NCBI RefSeq assembly: GCF_035084215.1
Contig: NC_090328.1
Location: 127,472,001-127,536,000 of the forward strand
Length of the DNA stretch: 64,000 nt
Origin: Heptranchias perlo
Taxonomy: Eukaryota
Direction of reading: 5' to 3'
Part shown: one piece after another, positions 1-64,000 of the stretch
Layout: the number at the start of each line of letters is the position of its first letter
How positions within the stretch are numbered: the stretch's first letter is position 1
The notes under the pieces: generated by a model
What the model saw: the letters and a program-made list of their open reading frames with translations, nothing else
Told to the model about the DNA's origin: nothing
Database searches by the model: none
Position numbers and translations under genes: made by a program

Positions 1-372
1 TTATGAAGGGGTTCGATAGGGTAGACGTAGAGAGATTTTTCCACTTGTGGGAGAGTCCAAAATTAGAAGCCAAAAATATAAGATAGTCACTAATAAATCC
101 AATAAGGAATTCAGGAGAAACTTCTTTACTCAGGGTGGTTAGAATGTGGAACTCGCTACCACATGGAGTGGTTGAGGCGAATAGTATAAATACATTTAAG
201 TGGAAGCTAGATAAGTACATGAGGGAGAAACGAATAGAAGGATAGGTTGATAGGGTAAGATGAAGTAAGGTAGGAGGAGGCTAAGGTGGAGGATAAATAC
301 CGGCATAGGCCTGTTGGACCGAATGGCCTGTTTGTGTGTTATAAAATTCTATGTAATTCAGTGTAATTACAA
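1..372 (+). mobile_element. 3' end of CR1-type LINE
   Basis: RT C-terminal remnant (RNFFTQ/VVRMWNSLP-like), 'ggaccgaatggcct' 3'UTR motif and short tandem tail ttctatgtaattc. Confidence 0.8.
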
Positions 373-524
373 CTGGCCAACTCTAATATGAACACTGCAT
401 TATTTTACATTAATGTGCAATAGACTGCATCTCAACATACACTGAGCATATCTAGACTACAAATGCTTCGAAAAGAAAATGATTGGGTAATTACCCTATA
501 TAAAAAGCTTGATTTGATACTCAC

Positions 525-792
525 TGGATTCACTATGAACAGGTTGTCCTGCAATTCTCTGCGACAGATATTGATTTTCTTGGAACGTACATTTTTTCGC
601 CAGACTGCAAAGGCCTTCCATTTACGAAAAAGTGAAAACACTGGAATCCGAATAAGTTTCTTGTGATACAAATATTCTTGTTCCCAGCGGTCCAGTTCTA
701 TGAAATCAATTTCTTCACTTCTCATGTGCAGAACTCCATGCTGGCTGATAGTATAATAGTCATTCGTGTTGATATCCTCATAGGCAACAACA
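525..792 (-). CDS. DNAH6: Dynein axonemal heavy chain 6, coding exon 4
   Basis: VVAYEDINTNDYYTISQ...DRWEQEYLYH...IPVFSLFRKWKAFAVWRKNVRSKK...NLFIVNP matches the DNAH6 N-terminal region as I recall it. Acceptor tttag (AG at 794-793), donor gtgagt (524-519), phase compatible with the upstream exon. Confidence 0.93.
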
Positions 793-1501
793 CTAAAAAA
801 TATACACATTGGGTTCAGCATGATACTAGCAATTGATTCTTTGGTTGACATTTCAGATCTCCCCAATTATTATGATTTACATTGATCATTTACATTGAAA
901 GAAAAATCACGAATGCTGGAGTCCTTAATTAAAAATCTGCAAGTGTACAGCAGCTCCACTGGCATTGAAGAAGGATGGGCTAAATTTTCAGATGGAACCA
1001 TTCACCAGAACTCCAAAGCATTAATCCATGCTTCACTTTCAGATGCTAATCAACCTGCTGTGCACCTACAGTATTTTCAGTTTTTAATATCTTTTTTTTT
1101 TACATTCCTTTCACAACTATTCCCTTGTTTTTACATATTATTTTATATTTCCTGATTTTTCAGGTGTCATTCTGACTGAACCCACTTCTTAAGCCTCTGA
1201 CAATACTGCTATACAACTGGTTCTCAGAAGATATATGAAAAAGTCCATAAGAGATTCTCTTTTCAATATTCCAGGCTTCCAATGGAAAGCACTTCAGCTA
1301 TCCTGTCAGGAAAGTTAGGTGTATTGAAAGTCTTAGTTCTCCCTTCTTCAAGCTCCTTTCACCATTCAACAGTACTGAGACTCAATTAGAATAAGTTAAT
1401 AAACATTATGAAATTCAGCCAGCCAATCATTAGTGAAATAGTGATTTACTAAAGCTGTTTTCTTTCCAATACAGATATTTATGACACTGTTGTAAAACCT
1501 A

Positions 1502-2030
1502 GGGGGAGAAATTCAACTTACAGCCGCCCGTTTTGTCCCCGTAAAACGGGCGTTAGGCTTCCGAATTTTGCATCATGATCTGTCACGCCCAATATGGACC
1601 AGAAGTGCGTTGGATGCCGTATTGACTCGGGCGACATCTGAAACAGGCATTAGGCTCCTTAAATATGCAAACAGGATCCTACGTCAATTGCAGGACCCCA
1701 AATGCAAAATTCAGGTATAAATGGGCAGAGGTTGCGCGAAACATGCTCTGCCTAGTTGTATCAGGTCTTGAGTGGCCTAACCAGCAGTCTTTAAAGGGAC
1801 CATTGGCGGCTGCTCAAAAAGAGGCCAAGGAATTTTCAGTTTTTATTTTTGTGGGCCTAGGATGATCAAGTGTGCACCGCCTGAGCCTGCAAAAAATTTC
1901 CAGTCTGCTGCCCTGGGATCACCTCTACCGCCTCCAGATTCACCATGCCAGCCAGCTCTATGTGATAGCTGGCCAATTTTCATCCCATCCCAACCAGCGA
2001 TCTGCGGTGGGGCACCCAATCCAGAAGTGG
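1502..2030. mobile_element. Harbinger-like non-autonomous DNA transposon end fragment
   Basis: Begins GGGGGAGAAATTC (Harbinger-style TIR), CpG-rich subterminal with hairpin cgcccgtttt...aaaacgggcg. Confidence 0.5.
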
Positions 2031-2049
2031 GACATAGGGGGCTAAAAGC

Positions 2050-3180
2050 ACAACTACCAGTGGTGGGGTGAAGGGAGGGGGCATGCTCACGAGGCCAGGG
2101 TCAGAGGAACGGAGGCTTTGCTGGGGGTGAGTTGTATGGAGATATGGAGGGATGACAATGCCATAGAGGGAATTAAAGACAAGGACAAGAATTTTAAATC
2201 TGAAGAATTAGGAGACTGTGAACCAATGTAGGTGAGCAAGGATGGGGGGAGGGGGTGGTGGTGTTGTGCAAGCAGGGCTTGCTGCAGGATAGGGCATGAA
2301 CAGAAGATTCTGGGCCAGCTAGAGTTTATGGGGGTGGAGAGCAAGAAACCGGCATGGAGAGCATTGGAATGATCAAGTCTGGACATTACGAAGGAATAGA
2401 GGAGGGATTCAACAGTGGATGGCTGAGGTAGGGGCAGAGGCAGGCGATATTATGGAGTTAGAAGTAGGCGGACCTTGTGATGAAAAGTATATGGAGGCGG
2501 AAGCTCAGCTTGGAGTTGAATAGGATGCCAAGGTTGCAAACAGTCTGGTTCAGTCTGAGACAGTAGCCAGAGAAGGTAATATATTCAGTGGCAAAGGAGC
2601 AGATTTTTTGACGGCGGTGAAGATGATGGTTTTAGTCTTCCAATGTTTAGCTGAAGAAAGTTAAAACTCATCCAAAACTGGATAATAGGTAAGCAGTCTG
2701 ATACCATAAAGGCAGTGGAGGGGTCGAAAGAAGTGGTGGAGAGGTAGAGCTGGATGTCATTGGCGTACATCTGGAAGATGACCCCATCCCTGTGGACGAT
2801 GGATCCTTGGGGACTCTAGAGGTGGGAAAAAAAAAAACTGTTGCTAGGTGGACACTTGCTTCAGTTGGATAGGTAAGAATGGAACCAAGCAAGGATAATC
2901 CTATAAGGACAGTGTGGTCAACCATGTTGAAGGCTGCAGAGATGTTGAGAAGCACAACGAAGGATAATGCACAATCATCATAGCCACAAATAACATAATT
3001 TGTGATTTTGGTTAGGGCTGTTGGAGGGATTCAAATAGGGAGCTGCAGGAGAACTAGGCATGAAGTTTGGAGGCAACAATACATTCAAGGACCTTGGCGA
3101 GGAAGGAAGATGGAGCAGTAGTTATCGGGGAAAGAAGGGTCGAAGGTGAGGTTTTTGAGAAGAAAGATCAGATAATGGGA
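2050..3180 (-). mobile_element. Degraded L2-clade LINE (RT region)
   Basis: YA(N)DIQLYLST and LL.ISAAF..VDH motifs, SRLDHSNALHAG tail region; frameshifted. Confidence 0.8.
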
Positions 3181-3769
3181 AAAAAAATAATGTTCCTCTT
3201 TGCTAAAATCAAGTGTTCAAATTCATGTCTACAAATTAAAGGGTTACCTATAACATTCAATGGATTAACTTGGAAACTTTGAAATCTACAGTATTATGGG
3301 TTTCATGCAAATCAGACATTGGAGCTTGCAGGACTAACTACATAAAGCACACTAACTGATATTTTGTGACACAAAACTAGAACATTTGTTTATTGTAAGC
3401 TCACTAGTTGAACTTTCATTCATATTTACTATATTACTAGCAGATTTTCCACAGCGTTGTTCACTGTGAGTTACAGGACACGCTTTTCTGTAACAATGGG
3501 GATGTTATGCCATCTAATGCACAATGTATTATCAGGGCCACTGGGATGTCTCGAGACCAAAGAGACTGAAATGTGTATGGACGTCTGCTGGCCTGGAGGA
3601 GGTGCCGGATCCCCTCACCCCACCCCCAGAAAGGGAACAAGGCTACCTTTAGCAGCCTCCTGTCGATAGTCCTTCTACCAAGTAACAGCACCGAAAAGAG
3701 ATTAACTGGTCATTCATCACATTACACTTTGTGGGACCTTAAGTGCATAAAATGGGTGCCTCCGGCTTA

Positions 3770-3925
3770 ATGTTGTATCCAAAGGACGGCACCTCAACAA
3801 TACAGCACTCATATTTGCATTGATGCATCAGCCTAGATTCATGTGCTCACATCTTGATCCAGGGGCTTCAACTCACAACCTTCTGACTCAAGAGATGAGA
3901 ATGCCATCAAGTGAACTAGATACTG
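3770..3925 (-). mobile_element. tRNA-derived SINE head fragment (DeuSINE/SacSINE-like)
   Basis: Reverse strand reads 'gagtcagaaggttgtgagttgaagcccc...gagcacatgaatctaggctga', a B-box-like head. Confidence 0.55.
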
Positions 3926-4072
3926 GCCAAAGGGATTGTTAAAATGTATCACTCAATTGGAAAGATCATGTGATCATATTTCACCAACTTTTTTGTATAG
4001 TTACAGGAATATATAGATAGATTTAGTTACTGCAAATACAAAACCAACAATTTTAAAAATTAAAGACTGTAC

Positions 4073-4332
4073 CTCAAATTATAAAAATCATATTTAATTG
4101 AATATTTGGGAGCACTATAGTTCATGTATAAAAATCCCAGATGTTTATTCTTCCGAATTATTGAAACAATTTTTAAAGGATCTTGTATGTTTTCCTGGAT
4201 GACATCATCTGCTGAACTATATGCCAGTTCTGGAGGTAAAAGCACTCTCATGCATGAACTTGTCCTACACAAAGCAGTACTGGGTTGTTTCAGTGGTGGT
4301 GGAGATGGAATTGTACATGTATCCAGTTCAAT
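4073..4332 (-). CDS. DNAH6: DNAH6 coding exon 3
   Basis: IELDTCTIPSPPPLK...DDVIQENIQDPLKIVSIIRKNKHLGFLYM...YDFYNL. Acceptor AG 4334-4333, donor GT 4072-4071, 260 nt (phase 0 to 2). Confidence 0.9.
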
Positions 4333-5965
4333 CTGTGTAATATAAATAATATGTTTAAAATAAAAATAGTTCCATACAATAGCATACTGAATATAAAGGC
4401 ATAAGTCTCATTTTGTCTATCTTTAGGTCATCCTCTAAAGTTATATTTTTGACAAAGGAGCAAATTGCTCCTAACTTAGAAATTCTATTTAAGTTTTACA
4501 CTGAAGCTGCAATCAATAAAGCAAATCAAATATTTGGATACATCCTGAGGGCAACTCACTACAAGTTGAAATAAGCTATTCTAGTACAGATCACTGACGA
4601 GGTCACATTATATGCAGTTCTGGGTACCTCACCTTGACACTGATTCATTGGAGAGGGTTCAAAGGATAGCAACAAGGCCAACCTCTGGTGCTTAGGACTG
4701 AACGTTATCAGGACATCTTGCTTTCATTGCAGGAAAGATGGGGGAGGGGGAAACATGATCAAGGTCTTTAAATGTTGAGAAACACAGAGGATGTAGATGT
4801 AAACAGGCTATTTATGTGCCTTATCAGCATTGACCACTTCCCAAAATCAAAAATAAAATGATGGGGGTGGGAGAGGAAGGATGAATATACCGATTCTGGA
4901 TGAATGTCTTTGCAGCTCAGAACATTCCTTAGGGTCCACTAAAGTTCACAATAGGATAAATTATACTTAGTTTATGGAAGGAGTAGGCTCCACAGGCCAA
5001 ATGAATTTTCTCATTCCATAGGTTCTGAAGTTGCTAGTTATTTTTATTTTCTTCTTCAAAGAAACTTCCTGTCAGTTGCTTTTGTCTTTATTTTGAGTCA
5101 CATTTCCATTTTACAGACTGCACTATTTGCCAGAGATTTATATGCCCATAATATTTATACCTAGAAATTTCTGTCTGTTCTCTGCTAGAACTCCCAGTCC
5201 CCTTTCTTTTTACAGTACTTTTTGCTTGTTCCATGCTCCAGTGCTAAAACGCTAACTAATAATGCAAAACGATGATACTCTGAAGTGATTTTGTTCAAAG
5301 TACTGACGAGTTACATTTGCTCCCTAAATAGCTTCTTTGTCATATATATCTCCAAAACACACATTCACAATACTGAATTATATAATGAATATATTATTTT
5401 AAATAAAGGTTCACATTATCCTTTTAACATCCAAATGAATATCAAGTCTATTACCTTCATCATTCAGGGATTTGTTTCTCAGATATCCAGAAGAAAATAA
5501 ATCATTGATAAAAGTAGGGAATAAGAAAGTTCAACAATTTGCTTCTGAAGGCCCAATCATTATATATTGAAAAACAATTATTTTGCTATAATCAACCATA
5601 AGCTACTATTGAAAAAGATTAAATTATATATATTTTTTTTTTACAGAGCAGTGCAATGGCACTGAACCATGAAATAAGGACAAACATAGGTTAAATTCCT
5701 AGTCTGTCCAGTTCCCAAGAAGTTCTAATTGGTGGCTTCACTGTTTTCCCAAAAGAGTAACGAAAAGTTGGAGGGGAGAGTAATGCATGTGTGGTCCTCA
5801 GCATCTCTTGGCAGATCATGTAGGTGCATTACAGCAATATAAAAGCAGGACAACTGCCTAATCTCCTGACAGCAGAGATGTTGAGGACAGGTACACCAAA
5901 AGTAGGCTAACTTACAAGAAAAAAAACAGAATAAAAAGTACAGATTTTTACAACTTTGCTCAAAC

Positions 5966-6154
5966 CTGTTTCTTTGTTAAGTCAATTGGGAGTTCTGGTA
6001 GCCGTTGGAAAGGTGCGGTTAAGTCTATTGAACCGGGTCGTACGCTCTTTTTTGGTACACTGGGTGGAAGCCATCCTGCAGATAGCAATTGCTCTCTATT
6101 CTTTTCGTAGATGTACTCTGGCTGTTTGTGATCTTGGTACATCTTCAGTATAGG
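5966..6154 (-). CDS. DNAH6: DNAH6 coding exon 2
   Basis: PILKMYQDHKQPEYIYEKNREQLLSAG matches the DNAH6 PVLKVYQDHKQPEY motif. 189 nt, ctgcag acceptor, CAG|gtttga donor. Confidence 0.9.
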
Positions 6155-6327
6155 CTGCAGATACACAATAGTGGCATTTAGAGAATTTTCTCTAATATAA
6201 TAAGAAATGCACTAACACAGAATTAATATGGAAGCAGCTACAGTACATTAATAAGTAGATTGTATGGAATCTTATTGATGTGTAAACCATAAAAGTATAA
6301 TACTCCGAATAGTTTAGAATTACCTTT

Positions 6328-6710
6328 AAAGAATTTGCATTTATATAGCAACTTTCACGATCTCAGGACATGCCAAAGCATTTCACAGCTAATGAGTCAC
6401 TTTTGTTTTGTAGGCAAACAGAGCAGACAATTTCTACATAGCTGGGTCCCACATATCGCAGTGAGATAATTAACCAGTTATTCTGTTTTTGGAGGTGTTG
6501 ACTGAGGGATAAATGTTGGTTAAGACCGGGAGAACGCATCTGCTCTTCTACAAATAGTGCCGTGGGATTTTTTAATGTCAATCTGTATAGGCAGATGAGG
6601 CCTCCGTTTGGCGACTCATCCGAAAGATAGTATTTCAAAAACTGAAGCACTACCTCAGTACCACAATGAAGTGTCACCCTAGATTATGCGCTCAAGTCCC
6701 AGAAGTGGGG
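6328..6710 (-). mobile_element. DeuSINE (SacSINE1/AmnSINE1-like)
   Basis: L2-derived tail 'ttgcatttatatagc...tttcacagc' plus Deu-domain-like core 'aaatagtgccgtgggat...catccgaaaga'. Confidence 0.65.
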
Positions 6711-8651
6711 ACCTAATGCAAAGTTCTGTACTATTGTTCAGATATGTACTGTTGCAAGTAATTAATTAAAAACAAATGTAAACTAAATTAAAATATATCA
6801 AATACTTTCTGTTAATCTCTTACCAGAACACTTGGCATTACCAAATTGTAGTTTAGGTGTATAATATTTATGTAATACCGTATACATTTAACTCTCAATT
6901 CATTAGCATCTTTACTATCCATTTTCACTTACTTCATTCTGCCACGTCTGGCACATAATAGTAAAAACTAAATTTTCTTAGGAAAAATTAATCTTTATAT
7001 ATGTACATACACTTATACCTCTCAAGACTGCAATTGTTCAAGGAGTGAAATTTAAATTCAAACAGCGAGGTAGATTGCAAATTTAATTAAGCAATTTAAA
7101 AAGCCAATAGAATACATAGCCAAAACAAGTCTATGCTGAGACTTAATAATGAACTGATCAGACCTCACGGAATATCTTCAGTAATTCTGATTGTGAAGAA
7201 GATCCCAAAAGGTATGAGCTATAAAAAAGGATTAAAGAAGCTAAAGCTCTGTAGCCTAGAGAAAAAAGGTTATCTCCTTGAGATATAGAAATCCCATTTG
7301 GCAAAGCCCGTAAATAAATGTTTAATGCGCTCATACTAAATTCCCGTGGCACTATTTTTACGTGGGTATTAACTTATTTATTTTACCTCTGTAAAAATAG
7401 CACACACAGGAATGTACTACAAGTGCATTAAACATTCGCACATTAACTTTGCAAATTGGACTGTCTACCCTATGGAGCATTAATTGGCAGAGATAAGATC
7501 AACCCAGAAAATGACTTTAAAATCAGACAAATAAAACAAGGAATCATAAGTTTAAATTAGTAAAAAGCAAATTTAACACATCTTAGAAAAAATATCTTCA
7601 CTCAAAAGGTGATCAATATTTGAAATGATATACCAAATAAGATAGTGGAATCAAAGACAGTAGGGGAGTTCAAGATGTAGTTGTTTGATAGGCTGAATGA
7701 GTTGAAATATTAGAGGGATGAGCTTGACAACCCAGATGGCCTGAAAAAAAGTTATATCTTTTTATAATGTTCTTATATAGAGCAGTGTTTACTTTTAAAA
7801 GCAAGAAACATCAAAATTAGTCATATTTTTATAACAAAATAAGTCACTCACTCCAAATGAGTGAGGCTTAATAGGCCTGAGTATTACAAGAGCTAGTATT
7901 TCAAAAACATCCAATTCAACTTCTGCTTTGTAACTCACTGCTAGCCATCTATGGTCTTACACACAATCATTGTGTTGTAGTTTTCAATTTTTACTGAGCT
8001 GGATTCGACATTACATGTTAATATTTCATTAATATTACTTGTATTAGTTTAGTAACTACCTTTCCTTTTCTTTCATTTAAGGGCCAATTTTACTAAGGAA
8101 CACTACCAGCAAGGAGCATCTTCTGTCAGCCACAAGAATCCAGAAGTCGCAGACATGCTGAATGCCTATGATTTCTTGATATGTGCAGCTGGCAGATAAG
8201 TCTCCCTGCCGGTAAATAAGTAATTTAGTGTCCATTGATGAGCAACACACAATTCATATAATTACATATAATCCTGATTTAAGCAAATTTCTGAAAACGT
8301 CCTAATACATGCACGTTGCAGTACTGTCTCCCCTATGTGCCATCAATGAGGTAGCTGTCCAATTGTAAATCACAAGTCAGTTACAATCATTGTACCAGAT
8401 CCTAGATGGCCAGATCACATTCTATTTATAACACTTATAGCAGATTAGAAACTATTTACATGAATTTTAATGAATAATTTTTAACGTTATTTTGCTCAAG
8501 AAAACCAGATGATTTGTGATGTCAATTTCTCATTTTAATGTGCATCAGTGATGTTACTCCGCAGGAATGACTTTTTTATAAATAAAAGATAGCTAGACAG
8601 AGTTCCCTTCGGCCTTAACACATTAATGATATATAATGCATTAGCACTTAC

Positions 8652-8894
8652 CAATGGTTGCAGTTTGAGGGGCTCTTCTCTTGCTAGTCTTTTTTGCCGT
8701 GCCTTTGTGTTTCGGGTAAACTTCAAAGCAAGAGGATTTGGAGTTGCCTGTTTTGGTGCTGTGGAGATTAGTCTAGCTTGCAGCTGCGAAGGATCAATAT
8801 CTGTATTTGGAGCGGTAAGGCTCTCCCCAAATTTCCTTTTTTTCCTTTTTGTATGTTGTGACAAACATGCTGATGTATCAGGGGGCTGCAACAT
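8652..8894 (-). CDS. DNAH6: DNAH6 first coding exon (ATG at 8894; exon begins 8900)
   Basis: MLQPPD...KFTRNTKARQKRLAREEPLKLQPL resembles human FRHITKAQEKTRKRQQPIKLEPL. Donor TTG|gtaagt, acceptor tttttgcag at 8902-8901. Confidence 0.8.
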
Positions 8895-9944
8895 TTTGCA
8901 CTGCAAAAATAAATTTTAAAACATTGTAAAATAAAGCCAACTGCACGCAATATCACAAAATTAAAAGGTTGTATGCTTTCTTTTCTTTTTTTAATGAAAA
9001 TGTCTTCATGAGGGAAATGTTTTAAATATATAATTATTTTGTTTTACACTCAGTACAATTAGGGGTTTGATTTTCTCATGCAGCTGGTCCCGCCTCCTTC
9101 TAAGCAGAAATGGAGTAGTGAAAAGCAATAAAAAGCCTATTGGTTTTGTCATAGCTTCACATTGCATGGAAATTGAAACCACACTGCAAGTGGGCTGAAA
9201 CATCCAAGTACAGTCTGCTCAACCTTATGCTCATTCAAATTGATGGCACGAGCTTACAAGCGGGGGCACGTCTCTACCTATAAACAACAAGCAAAACTGA
9301 AGTAGTTACAACAACCTATTCAACACTTTAATGAAATTATCACCTTGTAATAACTCCCAATTTATTTTTTATGATACACACTGTAAAGTTCAAGCAGGTA
9401 TTTTATTTTTTATTCTGGTTTGATTTTGTCCAGCTGCAGCAAGACATTATTGGCTAAGACACTATACGTAAAATCAATGAGTGATGAAGGACACATTTTG
9501 GCTGAAAATTGTGAAATAATCTTTGCAAGTTTATGAATTATCATTTTCCATGAAATGCCAAAGAGTGCGGTGTACACTAGCTAAATTCCCACGATGTTTC
9601 TCACGGATTTGGAGCTCTGCAGCAGGGTTTGTGATGTTTAGCTGCTAAGGTGAAGCTGTGCTCATCCCACTAAAGCCACCATTATTCAAGTAGTCCATGT
9701 GGGATGTGGTCCAAATAGGAATAGCTGGGAGAAAACTTAGAGACTAATTGCAGTTGCTGAGGGAAGTTTCCGTAGATTGGTAAATGTTTGTAAATCTCCA
9801 GCTTCCCCCTTAGGGTGAGGGTGGGTTACCAGTATCAGAAGAAACCATCAGGAAATGACTGGTTCAAGTGTCAGTAAGAAAGCCAATCAAGTACAAAAAA
9901 GGAGATTCAGGATAAATCTTGAGGATGGATAATAAATTGGATGG

Positions 9945-11105
9945 TGTAGAAGACCATGGGTTCTTGATAGAAGAGTCATGTCGGGATGGGGAGGACGTAC
10001 CAAAAGGGGTGCCCAAGGGATCACTTTTGGGACCACAATTGTTTCCAATTAACATCAATAACTTGGGAGGCAATTTTAACCGATTCCTCCTGGAGGAAAA
10101 CTGACTGGATTGATTGAAATAAATGGAAAGTAAAATTGGGTGGGGTATAAAACAGGCAGCCAACCCATTTCGGTCAGTTTCTCGCCAGGTGGGCTAGGTT
10201 AAAATTACCCCTATAGATTCAAAAACTCAATGCAAATTGGTCAATTTTTCATTGAGTGTTACAAACTAGGAGAGGCAGGCAGTGGATTTGGAAGAGTCTG
10301 CTCAGAAATCACAAAATGAGTTGGACAAAATTGTAAATGGGAAGAACAATGACAAATGAAATTTAATGTGGAAAAATGTAAAGTACTGCACGTAGAAAGG
10401 AAAAACAGGCAGCACGTGTACGTCATGAATGGTGTTAAACTAGCTTAATGAAGTTGAAAGCAACCTAGGAATCATAGTAGACGAGTTACTCAACCTGTCC
10501 AACCACTGCAGAGCAACAATCAATAAAGCAAATAGAATGCTAAACTATATAGCCAAAATAACAGAATACAAGTCAAGGGAAGTCATGATTAAAACATGTA
10601 GTGCTCTAGGCAGACTGCCTTAAGTACTGTGTCTATTCCTGGTCACTGAGGCACAAGGAAGACATTCAAGTGCTGGAGGCAATACAGAGAAGAGCCACAA
10701 GGTTGATCCCCAGTGTCAGAGGTCGGAGTTATGATGAAAAACTGGAGAAACTTGGGCTTTTCAGTTTTGAAAGGAGACATTTGAGAAATGATCTTATAGA
10801 GATACATAAAAGTTAACAGTATGGAAATCTGGAAAATTACTGTAAACTGAATTACAAGAGTAGGATATGCAAGCACAAATTAGTAAATGGCAAATTTAGA
10901 GCCGATAGCAAAATGTTCTTTTTCACACAAAGAATGATCAGTACATGGATTGGATTCTGGATGGAGTAGTGGAGGCACATAACCTAGAATAATTTCAGAA
11001 ATAACTAGATGCTGCAATGGGAGACGTTGGGGTCTTTCGGGATGGATAAACTAAAACAGATGAATTGGCCTTCCTCATCCATAACTATTTTGTGATCTTG
11101 TGAAA
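9945..11105 (+). mobile_element. Degraded CR1 LINE 3' part
   Basis: GVPKGSLLGPQLF, FNVEKCKVLH remnants, ttgtgatc tail. Confidence 0.75.
10067..10211. mobile_element. Harbinger-type MITE inserted in CR1
   Basis: Inverted ends gaggcaattttaacc / ggttaaaattacccc interrupt the CR1 RT. Confidence 0.65.
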
Positions 11106-11924
11106 TCTGACACATTCTTCGCATTTGTGACAAACTTCAACTCTCTGCTGAGGAAGAAAATACATTTTCTCAAACAATTTTTTTTTGAATTCTAAAAAAA
11201 AGAAAACACTTGTGGTCAGATTATCCATCTACCTCTCATTTTTTGTCTGTGTTTCTCTATCTCAGATAGATTCTCATTTGAAGTAAAAATTAAATGTGAA
11301 ACTTTACTGAATAAAACCATTAAAAATGAATTTTCCAGACGGTTTTCAAATCATTTCGAAAAACATAAGAGCTGAGAAATAGGGCTCGATTTTCGGACGT
11401 CTGAGCAGATGCGTTCGTGGCCGGGGGGGGGGGTTCCGAAAATTGGGGATTCCCGGGGTGGGTCCGGAGCCCGGCTCCAACCGCCCACTTCCGGGTTCCC
11501 CAGTGACACGCTCAGATGCGCGTGCAGCCCCCGCATGTGGGACTCCCACCAGCAATTAAAGTCGGCGGGATCCCACTTAAAGCAATTATTTTGATACTTC
11601 AGGTCGTTTGCAGACCTGATTTGTAGGATATTTTAGGAGGTGGGATTTTCATCTAAACTCAGCGTGTTTCCCATACTGGGGGAAAACACTCCCAGCTGAA
11701 GTGGACATGTTGCAGCCACCAGCCTGTGTGAGCTGCAAAGGTCCATTTGACAGGTGGGGAGGGGAGACCCTCACTCATTGCAGGAGCCACCCTGTCACTT
11801 TGAACAAAGTTTGGCCTGCACCACCCTCCTCCTAACACTAAAATTCACAAACTTGCAACCTCAACCCCGTTGTGCAGACACATTTACCTAACCTTGCGGA
11901 CCCCCTCAAACACACATCTTCCGG

Positions 11925-12360
11925 ATGGGGGCTGCCGTAGCTGCAGTCATGACCTCCTCGGAGGACGAACAGCATCACCAGCCTCGCCGTCCACCTCTGA
12001 CACGTGGAGCTCCACAACACAGTGCTGTGACACATCCACCTGTACAGCAGGAGGGAGGGCAACTGCAGAGAGAAGCATCGCAGAAGGCATTACCCTCGCC
12101 ACAGGGTCTACAGACCGAGGCTCAGCTTCCTGGGCCTCTCGGAGCAGCAGTGCACACGGAGGCTCAGAGTCACTCAACATATAGTCATGGACATCTGCAG
12201 CCTCCTTCATGCCAAGCTGCTCCCAGCTGGCCCGAGCACCATCTTCTTACCTGTCGCTGTCAAAGTCACCACTGCCCTCAACAACTTCTCCTCCGCATCC
12301 TTCGAGTGTGCCACCGGGAACATCGCCGGCATCTCTCAGTCGTCTGCACAAAAGAGCCAT
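11925..12360 (+). pseudogene. Truncated, frameshifted Harbinger transposase (N-terminus only, DDE core deleted)
   Basis: MTSSEDEQHHQPRRPP and LLPAGPSTIFLPVAVKVTTALN align to the inner transposase, then the sequence jumps to the 3'UTR homolog. Confidence 0.85.
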
Positions 12361-12654
12361 GCAAATACACCTACACCCATTCTGCAGTGACACAATGGGC
12401 TCGAATTTAGCAGGCCTGCGGGTTCCCAGCGGGTGGTCCTCCGGGAGCGTGGAAAACGCGGACGGCTAATCATGTGCGTCCCCCACGCGATCGCGGGATA
12501 ATTGGACCCATTAAGCCCAGCTTCCGGGTTCTGCGCTCCCCAGCTGCGTGCCGGCCGGCTGCGCATGCGCAGTACCGTCGACGCGATGTAGGAGCTCCAG
12601 TTAAAGGGGCAGTCTCCCAAAGCCCCTCCTGCTACAAGCAAGCGGTTTGAGACG

Positions 12655-14494
12655 ATGGCTCAGCAAAGGGGAAAGGCTGCGCCCCGTTTTTCAGATCTGG
12701 CACTGCAGCTGATGCTGGAGGGCGTGAGGAGGAGGAGGGAAACACTCTTCCCAGAAGATGGGCGCAAGTTCCCTGCCGCCGCAACCAGGAAGGCATGGGC
12801 AGAGGTGGCGGCGGAGGTGAGCAGCAGGGGCAACACCCCAAGGACTTGGGAGCAGTGCCGCAAGCGCTTCAATGACCTGACTAGGTCTGGCAAGGTGAGT
12901 ACACCAACGCACCCTCCCACATCCCGTCCCCACCATCACGCCAAGCAGATCACAACCCCCTCCTGCACAGCCACCACTGCGCTCCATCAGCAATCCTCAC
13001 AGCCACTCATTCACCATCCTCGCCGTGCACGCAAGTACCCACCGTCCCTGACCCCACCCGAACACTACCACACACCCCAATCCCCATGCAATGGGATGGG
13101 CACGTGGCTCACGCTTCCTCCCATCCGTTCCGCGCCACGCTCAACCCAACCACACCGATGCTCGATGCGTCTCACGATGCAAGACGCACCCACTCACACA
13201 TCTGTGTTTTGCCTTCACAGAAGAAGAGAAGCAAGAACAATAGGGAAAGGGCACGCACCGGAGGTGGGCCGCCGCAAGTGGTGGAGCTCACCGACGCAGA
13301 GGTGGAGGCGCTCGACCTCGCCCGCACGCGACATTGCCTGTCGGTGGCCGATGGCGAGTGTGTCGCTGCCGAAACGGCCGGTAAGGGAAAGCTGACACTC
13401 AACACCCATGATCGCGAGTTACCGTCTCATCACCTGCCATCAGGCGCACTGTCAAGTTGGTCCACATGCCTCAAAGTGCCCTCTGTTCTCTTGCAGGTCC
13501 GTCTTTGGGTCAAGCGAGCGTGGAGGGCGATTCCTCAGAGGACATGGCGGTCTCTGAGGGTGCATCGTCACATCAGAGCCAACCATCCACCAGCGCAGAG
13601 ACACGCACCTCGGTGGGTCCCCCTCGCCAACTAGTTGGGGTAGCACTTGGTGAGTCACTGCGCACGAGTGAGCATGAGCAGACCCTGGTGGCAGGGGCAG
13701 CCGCGGAGGGTCCGCGACGGAGGGAGCACTCATCTCCAGGCTCTGCTCAGCCGGACCCAGATGCTGAACCCAGGGGGCCACCAGTGAAAAGGAGAGTCGT
13801 CGAGGGCCACCAGCTAATTGCTGAGGTACTGGCAGAGGTGCCGCGCGCATTGTCCACAATAGCGCAGGCGATGGAGGAGTCCAACTCCTGCATGTGGGCA
13901 TTGGTGGCGCAGGCACAGGAGGGTACCGGCGACACAGTGTCGCGGGTAGGTGCGGGACTGTCTGCGGTGGAGGACAGGCTGGCCTCCCTCGAGCGTCACG
14001 CACAGCTCCAGATCGAGTCCATGCAGGCCCTGACAACGTCTGTACGGATTCAGGGTGAGCAACATTCCGACGCCACCAACAGGCTGAGGGATACACTAGG
14101 GGTGGCCTTGCAAGGCCTCACACATGCCATCCAAACTGCCGTCCAGCAGGGTGGAAGGGGTGATGTGGGCCGAGGCCAAGAGAGGGATGATGGTGACCGG
14201 GGACATGGAAGCGGGGACGCCTCTCAAGGCGTCCCCACGTCCCGCCCGTCGCCCACCTCTCAACCAGTACCCGCAATGGTGCCTCCTCTCCAGGTGGCCG
14301 AGTCTGCCCCTGCCCCGGTGCAGGAGGAGCAGTCTGTGGAGGTGCCGTCACGGGCACCGAAACCCAGGGGCCGTCCGCCAAAAGCATCTCCCCGGTCAAG
14401 GCAAGAAGACGAGCAACCTGCCACTACCTCTGCTGGAGCCACAGGGGTAGCACCACGTAGGGGTTCCCGGAGAAGAATTGCAAAGGCCTTATAA
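12655..14494 (+). CDS. Harbinger Myb/SANT-like DNA-binding protein, exons 12655-12894, 13221-13380, 13497-14494 (465 aa)
   Basis: RFSDLALQLMLEGV...AWAEVAAEV...RTWEQCRKRFNDL trihelix/Myb motif. GT-AG junctions join in frame (1398 nt). Coiled-coil-like middle and basic C-terminus. Confidence 0.9.
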
Positions 14495-14791
14495 TCACAA
14501 AGGGAATACACCAGGGTGTTTATTATTTTGTACTTTGTTTCTTATATAATGTCACATTCCAGATATTAAATAGTCTATTCTCACCACTCCTGCCACCTCT
14601 CGTCCATTCTTCCGCGGCTTGTGCAATAGTTGCGTTCCGTGGAGGCCATCATGACGGCGAACACCTGCTGCCACCCATTGGGCACACTGCTGTGGGTGCA
14701 GGATTACTGGCAGCACTCTTCAGTGGAGGGGGCTGGTATGGCCGCTCGCATGTGCAGGTGAGGAGATGCGAGCGCCTCGCAGTGTGTGACT

Positions 14792-16057
14792 CTAGGAGAA
14801 CCGTTGACGTATGAGTGCCTCCCTGGCCCGGCGACCATCCCGGTGAGTCGCGGCTCGGCGCATGGGTCGTCCAACATCCTCTGGCGCGTCCTCCTCCTCC
14901 TCCTCCGCCTCCTCCTCCTCCTCCTCCTCCTCCTCCGCCTCCTCCTCCTCGCCCTCGCCTTCCTCAATGTGGGTGGCGGGTGTGGATGGGGCCTCCTCCA
15001 GCGGCACCCCTCCCTGTTGGGCCATGTTGTGCAGGGCACAGCAGACAACTATCATTAGTCCCACTCTGAATGGTGTGTATTGGAGCGCTCCCCCAGAACG
15101 ATCAAGGCACCTGAAGCGCATCTTGAGAAGCCCTATGGTCTGCTCAATTGTAGACCTGGTAGCAGTGTGGCTGTCATTGTACCGACGCTCCGGCTCGGTG
15201 ATGGGGTTCCTCAGAGGTGTCATGAGCCACGTGTGGAGGGGATACCCCTTGTCGCCGAGGAGCCAGCCGTTGCCGGCGTTGGGTGCCTGCAGGATGAGCG
15301 GGACAGCGGACTCCCTGAGGACGAAGGCATCGTGGCAGCTGCCGGGGTATCTGGCGCACACGTGTAGGAATCTCTGGCGGTGGTCACAGATGAGCTGGGT
15401 GTTCATGGAGTGATACCCCTTCCTGTTGATGAACAGCCCTGGCTCGTGCGGAGGTGCCCGTATTGCGATGTGGGTGCAGTCGATTACACCCTGCACCCGT
15501 GGGAAGCCGGCCATGGCATGGAATCCAACCGCCCTCTCCATCTGGCTGCGCTCGTCCATGGCGAAGTTGATGTAGTGGGAGGCCCTGCGGAACAACCCAT
15601 CGGTGACCTGCCTTATGCACTTGTGTGCAGAGGACTGACAGACCCCGGTGATGTCCCCGGTGGCACCCTGGAAGGAACCGGATGCGAAGAAGTTGAGGAC
15701 AGTGGTGACTTTGACGGCGACAGGTAAGAAGATGCTGCTTGGTCCATCAGGGAGCAGCTCGTCGTTAAGGAGGCTGCAGATGTCGGCGACTACCTGGCGA
15801 TTGACTCTGAGCCGACGTATGCACTGCTCCTCGGAGAGGTCCATGAAGCTGAGCCTCGCTCTGTACACCCTGTGCGGAGGGTAGTGCCTCCTGCGACGCA
15901 TCTCTCTCTGCGGTTGCCCTCCCTCCTGCTGTGCAGGTGGGTGTGCCGCAGCACCGTGTTGGGGGGCCCCACCTCTCCGAGGCGGACGGCGTGGACTGCG
16001 AGGCTGCTGGGGCTGGTTATCCTGTTCGTCCTCCGACGATGTCAACGCACCACCCAT
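14792..16057 (-). CDS. Harbinger DDE transposase (HARBI1-like family), ~421 aa from MGGALTSSEDEQ
   Basis: Uninterrupted ORF with GVIDCTHI, NRKGYHSMN, YPGSCHDAFVL, LLGDKGYP, YNDSHTATRSTIEQTIGLLKMRFRCL, CCALHN. Confidence 0.95.
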   Translation of the reverse strand: MGGALTSSEDEQDNQPQQPRSPRRPPRRGGAPQHGAAAHPPAQQEGGQPQREMRRRRHYPPHRVYRARLSFMDLSEEQCIRRLRVNRQVVADICSLLNDELLPDGPSSIFLPVAVKVTTVLNFFASGSFQGATGDITGVCQSSAHKCIRQVTDGLFRRASHYINFAMDERSQMERAVGFHAMAGFPRVQGVIDCTHIAIRAPPHEPGLFINRKGYHSMNTQLICDHRQRFLHVCARYPGSCHDAFVLRESAVPLILQAPNAGNGWLLGDKGYPLHTWLMTPLRNPITEPERRYNDSHTATRSTIEQTIGLLKMRFRCLDRSGGALQYTPFRVGLMIVVCCALHNMAQQGGVPLEEAPSTPATHIEEGEGEEEEAEEEEEEEEEAEEEEEDAPEDVGRPMRRAATHRDGRRAREALIRQRFS

Positions 16058-16780
16058 CTGGCAGGTGTTGGTCTGAGGGGTTGTGCAGGGTAGGTGGGTG
16101 GGTCCTCGGACTGGGGCTGCGGTTTCGTGTTGGTCTGTCCTCTGGCTTGGCGGGGGTTGGTGGAGGGCAGGGGTTGCCCTATGTGACGCAGTGGCCTCCT
16201 GGGTGGGTGAGGGCTCTCCCCCGTGGAGCGCACCTTGGCACCTGCCACAGGCTGCTGGCTGCAACACGCCTGGTTTGAAAGGTACTGTTTCCCCCAGTGT
16301 GGGAAACTGACTGCGTTGAACCTAAAATCCCACACTTCCTCTTTTGACAGCTGCTTCAGCTCATTAACTGACCACAACGAGCAAGTTAAGTACTCTCAAG
16401 TGGAACCCCGCTGGCTTTAATTGCCTGCGGGATTCCCACCAGCGCGACTTGCGCGCGCAGCCCCGCATGTCAGCGCGGTACCCGGAAGTGGCCGGGATTT
16501 CGTCGCGATCCGGTCACATGACCGGAGATCGGGATTTTCGGGGCCCCCCCCGCTGGAAACCCGCAGGTAACCCGACCCTAAAATCGAGCCCAATGGGTGG
16601 CATCAGTTGTGGGTCTTCATGGTGATCCTCAGGAAAGGGCATTATTGCACAAACCAGACAAGATTTTCAAAGACGTGGCAGTAGTGGTGATAAAAAATTT
16701 TTATGATTTTTTGCAAAACAAACAAAAGTAAATCAAAAACATGACATTTTGTCTTACACCCTTGTGCATCCCCTTTGTGC

Positions 16781-18618
16781 TCACAAAACCTTCACGTTAC
16801 GTTTACGGGAACCCCTACCTGCTGCAACCCCTGTGGCTTCAGTCGAGGTAGTGGCAGGTTGCTTTTGTCCATGCCTTGACCGATGAGATGCTATGCACGG
16901 ACGCCCTCTGGGTTTCGGTATCCGTGAGGGCCCCTCCAAAGACTGCTCCACCTGCACCTGTGCAGGGGCAAACTCGGCCACCTGGAGAAGAGGGAGGCAT
17001 TGCGGTTACTGGTTGAGGAGGGGGCAACGGGTGAGAGGTCGGAGCGCTTTTGAGTGGCGTCCCCACTTCCATGTCCCCTTTCACTATTATCCCTCTCCTG
17101 GCCCAGGACCTATCACTCCTTCCACCCTGCTGGACGACAGTTTGAAGGACTTGTGTGAAGCCTTGGAAGGCCAGTTGTGAGGTATCTGTCAGCCTGTTTA
17201 AGGCGGCAGAATGTTGCTCACCCTGAATCCGAACGGCCGTTGTCAGGGCCTGAATGGACTCATTGTTGAGCCGTGCTTGAAGCTCGATGGAGGCTAGCCT
17301 TTCCTCCATTGCAGACATTCCCGCACCTACCCGCGACACTATCTCAGAGATGCCTTCACGTCCCTGTGACAGTATTCCACTCATGCAGGAGTTGGACTCC
17401 TCCATCCTCTGCGCGATTGTGGAGAGTGCGCGTGGCAACTGTTCCAGTACCTCGGCGATGTGCTGCAAGCCCTCGATGACTCTCCTTTTCACAGTTGGCC
17501 CCCAGGGTTCAGCATCTGGGTCCAACTGAGCACAGCCTGGAGAAGAGTGCTCCCACCGACGCGGACTCTCCACGGCTGCCCCTGCCACCAGGGTCTGCTC
17601 GTGCTCACTTGTGCATGGTGACTCACCATGTGCAAGCCCAACTAAGTGAGGACGGGGACCCACCGAGGTGTGTGTATCTGCGCTGGTAGATGGCTGGCTC
17701 AGATGTGACGATGCCCCCTCAGAGGCCGGCAGGTCCTCTGAGGAATCACCCTCCACAGTCATGACGGTCGCAGATGGCCCTGCAAGAGAACAGAAAGCAA
17801 TATTAAGCATGTGGACAGATGTTGAGGTGCTGCAGATGCTAGTGATGCTAAGATCATTCGCTATCATGAGTGCGGAGTGTTAGATTTCTGTCACCAGCCA
17901 ATTGTGCACTCCCAGTCTCGGCATCCACCACAGATAGGCACGCCAGCATCCGGCTTATTTCGAGAGCCTGCTGCTCCGCATCTGTTAGGACCACCTGGTA
18001 TGGCGGGCCCCCTCCGTCCTTGCCCTCTCCCGGGCGTTCTGGCATCTCTTCTCCTATCAAGGCAAAACACAGAGGCGAGATTGAGTGATGGTTGCATGGT
18101 GACCCACTGCATGCATTGATGTAGGTGGAGGTGAGCGTTACAGAGATGCATGGGAGGGTGAATGTGCAACATAGCCATGATATTGTATGAGGATTGGGTT
18201 GCGTGGTTGTGTTCAAACGGGAACTGGGCGGTGAGTAAGTGCAGGCAAGGTGAGGATGATGGTTGAGTGGATGTGAGGAGTGATGCAAGAGCGTTGTGGT
18301 GGCAGAGCAGAAGGAGTTGTGTGATGGTGGAGGTGACGTGGAAGACGGAGTGTGGGAGAATGCGTAAGTATACTCACTTTGGCTGACCTGGTTAGGTCAT
18401 TAAATCGCTTCCTGCACTGGACCCAGGTTCTGGACACATTGATGTTGCTGCTGACCTCCTCAGCCACCTCCAGCCTGGCCTTCTTGGTGGCAGAGGGAGG
18501 CCACCTCCTCCCATCTGATGGATAAAAAAATTTCCCTCCTCCTCCTCACCCCATCGAGCAGCACCTGGAGTGAGGAGTCAGAGAACCTTGGAGCAGCCTT
18601 GCCTCTGGCCTGCTCCAT
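16781..18618 (-). pseudogene. Frameshifted Myb/SANT gene of the outer Harbinger (exons ~18618-18378, 18053-17895, 17779-16781)
   Basis: MEQARGKAAPRFSDSSLQVLLDGVRRRRE, RTWVQCRKRFNDLTRSAK. Same intron positions as the inner copy, frameshifts in each exon. Confidence 0.85.
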
Positions 18619-18899
18619 GATCCAAAATTGGTTCTTTGCTGCAGGAGGAGCATTGGAGGACTTCCCCTTTAAATCGGGCTCCTCCTGCTGACAGCCTGTG
18701 ACGCGGGTACGCAGTGCACCCGCTGTGTAGGTCTGGAACGGGAAACCTGGAAGCCATGGTAAGTGCCTTCAATTAGGCTGCGATCACGTGCGGGGCACCC
18801 TGAATTCACTGGGCGCGTTACCCACGCACCCAGTCGACCCCCCGCTGCCAACCCGCCTCCCTCCTAATATCGAGCCCATAGTGTTACTTCATAAAGACA

Positions 18900-19430
18900 G
18901 TCATAGGAACATAGGAATTACCAGACAACAAAAAGACCAAAGCCCATCGAGTTTTCCTTCTCCCATCCTAGTAGTTGCATGATACAACGATAATGGAGTT
19001 GTTGACTAGTTATAGCAATCAACCTCTATCAATTCATCTACAACAGACCTAGACATGAGGTGAGGAAACCCCCCCAGTGGTGGAAAACTTTGAGAACCAT
19101 AGGTCTAAAGTCACCTGTTCCTCCCAAGCATGTTACATTTACCGTATGTCATGTCTCAAATTACTCATATACTATATCCCAAAATATTATTTTCTGAAAG
19201 AAATCTGTGCCAGCACAGGCACAATGGGCTGAATGGCCTCCTTCTGTGCTGTATCATTCTGTGAGTCTATGATCTAATTTGCATTTGAATGAATCATGAC
19301 TATCTCCTTCCACCGTCTTCCTAAGGAGCTTGTTCCATTGATTTATCATGCGCTCACCAAAATAATGTTTCCGCAGATTAGTTTTGAATTTACCCCGTTT
19401 CAAGCGCAGGCCGTGTCCTCTGGTTCCAAG
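18900..19430 (-). mobile_element. CR1 3' end fragment
   Basis: (ataggaac)n tail reversed, RT C-terminal remnant near 19300-19430. Confidence 0.55.
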
Positions 19431-19765
19431 TCAACGGAATGGAGAGTTCGGGGGTTGTAGGGTTTGAGGAGATTACAGAGATAAAAAGGGGCAAGGCCAT
19501 GAACGGATTTAAGCACAAGGCTGAGAATTTTAAATTGGAGCCAATGTAGAATAGCGTAAATGGGGTTGAGCGGGTCTTAGTACGGAATATCGTACGGACA
19601 GCAGAGTTTTGGATGAGCTGAAGCTTACAGAGCGTGGAGGATGGGAGGCCGGTCAGGAGAGCATTGAAATAGTCAAGTCTGGAGATGACAAACACATGGA
19701 TGAAAGTTTCAGCAGCAGATAATCTGAGACAGGGGCAGAGGAACAGATGATGTTACAGAGGTGGT
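19430..19765 (-). mobile_element. L2-clade LINE fragment
   Basis: FVISRLDYFNALLTGLPSSTLCKLQLIQNSAVR. Confidence 0.75.
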
Positions 19766-19835
19766 TTCAGTGCTCCAGCAGGGACAAAACTGATTAGAGA
19801 GATTCAAACAGGGAGTTGCAGAAAAGGTGGGCACA

Positions 19836-21340
19836 ATGTGCCAGACTCCCCAATTTGGTGTCACCAGCAAATTTCAATACTGCTCATTTAATTACGGAGT
19901 CCAGATCATTTATCTACATAATACACTGGCATCTACCCGACAATGTGGAAAATTGCCCAGGCATGTCCTGTCAACAAAAAGCAGGACAAATCCAATCCGG
20001 CCAATTACTGCCCCATCAGTCTACTCTCAATCATCAGCAAAGTGATGGAAGGTGTCGTCGACAATGCTATCAAGCAGCAATGAATCACCAATAACCTGCT
20101 CACCGATGCTCAGTTTGGGTTCCGCCAGGACCACTCGGCTCCAGACCTCATTACAGCCTTGGTCCAAACATGGACAAAAGAGCTGAATTCCAGAGGTGAG
20201 GTGAGAGTGACTGCCCTTGACACCAAGGCAGCATGTGACCATGTGTGGCACCAAGGAGCCCTAGTAAAACTGAAGTCAATGGGAATCAGGGGGAAAACTC
20301 TCCAGTGGAGTCACAAAGGAAGATGGTAGTGGCTGTTGGAGACCAATCATCTAAGCCCCAGGACATTGCTGCAGGAGTTCCTCAGGGCAGTGTCCTCGGC
20401 CCAACCATCTTCAGCTGCTTCATCAATGACCTTCCCTCCATCATAAGGTCAGAAATGGGGATGTTCGCTGATGATTGCACAGTGTTCAGTTCACTCGCAA
20501 CCCCTCAAATAATGAAGCAGTCCGTGCCTGCCTGCAGCAAAACCTGGACAACATCCAGGCTTGGGCTGATAAGTGGCAAGCAGCATTCGCGTCAGACAAG
20601 TGCCAGGTAATGACCATCTCCAACAAGAGAGTGTCTAACCACCTCCCCTTGTCATTCAACGGCATTACCATCGCCGAATCCCTCACCATCAACATCCTGG
20701 GGTCACCACTGACCAAAAACTTAACTGGACCAGCCATATAAATACTGTGGCTACAAGAGCAGGTCAGAGGCTGGGTATTCTGCGGCAAGTGACTCACCTC
20801 CTGACTTCCCAAAGCCTTTCCACCATCTACAAAGCACGAGTCTCCACTTGCCTGGATGAGTGCAGCTCCAACAACACTCAAGAAGCTCAACACCATCCAG
20901 GACAAAGCAACCCGCTTGATTGGCACCCCATTCACCACCCTAAACATTCACTCCCTTCACCACCGGCGCACCATGGCTGTAGTGTGTACCATCCACAGGA
21001 GGCACTGCAGCAACTCGCCAAGGCTTCTTCGACAGCACCTCCCAAACCCACAACCTCTACCACCCAGAAGGACAAGGGCAGCAGGCACATGGGAACAACA
21101 CCACCTGCACGTTCCCCTCCAAGTCACACACCATCCCAACTTGGAAATATATCGCTGTTCCTTCATTGTCGCTGGGTCAAAATCCTGGAACTCCTAACAC
21201 TGTGGGAGAACCTTCATCACATGGACTGCAGCAGTTCAAGAAGGAGGCTCTCCACCACCTTCTCAAAGGCAATTAGGGATGGGCAATAAATGCTGGCCTT
21301 GCCAGCGACACCCACATCCCATGAACAAATAGAAAAAAAA
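19836..21340 (+). mobile_element. 5'-truncated CR1/L2-group LINE (RT)
   Basis: NYCPISLLS, GVPQGSVLGPTIFSCFINDL, MFADDCTV, A-rich 3' end; frameshifted. Confidence 0.85.
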
Positions 21341-21710
21341 TAAGAATAATTCCAACACAAACCCTTGTGGAGCACCAATCGTCACATCTTTCCAATCTGA
21401 GAAACTTCATTTTATCCCTACACTTTGCTTCTGACCTCTAACTAAATCTCTATCCATGTGGTGACATTTCCCTTAATTCCATTGCCATCCATATTAGGGA
21501 ATTGGTGAGGCAGGATTCTGAATTTGTCAGCAGTCGTACACACATAATCAGCCAAATCAAATTTCCTAGGCTCTTGGGGATAACCCCAATCAGTTACTCC
21601 TGGGAGAGTCTCTGTGACTGATAAAATGTAGCTATGATTTTCAGGAATTTCCCAGTGGCTGAATGAGCTGATTTTATCAGCACACTGCTGTTAACTAAAG
21701 AGTCCTAATC

Positions 21711-23770
21711 CATAGGAACATAGAAACAGGGGTAGGCCATTCAGCCCTTTCAGCCTGTTCCGCCATTCAATGAGATCGTGGCTGATCTGTATCCTAACTC
21801 CATCCACCCACTTTGACTCCATATCCTTTAACATTTTTGGCTAGGAGTCCTAGACTCTTCCACCAGCAGAAAAAGTTTCTCTCTCTCTCTACCCGATCAA
21901 TTCCTTTCAAAATCCTAAAAAACTCAATCAAGTTCCCCTTAACCTTCTTTATTCCTGGGAATACAAGCCTAGTCTGTGTAATCTCTCCTCATAATCTAAC
22001 CCTTGGAGCCCTGGTAACATTCTGGTGAATCTGCAATGCACTCTTTCAATGGCTAAAATATCCTTTCTAAGGTGTAGTGCCCAGAACTGTACACTGTACT
22101 CCAGATGTTGTCTAAGCAGGGCTTTGTATGGCTGTGGCAAAACATCTTAGCCTTTATAATTAGAAAGCTAGGATATAAAGGGGAACATTCCATTAGTTGT
22201 TTTGATTATTTTTTGTACCTGACTACTACATTTTAGTGATCTATGTACATGGACCCTTAAGTCTTTTTGGACTTCCATTGTTCCTAGCTTTTCACCATTT
22301 AAAAAATACTCAGATCTATCGTTTTTTGATCCAAAATGGATGACCTCACACTTACCTGTGTTGGAATCCATCTGTCACAGTTTTGCCCACTCACTTAATC
22401 TATCAACGTCTCTTTGTAACTTCATGCTCACGTTTACATTATGCCATTAATCTTTGTGTCATCGACAAACTTGGATATATGGCTCTCTATTGTGTTACCC
22501 AAGTCATTAATAAATAGTGAATAGTTGATGCCCCAGCAGACCCTTGAGGGACACCAGTAGTCACTTCCTTCCAATTCGAGTACATACCCATCATCCCTGC
22601 TCTCTACCTTCTACCGCCTAACCAATCTCCTAACCAGGTCAATAATTTGCCTTCAATTCCACAAGCTTTAATTTTACCCAACAGTCTCATATGTGGAACC
22701 TTATCGAATGCCTTCTGGAAGTCCATATAAACTACATCCATAGATATTCCCCTGTCTACTACTTTAGTTACTTCCTCAAAAATTTCAATTGGGTTTGTTA
22801 GACATGACCTACCCTTTACAAATCCATGTTGGCTCTCTCTAATCAGCTCAAATTTCTCTAAGTGCTCAGTCACGCGATCCTTAATTATAGATTCCAATAA
22901 CTTCCCCACAACAAATGTTAGACTAAGATTTATAATTTCCTGGTTTCTCTTTCTCACCCTTCTTGAACAATGGAGTTGCATTTGCAATTTTCCAATCTAA
23001 AAGGGACAATTCCTGAATCAAGAGGGTTTTGGAAGATTATGGCTAAAGCATCCGCAATTTCCTCACCTACTTCCTTTAAAACCCTGGAGTGGAAACCGTC
23101 AGATCCTGGAAATATCAGCCTTTAGTGCCATTATTTTTTTTAATACTGTTTTCTTCCTTATGTCAACTTTAATGAGTTCCAGTCCTTGATTCACTATTAG
23201 TTTCCCTGGAATGTGGGGTATATTATCCTCTCCCTCTACTGAGAAGACTAACACAAGGTCATTATTCAACAAGTCTGCCATTTTCTTACTTTCATTTGCA
23301 ATATTACCCACATCTGTTTTTAAAGAGCCCACATTACCCTTGACTACCCTTTTTCTTCTAATATAATCGTAAAACTTTTTGTGTTAATCTTGATATCCCT
23401 CACAAGCTTCTTTTTGCATTCCCTTTTTGCTGCTCTTACTATCTTTTTGTCTTCCTTTGCTGTTCTTTACCAGTCCCCTGGATCTACACTATTCTTTGCA
23501 CTTTTGTATGCTCTTTTCTTTTGTTTTATGTTATCTCTCACCTCTTTTGTCCACCATGGCTGTTCTATTTGGCAAGTACTGGTCCAGTATTAAGCTAAAT
23601 TCTTTTTTGAACACCTCCCACTGTTCATCAGTAGTTTTACCCGATTACAATTTTGACCAGTCTCTGTCTCATCCCATTAAAGTTAGCCTTACCAAAATCT
23701 AGAATCTTAGTAACCGTGTTAAGTTTCCCCTTTTCAAACCTAACATTGAATTCGATCATATCCACCACTT
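21711..23770 (-). mobile_element. 5'-truncated CR1 LINE
   Basis: SQHGFVKGRSCLTN, YMDFQKAFDKVPH, LEYSVQFWA; (gttcctat)-type tail at 21711-21730. Confidence 0.9.
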
Positions 23771-23784
23771 TCTTCCAATACCCT

Positions 23785-23933
23785 GTAAATTTACTGTAAG
23801 TATAATGTGGATAAATTTACTATAAGTATAATGTGGGTAAATTTACTATAAGTATAATGTGGGTAAATTTACTATAAGTATAATGTGGGTAAATTTACTA
23901 TAAGTATAATGTGGGTAAATTTACTATAAGTAT
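23785..23933. repeat. 26-bp AT-rich minisatellite, ~5.7 copies
   Basis: Unit GTAAATTTACTATAAGTATAATGTGG. Confidence 0.95.
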
Positions 23934-24564
23934 GTGAGCCAACAGTTTAGCCTATTAGAGACTTGAATTTGGATTTGGGATAAATGGAATTGAGTTTTTA
24001 TTTTCTGGACTTGTCCCTACAAAATATTGCAGCAATATGAACAATTCAAAAGGGCCCCAGTAGTAGTTCTCACTTTGGGCCCTGTAAACCCTAAGACCAC
24101 CTCAAAAAACTAGTATCTAAATCAAATTGCTCACTGAAAGAGGGACTCCTATACAACAGTCCACCAATTTCACCATTAGAAAATCAGTTCTAAATAATTG
24201 TGATCATTATTAGGTTTCTTTAATTTTTGGTGACTTTTGAGAAATATTTGACTATTTTGATGACAGACTTGCAATAGTAGTTACTGTACCAGTTGCAATG
24301 CTAACCTCAGACACACAATTAATTTAAATGTATTGCTGTGTGTGCTTTGTATTCATCGTGCTGCCATTTAACCCCGCAGTGCAGGGTAGACCAATATCTG
24401 AGTCAGCAGGCCGACAGTCCTCCTGAAGAGAGCTGATGGTTCGCCGCAGGCTAACAGGATGCACACCGGGCACTGCGCCGCTGGCCGGGTGAACCCTCGG
24501 CAGTGCTGGGGAGGGAGGGAGGGAGGGAGGGAGGGAGGGGGTACCTGCGCCTGAGCTCTCTGGG

Positions 24565-25040
24565 CATGGGGAGCGGGGGGGCATGGGGGTAGGGGGTGCG
24601 GGGGGGCATGGGGGTAGGGGGTGCGGGGGGGCATGGGGGTAGGGGTGCGGGGGGGCATGGGGGTAGGGGTGCGGGGGGGCATGGGGGTAGGGGGTGCGGG
24701 GGGGCATGGGGGTAGGGGGTGCGGGGGGGCATGGGGGTAGGGGGTGCGGGGGGCATGGGGGTAGGGGGTGCGGGGGGGCATGGGGGTAGGGGGTGCGGGG
24801 GGGCATGGGGGTAGGGGTGTGCGGGGGGGCATGGGGGTAGGGGGTGCGGGGGGGCATGGGGGGTAGGGGGTGCAGGGGGAGGGTGCGGGGGGGGCCATGG
24901 GGGGTAGGGGTGCGGGGGGGGGCATGGGGAGCATGGGGGGGGGGCATGGGGGAGCGGGGGGGGGGGGGCAATGGGGAGCTGGGGGGGGGGGGGCATGGGG
25001 AGCGGGGGGGGGGGGCATGCGGGGGAGCGGGGGGGGGGGG
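24565..25040. repeat. G-rich ~25-bp minisatellite (~19 copies), G-quadruplex-prone
   Basis: Unit GGGGGGGCATGGGGGTAGGGGGTGC. Confidence 0.95.
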
Positions 25041-25315
25041 GTGACCTCCCACAGAGCAAAATAGGAACCCCACCGGTGGACTGGAGACTCAGGAGTGATA
25101 GGTTCCCGTGGGTCAGACACCCGCTGACCGAAGAAATGTGCCCCCGCCCCCCGCGAGCACTTTGACTGACGCTATGAGGCGGGCTCGGATACCCACCTGA
25201 GGTCAGGGTCAGAGTCGGGCACCGCCGATTCACACGGACCTCCTGTTTCTGCGCTGTGTTAAAGGCTGATTTAAAGTTTACTCACAACGTACCGCAGTCT
25301 GCCTCGGCCTGGCGT

Positions 25316-26225
25316 TAGCCCCCCCCCGGGTCGGCTCTCTCTCGGTTTAGCCCCCCCCCGGGTCGGCTCTCTCTCGGTTTAGCCCCCCCCCGGGTCGGCC
25401 CTCTCTCGGTTTAGCCCCCCCCCCGGGTCGGCTCTCTCTCGGTTTAGCCCCCCCCCGGGTCGGCTCTCTCTCGGTTTAGCCCCCCCCCGGGTCGGCTCTC
25501 TCTCGGTTTAGCCCCCCCCCGGGTCGGCTCTCTCTCGGTTTAGCCCCCCCCCCGGGTCGGCTCTCTCTCGGTTTAGCCCCCCCCCCGGGTCGGCTCTCTC
25601 TCGGTTTAGCCCCCCCCCGGGTCGGCTCTCTCTCGGTTTAGCCCCCCCCCCGGGTCGGCCCTCTCTCGGTTTAGCCCCCCCCCCGGGTCGGCTCCTCTCT
25701 CGGTTTAGCCCCCCCCCCGGGTCGGCCCTCTCTCGGTTTAGCCCCCCCCCGGGTCGGCTCTCTCTCGGTTTAGCCCCCCCCCCGGGTCGGCTCTCTCTCG
25801 GTTTAGCCCCCCCCCCGGGTCGGCCCTCTCTCGGTTTAGCCCCCCCCCCCCGGGTCGGCCCTCTCTCGGTTTAGCCCCCCCCCGGTCGGCCCTCTCTCGG
25901 TTTAGCCCCCCCCCCCCCGGGTCGGCCCTCTCTCGGTTTAGCCCCCCCCCGGGTCGGCCCTCTCTCGGTTTAGCCCCCCCCGGGTCGGCCCTCTCTCGGT
26001 TTAGCCCCCCCCCCCCCCCCGGGTCGGCCCTCTCTCGGTTTAGCCCCCCCCCCCGGGTCGGCCCTCTCTCGGTTTAGCCCCCCCCCGGTCGGCTCTCTCT
26101 CGGTTTAGCCCCCCCCGGGTCGGCTCTCTCTCGGTTTAGCCCCCCCCGGTCGGCCCTCTCTCGGTTTTACTCCTCTCTCTCTCTCTCGGTTTAGCCCCCC
26201 CCCCCCGGCCGGCTCTCTCTCGGTT
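25316..26225. repeat. C-rich ~31-33-bp minisatellite (~28 copies)
   Basis: Unit TTAG(C)nGGGTCGGCTCTCTCTCGGT with a variable C run. Confidence 0.95.
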
Positions 26226-26259
26226 TTACTCCTCTCTCTCTCTCTCCTTCTCTCCCTCT

Positions 26260-26280
26260 TGTTTGCCGTTTCTCGGCAAC
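26260..26280. promoter_or_regulatory. Forkhead-like motif plus RFX X-box
   Basis: TGTTTGC (26260-66) next to GTTTCT-C-GGCAAC (26268-80), fitting the X-box consensus typical of motile-cilia genes. Confidence 0.7.
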
Positions 26281-26360
26281 GGACGCGACTCGGAACCTTC
26301 CCAGCGCGCACCGCGCCGGGCCTAAGGGATTATTCCCACAAGACACCGCGGCAAGAACGC

Positions 26361-29283
26361 TGACGCAGGGCCGGTATCGGCGCTGGGTCTTTTGTGACGC
26401 AGGGCCGGTATCGGCGCTGGGTCTTTGTGTGACGGAAGGCCGGTATCGGCGCTGGGTCTTTTGTGACGCAGGGCCGGTATCGGCGCTGGGTCTTTAGTGA
26501 CGGAAGGCCGGTATCGGCGCTGGGTCTTTAGTGACGGAAGGCCGGTATCGGCGCTGGGTCTTTTGTGACGCAGGGCCGGTATCGGCGCTGGGTCTTTAGT
26601 GACGGAAGGCCGGTATCGGCGCTGGGTCTTTAGTGACGGAAGGCCGGTATCGGCGCTGGGTCTTTTGTGACGCAGGGCCGGTATCAGCGCTGGGTCTTTG
26701 TGTGACGGAAGGCCGGTATCGGCGCTGGGTCTTTAGTGACGCAAGGCCGGTATCAGCGCTGGGTCTTTGTGTGACGGAAGGCCGGTATCGGCGCTGGGTC
26801 TTTAGTGACGCAAGGCCGGTATCGGCGCTGGGTCTTTTGTGACGCAAGGCCGGTATCGGCGCTGGGTCTTTAGTGACGCAAGGCCGGTATCAGCGCTGGG
26901 TCTTTAGTGACGCAAGGCCGGTATCAGCGCTGGGTCTTTAGTGACGCAAGGCTGGTATCGGCGCTGGGTCTTTTGTGACGCAAGCCTGGTATCAGCGCTG
27001 GGTCTTTTGTGACGCAAGGCTGGTATCAGCGCTGGGTCTTTAGTGACGCAGGGCCGGTATCGACGCTGGGTCTTTTGTGACGGAAGGCTGGTATCGGCGC
27101 TGGGTCTTTTGTGACGGAAGGCCGGTATCGGCGCTGGGTCTTTAGTGACGCAAGGCTGGTATCGGCGCTGGGTCTTTTGTGACGCAAGGCTGGTATCGGC
27201 GCTGGGTCTTTTGTGACGGAAGGCTGGTATCGGCGCTGGGTCTTTAGTGACGCAAGGCTGGTATCGGCGCTGGGTCTTTAGTGACGCAAGGCTGGTATCG
27301 GCGCTGGGTCTTTAGTGACGCAAGGCTGGTATCGGCGCTGGGTCTTTTGTGACGGAAGGCCGGTATCGGCGCTGGGTCTTTAGTGACGCAAGGCCGGTAT
27401 CGGCGCTGGGTCTTTTGTGACGCAGGGCCGGTATCGGCGCTGGGTCTTTAGTGACGGAAGGCCGGTAACGGCGCTGGGTCTTTAGTGACGCAAGGCTGGT
27501 ATCGGCGCTGGGTCTTTTGTGACGCAAGGCTGGTATCGGCGCTGGGTCTTTTGTGACGCAAGGCTGGTATCAGCGCTGGGTCTTTAGTGACGCAGGGCCG
27601 GTATCGACGCTGGGTCTTTTGTGACGGAAGGCTGGTATCGGCGCTGGGTCTTTTGTGACGCAAGGCTGGTATCGGCGCTGGGTCTTTTGTGACGGAAGGC
27701 TGGTATCGGCGCTGGGTCTTTAGTGACGCAAGGCTGGTATCGGCGCTGGGTCTTTAGTGACGCAAGGCTGGTATCGGCGCTGGGTCTTTAGTGACGCAAG
27801 GCTGGTATCGGCGCTGGGTCTTTTGTGACGGAAGGCCGGTATCGGCGCTGGGTCTTTAGTGACGCAAGGCTGGTATCGGCGCTGGGTCTTTTGTGACGCA
27901 GGGCCGGTATCGGCGCTGGGTCTTTAGTGACGGAAGGCCGGTAACGGCGCTGGGTCTTTAGTGACGCAAGGCTGGTATCGGCGCTGGGTCTTTTGTGACG
28001 CAAGGCTGGTATCGGCGCTGGGTCTTTTGTGACGCAAGGCTGGTATCGGCGCTGGGTCTTTTGTGACGCAAGGCTGGTATCGGCGCTGGGTCTTTTGTGA
28101 CGCAAGGCTGGTATCGGCGCTGGGTCTTTAGTGACGCAAGGCTGGTATCGGCGCTGGGTCTTTTGTGACGCAAGGCCGGTATCGGCGCTGGGTCTTTTGT
28201 GACGGAAGGCTGGTATCGGCGCTGGGTCTTTAGTGACGCAAGGCTGGTATCGGCGCTGGGTCTTTTGTGACGCAAGGCTGGTATCGGCGCTGGGTCTTTT
28301 GTGACGCAAGGCTGGTATCGGCGCTGGGTCTTTTGTGACGCAAGGCTGGTATCGGCGCTGGGTCTTTTGTGACGCAGGGCCGGTATCGGCGCTGGGTCTT
28401 TTGTGACGCAAGGCTGGTATCGGCGCTGGGTCTTTTGTGACGCAAGGCTGGTATCGGCGCTGGGTCTTTTGTGACGGAAGGCCGGTATCGGCGCTGGGTC
28501 TTTTGTGACGCAGGGCCGGTATCAGCGCTGGGTCTTTTGTGACGGAAGGCCGGTATCAGCGCTGGGTCTTTTGTGACGCAGGGCCGGTATCAGCGCTGGG
28601 TCTTTTGTGACGGAAGGCCGGTATCAGCGCTGGGTCTTTTGTGACGGAAGGCCGGTATCAGCGCTGGGTCTTTTGTGACGCAGGGCCGGTATCAGCGCTG
28701 GGTCTTTTGTGACGCAGGGCCGGTATCAGCGCTGGGTCTTTTGTGACGGAAGGCCGGTATCAGCGCTGGGTCTTTTGTGACGCAGGGCCGGTATCAGCGC
28801 TGGGTCTTTTGTGACAGAAGGCCGGTATCAGCGCTGGGTCTATGTGTGACGGAAGGCCGGTATCAGTGCTGGGTCTTTTGTGACAGAAGGCCGGTATCAG
28901 CGCTGGGTCTTTTGTGACGGAAGGCCGGTATCAGCGCTGGGTCTTTTGTGACAGAAGGCCGGTATCAGCGCTGGGTCTTTTGTGACGGAAGGCCGGTATC
29001 AGCGCTGGGTCTTTTGTGACGGAAGGCCGGTATCAGCGCTGGGTCTTTTGTGACGCAGGGCCGGTATCATCGCTGGGTCTTTTGTGACGGAAGGCCGGTA
29101 TCAGCGCTGGGTCTTTTGTGACGCAGGGCCGGTATCAGCGCTGGGTCTTTTGTGACGCAGGGCCGGTATCAGCGCTGGGTCTTTTGTGACGCAGGGCCGG
29201 TATCAGCGCTGGGTCTTTTGTGACGCAGGGCCGGTATCAGCGCTGGGTCTTTTGTGACGCAGGGCCTGTATCAGCGCTGGGCC
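26361..29283. repeat. 34-bp CpG-rich minisatellite, ~86 copies
   Basis: Unit TGACG(C/G)A(G/A)GGC(C/T)GGTATC(G/A)GCGCTGGGTCTTT(T/A)G, head-to-tail with no spacers. Confidence 0.97.
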
Positions 29284-30499
29284 TTCTTTCCCCTGCTATT
29301 CGCCCATTGTGAGAGTGTGATGTGACGATATCGTGCCATTGTGACCGCTCCAATAACAGAATGACCACGTGGTGCGCGGGCTGGGGTGGAGAAGGCAAGT
29401 TTTCAACTCAAGTTGGAAATTAAAATAGTGGAGGATTAGGGCATGATGGAAGTTCTGGGTGATTTATTTTTGCTTTGGTTTTCATAGTGGAGTATAATGC
29501 TGTACCAGATGTATAAGGAAGTCGAGGTTAATGAGGTGGACTAACTTCCAGGGACCAATAACGATGTAATGTTGAGTAGGTTGCACATTCCATCTAAACT
29601 AAAACATTGCAAACTCCAGTGTCACGTGTAATCGGTGGGAAAATCCATTTTGAAAGTGCCAACATTTACCTGTAGTACCTAAATAGCATTTACTGTGTCA
29701 CAACCTGGAGAAGTACAGAGTTTTAGCAACAAGTCCAGTATACAGACACTGGTTTTTAGATAAAGCTTTTGCATTGAATTTTGTTCACAATCTGCTCATT
29801 TTGGTAAGTGTTACAGTAATTTAAAAATTGTTACTCTGACCCACATGAAATGTAGAAATTACTTCAAAAAAAATAGCAGATGCTGCAGTGAGCCAATAGC
29901 CGGACAGTACCTTAATCCCTGTTAAATCCTAGCATACTCGAGTAAACATTCCCTCTCCACCAAAAACACGTCAGTGAAGTAAATCGGTAAACTCTAATTA
30001 TATATTCGTTCAGTGTGCATCTCTCGCAGAATGACCAAGCAAATGGAATCTTTTTCAGGTATGGACAGGAAAGTTGGAGCCCCTGCCCCCGAGCACAAAA
30101 TTGGTCTATGCAGAGCAACAAGACATCTCTGCCCTGCTCCCAGCCCCCATTCCGTTGTACACAAACTGCGGCTCATAGTGCATTAAACGTGTGCCACCCC
30201 TGCAAAGTAAGCAGAAAGTTGGGTTCAGGAGTGCAGTGGATCTGCCGAAAGCCCCACCCAAGTGAACACAACATTATGGTTGGCAACACCACTCAGCCTC
30301 CACCCTCCCTGCCCATCTTCCTCATCCTTGTCTTCTCCCCCTCCCTCACCTGAGTCCAATCATTTCCCCCTCCCTCTTAACCTTGCTTGACCTAAATATT
30401 TCCCTTGAATCTTCACTTCCTATTTGCAACATCACAGAACTAGTAAACAGAAAAATTGTAATAAAGCTTGGCAACTCTCCAACCCACGTGGTTTGCACC

Positions 30500-30870
30500 C
30501 ATGAGTATCAGAAGATTGGAAGGTAGCAAACTTTGAATGTTTATTCAAAAAAAGAGGGAATTACAACTAAGTACCTACCAGCCAATGTGTTGTTCATATG
30601 TAGTGCAAAAATTGCTAGACTCCATCATCAGGGACAATAAGTAGGCACTTTTAAGCTAATTAGGAAGAGTTAGCAATATTTTGTGAAAGGTAAGTCATAT
30701 CTAACTAACCCGATAGGGTTCTTCGACAGTCACTGAGGTAGTGGATAGATGAGGATCAATGGATGTTGTTCCTATAGACTTTCAGAAAGATAAGGTTCCA
30801 CACAAGAGATTGGTAGCTAAAATTAAGGCACATGGAATTGGAAAAGGCTTTGTGACAAGGGAAGGAAACC
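30500..30870 (+). mobile_element. Degraded CR1 RT fragment
   Basis: DVVPIDFQK-DKVPHKRLVAKIKAHGI. Confidence 0.7.
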
Positions 30871-30874
30871 AGTT

Positions 30875-33800
30875 GATGCCCTTGTCCCCATTAAAACTAT
30901 TATTCTCTCTCTCACCCAGGTCATTCCCCCTGGTACAGCCCCCATCTCCGCTCCTTTAAGTCCAAGGGACGCAGACTTGAACGTTTATGGCAGACAACTG
31001 GTTGAGCCATTCATCGCCAGATCTGGCTGGACCACATAAAGCACTATCGGGTCCTGCTCTCCTCTGCCAAAACTGCTCACTACTCCAAGATCATCCTGAA
31101 ATGCAAAGATAACCCCCGGCTTCTCTTCACTACAAACCGTCTTCTTAAACCCCTCTCCCCTGCCCCTTTTACCCTCACCTCCAACGACAAGTGCGAGGAG
31201 CTAATGGACTTCTTTGTCACTAAGATTGAGACCATCTGTTCAGCTGCCTCTGCCATTTCTCTCCTTTCCCCTAGCCCACCAACCCAAACTTCCCCTAAGG
31301 CTCCCCCCTGCTCTAGCCCTGAACTTGCATGTTAATCTAGTTTCTCTCCTATCTCCCCTCATGCCTATGCTGAGCTCATCTTGTCCAGGAGACCCACCTC
31401 CTGAGTGGGGTTCAAAGCCCCTTTGACAAAGGACATTTGAAGGAAAGGGCTATCTGAACCACTTTTAAACAAAGACATTTGAAAACCTGCAAACACAGTA
31501 ATGTGATAAACTGTGTCCTCGCAAATCCTGTTTTTCCCTCAGTGATGTTGATGGCATTGAGAAGTATGAGTTTCAGGATCGAAGACATTTTACTGCGAAT
31601 AGATATCTAGATTATTAAATAGATAAGCTAGACGGTTAATATTGAGTTTAAAGCATTGTCAGGCTTTCAAAACACATCAGCTTTTGGAAACACAAGTTTT
31701 TCAACACAGCAGGAGGTGGTGTAAGAAAAGGCAACAAGGGCATACATCAAAGGCTTTGGATCGGGAAAGCAATGATAGGCGTGAACAATGCACGGGCTTC
31801 TCATTCCTATCTGGTAATCTGTTCAAAGAACTGGGATTTGTAAAACGTCAAATAGTATTGCACCCAGCATATGGTCAAATGGTATAAGGAATGGATTTGA
31901 ACCCACTGAAGCAATCAAAATTGGAGACAACAGGACCATTAAGAATGTCTCGGCATAGAAATGAAAGGGGTTATCTCTACATGAAAGGCCATAAACAGAG
32001 ATAGTAAAGGGGCCTTTTACATTCCATGGTTCGAGCACATGGTCTTTTCTATGTCAAAAGGGTCTCTGATCACATGATCAAAGCCTAACTGTCAATCATT
32101 GAGGTATGTTAATGATTGAGGCATAGCAACAGAGAGTGATTGGACAAAAAGTATGACCCTCCCTAATCCTATGTCCTATTGATAAAAAAAATATAAAAAG
32201 ACTTTGAGAGAAGAACAGGTCCTCTCTTCTCCTCTCTTCTCTCCACCACCCGGCAGTCACAAGGAATGCTCACTGCAGTTGAACATCACGCAAGAAGAAA
32301 AGGACCTTGAGTTCTGAAGAGCTGATCAACCTTCAGGCCCGATGCGTAAAATCCTTGTTCTAAAGGTTGTATATGTATTAATGATTTGCCTGAAGTGTGT
32401 ATGAATTGTTAAGTCATTATATAATAACATTGCGAATTATTAAGTGTATAGCAGGATTTTATAAAGGAAAGTCATATGGATGGTTTGATTTTGCTTCATG
32501 AATGCTTGTATGAATGATAACATCATTAAATAATTATTTCTGATTAACGAAACTACTGTGAGTGAGGGTGACTTTCTTTGCTTGACTATTCATCCAGTGT
32601 CCAAGAATCACACAAAATAAGGAATTCTCTACACCTACTCTCTCGACCCTATTCCCACCAAACTGCTGACCACCCAACGTCCCTTCCTGGCCCTCATGTT
32701 AGCTGATATTGTTAACAGTTCCCTCTCCTCGGAGGCTGTCCTCTTCCCTTCAAATCTGCAATCATCAGCTCCTTCTCAAAAAAACACCCTTGACCCCTCT
32801 ATCCTCGCAAACTACCGCCCATCTCCAGCCTCCCTTTCCTCTCCAAAGTCCTTGAAGATGTTGTCGCCTCCCAAATCCGTCCCACCTTTCCCGCAACTCC
32901 ATGTTTGAACCCCTCCAATCAGGTTTCCGCTCCGTACTGAAACAGCCCTTACCAAAGTCACAAATGACAACCTATGTGACTGTGACCGTGATAAACTATC
33001 CTTCCTCATCCTTCTTGACCTGTTTGCAGCCTTTGACACGGTTGACCATACAATCCTCCTCCAACACCTCCCCTCCATTGTCTAGCTGGGTGGGACTGCC
33101 CTCGCCTGATTCCATTCCTATATATCAGTAGTAGCTAGAGAATCACCTGCAATGGCTTCTCTTCCCACTCCCGCATCATTACCTTTGGAGTCCCCCAAGG
33201 ATCTTCATATCTCATATCCTCTCCACCACCAAGACTGCCTACTTCCACCTCCGTAACATCGCACGTCTCCGCCCCTGCCTCAGCTTATTTGCTGCTGAAA
33301 CCCTCATCCGTGCCTTTGTTACCTCTAGACTAGATTATTCCAATGCTCTCCAGGCTGGCCTCCTGCCTTGCACCCTCCATAAACTTGAGCTTGTCCAAAA
33401 CCCCGCTGCCTGTATCCTAACTCACGCCAAGTCTGTTCGTCCATCACCACTGTGCTCGCCGACCTACATTGGCACCCGGTCGGCAATGCCTCAATTTTAA
33501 AATTCTCATCCCTGTTTTCAAATCCCTCCATGGCGTCGCCCCTCCTTATCTGTGTAACCTCCTCCAGCCCTACAGTCCTCTGAGATCTCTGCACTCCTCC
33601 AATTCTGGCCTCTTGCGCATCCCCGATTTTTAATCGCTCCATCATTGGCGGACGTGCCTTCAGCTGCCTAGGCCCTAAGCTCTGTAAATCCCTCCTTAAA
33701 CCTCTCCGCCTTTCTACCTCTCTCTCCTTCTTTAAGGCGCTCTTTAAAACCTACCTCTTTGAACGAGCTACCTGTCCTAATATCTCCTTATGTGGCTCAG

Positions 33801-33885
33801 TGTCAAATTTTGTTTGATTACAACTCCTCTGAAGCACCTAGGGATGTTTTACTACGTTAAAGGTGCTATATAAATGCAAGCTGTT
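30875..33885 (+). mobile_element. L2-clade LINE split by a 1.2 kb insertion
   Basis: [45 protein letters not shown], tail gctatataaatgcaag; homology resumes at 32634. Confidence 0.85.
31402..32633 (+). mobile_element. Probable solo LTR
   Basis: Insertion in the L2 bounded by TG...CA, flanks cctcc/cctac, internal TATAAAA (~32192) and ATTAAA; no ORF. Confidence 0.5.
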
Positions 33886-34655
33886 GTTGTTGTTGTAAAG
33901 AAGTGGGACCAGGACCAGGAATCCAACACCACCAGTGAAAAGTTGTGGAGGAGGCTAAGCCAGGCGAAGCAATGGGGCTGGAAGCCTGGGCAGGGCACAT
34001 AAAAGAAATGCCATGAGCAGCCTGGGACCCATGACTGGTAAGGAAAAGAGAGGTTGGCATTAAAAGATGGAAAAAAAAATACCTTGCAATGTGTACAAAT
34101 ACAAATTTTAAAATGTTAAAAGCAAAGAATATTACAAACCTCAGACAGCAGGTGGAGCTCTTTGTATAGATGGAGTTCTACAAAGCTGTGGCAAAGAGTC
34201 ATAGCCAAGTGATACAGGTTAGTGATAAAATAAAATGGAACATCCTATTACAGTGCCACCTACTGTTTAACGTGTGCCCCCTTAAACCCACGTTGCACTT
34301 TAAAATCAGATTAGTACTCCAGCTATTAAAAAGAACCGAAATATTTTTAAGTTTGATAGCATAGTACTGACAGCAGCCAGTAGGTATTGCTGTAAGTATT
34401 CTACTTTCCAATACTGGACCTAAACTACAATACATAGGTCACAGGTGCAAATCCCCTGGAAGATGGTTAGAATCTCACCCTATTTCCCAGTCTTACAAAG
34501 ACGTTCATGACGTAAAATGGATTTTATTGGTGCAATGTGTATTAAGTTTATCTATAATCTTTCTGTATGCTATTAAAAAGCATGTATCAATAAGACTGTA
34601 GAGATGTATGAAATTTCAAGAACCAATTTGCTTATCAGTGCATACTAAACACATG

Positions 34656-35210
34656 GACCCCAAATTTCTACAACATCAGTCGTAATGCTGTTATGCCAGC
34701 CGATAAAGAATTGTGCCAACCAATGGTCTGGAAAGATACTTACACCAGATTTTCTTGGGTTAGCTCATTTACATGTTCATTGGAATAGTGATTGGCAGGA
34801 GCCAGCTGCCATAAGAAGAGGGCCACCCAATCCCCATGACCCTTTGACAGAGCATGGACAGCCAACCGCCTCTGGGGATACTGGTCCTCAGATTGCACCT
34901 CAGGGAAGCGCCAGAAAGAAAGGTACCAAGGGGAAGCAGGGTGTTAGGTAAGAGTAGGTTGATCTGTGTTCATCTTGGACTTTTGTTGTAATAAATAGAA
35001 TATCCAATTATGTTGAGCTTTGTATTCGTGAAAGTTTGGTGTCGTACAGGAAAGAGTTGACTTATTTGGTGCTTACTTGTTCAATCAGGTGATGATTATT
35101 GACATGGTCATGGAGGAGCAAAGAGGACTGATGTGTTGTCATGATCCAGGATGGGTACTGGATTGAGGAAATGTTTACTGGAAAATGGGGGTGAAGGAGG
35201 TATGGCATTA
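34656..35210 (+). mobile_element. Old internally deleted Harbinger fragment
   Basis: 34880-35210 aligns by eye with 46290-46640 (Myb 3' end and UTR); degenerate TIR-like start ggaccccaaatttc. Confidence 0.55.
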
Positions 35211-35235
35211 TTTACACAGAAGAGAAGAATTCAGT

Positions 35236-35690
35236 GGCCCCAATCTTTATTTAATTCATTTTTCCCAGAATAGTCCCAATCCCTATCTAATTAAATTCCT
35301 TACCGAAGCCCCAATTTTTAATTAAATTTAGCTAGAATAGCCTTGATCTTCAATTAATTTTCCCCAGAATACCTCCATTCTTTAATTAATTTCCCCATAA
35401 TAGCCCCAATATTTGTCTAATTAATTTCCCCCAATTATGCCAATCTTTAATTAATTTTCCCACAATAGTCCCAATCTATATTTAATTATTTTTGAATCTA
35501 ACGAAGCCTCGATCTTTCATTAATTTTGTTGACTGAAGTTCAGGTCTTTAGTTAATTTTCCTGGTGTGTAATTTATTAACCCCACATCTTTCGTTAATTT
35601 TGTTAACTTTCTCCCCAATTCATTTCATTAATATATCGCCACCATTGCCAACTTTCTTTAATTTACTTATTTGGCACCATTTCTCCCTAT
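35236..35690. repeat. Degenerate AT-rich ~30-35-bp tandem repeat
   Basis: Recurrent ccccaatctttaattaattttcccagaatag-like units. Confidence 0.75.
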
Positions 35691-36022
35691 TCTGTATACG
35701 GCTGCTTTAAATTCATGAATCAGCCATCTTCATTTAATACATTTTTTCAGTTTTATTTCTATTTTCGACGAACGCGTCAACTGCCATCTTGGTAGGCAGC
35801 CCAAGAATATTGTACTAAAAATAACATTTGTAGCATAACAAACAAGCAAAAAATCACATAATTCATAACAAAATCATTAAAAATGTACCCATAAAAATGT
35901 CTGTTTTCTAGTTTATCTGTCTAATGAGTGTTCCCCTCCTCAGAAGCCCAAAGCTTGTATTCTGCTCTTTTCTGAGAGTTTGTTCTGTTCAGCCTGCCCT
36001 TTCTTCCTGATTTTTTTCAAGT

Positions 36023-37140
36023 CTCTGCACATGGAATAAAGGGGGCAGTAGCAAAATGGATACAGAATTGGCTAAGGGACAGGATACAGAGAGTACTGGT
36101 GAATAGTTGTTTTTCGGACTGGAGGAAGGTGTACAGTGGTGTTCCCCAGGGGTCAGTGCTGGGACCACTGCTTTTCTTGATATATATTAATGACTTGGAC
36201 TTGGGTGTACAGGGCACAATTTCCAAATTTGCAGATGACACAGAACTTGGAAGGGTAGTAAACAGTGAGGAGGATAGTGATAGATTTCAAGATGATATAG
36301 AAAAGCTGTTGGCATGGGCGGACACGTGGCAGATGAAATTTAATGCAGAAAAATGCGAAGTGATACATTTCAGTAGGAAGAACGAGGAGAGGCAATATAA
36401 ACTAGAGGACACAACTTTAAAAGGGGTACAGGAACAGAGAGATCTGGGAGTATATGTGCACAAATCATTGAAGGTGGCAGGGCAGGTTGAGAAAGCAATT
36501 AAAAAAGCATAAGGGATCCTGGGCTTTATAAATAGAGGCATAGAATACAAAAGTATGGCGGTCATGATGAACCTTTATAAAACATTGGTTCGACCACAAC
36601 TGGAATATTGTGTCCAGTTCTGGGCACCGCACTTTAGGAAAGATGTGAAGGCCTTAGAGAGGGTGCAGAGGAGATTTACTAGAATGATTCCAGGGATAAG
36701 GGACTTTAGTTACGTGGATAGACTGGAGAAGCTGGTGTTGTTCTCCTTGGAACAGAGAAGATTGCAAGGGGATTTGATAGAGGTATTCAAAATCATGAAG
36801 GGTCTAGACAGAGTGAATAGAGAGAAACTGTTCCCATTGGCGGAAGAACCAGAGGGCATAGATTTAAGGTGATTGGCTAAAGAACCAAACGTAACATGAG
36901 GAAAAACTTTTTTACACAGAGAGTGGTTATGATCTGCAATGCACCGCCGGGGGGATGGTGGAGGCAGATTCAATCATGGCTTTCAAAAGGGAACTGGATA
37001 AGTACTTGAAAGGAAAAAATTTGCAGGACTACGGGGATATGGCGGGGGAATGGGACTAGCTGGATTGCTCTTGCATAGAGCCGGCGCGGACTTGATGGGC
37101 CGAATGGCCTCCTTCCATGCTACCTTTCTATGATTCTATG
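36023..37140 (+). mobile_element. 5'-truncated CR1 LINE
   Basis: GVPQGSVLGPLLFLIYINDL, KFADD, LEYCVQFWAP; (ttctatga)n tail. Confidence 0.92.
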
Positions 37141-37194
37141 TGTAACAAGTTAAATTTTGCCATTTTGTAATCTATTATAAGTGGGTAGAGCCAT

Positions 37195-37295
37195 TGCACT
37201 GCGTTTCCTACATTACAACAGTGACTACACTTCAAAAGTACTTAATTGGCTGTAAAGTGCTCTGGGATGTCCTGGGGTTGTGAAAGGTGCTATAT
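37195..37295 (+). mobile_element. SINE/L2 3' tail fragment
   Basis: tttcctacattacaacagtgactacacttcaaaag...gctatataaatgcaagtc. Confidence 0.65.
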
Positions 37296-38498
37296 AAATG
37301 CAAGTCTTTCTTTTATTCTTTATAAATGTGTATCTAAAAGAGAACACAAATGCAACCAGCAGAAAGAGTGACATTTTAAAAGGGTTGCACCATTATTTCA
37401 GTTTGAAGACTCTGAATAAAAATTCTGAACTTAAACATTTAGTTAAGGAAAACCTTTTAATTACACTAAAAACTTTTGCAGATATGTTTGAAAAATAGGG
37501 AATATACAAATCAATTTAATCTTCTTAAATTTTATATGTCTTGTTCACCATGAAAACAGAAAGCTGAAACAGTGATCATTCTCGCTCTCAGAAAACTTTT
37601 GAAAGGAAATATAATATTTTTGTTTAAAATATTGTACTTTGTATGTCTAACTGTAAAGGAAACAGAAAAAAACTGTAAGGTAAGATATTAATGTTTAAAG
37701 CTGTGTTTCAAATTTAAACAAAAACTGGTTAAAACGGGGAACTGTAACATGGATTGAATGACTTATTTTATTTAATACAGGTCACATAGAGTTTTATTAT
37801 TTTGCAACTTGTTGTTTTCTAGAAAATGTCTATTTTGTGCATCTCACAGCCTGTTCATTTGGTGTTTCTTATTGGCAATGTTAGCTTGGCCTTGATGAAA
37901 TTATCTCTGTGGAAAAATAGCACAATTGTTTAACCACATCAGCTGACACTGGTGGCTGAAAGAGAGAAAGAAAGATGCTTGTATGCCAAAAAAAATATTA
38001 AGAGGTGTACAGAAAGGATTAGGTATCTATGGATTAGCAGACTCAGTACCTAGTGAATTACTGTCCTTGCAGGTGGCCATTCTAACTCATGCTGTTAGAA
38101 GTATTCAGTTTGTTTCTCAAAATCTGCCCCAAAACCCCTGGCTCCACTGTGCACTCATGAGCAATACCATGGGAGATAGCCTATTATTGTATATATTTCT
38201 CATCTTTTTTAAATTATTGCAAAACATGTGCCTGAAGCAGATAAGATGCACAGACTTATTCATTTATGTGACGTTCGTACGTGAACAACGCACATTTATT
38301 TATGTAACTATAGCACGTCAAGCAGTATATTTATTTAACTACAGTACAAGGAAATGTGCTTCTTTCGGTCTTTCTTGCTTTAAACGTTAACTGTTTCTGA
38401 AAGATGTGCAATTGGTTGTGAATGAGCATATTCCCCCTCAGGAACCAATTCATTAAACTCTTTGCTAGTTCAGTACAAATGTTCTTCTTAGACTTCAT

Positions 38499-38656
38499 GG
38501 GGTAGATTTTCACCTTCACCTCCCGGGTGGTAATCTGGGCGGGCAGATTACCTGCCCATCATAGAACCCACCATCGAAGTTAATGGGAATGAAATTCAGG
38601 CAGATGATCCACTACGCCAGATTACTGCCCAGGTGGTGAAGGTGAAAATTATCCCC
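38499..38656. mobile_element. Palindromic Harbinger-type MITE
   Basis: TIRs ggggtagattttcaccttcacc / ggtgaaggtgaaaattatcccc, flanks CAT / CGT. Confidence 0.8.
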
Positions 38657-39099
38657 CGTGTGTTTGATCTTATGCACATCAAACTGCTTGTGAATGTTTG
38701 ACAAAAATAAAATAAGAAATCTCTTTGAAATGTATCTTTTTATTTATCTATCTGCTTTAGGTGAGGAGCACGTTATTTATTTCTCCATTTTTAAAGATTT
38801 ATCTATAACCAATGCCGTAGGAAATCTTTTTAGTGCTGTTTTTCTGCCACCTGTTCTACTATTACTAGATCACACATTTCTGTCAATCTGCAGCATATTT
38901 CAGTTATCTTTTTGGCAGGGTTTGTTTTATCTTTACAAAATCTATTTTGCATTATTATATGGGAACCTCAAAAATATGTGTACACTTTTCAAGGACATTC
39001 ACCGACAAAAGTGAAAATTATCCCCCATGTGTTTGACCTTATGCACATTGAACTGCTTGTGAATGTTTGACAAAAATAAAATAAGAAATCTCTTTGAAA
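38642..39099. repeat. 89-bp direct repeat (38642-38730 and 39011-39099)
   Basis: gtgaaaattatccccc...aagaaatctctttgaaa occurs twice with few mismatches. Confidence 0.9.
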
Positions 39100-39299
39100 G
39101 AAGAAATCTGGTCCCCTGATGTGTGACATTGCAAAACCGTCGAATACAATAATATTTGCCACCGTTGTGTAGGGATTTTTATTCCCTGCTGCCGGCAATT
39201 GACGTGACATCCCAATTTGGTAAAAAGGTACTTAATTAGATTTCACACAAGAACCAACACAAGTAGCATTGGGGTAGTAGTTTAAGGCACAGAGTAAAA

Positions 39300-40080
39300 G
39301 ATCATATCACCCCGTTCTGCACTGGGTAGAGTTGTGTCCACCTCAGGAATCTAGAAGAAAGCGCTTTCCAGCCTGCCTGGGGTCCCTCATCCACTTCGGT
39401 TCACACGCCTCTTTAGCCCCGCCAGGGGTGACCTCTTGGACTCTTTGCCCTCCGTCCTGCTCCACCTGGAGCTACTTCTGTTAGACGGCTCACATGTCCT
39501 TTGCCCTGGCCGGTGTTGACCTGTTGTCCTCAGTCCCCCTTCTGTTGATCTGAATCGTTCGTCAAATAGTTGTTTGGTGGGCCTCCAAAGTCGTGGTTAC
39601 GTTACTCCTGCTAAGCCTCTATAACCTTACGCTGGCAAGGGGTGCTCCTCTTTGCCACTTTTGGAGGTGGTGTCAAGGGCTATTATTGACACAGGTGTTT
39701 TATCCTATAGGGATCTCGCCAAAAGATAGGGTGGCCAATTGGGTGTCAAGCATCTTTCAGGTCAAAGGAAAATGAGTCGGCCTACTCCTTATCTCTTTCT
39801 TTGATGAATAGCGGGTGATGGAGTAGCCCCCCAACCCCCAATGCCATACCCCTTGGATTGACCAATTACCAGTTACACCATTCCCACGGGACTGGCCCCT
39901 CATCTCATCCTGTAGTGTTCCTCTCAAGGCCACCTTTGGCAACTTCTAGCTCCATTATCTGGTGCTTCTGTCTGGATCCCAGGCTTGGAACTACAAGGGT
40001 CTATTGTCTCATATGGACAGTTATCTCGTGGGCGTGTCTGCGTATCTATGGTTACAGTGTATCTGCTGTGCTAGCAACTT
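39300..40080 (-). mobile_element. Possible highly degraded LTR-retrotransposon pol 3' remnant
   Basis: Only faint PGD.V / EGP / Y.I-like motif order on the minus strand. Confidence 0.25.
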
Positions 40081-42221
40081 TCATACTTTTATTTGTTTTA
40101 ATAAAGGACTTTGAAGGGTTTTTGCAAACCTTGATGGATTCTAAGTTATGTGGTTAATTATTATAATATACTTGCTTATTTAGTATTAAAGAGAGAAATG
40201 TGTTCATATAAGGATAGCAAAAAATACATGTCCCAAATACATGTGGTACAATGAGCCAAGGTACAAATATGATTACAGCAATTTGTTGGTTAACAAACAT
40301 CAGATATATGTTTGATTAATACAAAAGGTGAATTGCCCAAACTACATATTTGACACAGATTTTACAGGCGGCGGTATAATCTTATAGTTGTAGTATATAT
40401 CGAGATCTCATCGTGCTTCCCTGAAACATGCTAAAAGTGCCTTTCTTTCACCTATTCTAGTGCTTCTGCTAGATTCAACCCGAGAACCAGTATCACAAAA
40501 GGTTCATGGGACTAGGGTGGCCCTTCTCTCATGGCAACTGGCTCCTGGCAGTGAACTGCTGCTGGCTGCATCTCTGGAGATTGTTCCTGGTCAGTGTGGC
40601 GTTGCCTCCCATATTACGTGCCTGCAAGTAATTGCTATTAGTAAGATTTCCTGTGAGTATCCTCCTTAACCAGAATGCATTATTAAGTTGTACAGCTGTT
40701 ACTTTTAGAGGGCAAAGAATGTGCTGGTGTGTTGGTGCCCAGGTAGCCCAGGAGGAAAAGGAAGAGTGGCTGGCATATTACCTTGCCTGCCCTTAAGGTC
40801 ATTGAACTTGTTGTGGCACTGGCCTGCAGTCCTGTGGGTGAGAGTTGGCACTCAGTGCAAATTCCACCTCCCTCCTCATGGGTTGACTAAGATTTTTAGT
40901 AGGTTTCCTGTCGCAGTCACCCAGCACTATCCCTCCTTTGCTGTTTCATCTTGGAGGGTTTGCAGTTCAGACCCTGTGAAATTTTTCACGGAGAATCCAC
41001 TCTCTCTTCCTTGGGAACCATCACATTCTTCACCCTCTAAGAGTAACAGCTGTACAACTAACCCCTTCACAATACACTCTGGTTAAGAAGGGCGCTAACT
41101 TATGGTATGGCCACCCATCTCTCCTAACAGCAATTACTTGCACGCACAATTCTAAAACTCCTTCCTCCAGTTTAGTAGGGTGATCCCACCATATCTCTGA
41201 CTTCAGATCTTCTATGCCACTTGGTAAACACAACTCACCTGACAGCCTTCACCTAATTTTCACAACAGCAAATGACGCACAATGCCTGAGAGGCAGGCCA
41301 CTGAAGGGGGCACCGTCGACTTAAAGCACCTCACATCTTATGAGGAGCAGGCCATGGAGCTCATAGCTAGGCACTTTTGCCCTTGCTGTGGAAGATGGCA
41401 ATGTTAGGGGCATATTATTGGCACTAGGTTAGTGCCTGAACACCTACCTGTGCCATACCAGTGAAGCACCACACAGCCACAAGCTTCCACCCCCTTCTCA
41501 ATCTCCTGAATCCTAAGAGGGTAATATTCACCTACTTTTAGCTTGTATCCTCCTTTCCTGCAGATTCACCACAGCAACAAGGGGCCACAGAAAGATGAAG
41601 AGGAGCAGGATAATGGTGCTGAGATGGAGGAACAGAGGCATATCTACCTCCTTGTGAACTGTGATCACGAGAAGGAAGAAAAGAAGGATGATTTTGAAGA
41701 CGAAGATGAATTTGGACTCAGTCACCCATGAGTTCGTGCAGAGACTTTCTGCCTCGTGTTCCTCTGACCCAATCCCCTCAAACTTACCCCTTGTGACACT
41801 TACTTCTTCACTCCCCCCACACCAGTGCAGGTATTTTCACCTGGAGGGATTTCGACAGCGTTAGTGTTCATAGCGACTGAGGGAGATGGAGGAGTGGGGA
41901 ATGAGTAAGGATGTGCCACCTTCCCAGTGGAGGCTGAGAAGGCTTTGGAACCCAGAACTCATGGTACTTGTCTGAAGAGAAGGCTGTTCAAGGAACATAC
42001 CTACAGGCTCTGAGGCTAGTCTCTGAGAAAGTACAGCAACTGACAGGTGTCACTCTTGGGACTACAGATCTCCTTTGCAGCAACATCAGGATAGCTTTTC
42101 CTATATTGCACATATCAATGGGGCGTGTGGCAGCTTCACTGGAATTTGCAGCAGATCCTAACTTAGAAGTAGCTAGGGACCAGTCAGAGTTTTCATCTCC
42201 ACAGAAGCACAGGCTGTAGCT

Positions 42222-45200
42222 GTAGTGGCAATAGGGGAGAGAATAGACAGGTGTGATGCAAGTTCGTGGCACCACGGGTGGATCTGCTGCACAGGAGGGG
42301 AGGAAGAAGAGTGGCAGGGCTATAGTGATAGGGGATTCAATTGTAAGGGGAACAGATAGGCGTTTCTGCGGCCACAAATGTGACTCCAGGATGGTATGTT
42401 GCCTCCCTGGTGCTAGGGTCAAGGATGTCACGGAGCGGCTGCAGGGCATTCTGGAGGGGGAGGGTGAACAGCCAGTAGTCGTGGTCCATATCGGTACCAA
42501 CGACATAGGTAAAAAAAAGGGATGAGGTCTTGCAAGGTGAATTTAAGGAGTGAGGAGATAAATTAAAAAGCAGGACCTCAAAGGTAGTGATCTCAGGATT
42601 ACTACCAGTGCCACATGCTAGTGAGTATAGGAACAGGAGAACAGACCAGATGAATGCATGGCTGCAGGGATGGTGTAGGAGGGAGGGATTTAGATTCCTG
42701 GGACATTGGGACCGGTTCTGGGGAAGGTGGGACCTGTACAAGTGGGACAGGTTACACCCGAGCAGGACCGGGACCAATGTCCTCGCGGGGGTGTTTGCTA
42801 ATGCTGTTGGGGAAGGTTTAAACTAGAGTGGCAGGAGGATGGGAACCTGAACGGGGAGTCAGAAGGGAGTAAAGTTGAGAGCAGCAAGAGAGGGGAAGAC
42901 CTAGGGGAAATTTACAATACAAATAGTACAAAGAGTTGTTCAAGAACAAGTGAAAGGGAAAAGCGTAGAGCAGCAGAAAGAAAGTGTACTTTAGGCACTA
43001 CAGATAAAGTGAAAACTAGAAGGCGTAAAGCGATTAACCCAGCATCAAAGCTGAAGGCCAGGCTAGGGTGTGTGGTCCAACTAAGAGTTCTATATAAAAA
43101 TGCACGGAGTATAAGGAATAAATTAAATGAACTACAGGTTCAAATTCAAATTGGAGGGTATGACATGATAGCTATTACTGAGACATGGCTGCAGGATGGT
43201 CAGGATTGGGAACTAAATATATCGGGTTATAAGGTCTACAGGAGAGACAGGGAAAATGGAAGAGGGGGAGGAGTGGCCTTAGTGATTAGAGATGAAATCA
43301 CTTCAATGATAAAGGAGGATATAACGAGAGGTAAACAGCCAACTGAGACCTTATGGGTTGAATTGAGAAATAGGAAAGGATCTAAGACTATAGTGGGAGT
43401 TGTGTATAGGAACCCTGGAAGAAGCTCTGAAGTGGTAGATTGTATAAATGCATAGATTAGACAAGCGTGTAACAAAGGCATAATGGTCTTAATGGGGGAC
43501 TTTAACCTTCACATAGATTGGGAAAAGCAGACTAGCAACTGTCAGAAAGGTAGTGAATTTCTTGAGTTTGTTCGGGATAGTTTTCTACTGCAGTAGAGGC
43601 AACAAGGGGGCAAGCCATACTAGATTTAGTAATGAGTAACAAACCAGATTTAGTTAACAGCTTGACTGTGCGTGAACATCTATCCAATAGTGATCATAAC
43701 ATGATCGAGTTCAATGTGGTGTTTGAAAGGGAAAAAAAGTGAATCAGCTGCTAAGATTCTAGACTTGGGTAAGGCTGACTTCAATGGGATGAGACAGAGA
43801 CTGTCCACAGTAAACTGGGCAAATCTGTTAATGGGTAAAACGACTGATGATCAGTGGGAAATGTTTAAAGAAACATTTAACGTGATACAGAATCGGTTTA
43901 TACCCCTGAGGGGCAAGAACTCTACTTGCCAAAAAAAACAGCCATGGACAACTAAAGAGGTAAGGGACAGTATAAGACATAAGGAAAGGGCATACAAAAA
44001 GGCAAAACATGGCACAGATCCTGGCGAATGGGAAAGATACAAAGATCAACAAAGGGTCACAAAACAGATAGAGCTACAAAAAGAGAGTATGAAAAGAAAC
44101 TTGCAAGGGATATCAAAACCAATACGAAGAACTTTTATTGTTATATTAGGAAAAAGAGGGTGGTCAGGAGCAATGTTGGCCCCTTCAAAACTGAAAGTGG
44201 GGATATTGCCATTGACAATGGGGAAATGGCGGACATGTTGAACAATTATTTTGCGTCAGTATTTACAGTAGAAAAAGAGGATAGCATGCCGGAAATTCCA
44301 AGAAAACTAATGTTGAATCGGGGACCGGGACTCAATAAAATTAACATAAGTAAAACAACAGTAATGAAGAAAATAATAGCACTAAAGAGTAACAAATCCC
44401 CAGGACCAGATGGTTTTCATCCCAGGGTTTTAAAGGAAGTAGGTGAGCACATTGCAGATGCCCTAACTATAATCTTTCAAAGTTCTCTAGATTCAGGAAC
44501 TGTCCCTCTAGATTGGAAAATTGCACATGTCACTCCGCTTTTTAAGAAAGGAGAGAGAGAGGAAAACCAGGGAATTATAGACCAGTTAGCCTAACTTCTG
44601 TTGTGGGGAAAATGGTGGAGTCTATAATTAAGGATAGGGTGTCTGAACACCTCGAGAATTTTCAATTATTCAGAGAGAGCCAACATGGATTTGTGAAAGG
44701 TAAGTCGTGCCTGACAAACCTGATTGAATTTTTTGAAGAGGTGACTAATGTAGTGGACAGGGTAATGTCAATGGATGTTATTTATATGGACTTCCAGAAG
44801 GCATTTGATAAGGTCCCACATAAGAGACTGTTAGCTAAGATAGAAGCCCATGGAATTGAGGGAAAAGTACGGGCTTGGTTAGGAAGTTGGCTGAGCGAAA
44901 AGCGACAGAGAGTAGGGATAATGGGTAGGTACTCACATTGGCAGGATGTGACAAGTGGAGTCCCGCAGGGACCTGTCTTGGGGCCTCAATTATTCACAAT
45001 ATTTATTAACAAATTAGATGAAGGCATTGAAAGTCTCATATCTAAGTTTGCCGATGACACAAAGATTGGTGGCATTGTAAGCAGTGTAGATGAAAACATA
45101 AAATTACAAAGCGATATTGATAGATTAGGTGAATGGGCAAAACTGTGGCAAATGGAATTCAATGTCGACAAATGTGAGGTCATTCACTTTGGATCAATAA

Positions 45201-45975
45201 AGGATAGAACAGGGTACTTTCTAAATGGTAAAAAGTTAAAAAACAGTGGATGTCCAAAGGGACCTAGGGGTTCAGGTAAATAGATCATTGAAGTGTCATG
45301 AACAGGTGCAGAAAATAATCAATAAGGCGAATGGAATGCTGGCCTTTATATCTAGAGGACTGGAGTACAAGGGGGCAGAAGTTATGCTGCAGCTATACAA
45401 AACCCTGGTTAGACCGCACCTGGAGTACTGTGAGCAGTTCTGGGCACCGCACCTTCGGAAGGACATATTGGCCTTGGAGGGAGTGCAGCGTAGGTTTACT
45501 AGAATGATACCCGGACTTCAAGGGTTAAGTTACGAGGAGAGATTACACAAATTGGGGTTGTATTCTGTGGAGTTTAGAAGGTTAAGGGGTGATCTGATCG
45601 AAGTTTAAAAGATATTAAGGGGAACAGATAGGGTGGATAGAGAGAAACTAATTCCGCTGGTTGGGGATTCTAGGAGTAGGGGGCACAGTCTAAAAATTAG
45701 AGCCAGACCTTTCAGGAGTGAGATTAGAAAACATTTCTACACACAAAGGGTGGTAGAAGTTTGGAACTCTCTTCCGCAAACAGCAATTGATACTAGCTCA
45801 ATTGCTAAATTTAAATCTGAGATAGATAGCTTTTTGGCAACCAAAGGTATTAAGGGATATGGGCCAAAGGCAGGTACATGGAGTTAGATCACAGATCAGC
45901 CATGATCTTATCAAATGGCGGAGCAGGCACGAGGGGCTGAATGGCCTACTCCTGTTCCTATGTTCCTATGTTCCT
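42222..45975 (+). mobile_element. Near full-length CR1 LINE: ORF1 SGNH/GDSL esterase remnant plus ORF2 APE endonuclease-RT, disrupted by stops and frameshifts
   Basis: VIGDSIVRG...VVHIGTND...DRLHP (ORF1); NARSI, AITETWL, GDFN, SDH (APE); KFADD (RT); (GTTCCTAT)n tail. Confidence 0.95.
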
Positions 45976-46689
45976 ACTGCCACTTGGGGTTTTCAGGATC
46001 TGATGGCTACCATTAGACCAGCCATCATGCTGGTCAGTGGGAACACAGAACTGGGGCCTAGAGGAATGGTGATGGCTGGAGTGGAGTTGTCTGATCATGT
46101 CATCTCTCAGGACCTCAGCATAAGCCAGGTCTCCAGCCTTCCATCTCAGAGCACCAGGCCAGTGGAATGTTGGAGGCAACACCAAAACAAGCTCCAGAGA
46201 TGCAGCAGCAGCTTCCTGCCAGAAGCCAACTTCCATGAGAGAAGGACCACCTTAGTCCCACGATCCTTTTTTACATCCGACCATCTCTTGCGATACTCCT
46301 CAGGTTGCTCCTAGGAGAAGCACTAGAATGGGTGAAAGAAAGGGATGTTTAGCCATCCAGGAGAAACAACGTGTTAGAAAAGAATAGATTGGCTTGTGTT
46401 CACTTTGGACTTCTTTGTAATAAAATAGAATGTGAACATAGGTTGTGCTTTGTTATTCTTGGAGGGTAGAGTAGTACATGCAAAGGTATAATTATTTGGT
46501 GCTAACTCATTCATTAAGCGATGATGTTGGCACCATCATTTAGGTGAAAAGGGAGAACTGTATTGTGTTCTAGGTTGGTACTGAATTGAACAAATGTTCC
46601 TTTATTTTAAAATAGGGGAGAAGAAGGTAAGGCACTGGTGCCAAAAGTACACTGTTAAACAGAAGAAAATTCTTAAGTGATATGTGCTC

Positions 46690-47708
46690 TGATTCCCCCT
46701 TGCAATGGTTACTGAAGTCCTATGAATGTATGTCATAATGATGCTGTCCTCCATTTAGCTCTGCCTGCAAAGCAGCTGGAGCTGTCTCCCCAGTAATGTC
46801 CAGGCATTTTTGTATGGCACAGTTGTGCATGACACAGCAGGCTGCAACTATGCGTGATACACAATCTGAAGTATACTGCAAAGCCCCTCCTGACTGTCTA
46901 GGCAGCAAAAGCATCCCTTTAAGACCACAATGGTCCTCTCGATGACCACTCTTGTAGAGGCATAGGCCTCATTGTAGGGGTCCTCTCATGCTGTTCGGGC
47001 CACTCTTAGTGGGGTTTTTATCTTAATGGGAGCATGAGGTAGGTTTTGGCACCCACTAGCCATCAGTTGATATGATTTTTTTTCCCCCTGAAGGTGTCAA
47101 GGTGGTCCAAATTTTGAAATATGAATGCATCGTGACATTTTTCAGTGTACCTTAAATTGATGTGTACGACCCTTTGCACGTTGTCACACACAATCTGTAC
47201 TTTCAGGGAGGGGAAGCCCTCCCTGTTGAGTGGGGTTTCTGTAGAAGCTCGCAAAGCAACATGGGTGCTGCCAATTGCAGTTTGGACTTTGGGAAAGCCA
47301 GCCTTGCTGTGCTGCCAAAGTTGATTAAAGTGCGTCAGTTAGCTGACGAATGCTATCCTGGACTGTAACCTGGTTGATGCTACAGACATTGTCTGTGGCT
47401 GCCCGAGATAAGCTGGTGCCATAAAAGTTGAGTGCAGTCATCACCTTCATAGAGGTAGAGAGGGTTGAGTGGGCAGATGACCGTGGTTGCATGTCTTCAT
47501 GCAATAGGTGGCAGGGTTCCCCTATTGCTTCTTTGATGAAGCACACTCTTATACATGACTCCTTAGTATGACCTGTTTTACCAGTATATTCTACGGGATG
47601 GGTTTGATATCTAGTAGTGTCCATCCTCCTAAAATGCTGCCTGGGTCCCCTTTGCTCCATTCTCTGCTGTTCCTCACACATGATAATTGTATATAAGGGT
47701 GTGCCCAT
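46690..47708 (-). pseudogene. Degraded Harbinger transposase
   Basis: KVMTALNFYGT, IRQLTDAL, NREGFPSLKVQIVCD, CHDAFI, SGGALQYT...AACCVMHN. Confidence 0.85.
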
Positions 47709-48169
47709 AGGGGATGCTATACCTGGTCCTTAGAAGCCCTCACTCTCAATGGGGAGTGAATGGGTCGAAATTTTCTGGTGGCCTCAATTGTCGGAAGCAA
47801 GTTCAGGTCTGTGTAAACAGAATACTGCAGTGCCACTAGCCCTCCATTATAGTATATGTAAGTGAGCTCACTCAGGACTCGGCAGGTAGGTCGCAGGAAG
47901 GGACAAAACAAGTGCAGGAACTCGGTTATTCACTTTGGACGGAAAAGTGGTGTAAACAGCTTCTTCCCCATTTTGCACTGATTATATGCTGAAATAACAT
48001 TCAAATCAACATGGAATTTCTAGGTCCTTATCTTTAATAAAAATACCCCATTTTCAACAACTCACATTTTTCTCATGAGTCAAACTATAAAAACGTCATA
48101 ATAAGGGGATATATTGTATTGAGTGGGGTGACCATGGATCTGCTCTGAGATCCCTCCTATTCTTTACAT

Positions 48170-50290
48170 ATGGAAATCACCTGGAATTGCAGTCCCAATG
48201 CCAGATTGTTAAATTTGCAGGTGGTACCAAGTTTGAGGAGAGGGGAGGAACTATGGACTCAGGACGCTGCCAGGATCTTACAAAGAGAGTTTGACAGGGT
48301 TTCCACTGGTCTGATCCATTAGCAAATGAGGTTCAATATGGAGAAATGCAAGGTACTGGATAGTGGAAGCAAAATAAGAGGCACATAACTCTGGGGAGGG
48401 AGGTGTGGTGGTGGTGGGGGGCAGTGGTTGCTGAGAGAGATCTATGGATGTTAGAAAGAAACAAGACTTGCATTTTTATACCATCTTTAACATCATCAGG
48501 ATACCCCTTTGACTCATCCCTCATCCTGTCTGAACAGTGTAAGTGTGTTAGCCAATTTAGTACCTTGCCTCTAAATATAATTTGGGTTCAAGCTATATTT
48601 ATCAATTTAATCTTTATTTAATCGAAGGTTCAAGTATTCCAGCAAAACATGGAGCATTGACAATAACAGTATGCGAGCATGCCATTATGGGATGACCTTA
48701 ACTTACTGGATATAGTAATTAACTTATCCTGGGAGCAGGGCCAAGTGACATCTCTTTCTCTTTGTCGAGGATTCACTGCAGCTCGCCACCTGAGTGCAGG
48801 TCCTCTCACTATATACTCTTTCTTATCACTGCTAAGTGATCGCTAGCATTCTGCTCTGGTTGTGTTTATTTTCCAGACTTTACATGAACTTATTACATTT
48901 GACCGACCAGATGGCATCCTTCTGCTGAATTAACACTCTCGTGTCCTTGCAATTGGCATCAGCTAATACCAGCTATCTTATCACCCAGCACATTCTTTCC
49001 ATCTCTGATTACTATTCACCCTTGGGAGTCTAGCGATTTCCAGGTCTACGGAACCTTCTTGTTCTCATAATCTCAGCACTTACCACAAGGATATTTATAC
49101 ATTGTCTTGTCTGTTCTCATAGATTTTGCTTCCTTATCCATTTCCCATACAGGGACCATCTGCTCAAACATCCTCCCCCTCCCCCTCCTCCTCCCCTTGC
49201 ATACAATTGCACAGCAGTAACTAGACATTGATTAGCTATTTCAAATTCAGCTCTTTGTGGCCCAAAGACTATATTATCATGCTTCACAAAAAAAATAACA
49301 TTTCAGACAGCTGCAATATGCTCAGTAACCTTATATAAAGACAAAGCATAGCAGTACTAAACTAGCAAATTCCATCCAACTAATCAAATTAACAGCAGGA
49401 TCTCTGCTGCTGCCCCAGTTAACCTTTCCATTCTGGTTTATAACAGTTCCCAAAGTTATTATCCATCAAATAGGGTGTTGGGTTATACATACTACCAATT
49501 TTGTTGAGTTCAAATCCCCAAAGGTTGTGCTGAAGCTGTACAATGCCATGGACAAACTGCATCTGGAGTACTATGTATTTCTCTGATTGCCGTAACATAA
49601 GGAGCCATTCAGAATCTAGAGGTGATGCAAAGGATAGTAATGAGGTGTATCCCTGGTGTCAGGGAGAAGAGTTACGAGGATTGGCTTGAAAACTAGAGCT
49701 CTTCGGCTTCAAGTATAGTTGTCTCCTCTTTTGCTGAGGAATAGCTGTCTTAGAGGGGACTTTATAGAGCAATATAAGATAGTGGGATATAGAAAATAAA
49801 TAAATCTGGAACAAAACTTTCAATACATCAAGGAAGTAGGAGAAGAGAGAACAGGTTCAGGCCTGTGAATGGCAAATTTATGGCCAAATGTCACAACCCT
49901 ACATTTTGTAACTTTCTTCCTAAACCCCTCCACCTTGCCACATTTCTCCTCAACTTCAAAAGTGTTCTCTTTGGACACTTCTATCACCTCACTTAATTTT
50001 CTCCCATTTCCTGCTTGTTACCTAGTCAGCTATGTGTGAAGTACCTTGGGATGTTTCACTTATTTAAAGACATATTGTAAGCATAATTTATTGTTAGAAT
50101 AGAGGTCAGAAAGTATTTCTTTCCATATAGGGTGCTCAACAACTCAAACCAGTTTCTAGGATGGTTAATTAAGCTCAGCACACTGGACTTGCTAACTGCT
50201 GTAATTAGAAGGCACTCGAGTTAGTATTCCTGAAAGAATGAGACTAAATGAATGGAAGGACCTTCTCCATTCAAACAACTTGTGATTTTG
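48170..50290 (+). mobile_element. Ancient fragmented CR1 with intervening insertions
   Basis: KFAGGTK, FNMEKCKV, HLEYYV remnants. Confidence 0.55.
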
Positions 50291-51001
50291 TATATATTTG
50301 ACCTATTGTATTAATCCACACATTGATGTGTATGTGGATGCTGAACTTCAGATAGTTGGACACAACAAAGGCTATGGGCTTGTGGAAACTTAATATTACT
50401 TATTCTATACAATGCATTAACACCCAAACAAAGTAGTACAAGAGAGAATTTATTATTTTACTTGTACAAGTGGAAGAGCACCTCAAGACAATGGTTGAGG
50501 ATACATCTTCACCGAGTTCAAGGAACAGCTCACGTTTATACAGCTCAGTAACAACGCCCACCTGTCACAGAATATGGGCGTACACGTACATTCTTTATTG
50601 GCTCGGGTAGTTGGTCAATCAAAATAGGGAACCCACCCTCGAGTTCCCATAGCCATCTTGATATCTTGGATGCAGGCCTGAGAAAGTGCTTTTTCCCTAA
50701 GAAACTGTCTTTATTATCAGTAAGTCTGTAGCTAGTCTCAAGGCTATATGGTCATTTATTCCTGTTAGTCAGCTACCTCTCTATCTAAAGGGAGGACAGC
50801 TATCAGCATGAGAAACTCAAAGTAATTACACAATTGTGCTTCTATGTGTTTTTGTGAGAAACTTTATTATGTGAGTTTAAGTGAATTAGCTGGTCAGTTA
50901 ATATGGTCAAGTATCCCTTCATGCATTTCCACATTCATGAGTTAGGTGAATTAGAGAGAGAGTTAATATGGTCAAGTATCCCTTCATGCATTTCCACATT
51001 C

Positions 51002-52525
51002 TCTGACAACATCCCAGCTGTAGTGTTAAAAGACCACAGCACCAGAGTTAGCCACACCCCAGGCCAATTATTTCAGTACAGCTTTGACACTGGCATCTTC
51101 CCACAATGAGGCAAATTGGCCAGGTGAGTCCTATCCACAAAAATACAGGATAAATTTAACTTGGCCAATTACCACTCCTTTCATCAGTACAATGATGAAA
51201 GGAGTCATCAATAGTGCCATTACGCAATACCTACTTATCAGTAACCTTCTCACCGAAACTCAGTTCAAATTCTGTTGGAATCACTTGGCTCCAAACTTCA
51301 TCAAAGCCTTGATCCGGACATGAATGTAAGAGCGGAATGTCAAAAGAGAGGTGAGTGCAGCTGCCCTCAACATCAAGGCAGCATTTGACCAAATATAGAA
51401 CCAAGGAAGCTTAGGAAAACTGGGGTCAATGAAGTCAAAGGAAAACCCCTTCAGTAGTTGGAGTCATATCTGATACAAAAGAAGATGGCTGTGGTTGTTG
51501 GAGTCCAGTCTTTGCAGAAGTTCCTCAGGGAAGTGTCCTCGGCCCAACCATCTTCAGCTGCTTCAACAATGACCTACCCTCTGTCATAAGGTCAGGAATG
51601 GAGCTGTTTGCTGATGGTTCCAGTATTCAGCTCCATTCACAATGAAGCTGCTTAAGCCAGCCTGCAGCAGGATCTGGGTAACATCCAGGTTTGGTCTGAC
51701 AAGTGGCATGTAACATTCTCACTATATATGTGCCGAGTAATGATCATCTCGAACAATAAAAAGCCCAGCCATCTCCCTTTGACTTTCAATGGCACCACCA
51801 ACACCTAGTCCATCACCATCAACATCTTGGAGGTCACCACTGACCAGAAACTTAAATAGACCAACTATATCAACAGTATGGCTACAAGAGCAGGGCAGAA
51901 GCTGGGTACTCTGAGGCAAGAGGCTCACCTCCTGGTCCCTCGAAGCCTATCCACCATCTCCAAGGCTCAAGTCAGGAGAGTGATGGAATACTCACCACTT
52001 GCCTGGGTGCGGCCGCAACACCATCCAAGACAAAACCGTTCACTTGATTGATGCACCTGTCACCAGATTCAATACTGTTTTTTTAAATTCTCGGGATGTG
52101 AGCGTCTGGCAAACCTTGAGAAAGGCAACAAGAGATCCAGCACCTCCTTTACCGATGTACTGCAGCTGCGGTGAGTACGGTCTACAGGATGCACTGCAGC
52201 AACTCACCGAGGTTACTTCGACAGCATCACCTTCCCCAGCGACTTCTACCACCGAGAAGGATGAGGGCAGCAATGCCGTGGGAGTACCATCACCTCCAAG
52301 TTCTTGTCCAAGTCAAACACCAGCCCGACATGGACATATAATCGCTGTACCTTCATCGTTGCTGGGTCACTATCCTGGAATTCCCTATTTAACACCATTA
52401 CGGGAGCACCAGCACCACAAGAACTGCAGCAGTTTGTTGAGTCGGTCTGCCACCTTCTCAGATGAACCAGGGACGAGCAATAAACGCAGCCGTGCCACTG
52501 TCGGCCGCAGCCCAAGAACAAATTT
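51002..52525 (+). mobile_element. Second, more diverged copy of the 19.8-21.3 kb LINE family
   Basis: VPQGSVLGPTIFSCFNNDL, LFAD; same 3' end layout. Confidence 0.8.
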
Positions 52526-52859
52526 TTTTTTAAAAAAGACAAAATCATTTTATTTTAAAACTAAACGACGAAACAGGGAAATAAATGAAAAACACACACT
52601 CACTAAACCGCATTCCCCATGCCCAAATTTTGTAAACTGCCCTGGCAATCGTTTTTTCTTTGGCTTTCATTTTATTAATACCCACAGTGGTGTGTGTGTG
52701 GCACCCTGAGTGCTGTGTCACTGTACAGCTCTCAGTATTTGTTTGCTGTTCTTATCCAGTTCCACATGCAAACAATTGTTGTGACTGCGCTTTTTTTTCT
52801 GACATCTACTGGGTGAGGATGTGAAATAGTCGTCAGGGGCTGTGTTTCACACATGGTTT

Positions 52860-53274
52860 CTGCAACTGGAAGCGAGACAGGCATCGATCTGTCTACTCCT
52901 CTGCAGACTAGTTCCGGGTGAAGGAGAATCTGCTCTTTTTTTTTTGTTGGTTTGATTGTAAACTTTGAGGAGGAGGTGGGTGGGTGGAAAAAAAAATTAA
53001 ATCTAGGCTTGCATTTTAGCGCACAGTGGACAGATAAGGCGAGCAGAGAGTGAAGTTGCAGTCAGTGCCTGTGTCTCTGTCCTGAGTCTCCCATTGCAAA
53101 GTGAAGGATCAGCGGCGGCTCCCCACCAGGAAATAAAGTCATAAAATAAACAGCATGATCCCCGAAGGGGCCGCACTCGCCTTTTTTTCCCTGTGATATT
53201 TTACTGCATTAACTCTCAAACCAGTGCGGACCTCAAGACAAGGTGCGAAGTGTTGGGAACACCGCTACCGACGA
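52860..53274 (+). other. Candidate first exon of a gene divergent from DNAH6
   Basis: Locally CpG-enriched non-repeat sequence ending at a consensus donor gtgagt (53275-80). Confidence 0.4.
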
Positions 53275-53639
53275 GTGAGTGTTTTATTTCGAATTCTTCT
53301 TCTTCTTCTTCTTATTCCCAGGCTTATATTGAAAGCGGAGCTTCATTTATTTGTGTAGTCTTTAAACGAGGTGGTTTACATTTTACTGAACTGAAGGGTT
53401 TTTTTGGGGGGTTTACCAGTGAGGCCTAATCATTCGTTCTCAATTTTAGTTTTTTTTTAACATCTGGAAAAATAATATACACTTTAAAAGTAATGCTAAC
53501 TTTTTTGACGGTGAGATACTTTGTATTTAAAATGATTGCAGTTTTTCAAAACCAAGTTGTGTTGATTACCATTTGGTGTTTTTATAGTGTTCCTCTTCTT
53601 TTAAAAGATAATATTGTATCTGGTTTGCTATTAATATTG

Positions 53640-54982
53640 CCTCTGATGATGCACTAGAGGCCTTGGTGCAAGATATGGACAGATGGAGGGGCATCCTATA
53701 TCTGGGAGGGGAGGGAGAGGTAAGAGGCCCCCCCCCCCAGACATTTACTCAAGAGGCAGTAGGGGATGAAGTCAATTCCAGGCGCATAGCACTACCAACA
53801 TGGATGCAGTGCAGGAAGAAGTTCAATGCTTTGACACGAGTGGTCAAGGTGAATGAGGTCAACTGTCAAGTGGCGTCTCCTACCAACTGCACCACGAGCC
53901 GCATCCACTGCTCCACGCACTACACCCCCCAACACCCACATACCAATAAACTCTTTCAATCAGTATTCAACTCTGCCAATCAGATGCTTCCTCTCACCCT
54001 CACACATTACCACTGTTGCAAGCCACACACCCACAACTCACAAGTTACACACACTGCCAGCTATTCAACCATGACTGGCACATCACCCAAACATCTCGCA
54101 GGACACTCACCGACACACTTCCCGCTTTCTTGCAGGAGAAGGTGACGCATAACAGGAGGCAGCAAGTGGCAGTGGCTCCATGGAACATGAACCTGCTGCC
54201 CTCTCTCAGGATGACAGCATTCCTGTCCCACCCCTGCCACTCCGCCAGTGCCCTTGCTGTTGCCTGTCAGCTAGCCAGCCAACTCCCTGTAGAGTATTGA
54301 AACTCTATTATAGGAACATAGGAAGAGGCCATTTAGCCCCTTGAGCCTGTTCCTCCATTCAGTGAGATCATGGTCGATCTGTGACTTAGCTCCACATACC
54401 CACCTTAGCTCCATATCCCTTAATACCTTTGGTTAACAAAAATCTATCAATTTCAGATTTAAAATTTACAATTGAGCTAGCATCAACTGTCGTTTGCAGA
54501 AGAACATTCCAAACTTCTGCCACTCTGCGTGTCGAAGTGTTTCCTAACTTCACTCCTGAAAGTCCTGGCTCTAATTTTTAGGCTATGTACCCCATTCTTA
54601 GTATTCAAGCAGAGGAGATCTCCAAAAACAGGTACTAATGCATCAGCAGCCAGAAGCAATAATCCAGCAACTAGCCTGTAACCCCTGCATGATCCCTTCA
54701 AATATGGCTGGTGGGGGTTCCTCCATGCCATTTATGACCTGTTCAGCTGTCCGAGGTTAAGACAGTGTGTTGACTGGAGCATTGTGTTCCAAAATCACCT
54801 CTGACCCTTTAAATCAGCGTTGCATACTCATCTACTCCCTACTTTACATGCTGCTGGTGATCGTTATCTGCGCCTGCGCAAACGCCTTTACCAAGATGGC
54901 GTCCGGTGTGCGCCATTTTGGGTCCTTAGGAGGCTGTGTAGAGCCTACAAAACGGGTGCTACGCATCCCTATTTATAGCCCC
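53640..54982 (+). mobile_element. Harbinger remnant with Myb exons 1-2 and an inserted CR1 tail (54310-54600, minus)
   Basis: SDDALEALV...TWMQCRKKFNALTRVVK|gt; cag|EKVTHNRRQ; TIR-like end tatttatagcccc. Confidence 0.7.
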
Positions 54983-55231
54983 ATGTGTTTTGTATTCTGA
55001 AACAAAAAAAGAAAATTATTAGTGGATGTTAAGGATGTGTTCAGCAGTGATTTTCAAACATTTTAATGTGGAGGATCCCCTGCAAGTACTGGCCTACTCT
55101 CAGGAACCCCTCCATATATTGGCATCTTCCCTGGACCCCTTTGTTCAAACTTCCAAAAGGTACCACCAGTTGCCCCCCTCCCCTCAAAAAAAGCAGTGTT
55201 ATCATTTTGTTACTTATATACAGCAACAGAT

Positions 55232-55712
55232 CATAGAATCTTACTGCAGAGGCTATATGGCCCATCGGGCCTGTGCCTGCTCTTTGAAAGAGCTATCCAA
55301 TTAGTCCATTCCCCTGCTCTTTCCCCATAGCCCTGCAAATTTCTCCTTTTCAAGTATATATCCAATTCCCTTTAGAAATTTACTGTTGGATCTGCTTCTA
55401 TCCACCCTATCAGGCAGTGTATTTCAGACCATAACCACTAGCTGCATGAAAACATTTCTCCTCATCATCTCCTGGTTCTTTTGCCAATTATCTTAAATCT
55501 GTGGCGTCTGGTTACCGACCCTCCTGCCAATGGAAGCAGTTTCTCCTCATTTATTCTATCAACTCCCCCCCCCCCCATAATTTTGAACACCACTATTAAA
55601 TCTTCCTTTAACCCGCTGTGCTGTAAGGAGAACAATCCCAGCTTCTCCAGTCTCTCCACATAACTGAAGTCCTTCATCCCTGGTATCATTTTGGTAAATC
55701 TCTTCCTGCACT
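55232..55712 (-). mobile_element. CR1 3' fragment
   Basis: RFTKMIPGMKDFSYVERLEKLGLFSL. Confidence 0.85.
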
Positions 55713-57696
55713 CGTTAGGCATGCTCGTAAGACACATACTACAGAAACATTTTTTTTTGAGTGGGGTGGAGGGGGAAGAGAGTGTGCAGTCAAACTGAAT
55801 GAATGTGAACATTTGGAAATTTGTCTTTGGCATCTCATCCATAAATTTCCCCCAAATCCAAAAGGGCAAATGTCTGCATATCAAGTACTCCCTGACTTGT
55901 GGCTCATCTGCTCATACCAGTCTGCACACCATCTCGAAACATTTTCTTTTCTGCCCATATGTTGCGCCGAAAAACCTTTGCATTCTGTTTTCTGTGTTTT
56001 CAAACATGCTGTCATACAAGTCAGTTCTGCCATCTGCCACGCTGAAAAGATGTGAGAAACTAATTGGTGGTGTTTGACTAAAAATAGTGACACAGAGGGG
56101 CTCGTCTGGTCTTTGAAGCTGGGACCTCTCTCAATTCAATCTCTATCTACGGGCTAATTCTGAATGAATCCGTGAGCTTGTGATTCTTTACGAGAGAGTG
56201 GGAGATGTTGAGAAATATGCTGAAGATTTCCCTGTAAATCGTTAATAGTGCACATTCTCACATACATTTGATACCAGTATGATGCACTAGTGCCTGATGA
56301 CCAACCTTTCAAAGCTCATGAGTCAGATTTTATATTTTAATTTGAGGAGGAGTTGCGACTGTTCCTGTCCTCTTGCGTTACAGCTCAGTTCCTGGGAACT
56401 TGATGGCAGAAGTAGATCTCTGCTGCTGTTGGCTGTATAGAAGTCAAATCATTTATTTATATTTATGAGCACTGCTGACAACTTGAGAATCATGCATCCA
56501 TAATCTCCATTACAATAAAAGTGCTATCAATTAAAATATACTATTAGATATGTAGATAGTTTTGTTGACATCTGTGGCACATTTGTTCCTTAAATACAGT
56601 TGTGGCAACAAAACTCCAGTCTTTTTAATTAGAATCGTAGCAGCGAACAAGATTTAGAAGAAGCAAAATTCAATCATTTCTGATAATGAAAGAAACAGTA
56701 TGACTATGGTATACGCAGTGATATTCTTACTAACTATAACAAAGATGTACTTGTACAGTCAGGCACACAAATCAGTGCAATTTTTGACGTGCTTTGTTCC
56801 TTGTTTTCTTGAACCATGTTTTCTACTCCCAAGTGCAGAAACTTGACAGTGCTGAAGCCTGAGCATCAGTCAGAGTAGATTTGTCCTTTGATTTTGCATG
56901 TTGAAGAACCGAAAAAATTGTGCAAACATTGAACTTGGAAATCAGACAAAGGGTAGTGCTGTTGATGTTTGGATGCTTCTCACAAGTATCCAACCCTCCA
57001 ATATTCAGCTCAGCACCCAGGTAGCCCAACTTACATTTCACGCCATTTCCCTCACCCCTATTCTAAGGAGAACTCACTTTTACATTATACTGGCAAAAGT
57101 AGACGGCAGTTCACACCTTTTAAAAATATTTGTGATTTATTTCTTATCAAGAACAATTATTCTACAGAAAGCTTTACTTCACTTAGCCCGCTCTCCAAAA
57201 AGAATCCAATTAAACAGCTTAAAGTTTCAGTATTACTAATGCCTGAAACCCTTGAATCCATTATCACCAACTAGGTATAGTTTTGAAGCTAAAATTATTT
57301 TGATCTTGACCCATAGCAAAGTCACTAGGCTTCAATCATGACTTTGCTTGCTGCTCCTGTTTGGTGCTGTTTTGACTCCACTGGCTGCTGTTTCCTGCTC
57401 TGCAGAAAATGCCAGTTCTGCTCCAGGCCTATTTGTAAATGCTGGTCCTGGACCCGACGAAGCACCAGCTCCACTCCCATGAAAACTGCCTCTACAAATA
57501 AATGGTACTTCCAACTCCTATGGTAGAGTGAGTCTCCCAGAATCAGCCAGAGAGCTATACTACCACCAATCCTGCTGTAAGGTAAAGAGCCTCACTTGAG
57601 CAGCAGAAGAACTGTATGAAGCTTGTTGGCCAGCACTACACTAGTCGTATAATACGCCAGTGATTTAGAACAGCAAGTTAGCAGGCTACTCCAGGT

Positions 57697-59236
57697 GTGA
57701 GGCAAAGGAGGAGATTGCGGGGGCTCTGACACATATATTCAGAACCTCTCTGGCCACAGGGGATGTGCCAGAGGACTGGAGAACCGCTAATGTAATACCA
57801 TTATTCAAGAAGGGGAGTAGGGAAAAACCGGGGAACTACAGGCCAGTGAGCCTAACATCAGTGGTAGGAAAATTATTGGAAAAAATTCTGAAGGACAAAA
57901 TTAGTCTCCACTTGGAGAAGCAAGGATTAATCAGGGATAGTCAACATGGCTTTGTCAAGGGAAGATCATGTCTGACTAATTTGATTGAATTTTTTGAGGG
58001 GGTGACTAGGCGTGTGGATGAGGGTAACGCAGTGGATGTGGTATACATGGATTTCAGTAAGGCCTTCGATAAAGTCCCTCACAGGAGACTGGTCAAGAAG
58101 GTACGAGCCCATGGAATCCAGGGTGCCTTGGCACTTTGGATACAAAACTGGTTTAGTGGCAGAAGGCAGAGGGTGATGGTCGAAGGTTGTTTTTGTGACT
58201 GGAAGCCTGTGGCCAGTGGGGTACCACAGGGATCGGTGCTGGGTCCCTTGCTGTTTGTGGTCTACATTAATGACTTGGATATGAATGTAAAAGGTATGAT
58301 CAGTAAGTTCGCTGATGATACAAAGATTTGTAGGGTGGTAAATAGTGAGGAGGATAGCCTCAGTCTGCAGGACGATATAGATGGGTTGGTCAGATGGACG
58401 GAACAGTGGCAAATGGAATTTAACCCGGAAAAGTGCGAGGTGATGCACTTTGGAGGGACTAACAAGGCAAGGGAATACACAATGAATGGGAGGACCCTAG
58501 GCAAGACAGAGGGTCAGAGGGATCTTGGTGTGCAAGTTCACAGATCCCTGAAGGCGGCGGAACAGGTAGATAAGGTGGTAAAGAAGGCATATGGGATACT
58601 TGCCTTTATTAGCCGAGGCATAGAATATAAGAGCAAGGAGGTTATGATGGAGCTGTATAAAACACTGGTTAGGCCACAGCTGGAGTACTGTGTGCAGTTC
58701 TGGTCGCCACACTACAGGAAGGATGTGATCGCTTTGGAGAGGGTGCAGAGGAGATTCACCAGGATGTTACCAGGGCTGGAGCGCTTCAGCTATGAAGAGA
58801 GACTGGGAAGATTGGGTTTGTTTTCCTTGGAGCAGAGGAGGCTGAGGGGGGACATGATTGAGGTGTACAAAATTATGAGGGGCACAGATAGGATGGATAC
58901 TAAGGAGCTTTTTCCCTTCGTTGAGGGTTCTATAACAAGGGGACATAGATTCAAGGTAAAAGGCGGGAGGTTTAGAGGGGATTTGAGAAAGAACTTTTTC
59001 ACCCAGAGGGTGGTTGGAGTCTGGAACTCACTGCCTGAAAGGGTTGTGGAGGCAGGAACCCTCACAACATTCAAGAAGCATTTGGATGAGCACTTGAAAT
59101 GCCATAGCATACAAGGCTACGGACCAAATGCTGGAATATGGGATTAGAGTAGACAGGGCTGATGGCCGGCGTGGACACGATGGGCCGAAGGGCCTCTATC
59201 CGTGCCGTATAACTCTATGACTCTATGACTCTATGA
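57697..59236 (+). mobile_element. Young 5'-truncated CR1 LINE with open 460-aa RT frame (57765-59147)
   Basis: NYRPVSLTS, QHGF, DFSKAFDKVPH, GVPQGSVLGP, KFADD uninterrupted; (ACTCTATG)3 tail. Confidence 0.95.
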
Positions 59237-60614
59237 ATGGAATGATTGACCAAATGAATTGACATCAGTGCATAGTTAAAAGCCCTGGTTTTTAAAATGA
59301 GCATGGGGGATCAAAAATGTTACTGCAAATAAGGCTTAAAATACTTCCATTTTAAGAATAAATTTGGATAATTTTCAGTCAACTAATGGCTTAAATGAAT
59401 GTTCTGAATTGTTTTTTTAAATAACCTTTGAGCAAATCAAAGCAGTCAGCTGTTTGCACTGTTGCACATGATAAGACACAGCAACTCTGCATCAGCTAGG
59501 ATTTTTGGGGTAGACTGCAATTTTCGTTGACTGCCAGAACAATTCACTAGTTGGGCTATGCCAGTTAATCACAACTTATAGTATATATGGGGTGTACAAT
59601 ACTTACAACAGGCTTATTGAGTAATGTCATTTTTCAGTGAGCGTCATTCCACACTGGAAATTTAGTCCTTAAGCCTAGAGACAACTATGCAGTCAGTCAG
59701 AATGACCATTATCTCACAAGCTCTTGATCTGGCTGGCACATCATGTTCTACTGAAAATAGCAGCAGATATTTTTGTGATAAGAATTTATAGGAAGGTTAT
59801 GCTGCACATTTCACATTTCTGTGCAGAAATTACTCTTTTGTATTAATGTAGAATGTGCAATATAACTAATGCCCCGCTGTCATGAGATTGGGACTCAACC
59901 TCGGGTTGTACAATTTTTCTTGGAGAGGGGTGCGAGATGAATTTTTCAAAATGGCAGCAACATAGCCCACTGGACTAGCTTAGTATTTTTTAATGTAGGC
60001 AAAGAGGTGTAAAGGAATTCTGCTGTTTACTAATATTAAAACTTTTCCCATCATTGGTTGGTTATTAGAACACTGTATATGTGCTTATTTGTGCAAGGTG
60101 TTGTTTTCCCTGGCTAGACGGTGATGCAGAGTTTGCAGCGAAACTCTGTGTTGTTGGCCTTGCCATCCTAAAGCCAGGAACCCTCCCAAATAGTAATTGC
60201 AAAATAAAAGTTTTGAATAAGAAAAGGCTATATAGGCCAATCACTCTGTACCTTTCAATAGCATGCATTCAATTTGCATTCTCATAGACACTAAATTATG
60301 GAATCTCCTTTCGAACGCAAAGCCAGGTCCAGCTTCAGAGAAATGAAACATGTGAAATTCCTCCCTAGTCCCCAAGAAAAATCAAATAAAATCCCAAGTG
60401 CAGTATCTAATGACCCCACTTATTGCACAGACGGCATTCTTTTGTTCCAAGCAGAACTAGAGTCATAGAACCCATCACCTTCGGTTATTTTCAATAGCCT
60501 GGTGGTTACAGAACTACAAAGTACTTTCAACCTTTAATTATTAGCTGAATATTCATTGACATGCGAATTGTTTAGCAAGATGTCAACACGTTGCCGTAAA
60601 GGACTAAGGTCACA

Positions 60615-61400
60615 GTAGAATTTTTTGTAGAGTTGCACTTAGTTTGTGGAGGAATGAGTTTTTCGTTTAAATCTTCCTGGAAAAATAATGGCGCGCTCAC
60701 GACGCAAACCGTTATTAATGTGCAACTCGGCCAGCAAGTTCAGAGGAAGAAGAGACCTGGCGTGAGTTGTGAATCTCCAGAATGTGCTGGTCGATTTATG
60801 CCGCTCCGCCATTTGCCTCGCACAGATGGCAGCTCGCCCTCAACCTCCCCATTACTTTTAAGAACTTGCTGGATTTGCCATTAATTGCCCATTAAACTCG
60901 CTGCAGAAAGTTAGGGCTCATACTTAACAGCGTAAGTACTCTTTTAACAACATGATAATTGTTAATGCAATGCCACTCAACTTCTTCTGTCCAGAAAGAG
61001 AACAGTTTAAACTGTTGAGTCTCATTTCTGCAGGCAGTAGATTGTTCTTGGAGACTTCTAAAATTTAAAATGTAATTTTTTTAAATTACTTTTCCTTTAT
61101 GTCTCTTTTTTTCTCTCTCTTAATCCAATCTTTCTTTCCCTCTATTTCTCTTTCTGTACCTGATTTGGCTCTTAAATTCACCCTATTTCCTTCTCCGTCG
61201 TTCCAATGTTTCTTTCTCAGTCCTTAAATTTAATTGATTAAGGAGATAGTGAACGACAGGACCAACAGTCTAAGGTCCCAGATGCCTCATTGCCCTCCAG
61301 CTCGTACTTCTAGCATGTTATGGCACAATTTTGTTCTAGCTGAAGGGTGCAAGAAAAAGTCTAACTAACGGCAGTGCCCTGATCCAACAAAATTTGGTTC
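60615..61400 (+). mobile_element. Non-coding interspersed repeat (likely non-autonomous DNA transposon), copy 1
   Basis: Reverse-complement homologous to 63395-64000. Confidence 0.65.
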
Positions 61401-61954
61401 AACATGTACAGAATATTCCCATTGTGAATTTCAAGGATTTTATTTCCAACGGGAGGCAGATGTTTATTAATAAATAATAATATAATGAACCTATATTGTA
61501 AATGGAAATTGCACAATTTTTGAGGAAAAAAGGCTCACTATAATAGGTTAAATAATCAGAAAAAATATTTAATGAAAATAGAAGCCAGGACCAGAGTGTG
61601 GATGCATAGTCACCGGTGTTTCAGCAGTAGGAACTAAGCCTTAATTTTCCCTCATCTCCATTGCAAAACTATTTAAAGAGCTGCAAATTACCTCCTTGAG
61701 ATGGTCTGGAAGTGTAAGTTTTATCAATGTGCAAGAAATTTGATCTGGATTATGAAGACTTTTGATCGTATTGAATTTGAGAGCATCTAATTCATATGCC
61801 AAATTTAAAAGAACTGGGTGGTACAGTGGGTTCGTCATTGGCTTTTACTCATGAGACCTTGGGCTGAAATCTAGCCAAGACTGAAGGGTTAAAAGCCGCC
61901 GCGGTCTGGTGGCTTTAAGGGTCCAACATGAATTGAGTTTGCATTAAAAAAAAA

Positions 61955-63345
61955 TTAAAACTGCAAATGCCGGAAATCTGAAAGAAAAATAGAAAGTGCC
62001 GGGCATACAGCAGGCCATTCAGTATCTATGGAGAAAAAGGACATGTCAGAGTTTTAGGTACAGCCCTTTATCAGAACTGCCAACTGAAAGATAAGTCCCA
62101 TAACAGGTTTGAAGGAAAGGTGGGATGGGGGGAAAGATATTCCAGTCACAGAGGAAGTTAATGGGTTCATTGACCTCCAAACTGCTTAATTAAAAAACGT
62201 GGCAATGGAAAGACATTAAATGAACAGGAGAGTGTGCAAATAGCTATGGCGGTGAAAAGACTTTGGATAGATCCACACAAAGAAAGAGACATGAAAGTGG
62301 GGAAAATTGATGAGGGTGAAGAACTGTAGACGTGAGAGGTTTGAAATGAAAAATGGAAACGCACAGTAGATCCGCCAGTGCCCAAAAGTGAAAATAAAAA
62401 CACGGCAGCACCAGAAAGGGCAGATCCCCTCTCTCCACCAGAACTGTGTTTTGACAAAGGATTTACACCTGAAACATTAACCCACCTCTCCTTCCCTAGA
62501 TGCTGACAGACCAGTCGCACATCACCAGAATTCCTCACTGTAAAGAAAGTGGAGGATATAATTAAGATCTGAAGTTACTAAAAGTAACTCTTCGAATCAG
62601 GGCTGCAGAGTGGCCAGGAGAAAGATGAGATATAATTCCTGATAATTGTGTTCAGCTTGGTTGGAACAGTCCAGGAGGCCAAATACAGAGAGGTCAAAGT
62701 GGGGATGGAAGGGGGTGTTAAAGTGGTGAGCGACCAGATGGCCAGGGTCGCACTTGTGGACAGAACAGAGGTGTTTTCCAAAATGGTCAATTGATTTGCG
62801 TTTAGCCTCCCCAATGTAGAGAAGACTGTACAATGAGCAGTGAATACAGTATATTAGATTGGAGGGAGTACACTTAATTGCTGTCTTCAACAGGAGGAGT
62901 ATTTAGGGCCATGAACAATGGGGAAGCAGGTGAATGAACAGGTGCTATATCTGCTGCGGGTGCATGGGAAAGTGCCAGGGAAAGGGCAGCTGGAGGCTGG
63001 GGTGGTGGAAGACTCGATCATGCCAGAACCAAAGGGGAGAGGGGAGCTTAAGGGAAGGTGTACTCGTTGGTGGGATCATGTTGTAGGCGGCGGAAAATAA
63101 TCTGGTGACTGTAGAGTCTAGTGGGTTCAAGGTGAGGGCAAGGGAGAGCCTCATTGTTTTGAGAGGAGGGAAGGGAAGTGAGAGCAGAATCACAGGCGAT
63201 GGGGAGGGCACAGCAAAGGTCCTGTCAGTCACTGTCGAGAGGAAAGTTCTGTTGAGGAAAAATGAAGACATTTCAGAAGCTCTGGTGCGGAAAGTAAATA
63301 CATAAGAGCAAATACAACAGAAATGGATAAGCTGGGAGAAGGAGA
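61955..63345 (-). mobile_element. Penelope-like element remnant (GIY-YIG endonuclease) with inverted terminal-repeat-derived arms
   Basis: CTPSNLIYCIHCS..LLYIGEAKRK...HF.KHL = PLE GIY-YIG motif (62597-62890); inverted arms ~62010-62077 and ~62448-62515. Confidence 0.8.
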
Positions 63346-63394
63346 TGATGGCCCAGATTTTGCTGGAGCGGGGCATCTCTCAACATAGTTAGAC

Positions 63395-64000
63395 TTTTTC
63401 CTGCACCTTCAGTTCGAAAATTTTTTTGCCGTACAAGTTGCCGGATGTTCGAACTGATAACGACGCGGTGAGGGCAACGGGGACCTTGGTGAACGACGGG
63501 ACCAACAGTCTATCTCCTTAACCAATGAGATTTAAGGATTGAGAAAGAAACAGAGGAACAATAGAGAAGGAAATGGGTTGAATTAGAGTCAAATCAGGTA
63601 CAGGAAGAGAAACAGAGAGGAAGAAAGGTTGGATCAAGAGAGAGAAAAAGAGACAGAAAGGAAAAGTAAGAAAAAAATTAAAACATTTAAAATTTAAAAT
63701 TTTTAAAATCTCGAACAACAATTTACTACCTGCAGGAATGAGACCACAGTTTCAATTGTTCCCTTTCTGGGATGGAGACATTAAGTGGCATTGCAGGAAC
63801 ATAAATCTCATCATTAAAAAAAGTACTTGGGCTGTTAAGTACTAGCCCTAACTTTCTGCAGTGAGCTTAATTGGCAATTAATGTGCAAATGCAACAAGTT
63901 CTTGAAACTGATGTGGAGGTTGAGGACGAGCCGCTGTTTTCGTGAGATTACGGCGGAGCGGTGCAAATCTTCCAGCAACTTGTGACGATTCGCATTTCAT
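63395..64000 (-). mobile_element. Non-coding interspersed repeat, copy 2 (runs off the window)
   Basis: Reverse-complement homologous to ~60760-61380. Confidence 0.65.

Follow-up and report, generated by a model that had tools for sequence, protein, structure and literature searches.

Two nested Harbinger elements upstream of the DNAH6 coding sequence

The window (the whole stretch of DNA analyzed, 64,000 nucleotides from Heptranchias perlo) carries two nested Harbinger transposons next to a host gene that was recognized as DNAH6 (PDB 8j07_g5, E=2.5e-38), the downstream exons of which also matched DNAH6. Spliced RNA contigs in X5 and X6 joined 8652..8900 to 5966-6154 with no difference; the presence of spliced DNAH6 contigs indicates that X5 and X6 contain RNA. 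A spliced contig also placed the transposon nest 5' of the first coding exon. The sequence-only reading had located the element in the first intron of DNAH6. The gene and the position 5' of the first coding exon were corroborated, but the exon upstream of the nest is a putative one with a predicted donor at 25197, and the intron is either intron 1 or a second 5'-UTR intron. The features are as follows:

8652..8900, reverse strand: DNAH6 first coding exon (acceptor 8901, ATG 8894), context outside the element; spliced RNA contigs, downstream DNAH6 matches
11379..11381, forward strand: outer left TSD ATA, flanking the outer TIR
11382..12396, forward strand: left portion of the outer Harbinger, with the TIR at 11382 and a frameshifted 5' third of the transposase (11937-12354), bounded by a ~900-bp deletion
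12394..12396, forward strand: left TSD AAT of the inner element; single AAT at the homologous site inside the inner element, empty-site joint 12392->16591
12397..16591, no strand assigned: inner structurally complete Harbinger element; TIRs, TSD, two ORFs, contigs lacking 4,198 bases, the length of the element with one copy of the TSD
12397..12410, forward strand: left TIR, 14 bp, 13/14 match to the right TIR
12411..12570, forward strand: left subterminal region, 8-9-bp motifs recurring at the right end (shared 8- and 9-mers at 12415, 12426, 12521, 12557); CpG o/e 1.0
12655..12894, forward strand: Myb/SANT exon 1 (aa 1-80, Myb domain); Pfam Myb_DNA-bind_5 (PF13873) E=8.5e-11, 90% identical to P0121
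13221..13380, forward strand: Myb/SANT exon 2; AG/GT boundaries, gap-free alignment to P0121, sister-subfamily RNA contig with the same donor
13497..14494, forward strand: Myb/SANT exon 3 and stop; gap-free alignment of the model to P0121
14792..16057, reverse strand: DDE transposase ORF, 421 aa (D193, D269, E305; also D243), start codon predicted; Pfam, motifs, homolog alignment
16400..16577, reverse strand: right subterminal region with matching motifs (shared 8- and 9-mers)
16578..16591, reverse strand: right TIR, 14 bp, 13/14 match to the left TIR
16592..16594, forward strand: right TSD AAT of the inner element
16595..18877, reverse strand: right portion of the outer Harbinger, with a frameshifted Myb gene (18618-16784) and the TIR that ends at 18877
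18878..18880, forward strand: outer right TSD ATA, flanking the outer TIR

The inner element spans 4,195 bp, with TIRs, a TSD and two ORFs. It had been credited with near-perfect 12-bp TIRs; the inverted ends at 12397 and 16591 were confirmed, but their length is 14 bp with 13 positions matching, which is below the 25-50 bp (PMC9179366) and within the 5-1042 bp (PMC4482050) given in the available text of two reports. The TIR pattern with no or one mismatch occurred in the window at four sites only, which are the two ends of each nested element; the remaining nine of 13 matches had three mismatches each, which is the chance level. A 2-bp duplication with a longer TIR was ruled out, as the bases just outside pair inconsistently across both elements. 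Both ends of the inner element were CpG-rich as originally described (o/e 1.0 versus 0.3 in the flanks), and the repeated subterminal motifs are candidate Myb binding sites.

The inner element was nested in reverse orientation within an older sister Harbinger (11382-18877), which the earlier reading had overlooked, so its immediate flanks are Harbinger rather than DNAH6 intron sequence. The two elements are 75% identical, and the outer one has lost ~900 bp of the transposase catalytic core. An empty paralogous site was found in contigs of X1 (8 contigs, depth 3,685; plus 1 contig, 886), X9 (30) and X5 (4): the joint 12392->16591 skips 4,198 bases (4,195+3) and leaves one AAT. This single AAT in contigs of the same organism confirms the AAT target duplication, and with it the 3-bp TSD claimed at 12394-96 and 16592-94. 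It is hardly tenable that the nest arose by misassembly or by a local inverted duplication instead of an insertion: no contig bridging either inner junction at the locus was present among the contigs listed (most rows are not among these), but the low identity of the two elements and their separate TIR pairs and TSDs speak against a local inverted duplication, which was rejected, other copies retain the single-AAT empty site, and a 719-base contig joined the outer left end to unique DNA with no difference.

Coding capacity of the inner element

The Myb/SANT model consists of three exons with GT-AG introns and encodes 465 aa with no internal stop. It aligned without gaps to the 465-aa RefSeq shark protein P0121 (405/465 identical), in agreement with the in-frame three-exon gene proposed earlier. 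As for RNA over the predicted junctions, a sister-subfamily RNA contig was spliced at the same donor as the model, but no spliced junction of the inner copy's own subfamily was present among the 15 listed of 466 joints and the 12 listed of 223 rows. Among the RNA contigs listed, those covering the Myb gene (X5 record 12, X6 record 18) were unspliced and retained intron 1.

The claim of an open transposase with three catalytic motifs held as well: the 421-aa ORF matched Pfam DDE_Tnp_4 (E=2e-36) and contained IDCTH, GDKGY and TIEQ. Residues D193, D269 and E305 were the majority residues in 52, 50 and 39 of 60 homologs, respectively, and the inner copy agreed at 95 of the 100 well-conserved columns. 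The AlphaFold model had a mean pLDDT of 83.6. A Foldseek search returned no solved structure at E<=0.001, its best-ranked entries being for the most part other DDE transposases and integrases, and a sequence search for solved relatives gave 5 chance hits only. The predicted Myb-transposase complex, modelled without alignments, gave an uninformative score of 0.00 twice. In a tree built from database homologs only, without Repbase references, the transposase fell within a starred clade of eight Heptranchias proteins, itself inside a starred cartilaginous-fish clade; on these sequences the family looks vertically inherited within cartilaginous fish. With ends, duplication, both frames and catalytic residues present, the inner element is a structurally complete two-gene Harbinger, as first suggested.

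Copy number, divergence and age

The unique flank contigs had a depth of 30-46, whereas at the 20 inner positions listed the contigs had mean depths of 2,600-14,500, i.e., 66-364 times the single-copy depth of 40. Depth is not equal to copy number and gives an order of magnitude only; the inner element's family likely numbers hundreds of copies. The inner copy differed from the contigs of other copies by ~2.5-2.8%, with 70 differences in 2,492 bases (X9, 7 records), 42 in 1,594 (X5, 4 records) and 32 in 1,259 (X6, 5 records) in the listed contigs; one X9 contig matched at 188/188 bases and one X6 contig at 181/182. These comparisons cover 40 listed of 424 difference rows and one individual of the species, and contigs lose rare variants. 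Shared variants were synonymous in 4/5 cases in the transposase and in only 2/5 in the Myb gene. The dN/dS values between the inner and outer elements (0.18, 0.60, 0.57) mix selection with the decay of the outer copy, and were therefore not used for dating.

The X9 set, assigned to organism B, comprised 72 records, compared with 166,446 in X1, and every long piece listed for it fell on the repeats; it was therefore dropped as an orthologue test. The co-occurrence in X9 of both families and of the outer family's empty site makes trace shark DNA more likely than horizontal transfer.

The sequence-only reading had described a recent insertion with little visible decay. The inner copy carries at least seven near-private substitutions (12472, 12519, 13221, 14390, 15057, 16468 and 16518): of the 20 positions listed, seven show a base other than that of this copy in at least 99% of the depth, so the expected cohort of near-identical copies was not seen. 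CpG decays account for three of the seven, those in the ends included, so that the impression of little decay was not borne out. At 7-14e-10 mutations per generation, a rate from another shark (PMC10587355), seven changes in 4,195 bp correspond to 1.2-2.4 million generations. A recent insertion is thus not supported, the implied age being a million generations or more, although the copy may belong to a small young sub-lineage. In simulations of neutral drift, both frames stayed open in 28-76% of cases at 0.5% divergence and in 11-53% at 1%, but in only 0.5-19% at 2.5%. Since both frames rarely survive 2.5% neutral divergence, the 2.5-2.8% probably reflects differences between subfamilies more than age.

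Origin of the inner copy

Altogether, the inner element is a full-length two-gene Harbinger inserted in reverse into an older, transposase-deleted sister upstream of the DNAH6 coding sequence, and it is probably an established copy left by an earlier burst, not a new arrival. By analogy with studied Harbingers, the Myb protein would bind the element ends and carry the transposase into the nucleus, where the DDE transposase would excise the element and reinsert it with a 3-bp stagger. The family would then have been amplified to hundreds of copies, and the outer Myb-only family may have been mobilised in trans by a cognate transposase. The inner copy would since have drifted neutrally, both frames being kept open by luck, and DNAH6 splicing presumably takes out the whole nest. 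There is an appreciable, though minor, chance that the unaltered proteins of this copy are still able to transpose.

An unlikely alternative is that the copy was inserted recently and stems from a small sub-lineage that is still mobile, for which the "private" bases would be diagnostic, this copy being one of the few sources of working transposase. The two open frames, which favour low true divergence, the agreement at well-conserved transposase columns, the CpG content of the ends and the family sequence in two RNA-containing runs are in line with it. Subfamilies do exist, given that the copy's base was present in 13-40% of the depth at several listed positions, and a small identical young cohort may be hidden because contigs lose rare variants, even the inner copy's own base, which was nearly absent from the contigs at several positions. 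Against it, all three near-private coding changes alter the residue, that at transposase position 334 being shared by only 1/55 aligned homologs; the CpG decays are expected for a methylated resting copy; and the retained intron 1 fits intron read-through. It is more doubtful still that a shark-specific Harbinger lineage with an A/T-rich target rule (AAT, ATA) remains mobile, that the natural copy transposes unaltered, and that a large family of Myb-only derivatives ending in the same bases is likewise mobilised by related transposases.

Host retention of the copy, with one gene or both at an early stage of domestication as in HARBI1/NAIF1, is very improbable. Open frames would suit it, such domestication has happened repeatedly for Harbinger genes in vertebrates according to the available text of PMC9392472, and in the tree conserved orthology seems to hold for some of the HARBI1-like proteins of sharks and rays. 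Domesticated genes of the HARBI1/NAIF1/MSANTD type are, however, single-copy genes at conserved loci and lack TIRs and TSD, whereas this copy has kept its TIRs and TSD intact, has many relatives and sits inside a dead repeat, and the near-private coding changes are all nonsynonymous.

Even if old, the element shows that large Harbinger families exist in sharks. A 2022 survey reported no Harbinger in the elephant shark and urged checking other cartilaginous fish (PMC9179366); many proteins of this type are already in RefSeq, where they are called HARBI1. In shark genomes, which mutate slowly, neither open frames nor CpG-rich ends are a strong indication that a copy is young. Were the natural copy to work, it would provide a vertebrate transposon of two components whose target rule is atypical, together with a class of transposase for which our sequence and fold searches found no solved structure; if the lineage were still mobile in this form, it would be a vertebrate Harbinger functional without reconstruction.

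Comparison with known systems

The DDE triad, the separate Myb/SANT gene, the TIRs and the 3-bp TSD place the element in the PIF/Harbinger superfamily in the broad sense. The zebrafish Harbinger3_DR reportedly duplicates CWG, whereas AAT and ATA flank the shark elements. In the available text of Han et al. 2015 (PMC4482050), the duplications defining the groups are CWG for NuwaI, C|TNA|G for NuwaII and TWA for PIF/Harbinger in the narrow sense. These groups share with the shark element two ORFs with Myb/SANT, TIRs starting with GG/GGG and a length of ~4.1-4.7 kb, but the AAT (ATT) and ATA (TAT) duplications, from two insertions only, are neither TWA nor CWG, and the NuwaII target was not found either, while the GGG start and two-ORF layout do fit NuwaI. 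The ANT duplication of Pangu fits the inner AAT but not the outer ATA, and the second ORF of Pangu has no known domain, whereas here it is Myb/SANT. The AAT and ATA duplications thus fit none of the published Myb-bearing subgroups.

In Heptranchias perlo itself, the Myb model shares 87% and 83% identity with the RefSeq Myb-like proteins P0121 and P0122, and the transposase shares 78% with P0002 (putative nuclease HARBI1) over 275 aligned residues; all three are annotated as host genes and not as a transposon family. From about residue 250 on, P0002 is either frameshifted or truncated. Our search of the freely accessible literature listed no described shark Harbinger family by title or abstract opening, and found no report of a vertebrate Harbinger working without reconstruction.

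According to the parts available of PMC2836001 and PMC9392472, Harbinger mobility needs both proteins, Myb binding the ends and the transposase, and Harbinger3_DR/Harbinger3N_DR (Sinzelle et al. 2008) have two genes, short TIRs and a 3-bp duplication in common with the shark element; Harbinger3_DR, however, was rebuilt from a consensus and moved in human cells, whereas the shark element is a natural copy known from sequence alone. In Caenorhabditis inopinata, as far as the available text of PMC13668399 goes, DNA-binding-gene-only derivatives of Harbinger-1M_cIno expanded with transposase supplied in trans, as may have happened in the outer shark family; there, a new insertion was caught and the DDE gene lies at one locus only, whereas transposase-bearing shark copies appear numerous. 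Harbinger-Snek of sea kraits is likewise a natural vertebrate family, for which the accessible part of PMC8437027 gives 269 apparently intact two-gene copies in L. colubrina, deletion variants that retain a single ORF, among them 452 with the DNA-binding gene only, transcripts covering the coding regions and a horizontal transfer 15-25 My ago, in contrast to the apparently vertical descent of the shark family. The rarity implied by the sequence-only reading was therefore overstated: natural intact vertebrate Harbingers and Myb-only derivatives had already been published for sea kraits, and the inner element is a new shark member of this known Harbinger kind.

Structure of the inner Harbinger element

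The sequence-only reading had proposed a complete two-gene Harbinger element with CpG-rich ends, a three-exon Myb/SANT gene and an open transposase retaining its catalytic residues, all of which was borne out by the analysis.

Features of the inner element
12397-16591: inner Harbinger element, 4,195 bp, with terminal inverted repeats (TIRs), target-site duplication (TSD) and two genes
12655-12894, 13221-13380 and 13497-14494, plus strand: exons of the Myb/SANT gene, 465 residues, no internal stops
16057-14792, minus strand: DDE transposase, 421 aa (DDE_Tnp_4, E=2e-36)

The TIRs match at 13 of 14 bases between the ends, and AAT stands on either side of the element. Both introns of the Myb/SANT gene (326 and 116 bases) are GT-AG, and exon 1 matches Pfam Myb_DNA-bind_5 (E=8.5e-11). 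The model aligned gap-free to P0121, a 465-aa RefSeq Myb-like protein of Heptranchias perlo (405/465 identical), so that the exon boundaries are independently supported. In a comparison with the best 60 of the 120 homologs listed, out of 238 found, transposase residues D193, D243, D269 and E305 are each the majority residue, and the protein matches 95 of the 100 columns in which conservation reaches 80%; the AlphaFold model has a mean pLDDT of 83.6. A (GAG)n run (14889-14950) in this gene encodes an acidic tail of ~25 residues, longer than that of the homolog P0001. CpG o/e equals 1.0 in both ends, 0.68 in the whole element and ~0.3 in the flanks. Short motifs recurring in both subterminal regions are candidate binding sites. 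The inner element is real and well preserved, and its nested insertion is tidy.

The host element and the order of insertions

The flanks of the inner element, overlooked in the first reading, belong to another Harbinger. Its ends, at 11382 and 18877, carry the same TIRs again and are bounded by ATA. After removal of the inner element and one AAT, the outer element has 3,298 bp, lies in the opposite orientation, is 75% identical to the inner one over 3,228 aligned columns, lacks ~900 bp spanning the catalytic core and has both genes frameshifted. The insertion point corresponds, by homology, to a stretch of the inner element that follows the transposase stop and contains a single AAT, and contigs of public runs join 12392/12393 to 16591/16592, skipping 4,198 bases: in X1, a run of the same organism (8 contigs of depth 3,685 and one of 886), in X9, a run of organism B (30), and in X5, which contains RNA (4). 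The TSD and the order, outer then inner, are well supported by this single-AAT site and these contigs, which are most simply other outer-family copies without the insertion; an empty allele at the same locus would look identical.

Position 12359, just beyond the deletion junction, was covered by 112 contigs with a summed depth of 2.3 million, which suggests that the ~900-bp deletion is common to a large Myb-only family and not private to the locus. The outer element (11382-12396, 16595-18877) is apparently a member of a very abundant family that keeps Myb and has the transposase deleted. Summed depth in X5 was ~104,000-128,000 over the 5' part of its truncated transposase vs 400-1,600 over the inner Myb gene, contig depth being unable to rank genes.

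According to PMC2836001 and PMC9392472, Harbinger transposition requires both proteins, the Myb-like one binding the ends and the transposase N-terminus and importing the transposase into the nucleus; insertion generates a 3-bp duplication and excision is mostly clean. Since the outer-family TIRs start with the same eight bases as the inner TIRs, this family was likely mobilised in trans, and the inner transposase might be able to act on it.

Copy number and age of the inner element

Unique flank contigs of X1 (n=6) had depths of 30-46 and 0-2 differences, which identifies X1 as a run of the same organism. At 20 listed inner-element positions the mean depth per contig was 2,600-14,500, i.e., 66-364x the single-copy depth of 40, pointing to hundreds of copies or more, although contig depth is no copy number; the same arithmetic gave ~500x for the outer family, where summed depth is not a copy number either.

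The element had been taken as possibly a recent insertion, a reading that found no support. Listed contigs differed from it by 2.8% (X9, 70/2,492), 2.6% (X5, 42/1,594) and 2.5% (X6, also containing RNA, 32/1,259), with 0/188 to 13/201 differences per contig among those listed. Among the 20 inner-element positions in the 40 difference rows listed (of 424), seven were near-private, another base being present in ≥99% of depth: three CpG decays in the ends, one other non-coding change and three coding changes. If mutation ran at the rate measured in the epaulette shark, or at the upper bound of that rate (PMC10587355), seven changes in 4,195 bp (0.17%) correspond to 1.2-2.4 million generations, and the four non-CpG changes alone to 0.7-1.4 million. 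Variants partly shared by the family were synonymous at 4/5 listed positions in the transposase and only 2/5 in Myb.

We consider it probable that the inner element is old. The intactness is weak evidence of youth, because the element was picked for looking intact. Origin from a small live sub-lineage is rather unlikely. The near-private positions, where most depth differs, speak against a large cohort of identical copies, yet a small one could be hidden, because contigs drop rare variants and the element's own base is near-absent at several of these positions. The open frames favour such an origin. When neutral drift was simulated (400 runs per setting), both frames survived in 55-86% of runs at 0.2% divergence, 28-76% at 0.5%, 11-53% at 1% and 0.5-19% at 2.5%; therefore, the true private divergence is probably below ~1%, the remainder being subfamily structure. 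Against a live sub-lineage, all three near-private coding changes alter a residue (Myb 81, Myb 432 and transposase 334), that at transposase 334 occurring in only 1/55 aligned homologs.

Expression

Harbinger family sequence covers both genes in X5 and X6, which are one sample. In the contigs listed, the Myb gene is unspliced through intron 1 (X5 record 12, X6 record 18), which is what read-through of the many intronic copies, or DNA, would produce. Among the joints listed, one in X6 runs from the intron 1 donor into exon 2, carrying 21 other letters whose reading resembles P0122, another Heptranchias perlo Myb-like protein, at this place; it is a sister-subfamily transcript spliced at the same exon boundaries. 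None of the joints listed (15 of 466) is a splice of the inner element's own subfamily.

Position within DNAH6

Minus-strand exons at ~510-776 and 5963-6160 match DNAH6 (PDB 8j07_g5, E=2.5e-38 and 1.3e-8), and contigs of X5 (6,734 nt) and X6 (1,003 nt) show 8652-8903 spliced to 5966-6154 without any difference. Both elements lie in a 5'-UTR intron, because exon 8652-8900, which has an acceptor, holds the first in-frame ATG and the 158-159 extra 5' bases of the spliced contigs have no listed piece on 5800-19400. The outer element is 2.5 kb and the inner 3.5 kb from this acceptor. The DNAH6 host stood, and the claimed first intron is less firm: the RNA piece extends exactly three bases (CAG) beyond the acceptor, four donors at 19,400-30,500 fit this pattern, and we infer that the exon ending at donor 25197, adjoining a CpG-rich region, is exon 1, and the intron hence intron 1.

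Region 25315-29285, likely the DNAH6 promoter region, contains a short CpG-rich promoter-like gap (~26230-26360) with a long tandem array on each side, one of 28 copies of a 32-bp unit and the other of 86 copies of a 34-bp unit; CpG o/e in the 34-bp array is ~1.0-1.2. A motif in the gap resembles an RFX X-box. An exon-like stretch follows an AG acceptor at 30060-30180 (+) and may belong to a gene whose transcription leads away from DNAH6. Elsewhere, translations read by eye gave many LINE reverse-transcriptase-like fragments (19923-23759, 35976-36869, 42247-45884 and 57669-59144 (+), the last being the longest open stretch, 492 codons).

Relatives and comparison with known systems

Among 43 homologs chosen for a tree, the transposase clustered with eight Heptranchias proteins (support 100/99), and this cluster was nested in a larger clade (100/97) of 27 proteins from cartilaginous fish, so the source organism is very likely a shark. 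Several HARBI1-like proteins formed tight cross-species groups with short branches across sharks and rays (P0014/P0016/P0032, P0004/P0005, P0012/P0023/P0027 and P0015/P0020), a pattern suggesting that elasmobranchs carry at least two domesticated Harbinger transposase genes. Further decayed Harbinger remains lie in the window at 46744-47567 (-), a transposase of 30-46% identity interrupted by stops and frameshifts, and at 53642-53848 (+), a Myb domain of 38% identity. Both families occur in X9 at 0-5% difference, with the outer empty site at low depth and no long unique-flank piece among those listed; this looks like trace shark DNA, and it may alternatively reflect horizontal transfer.

Of the features that define the PIF/Harbinger superfamily, all four that could be tested are present in the inner element. 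AAT and ATA, duplicated at the two insertion sites, fit none of the rules of Myb-bearing groups (TWA, CWG, C|TNA|G) in PMC4482050. The ANT duplication of Pangu fits AAT, but Pangu is described there without a Myb gene, which the inner element has. The atypical rule is a lead from two sites, and the element is placed in no subgroup. Among titles and abstract listings, Repbase and subscription journals lying outside, we found no described shark Harbinger family and no unreconstructed vertebrate Harbinger moving in cells. PMC9179366 reports no Harbinger in elephant shark and urges a look at other cartilaginous fish. Natural intact vertebrate copies with DNA-binding-only variants are published from sea kraits (PMC8437027), a split family with such variants from a nematode (PMC13668399), and large expressed families from newt and teleosts (PMC5741667, PMC9179366). 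The inner element is not new in kind and adds a shark member to this known Harbinger type.
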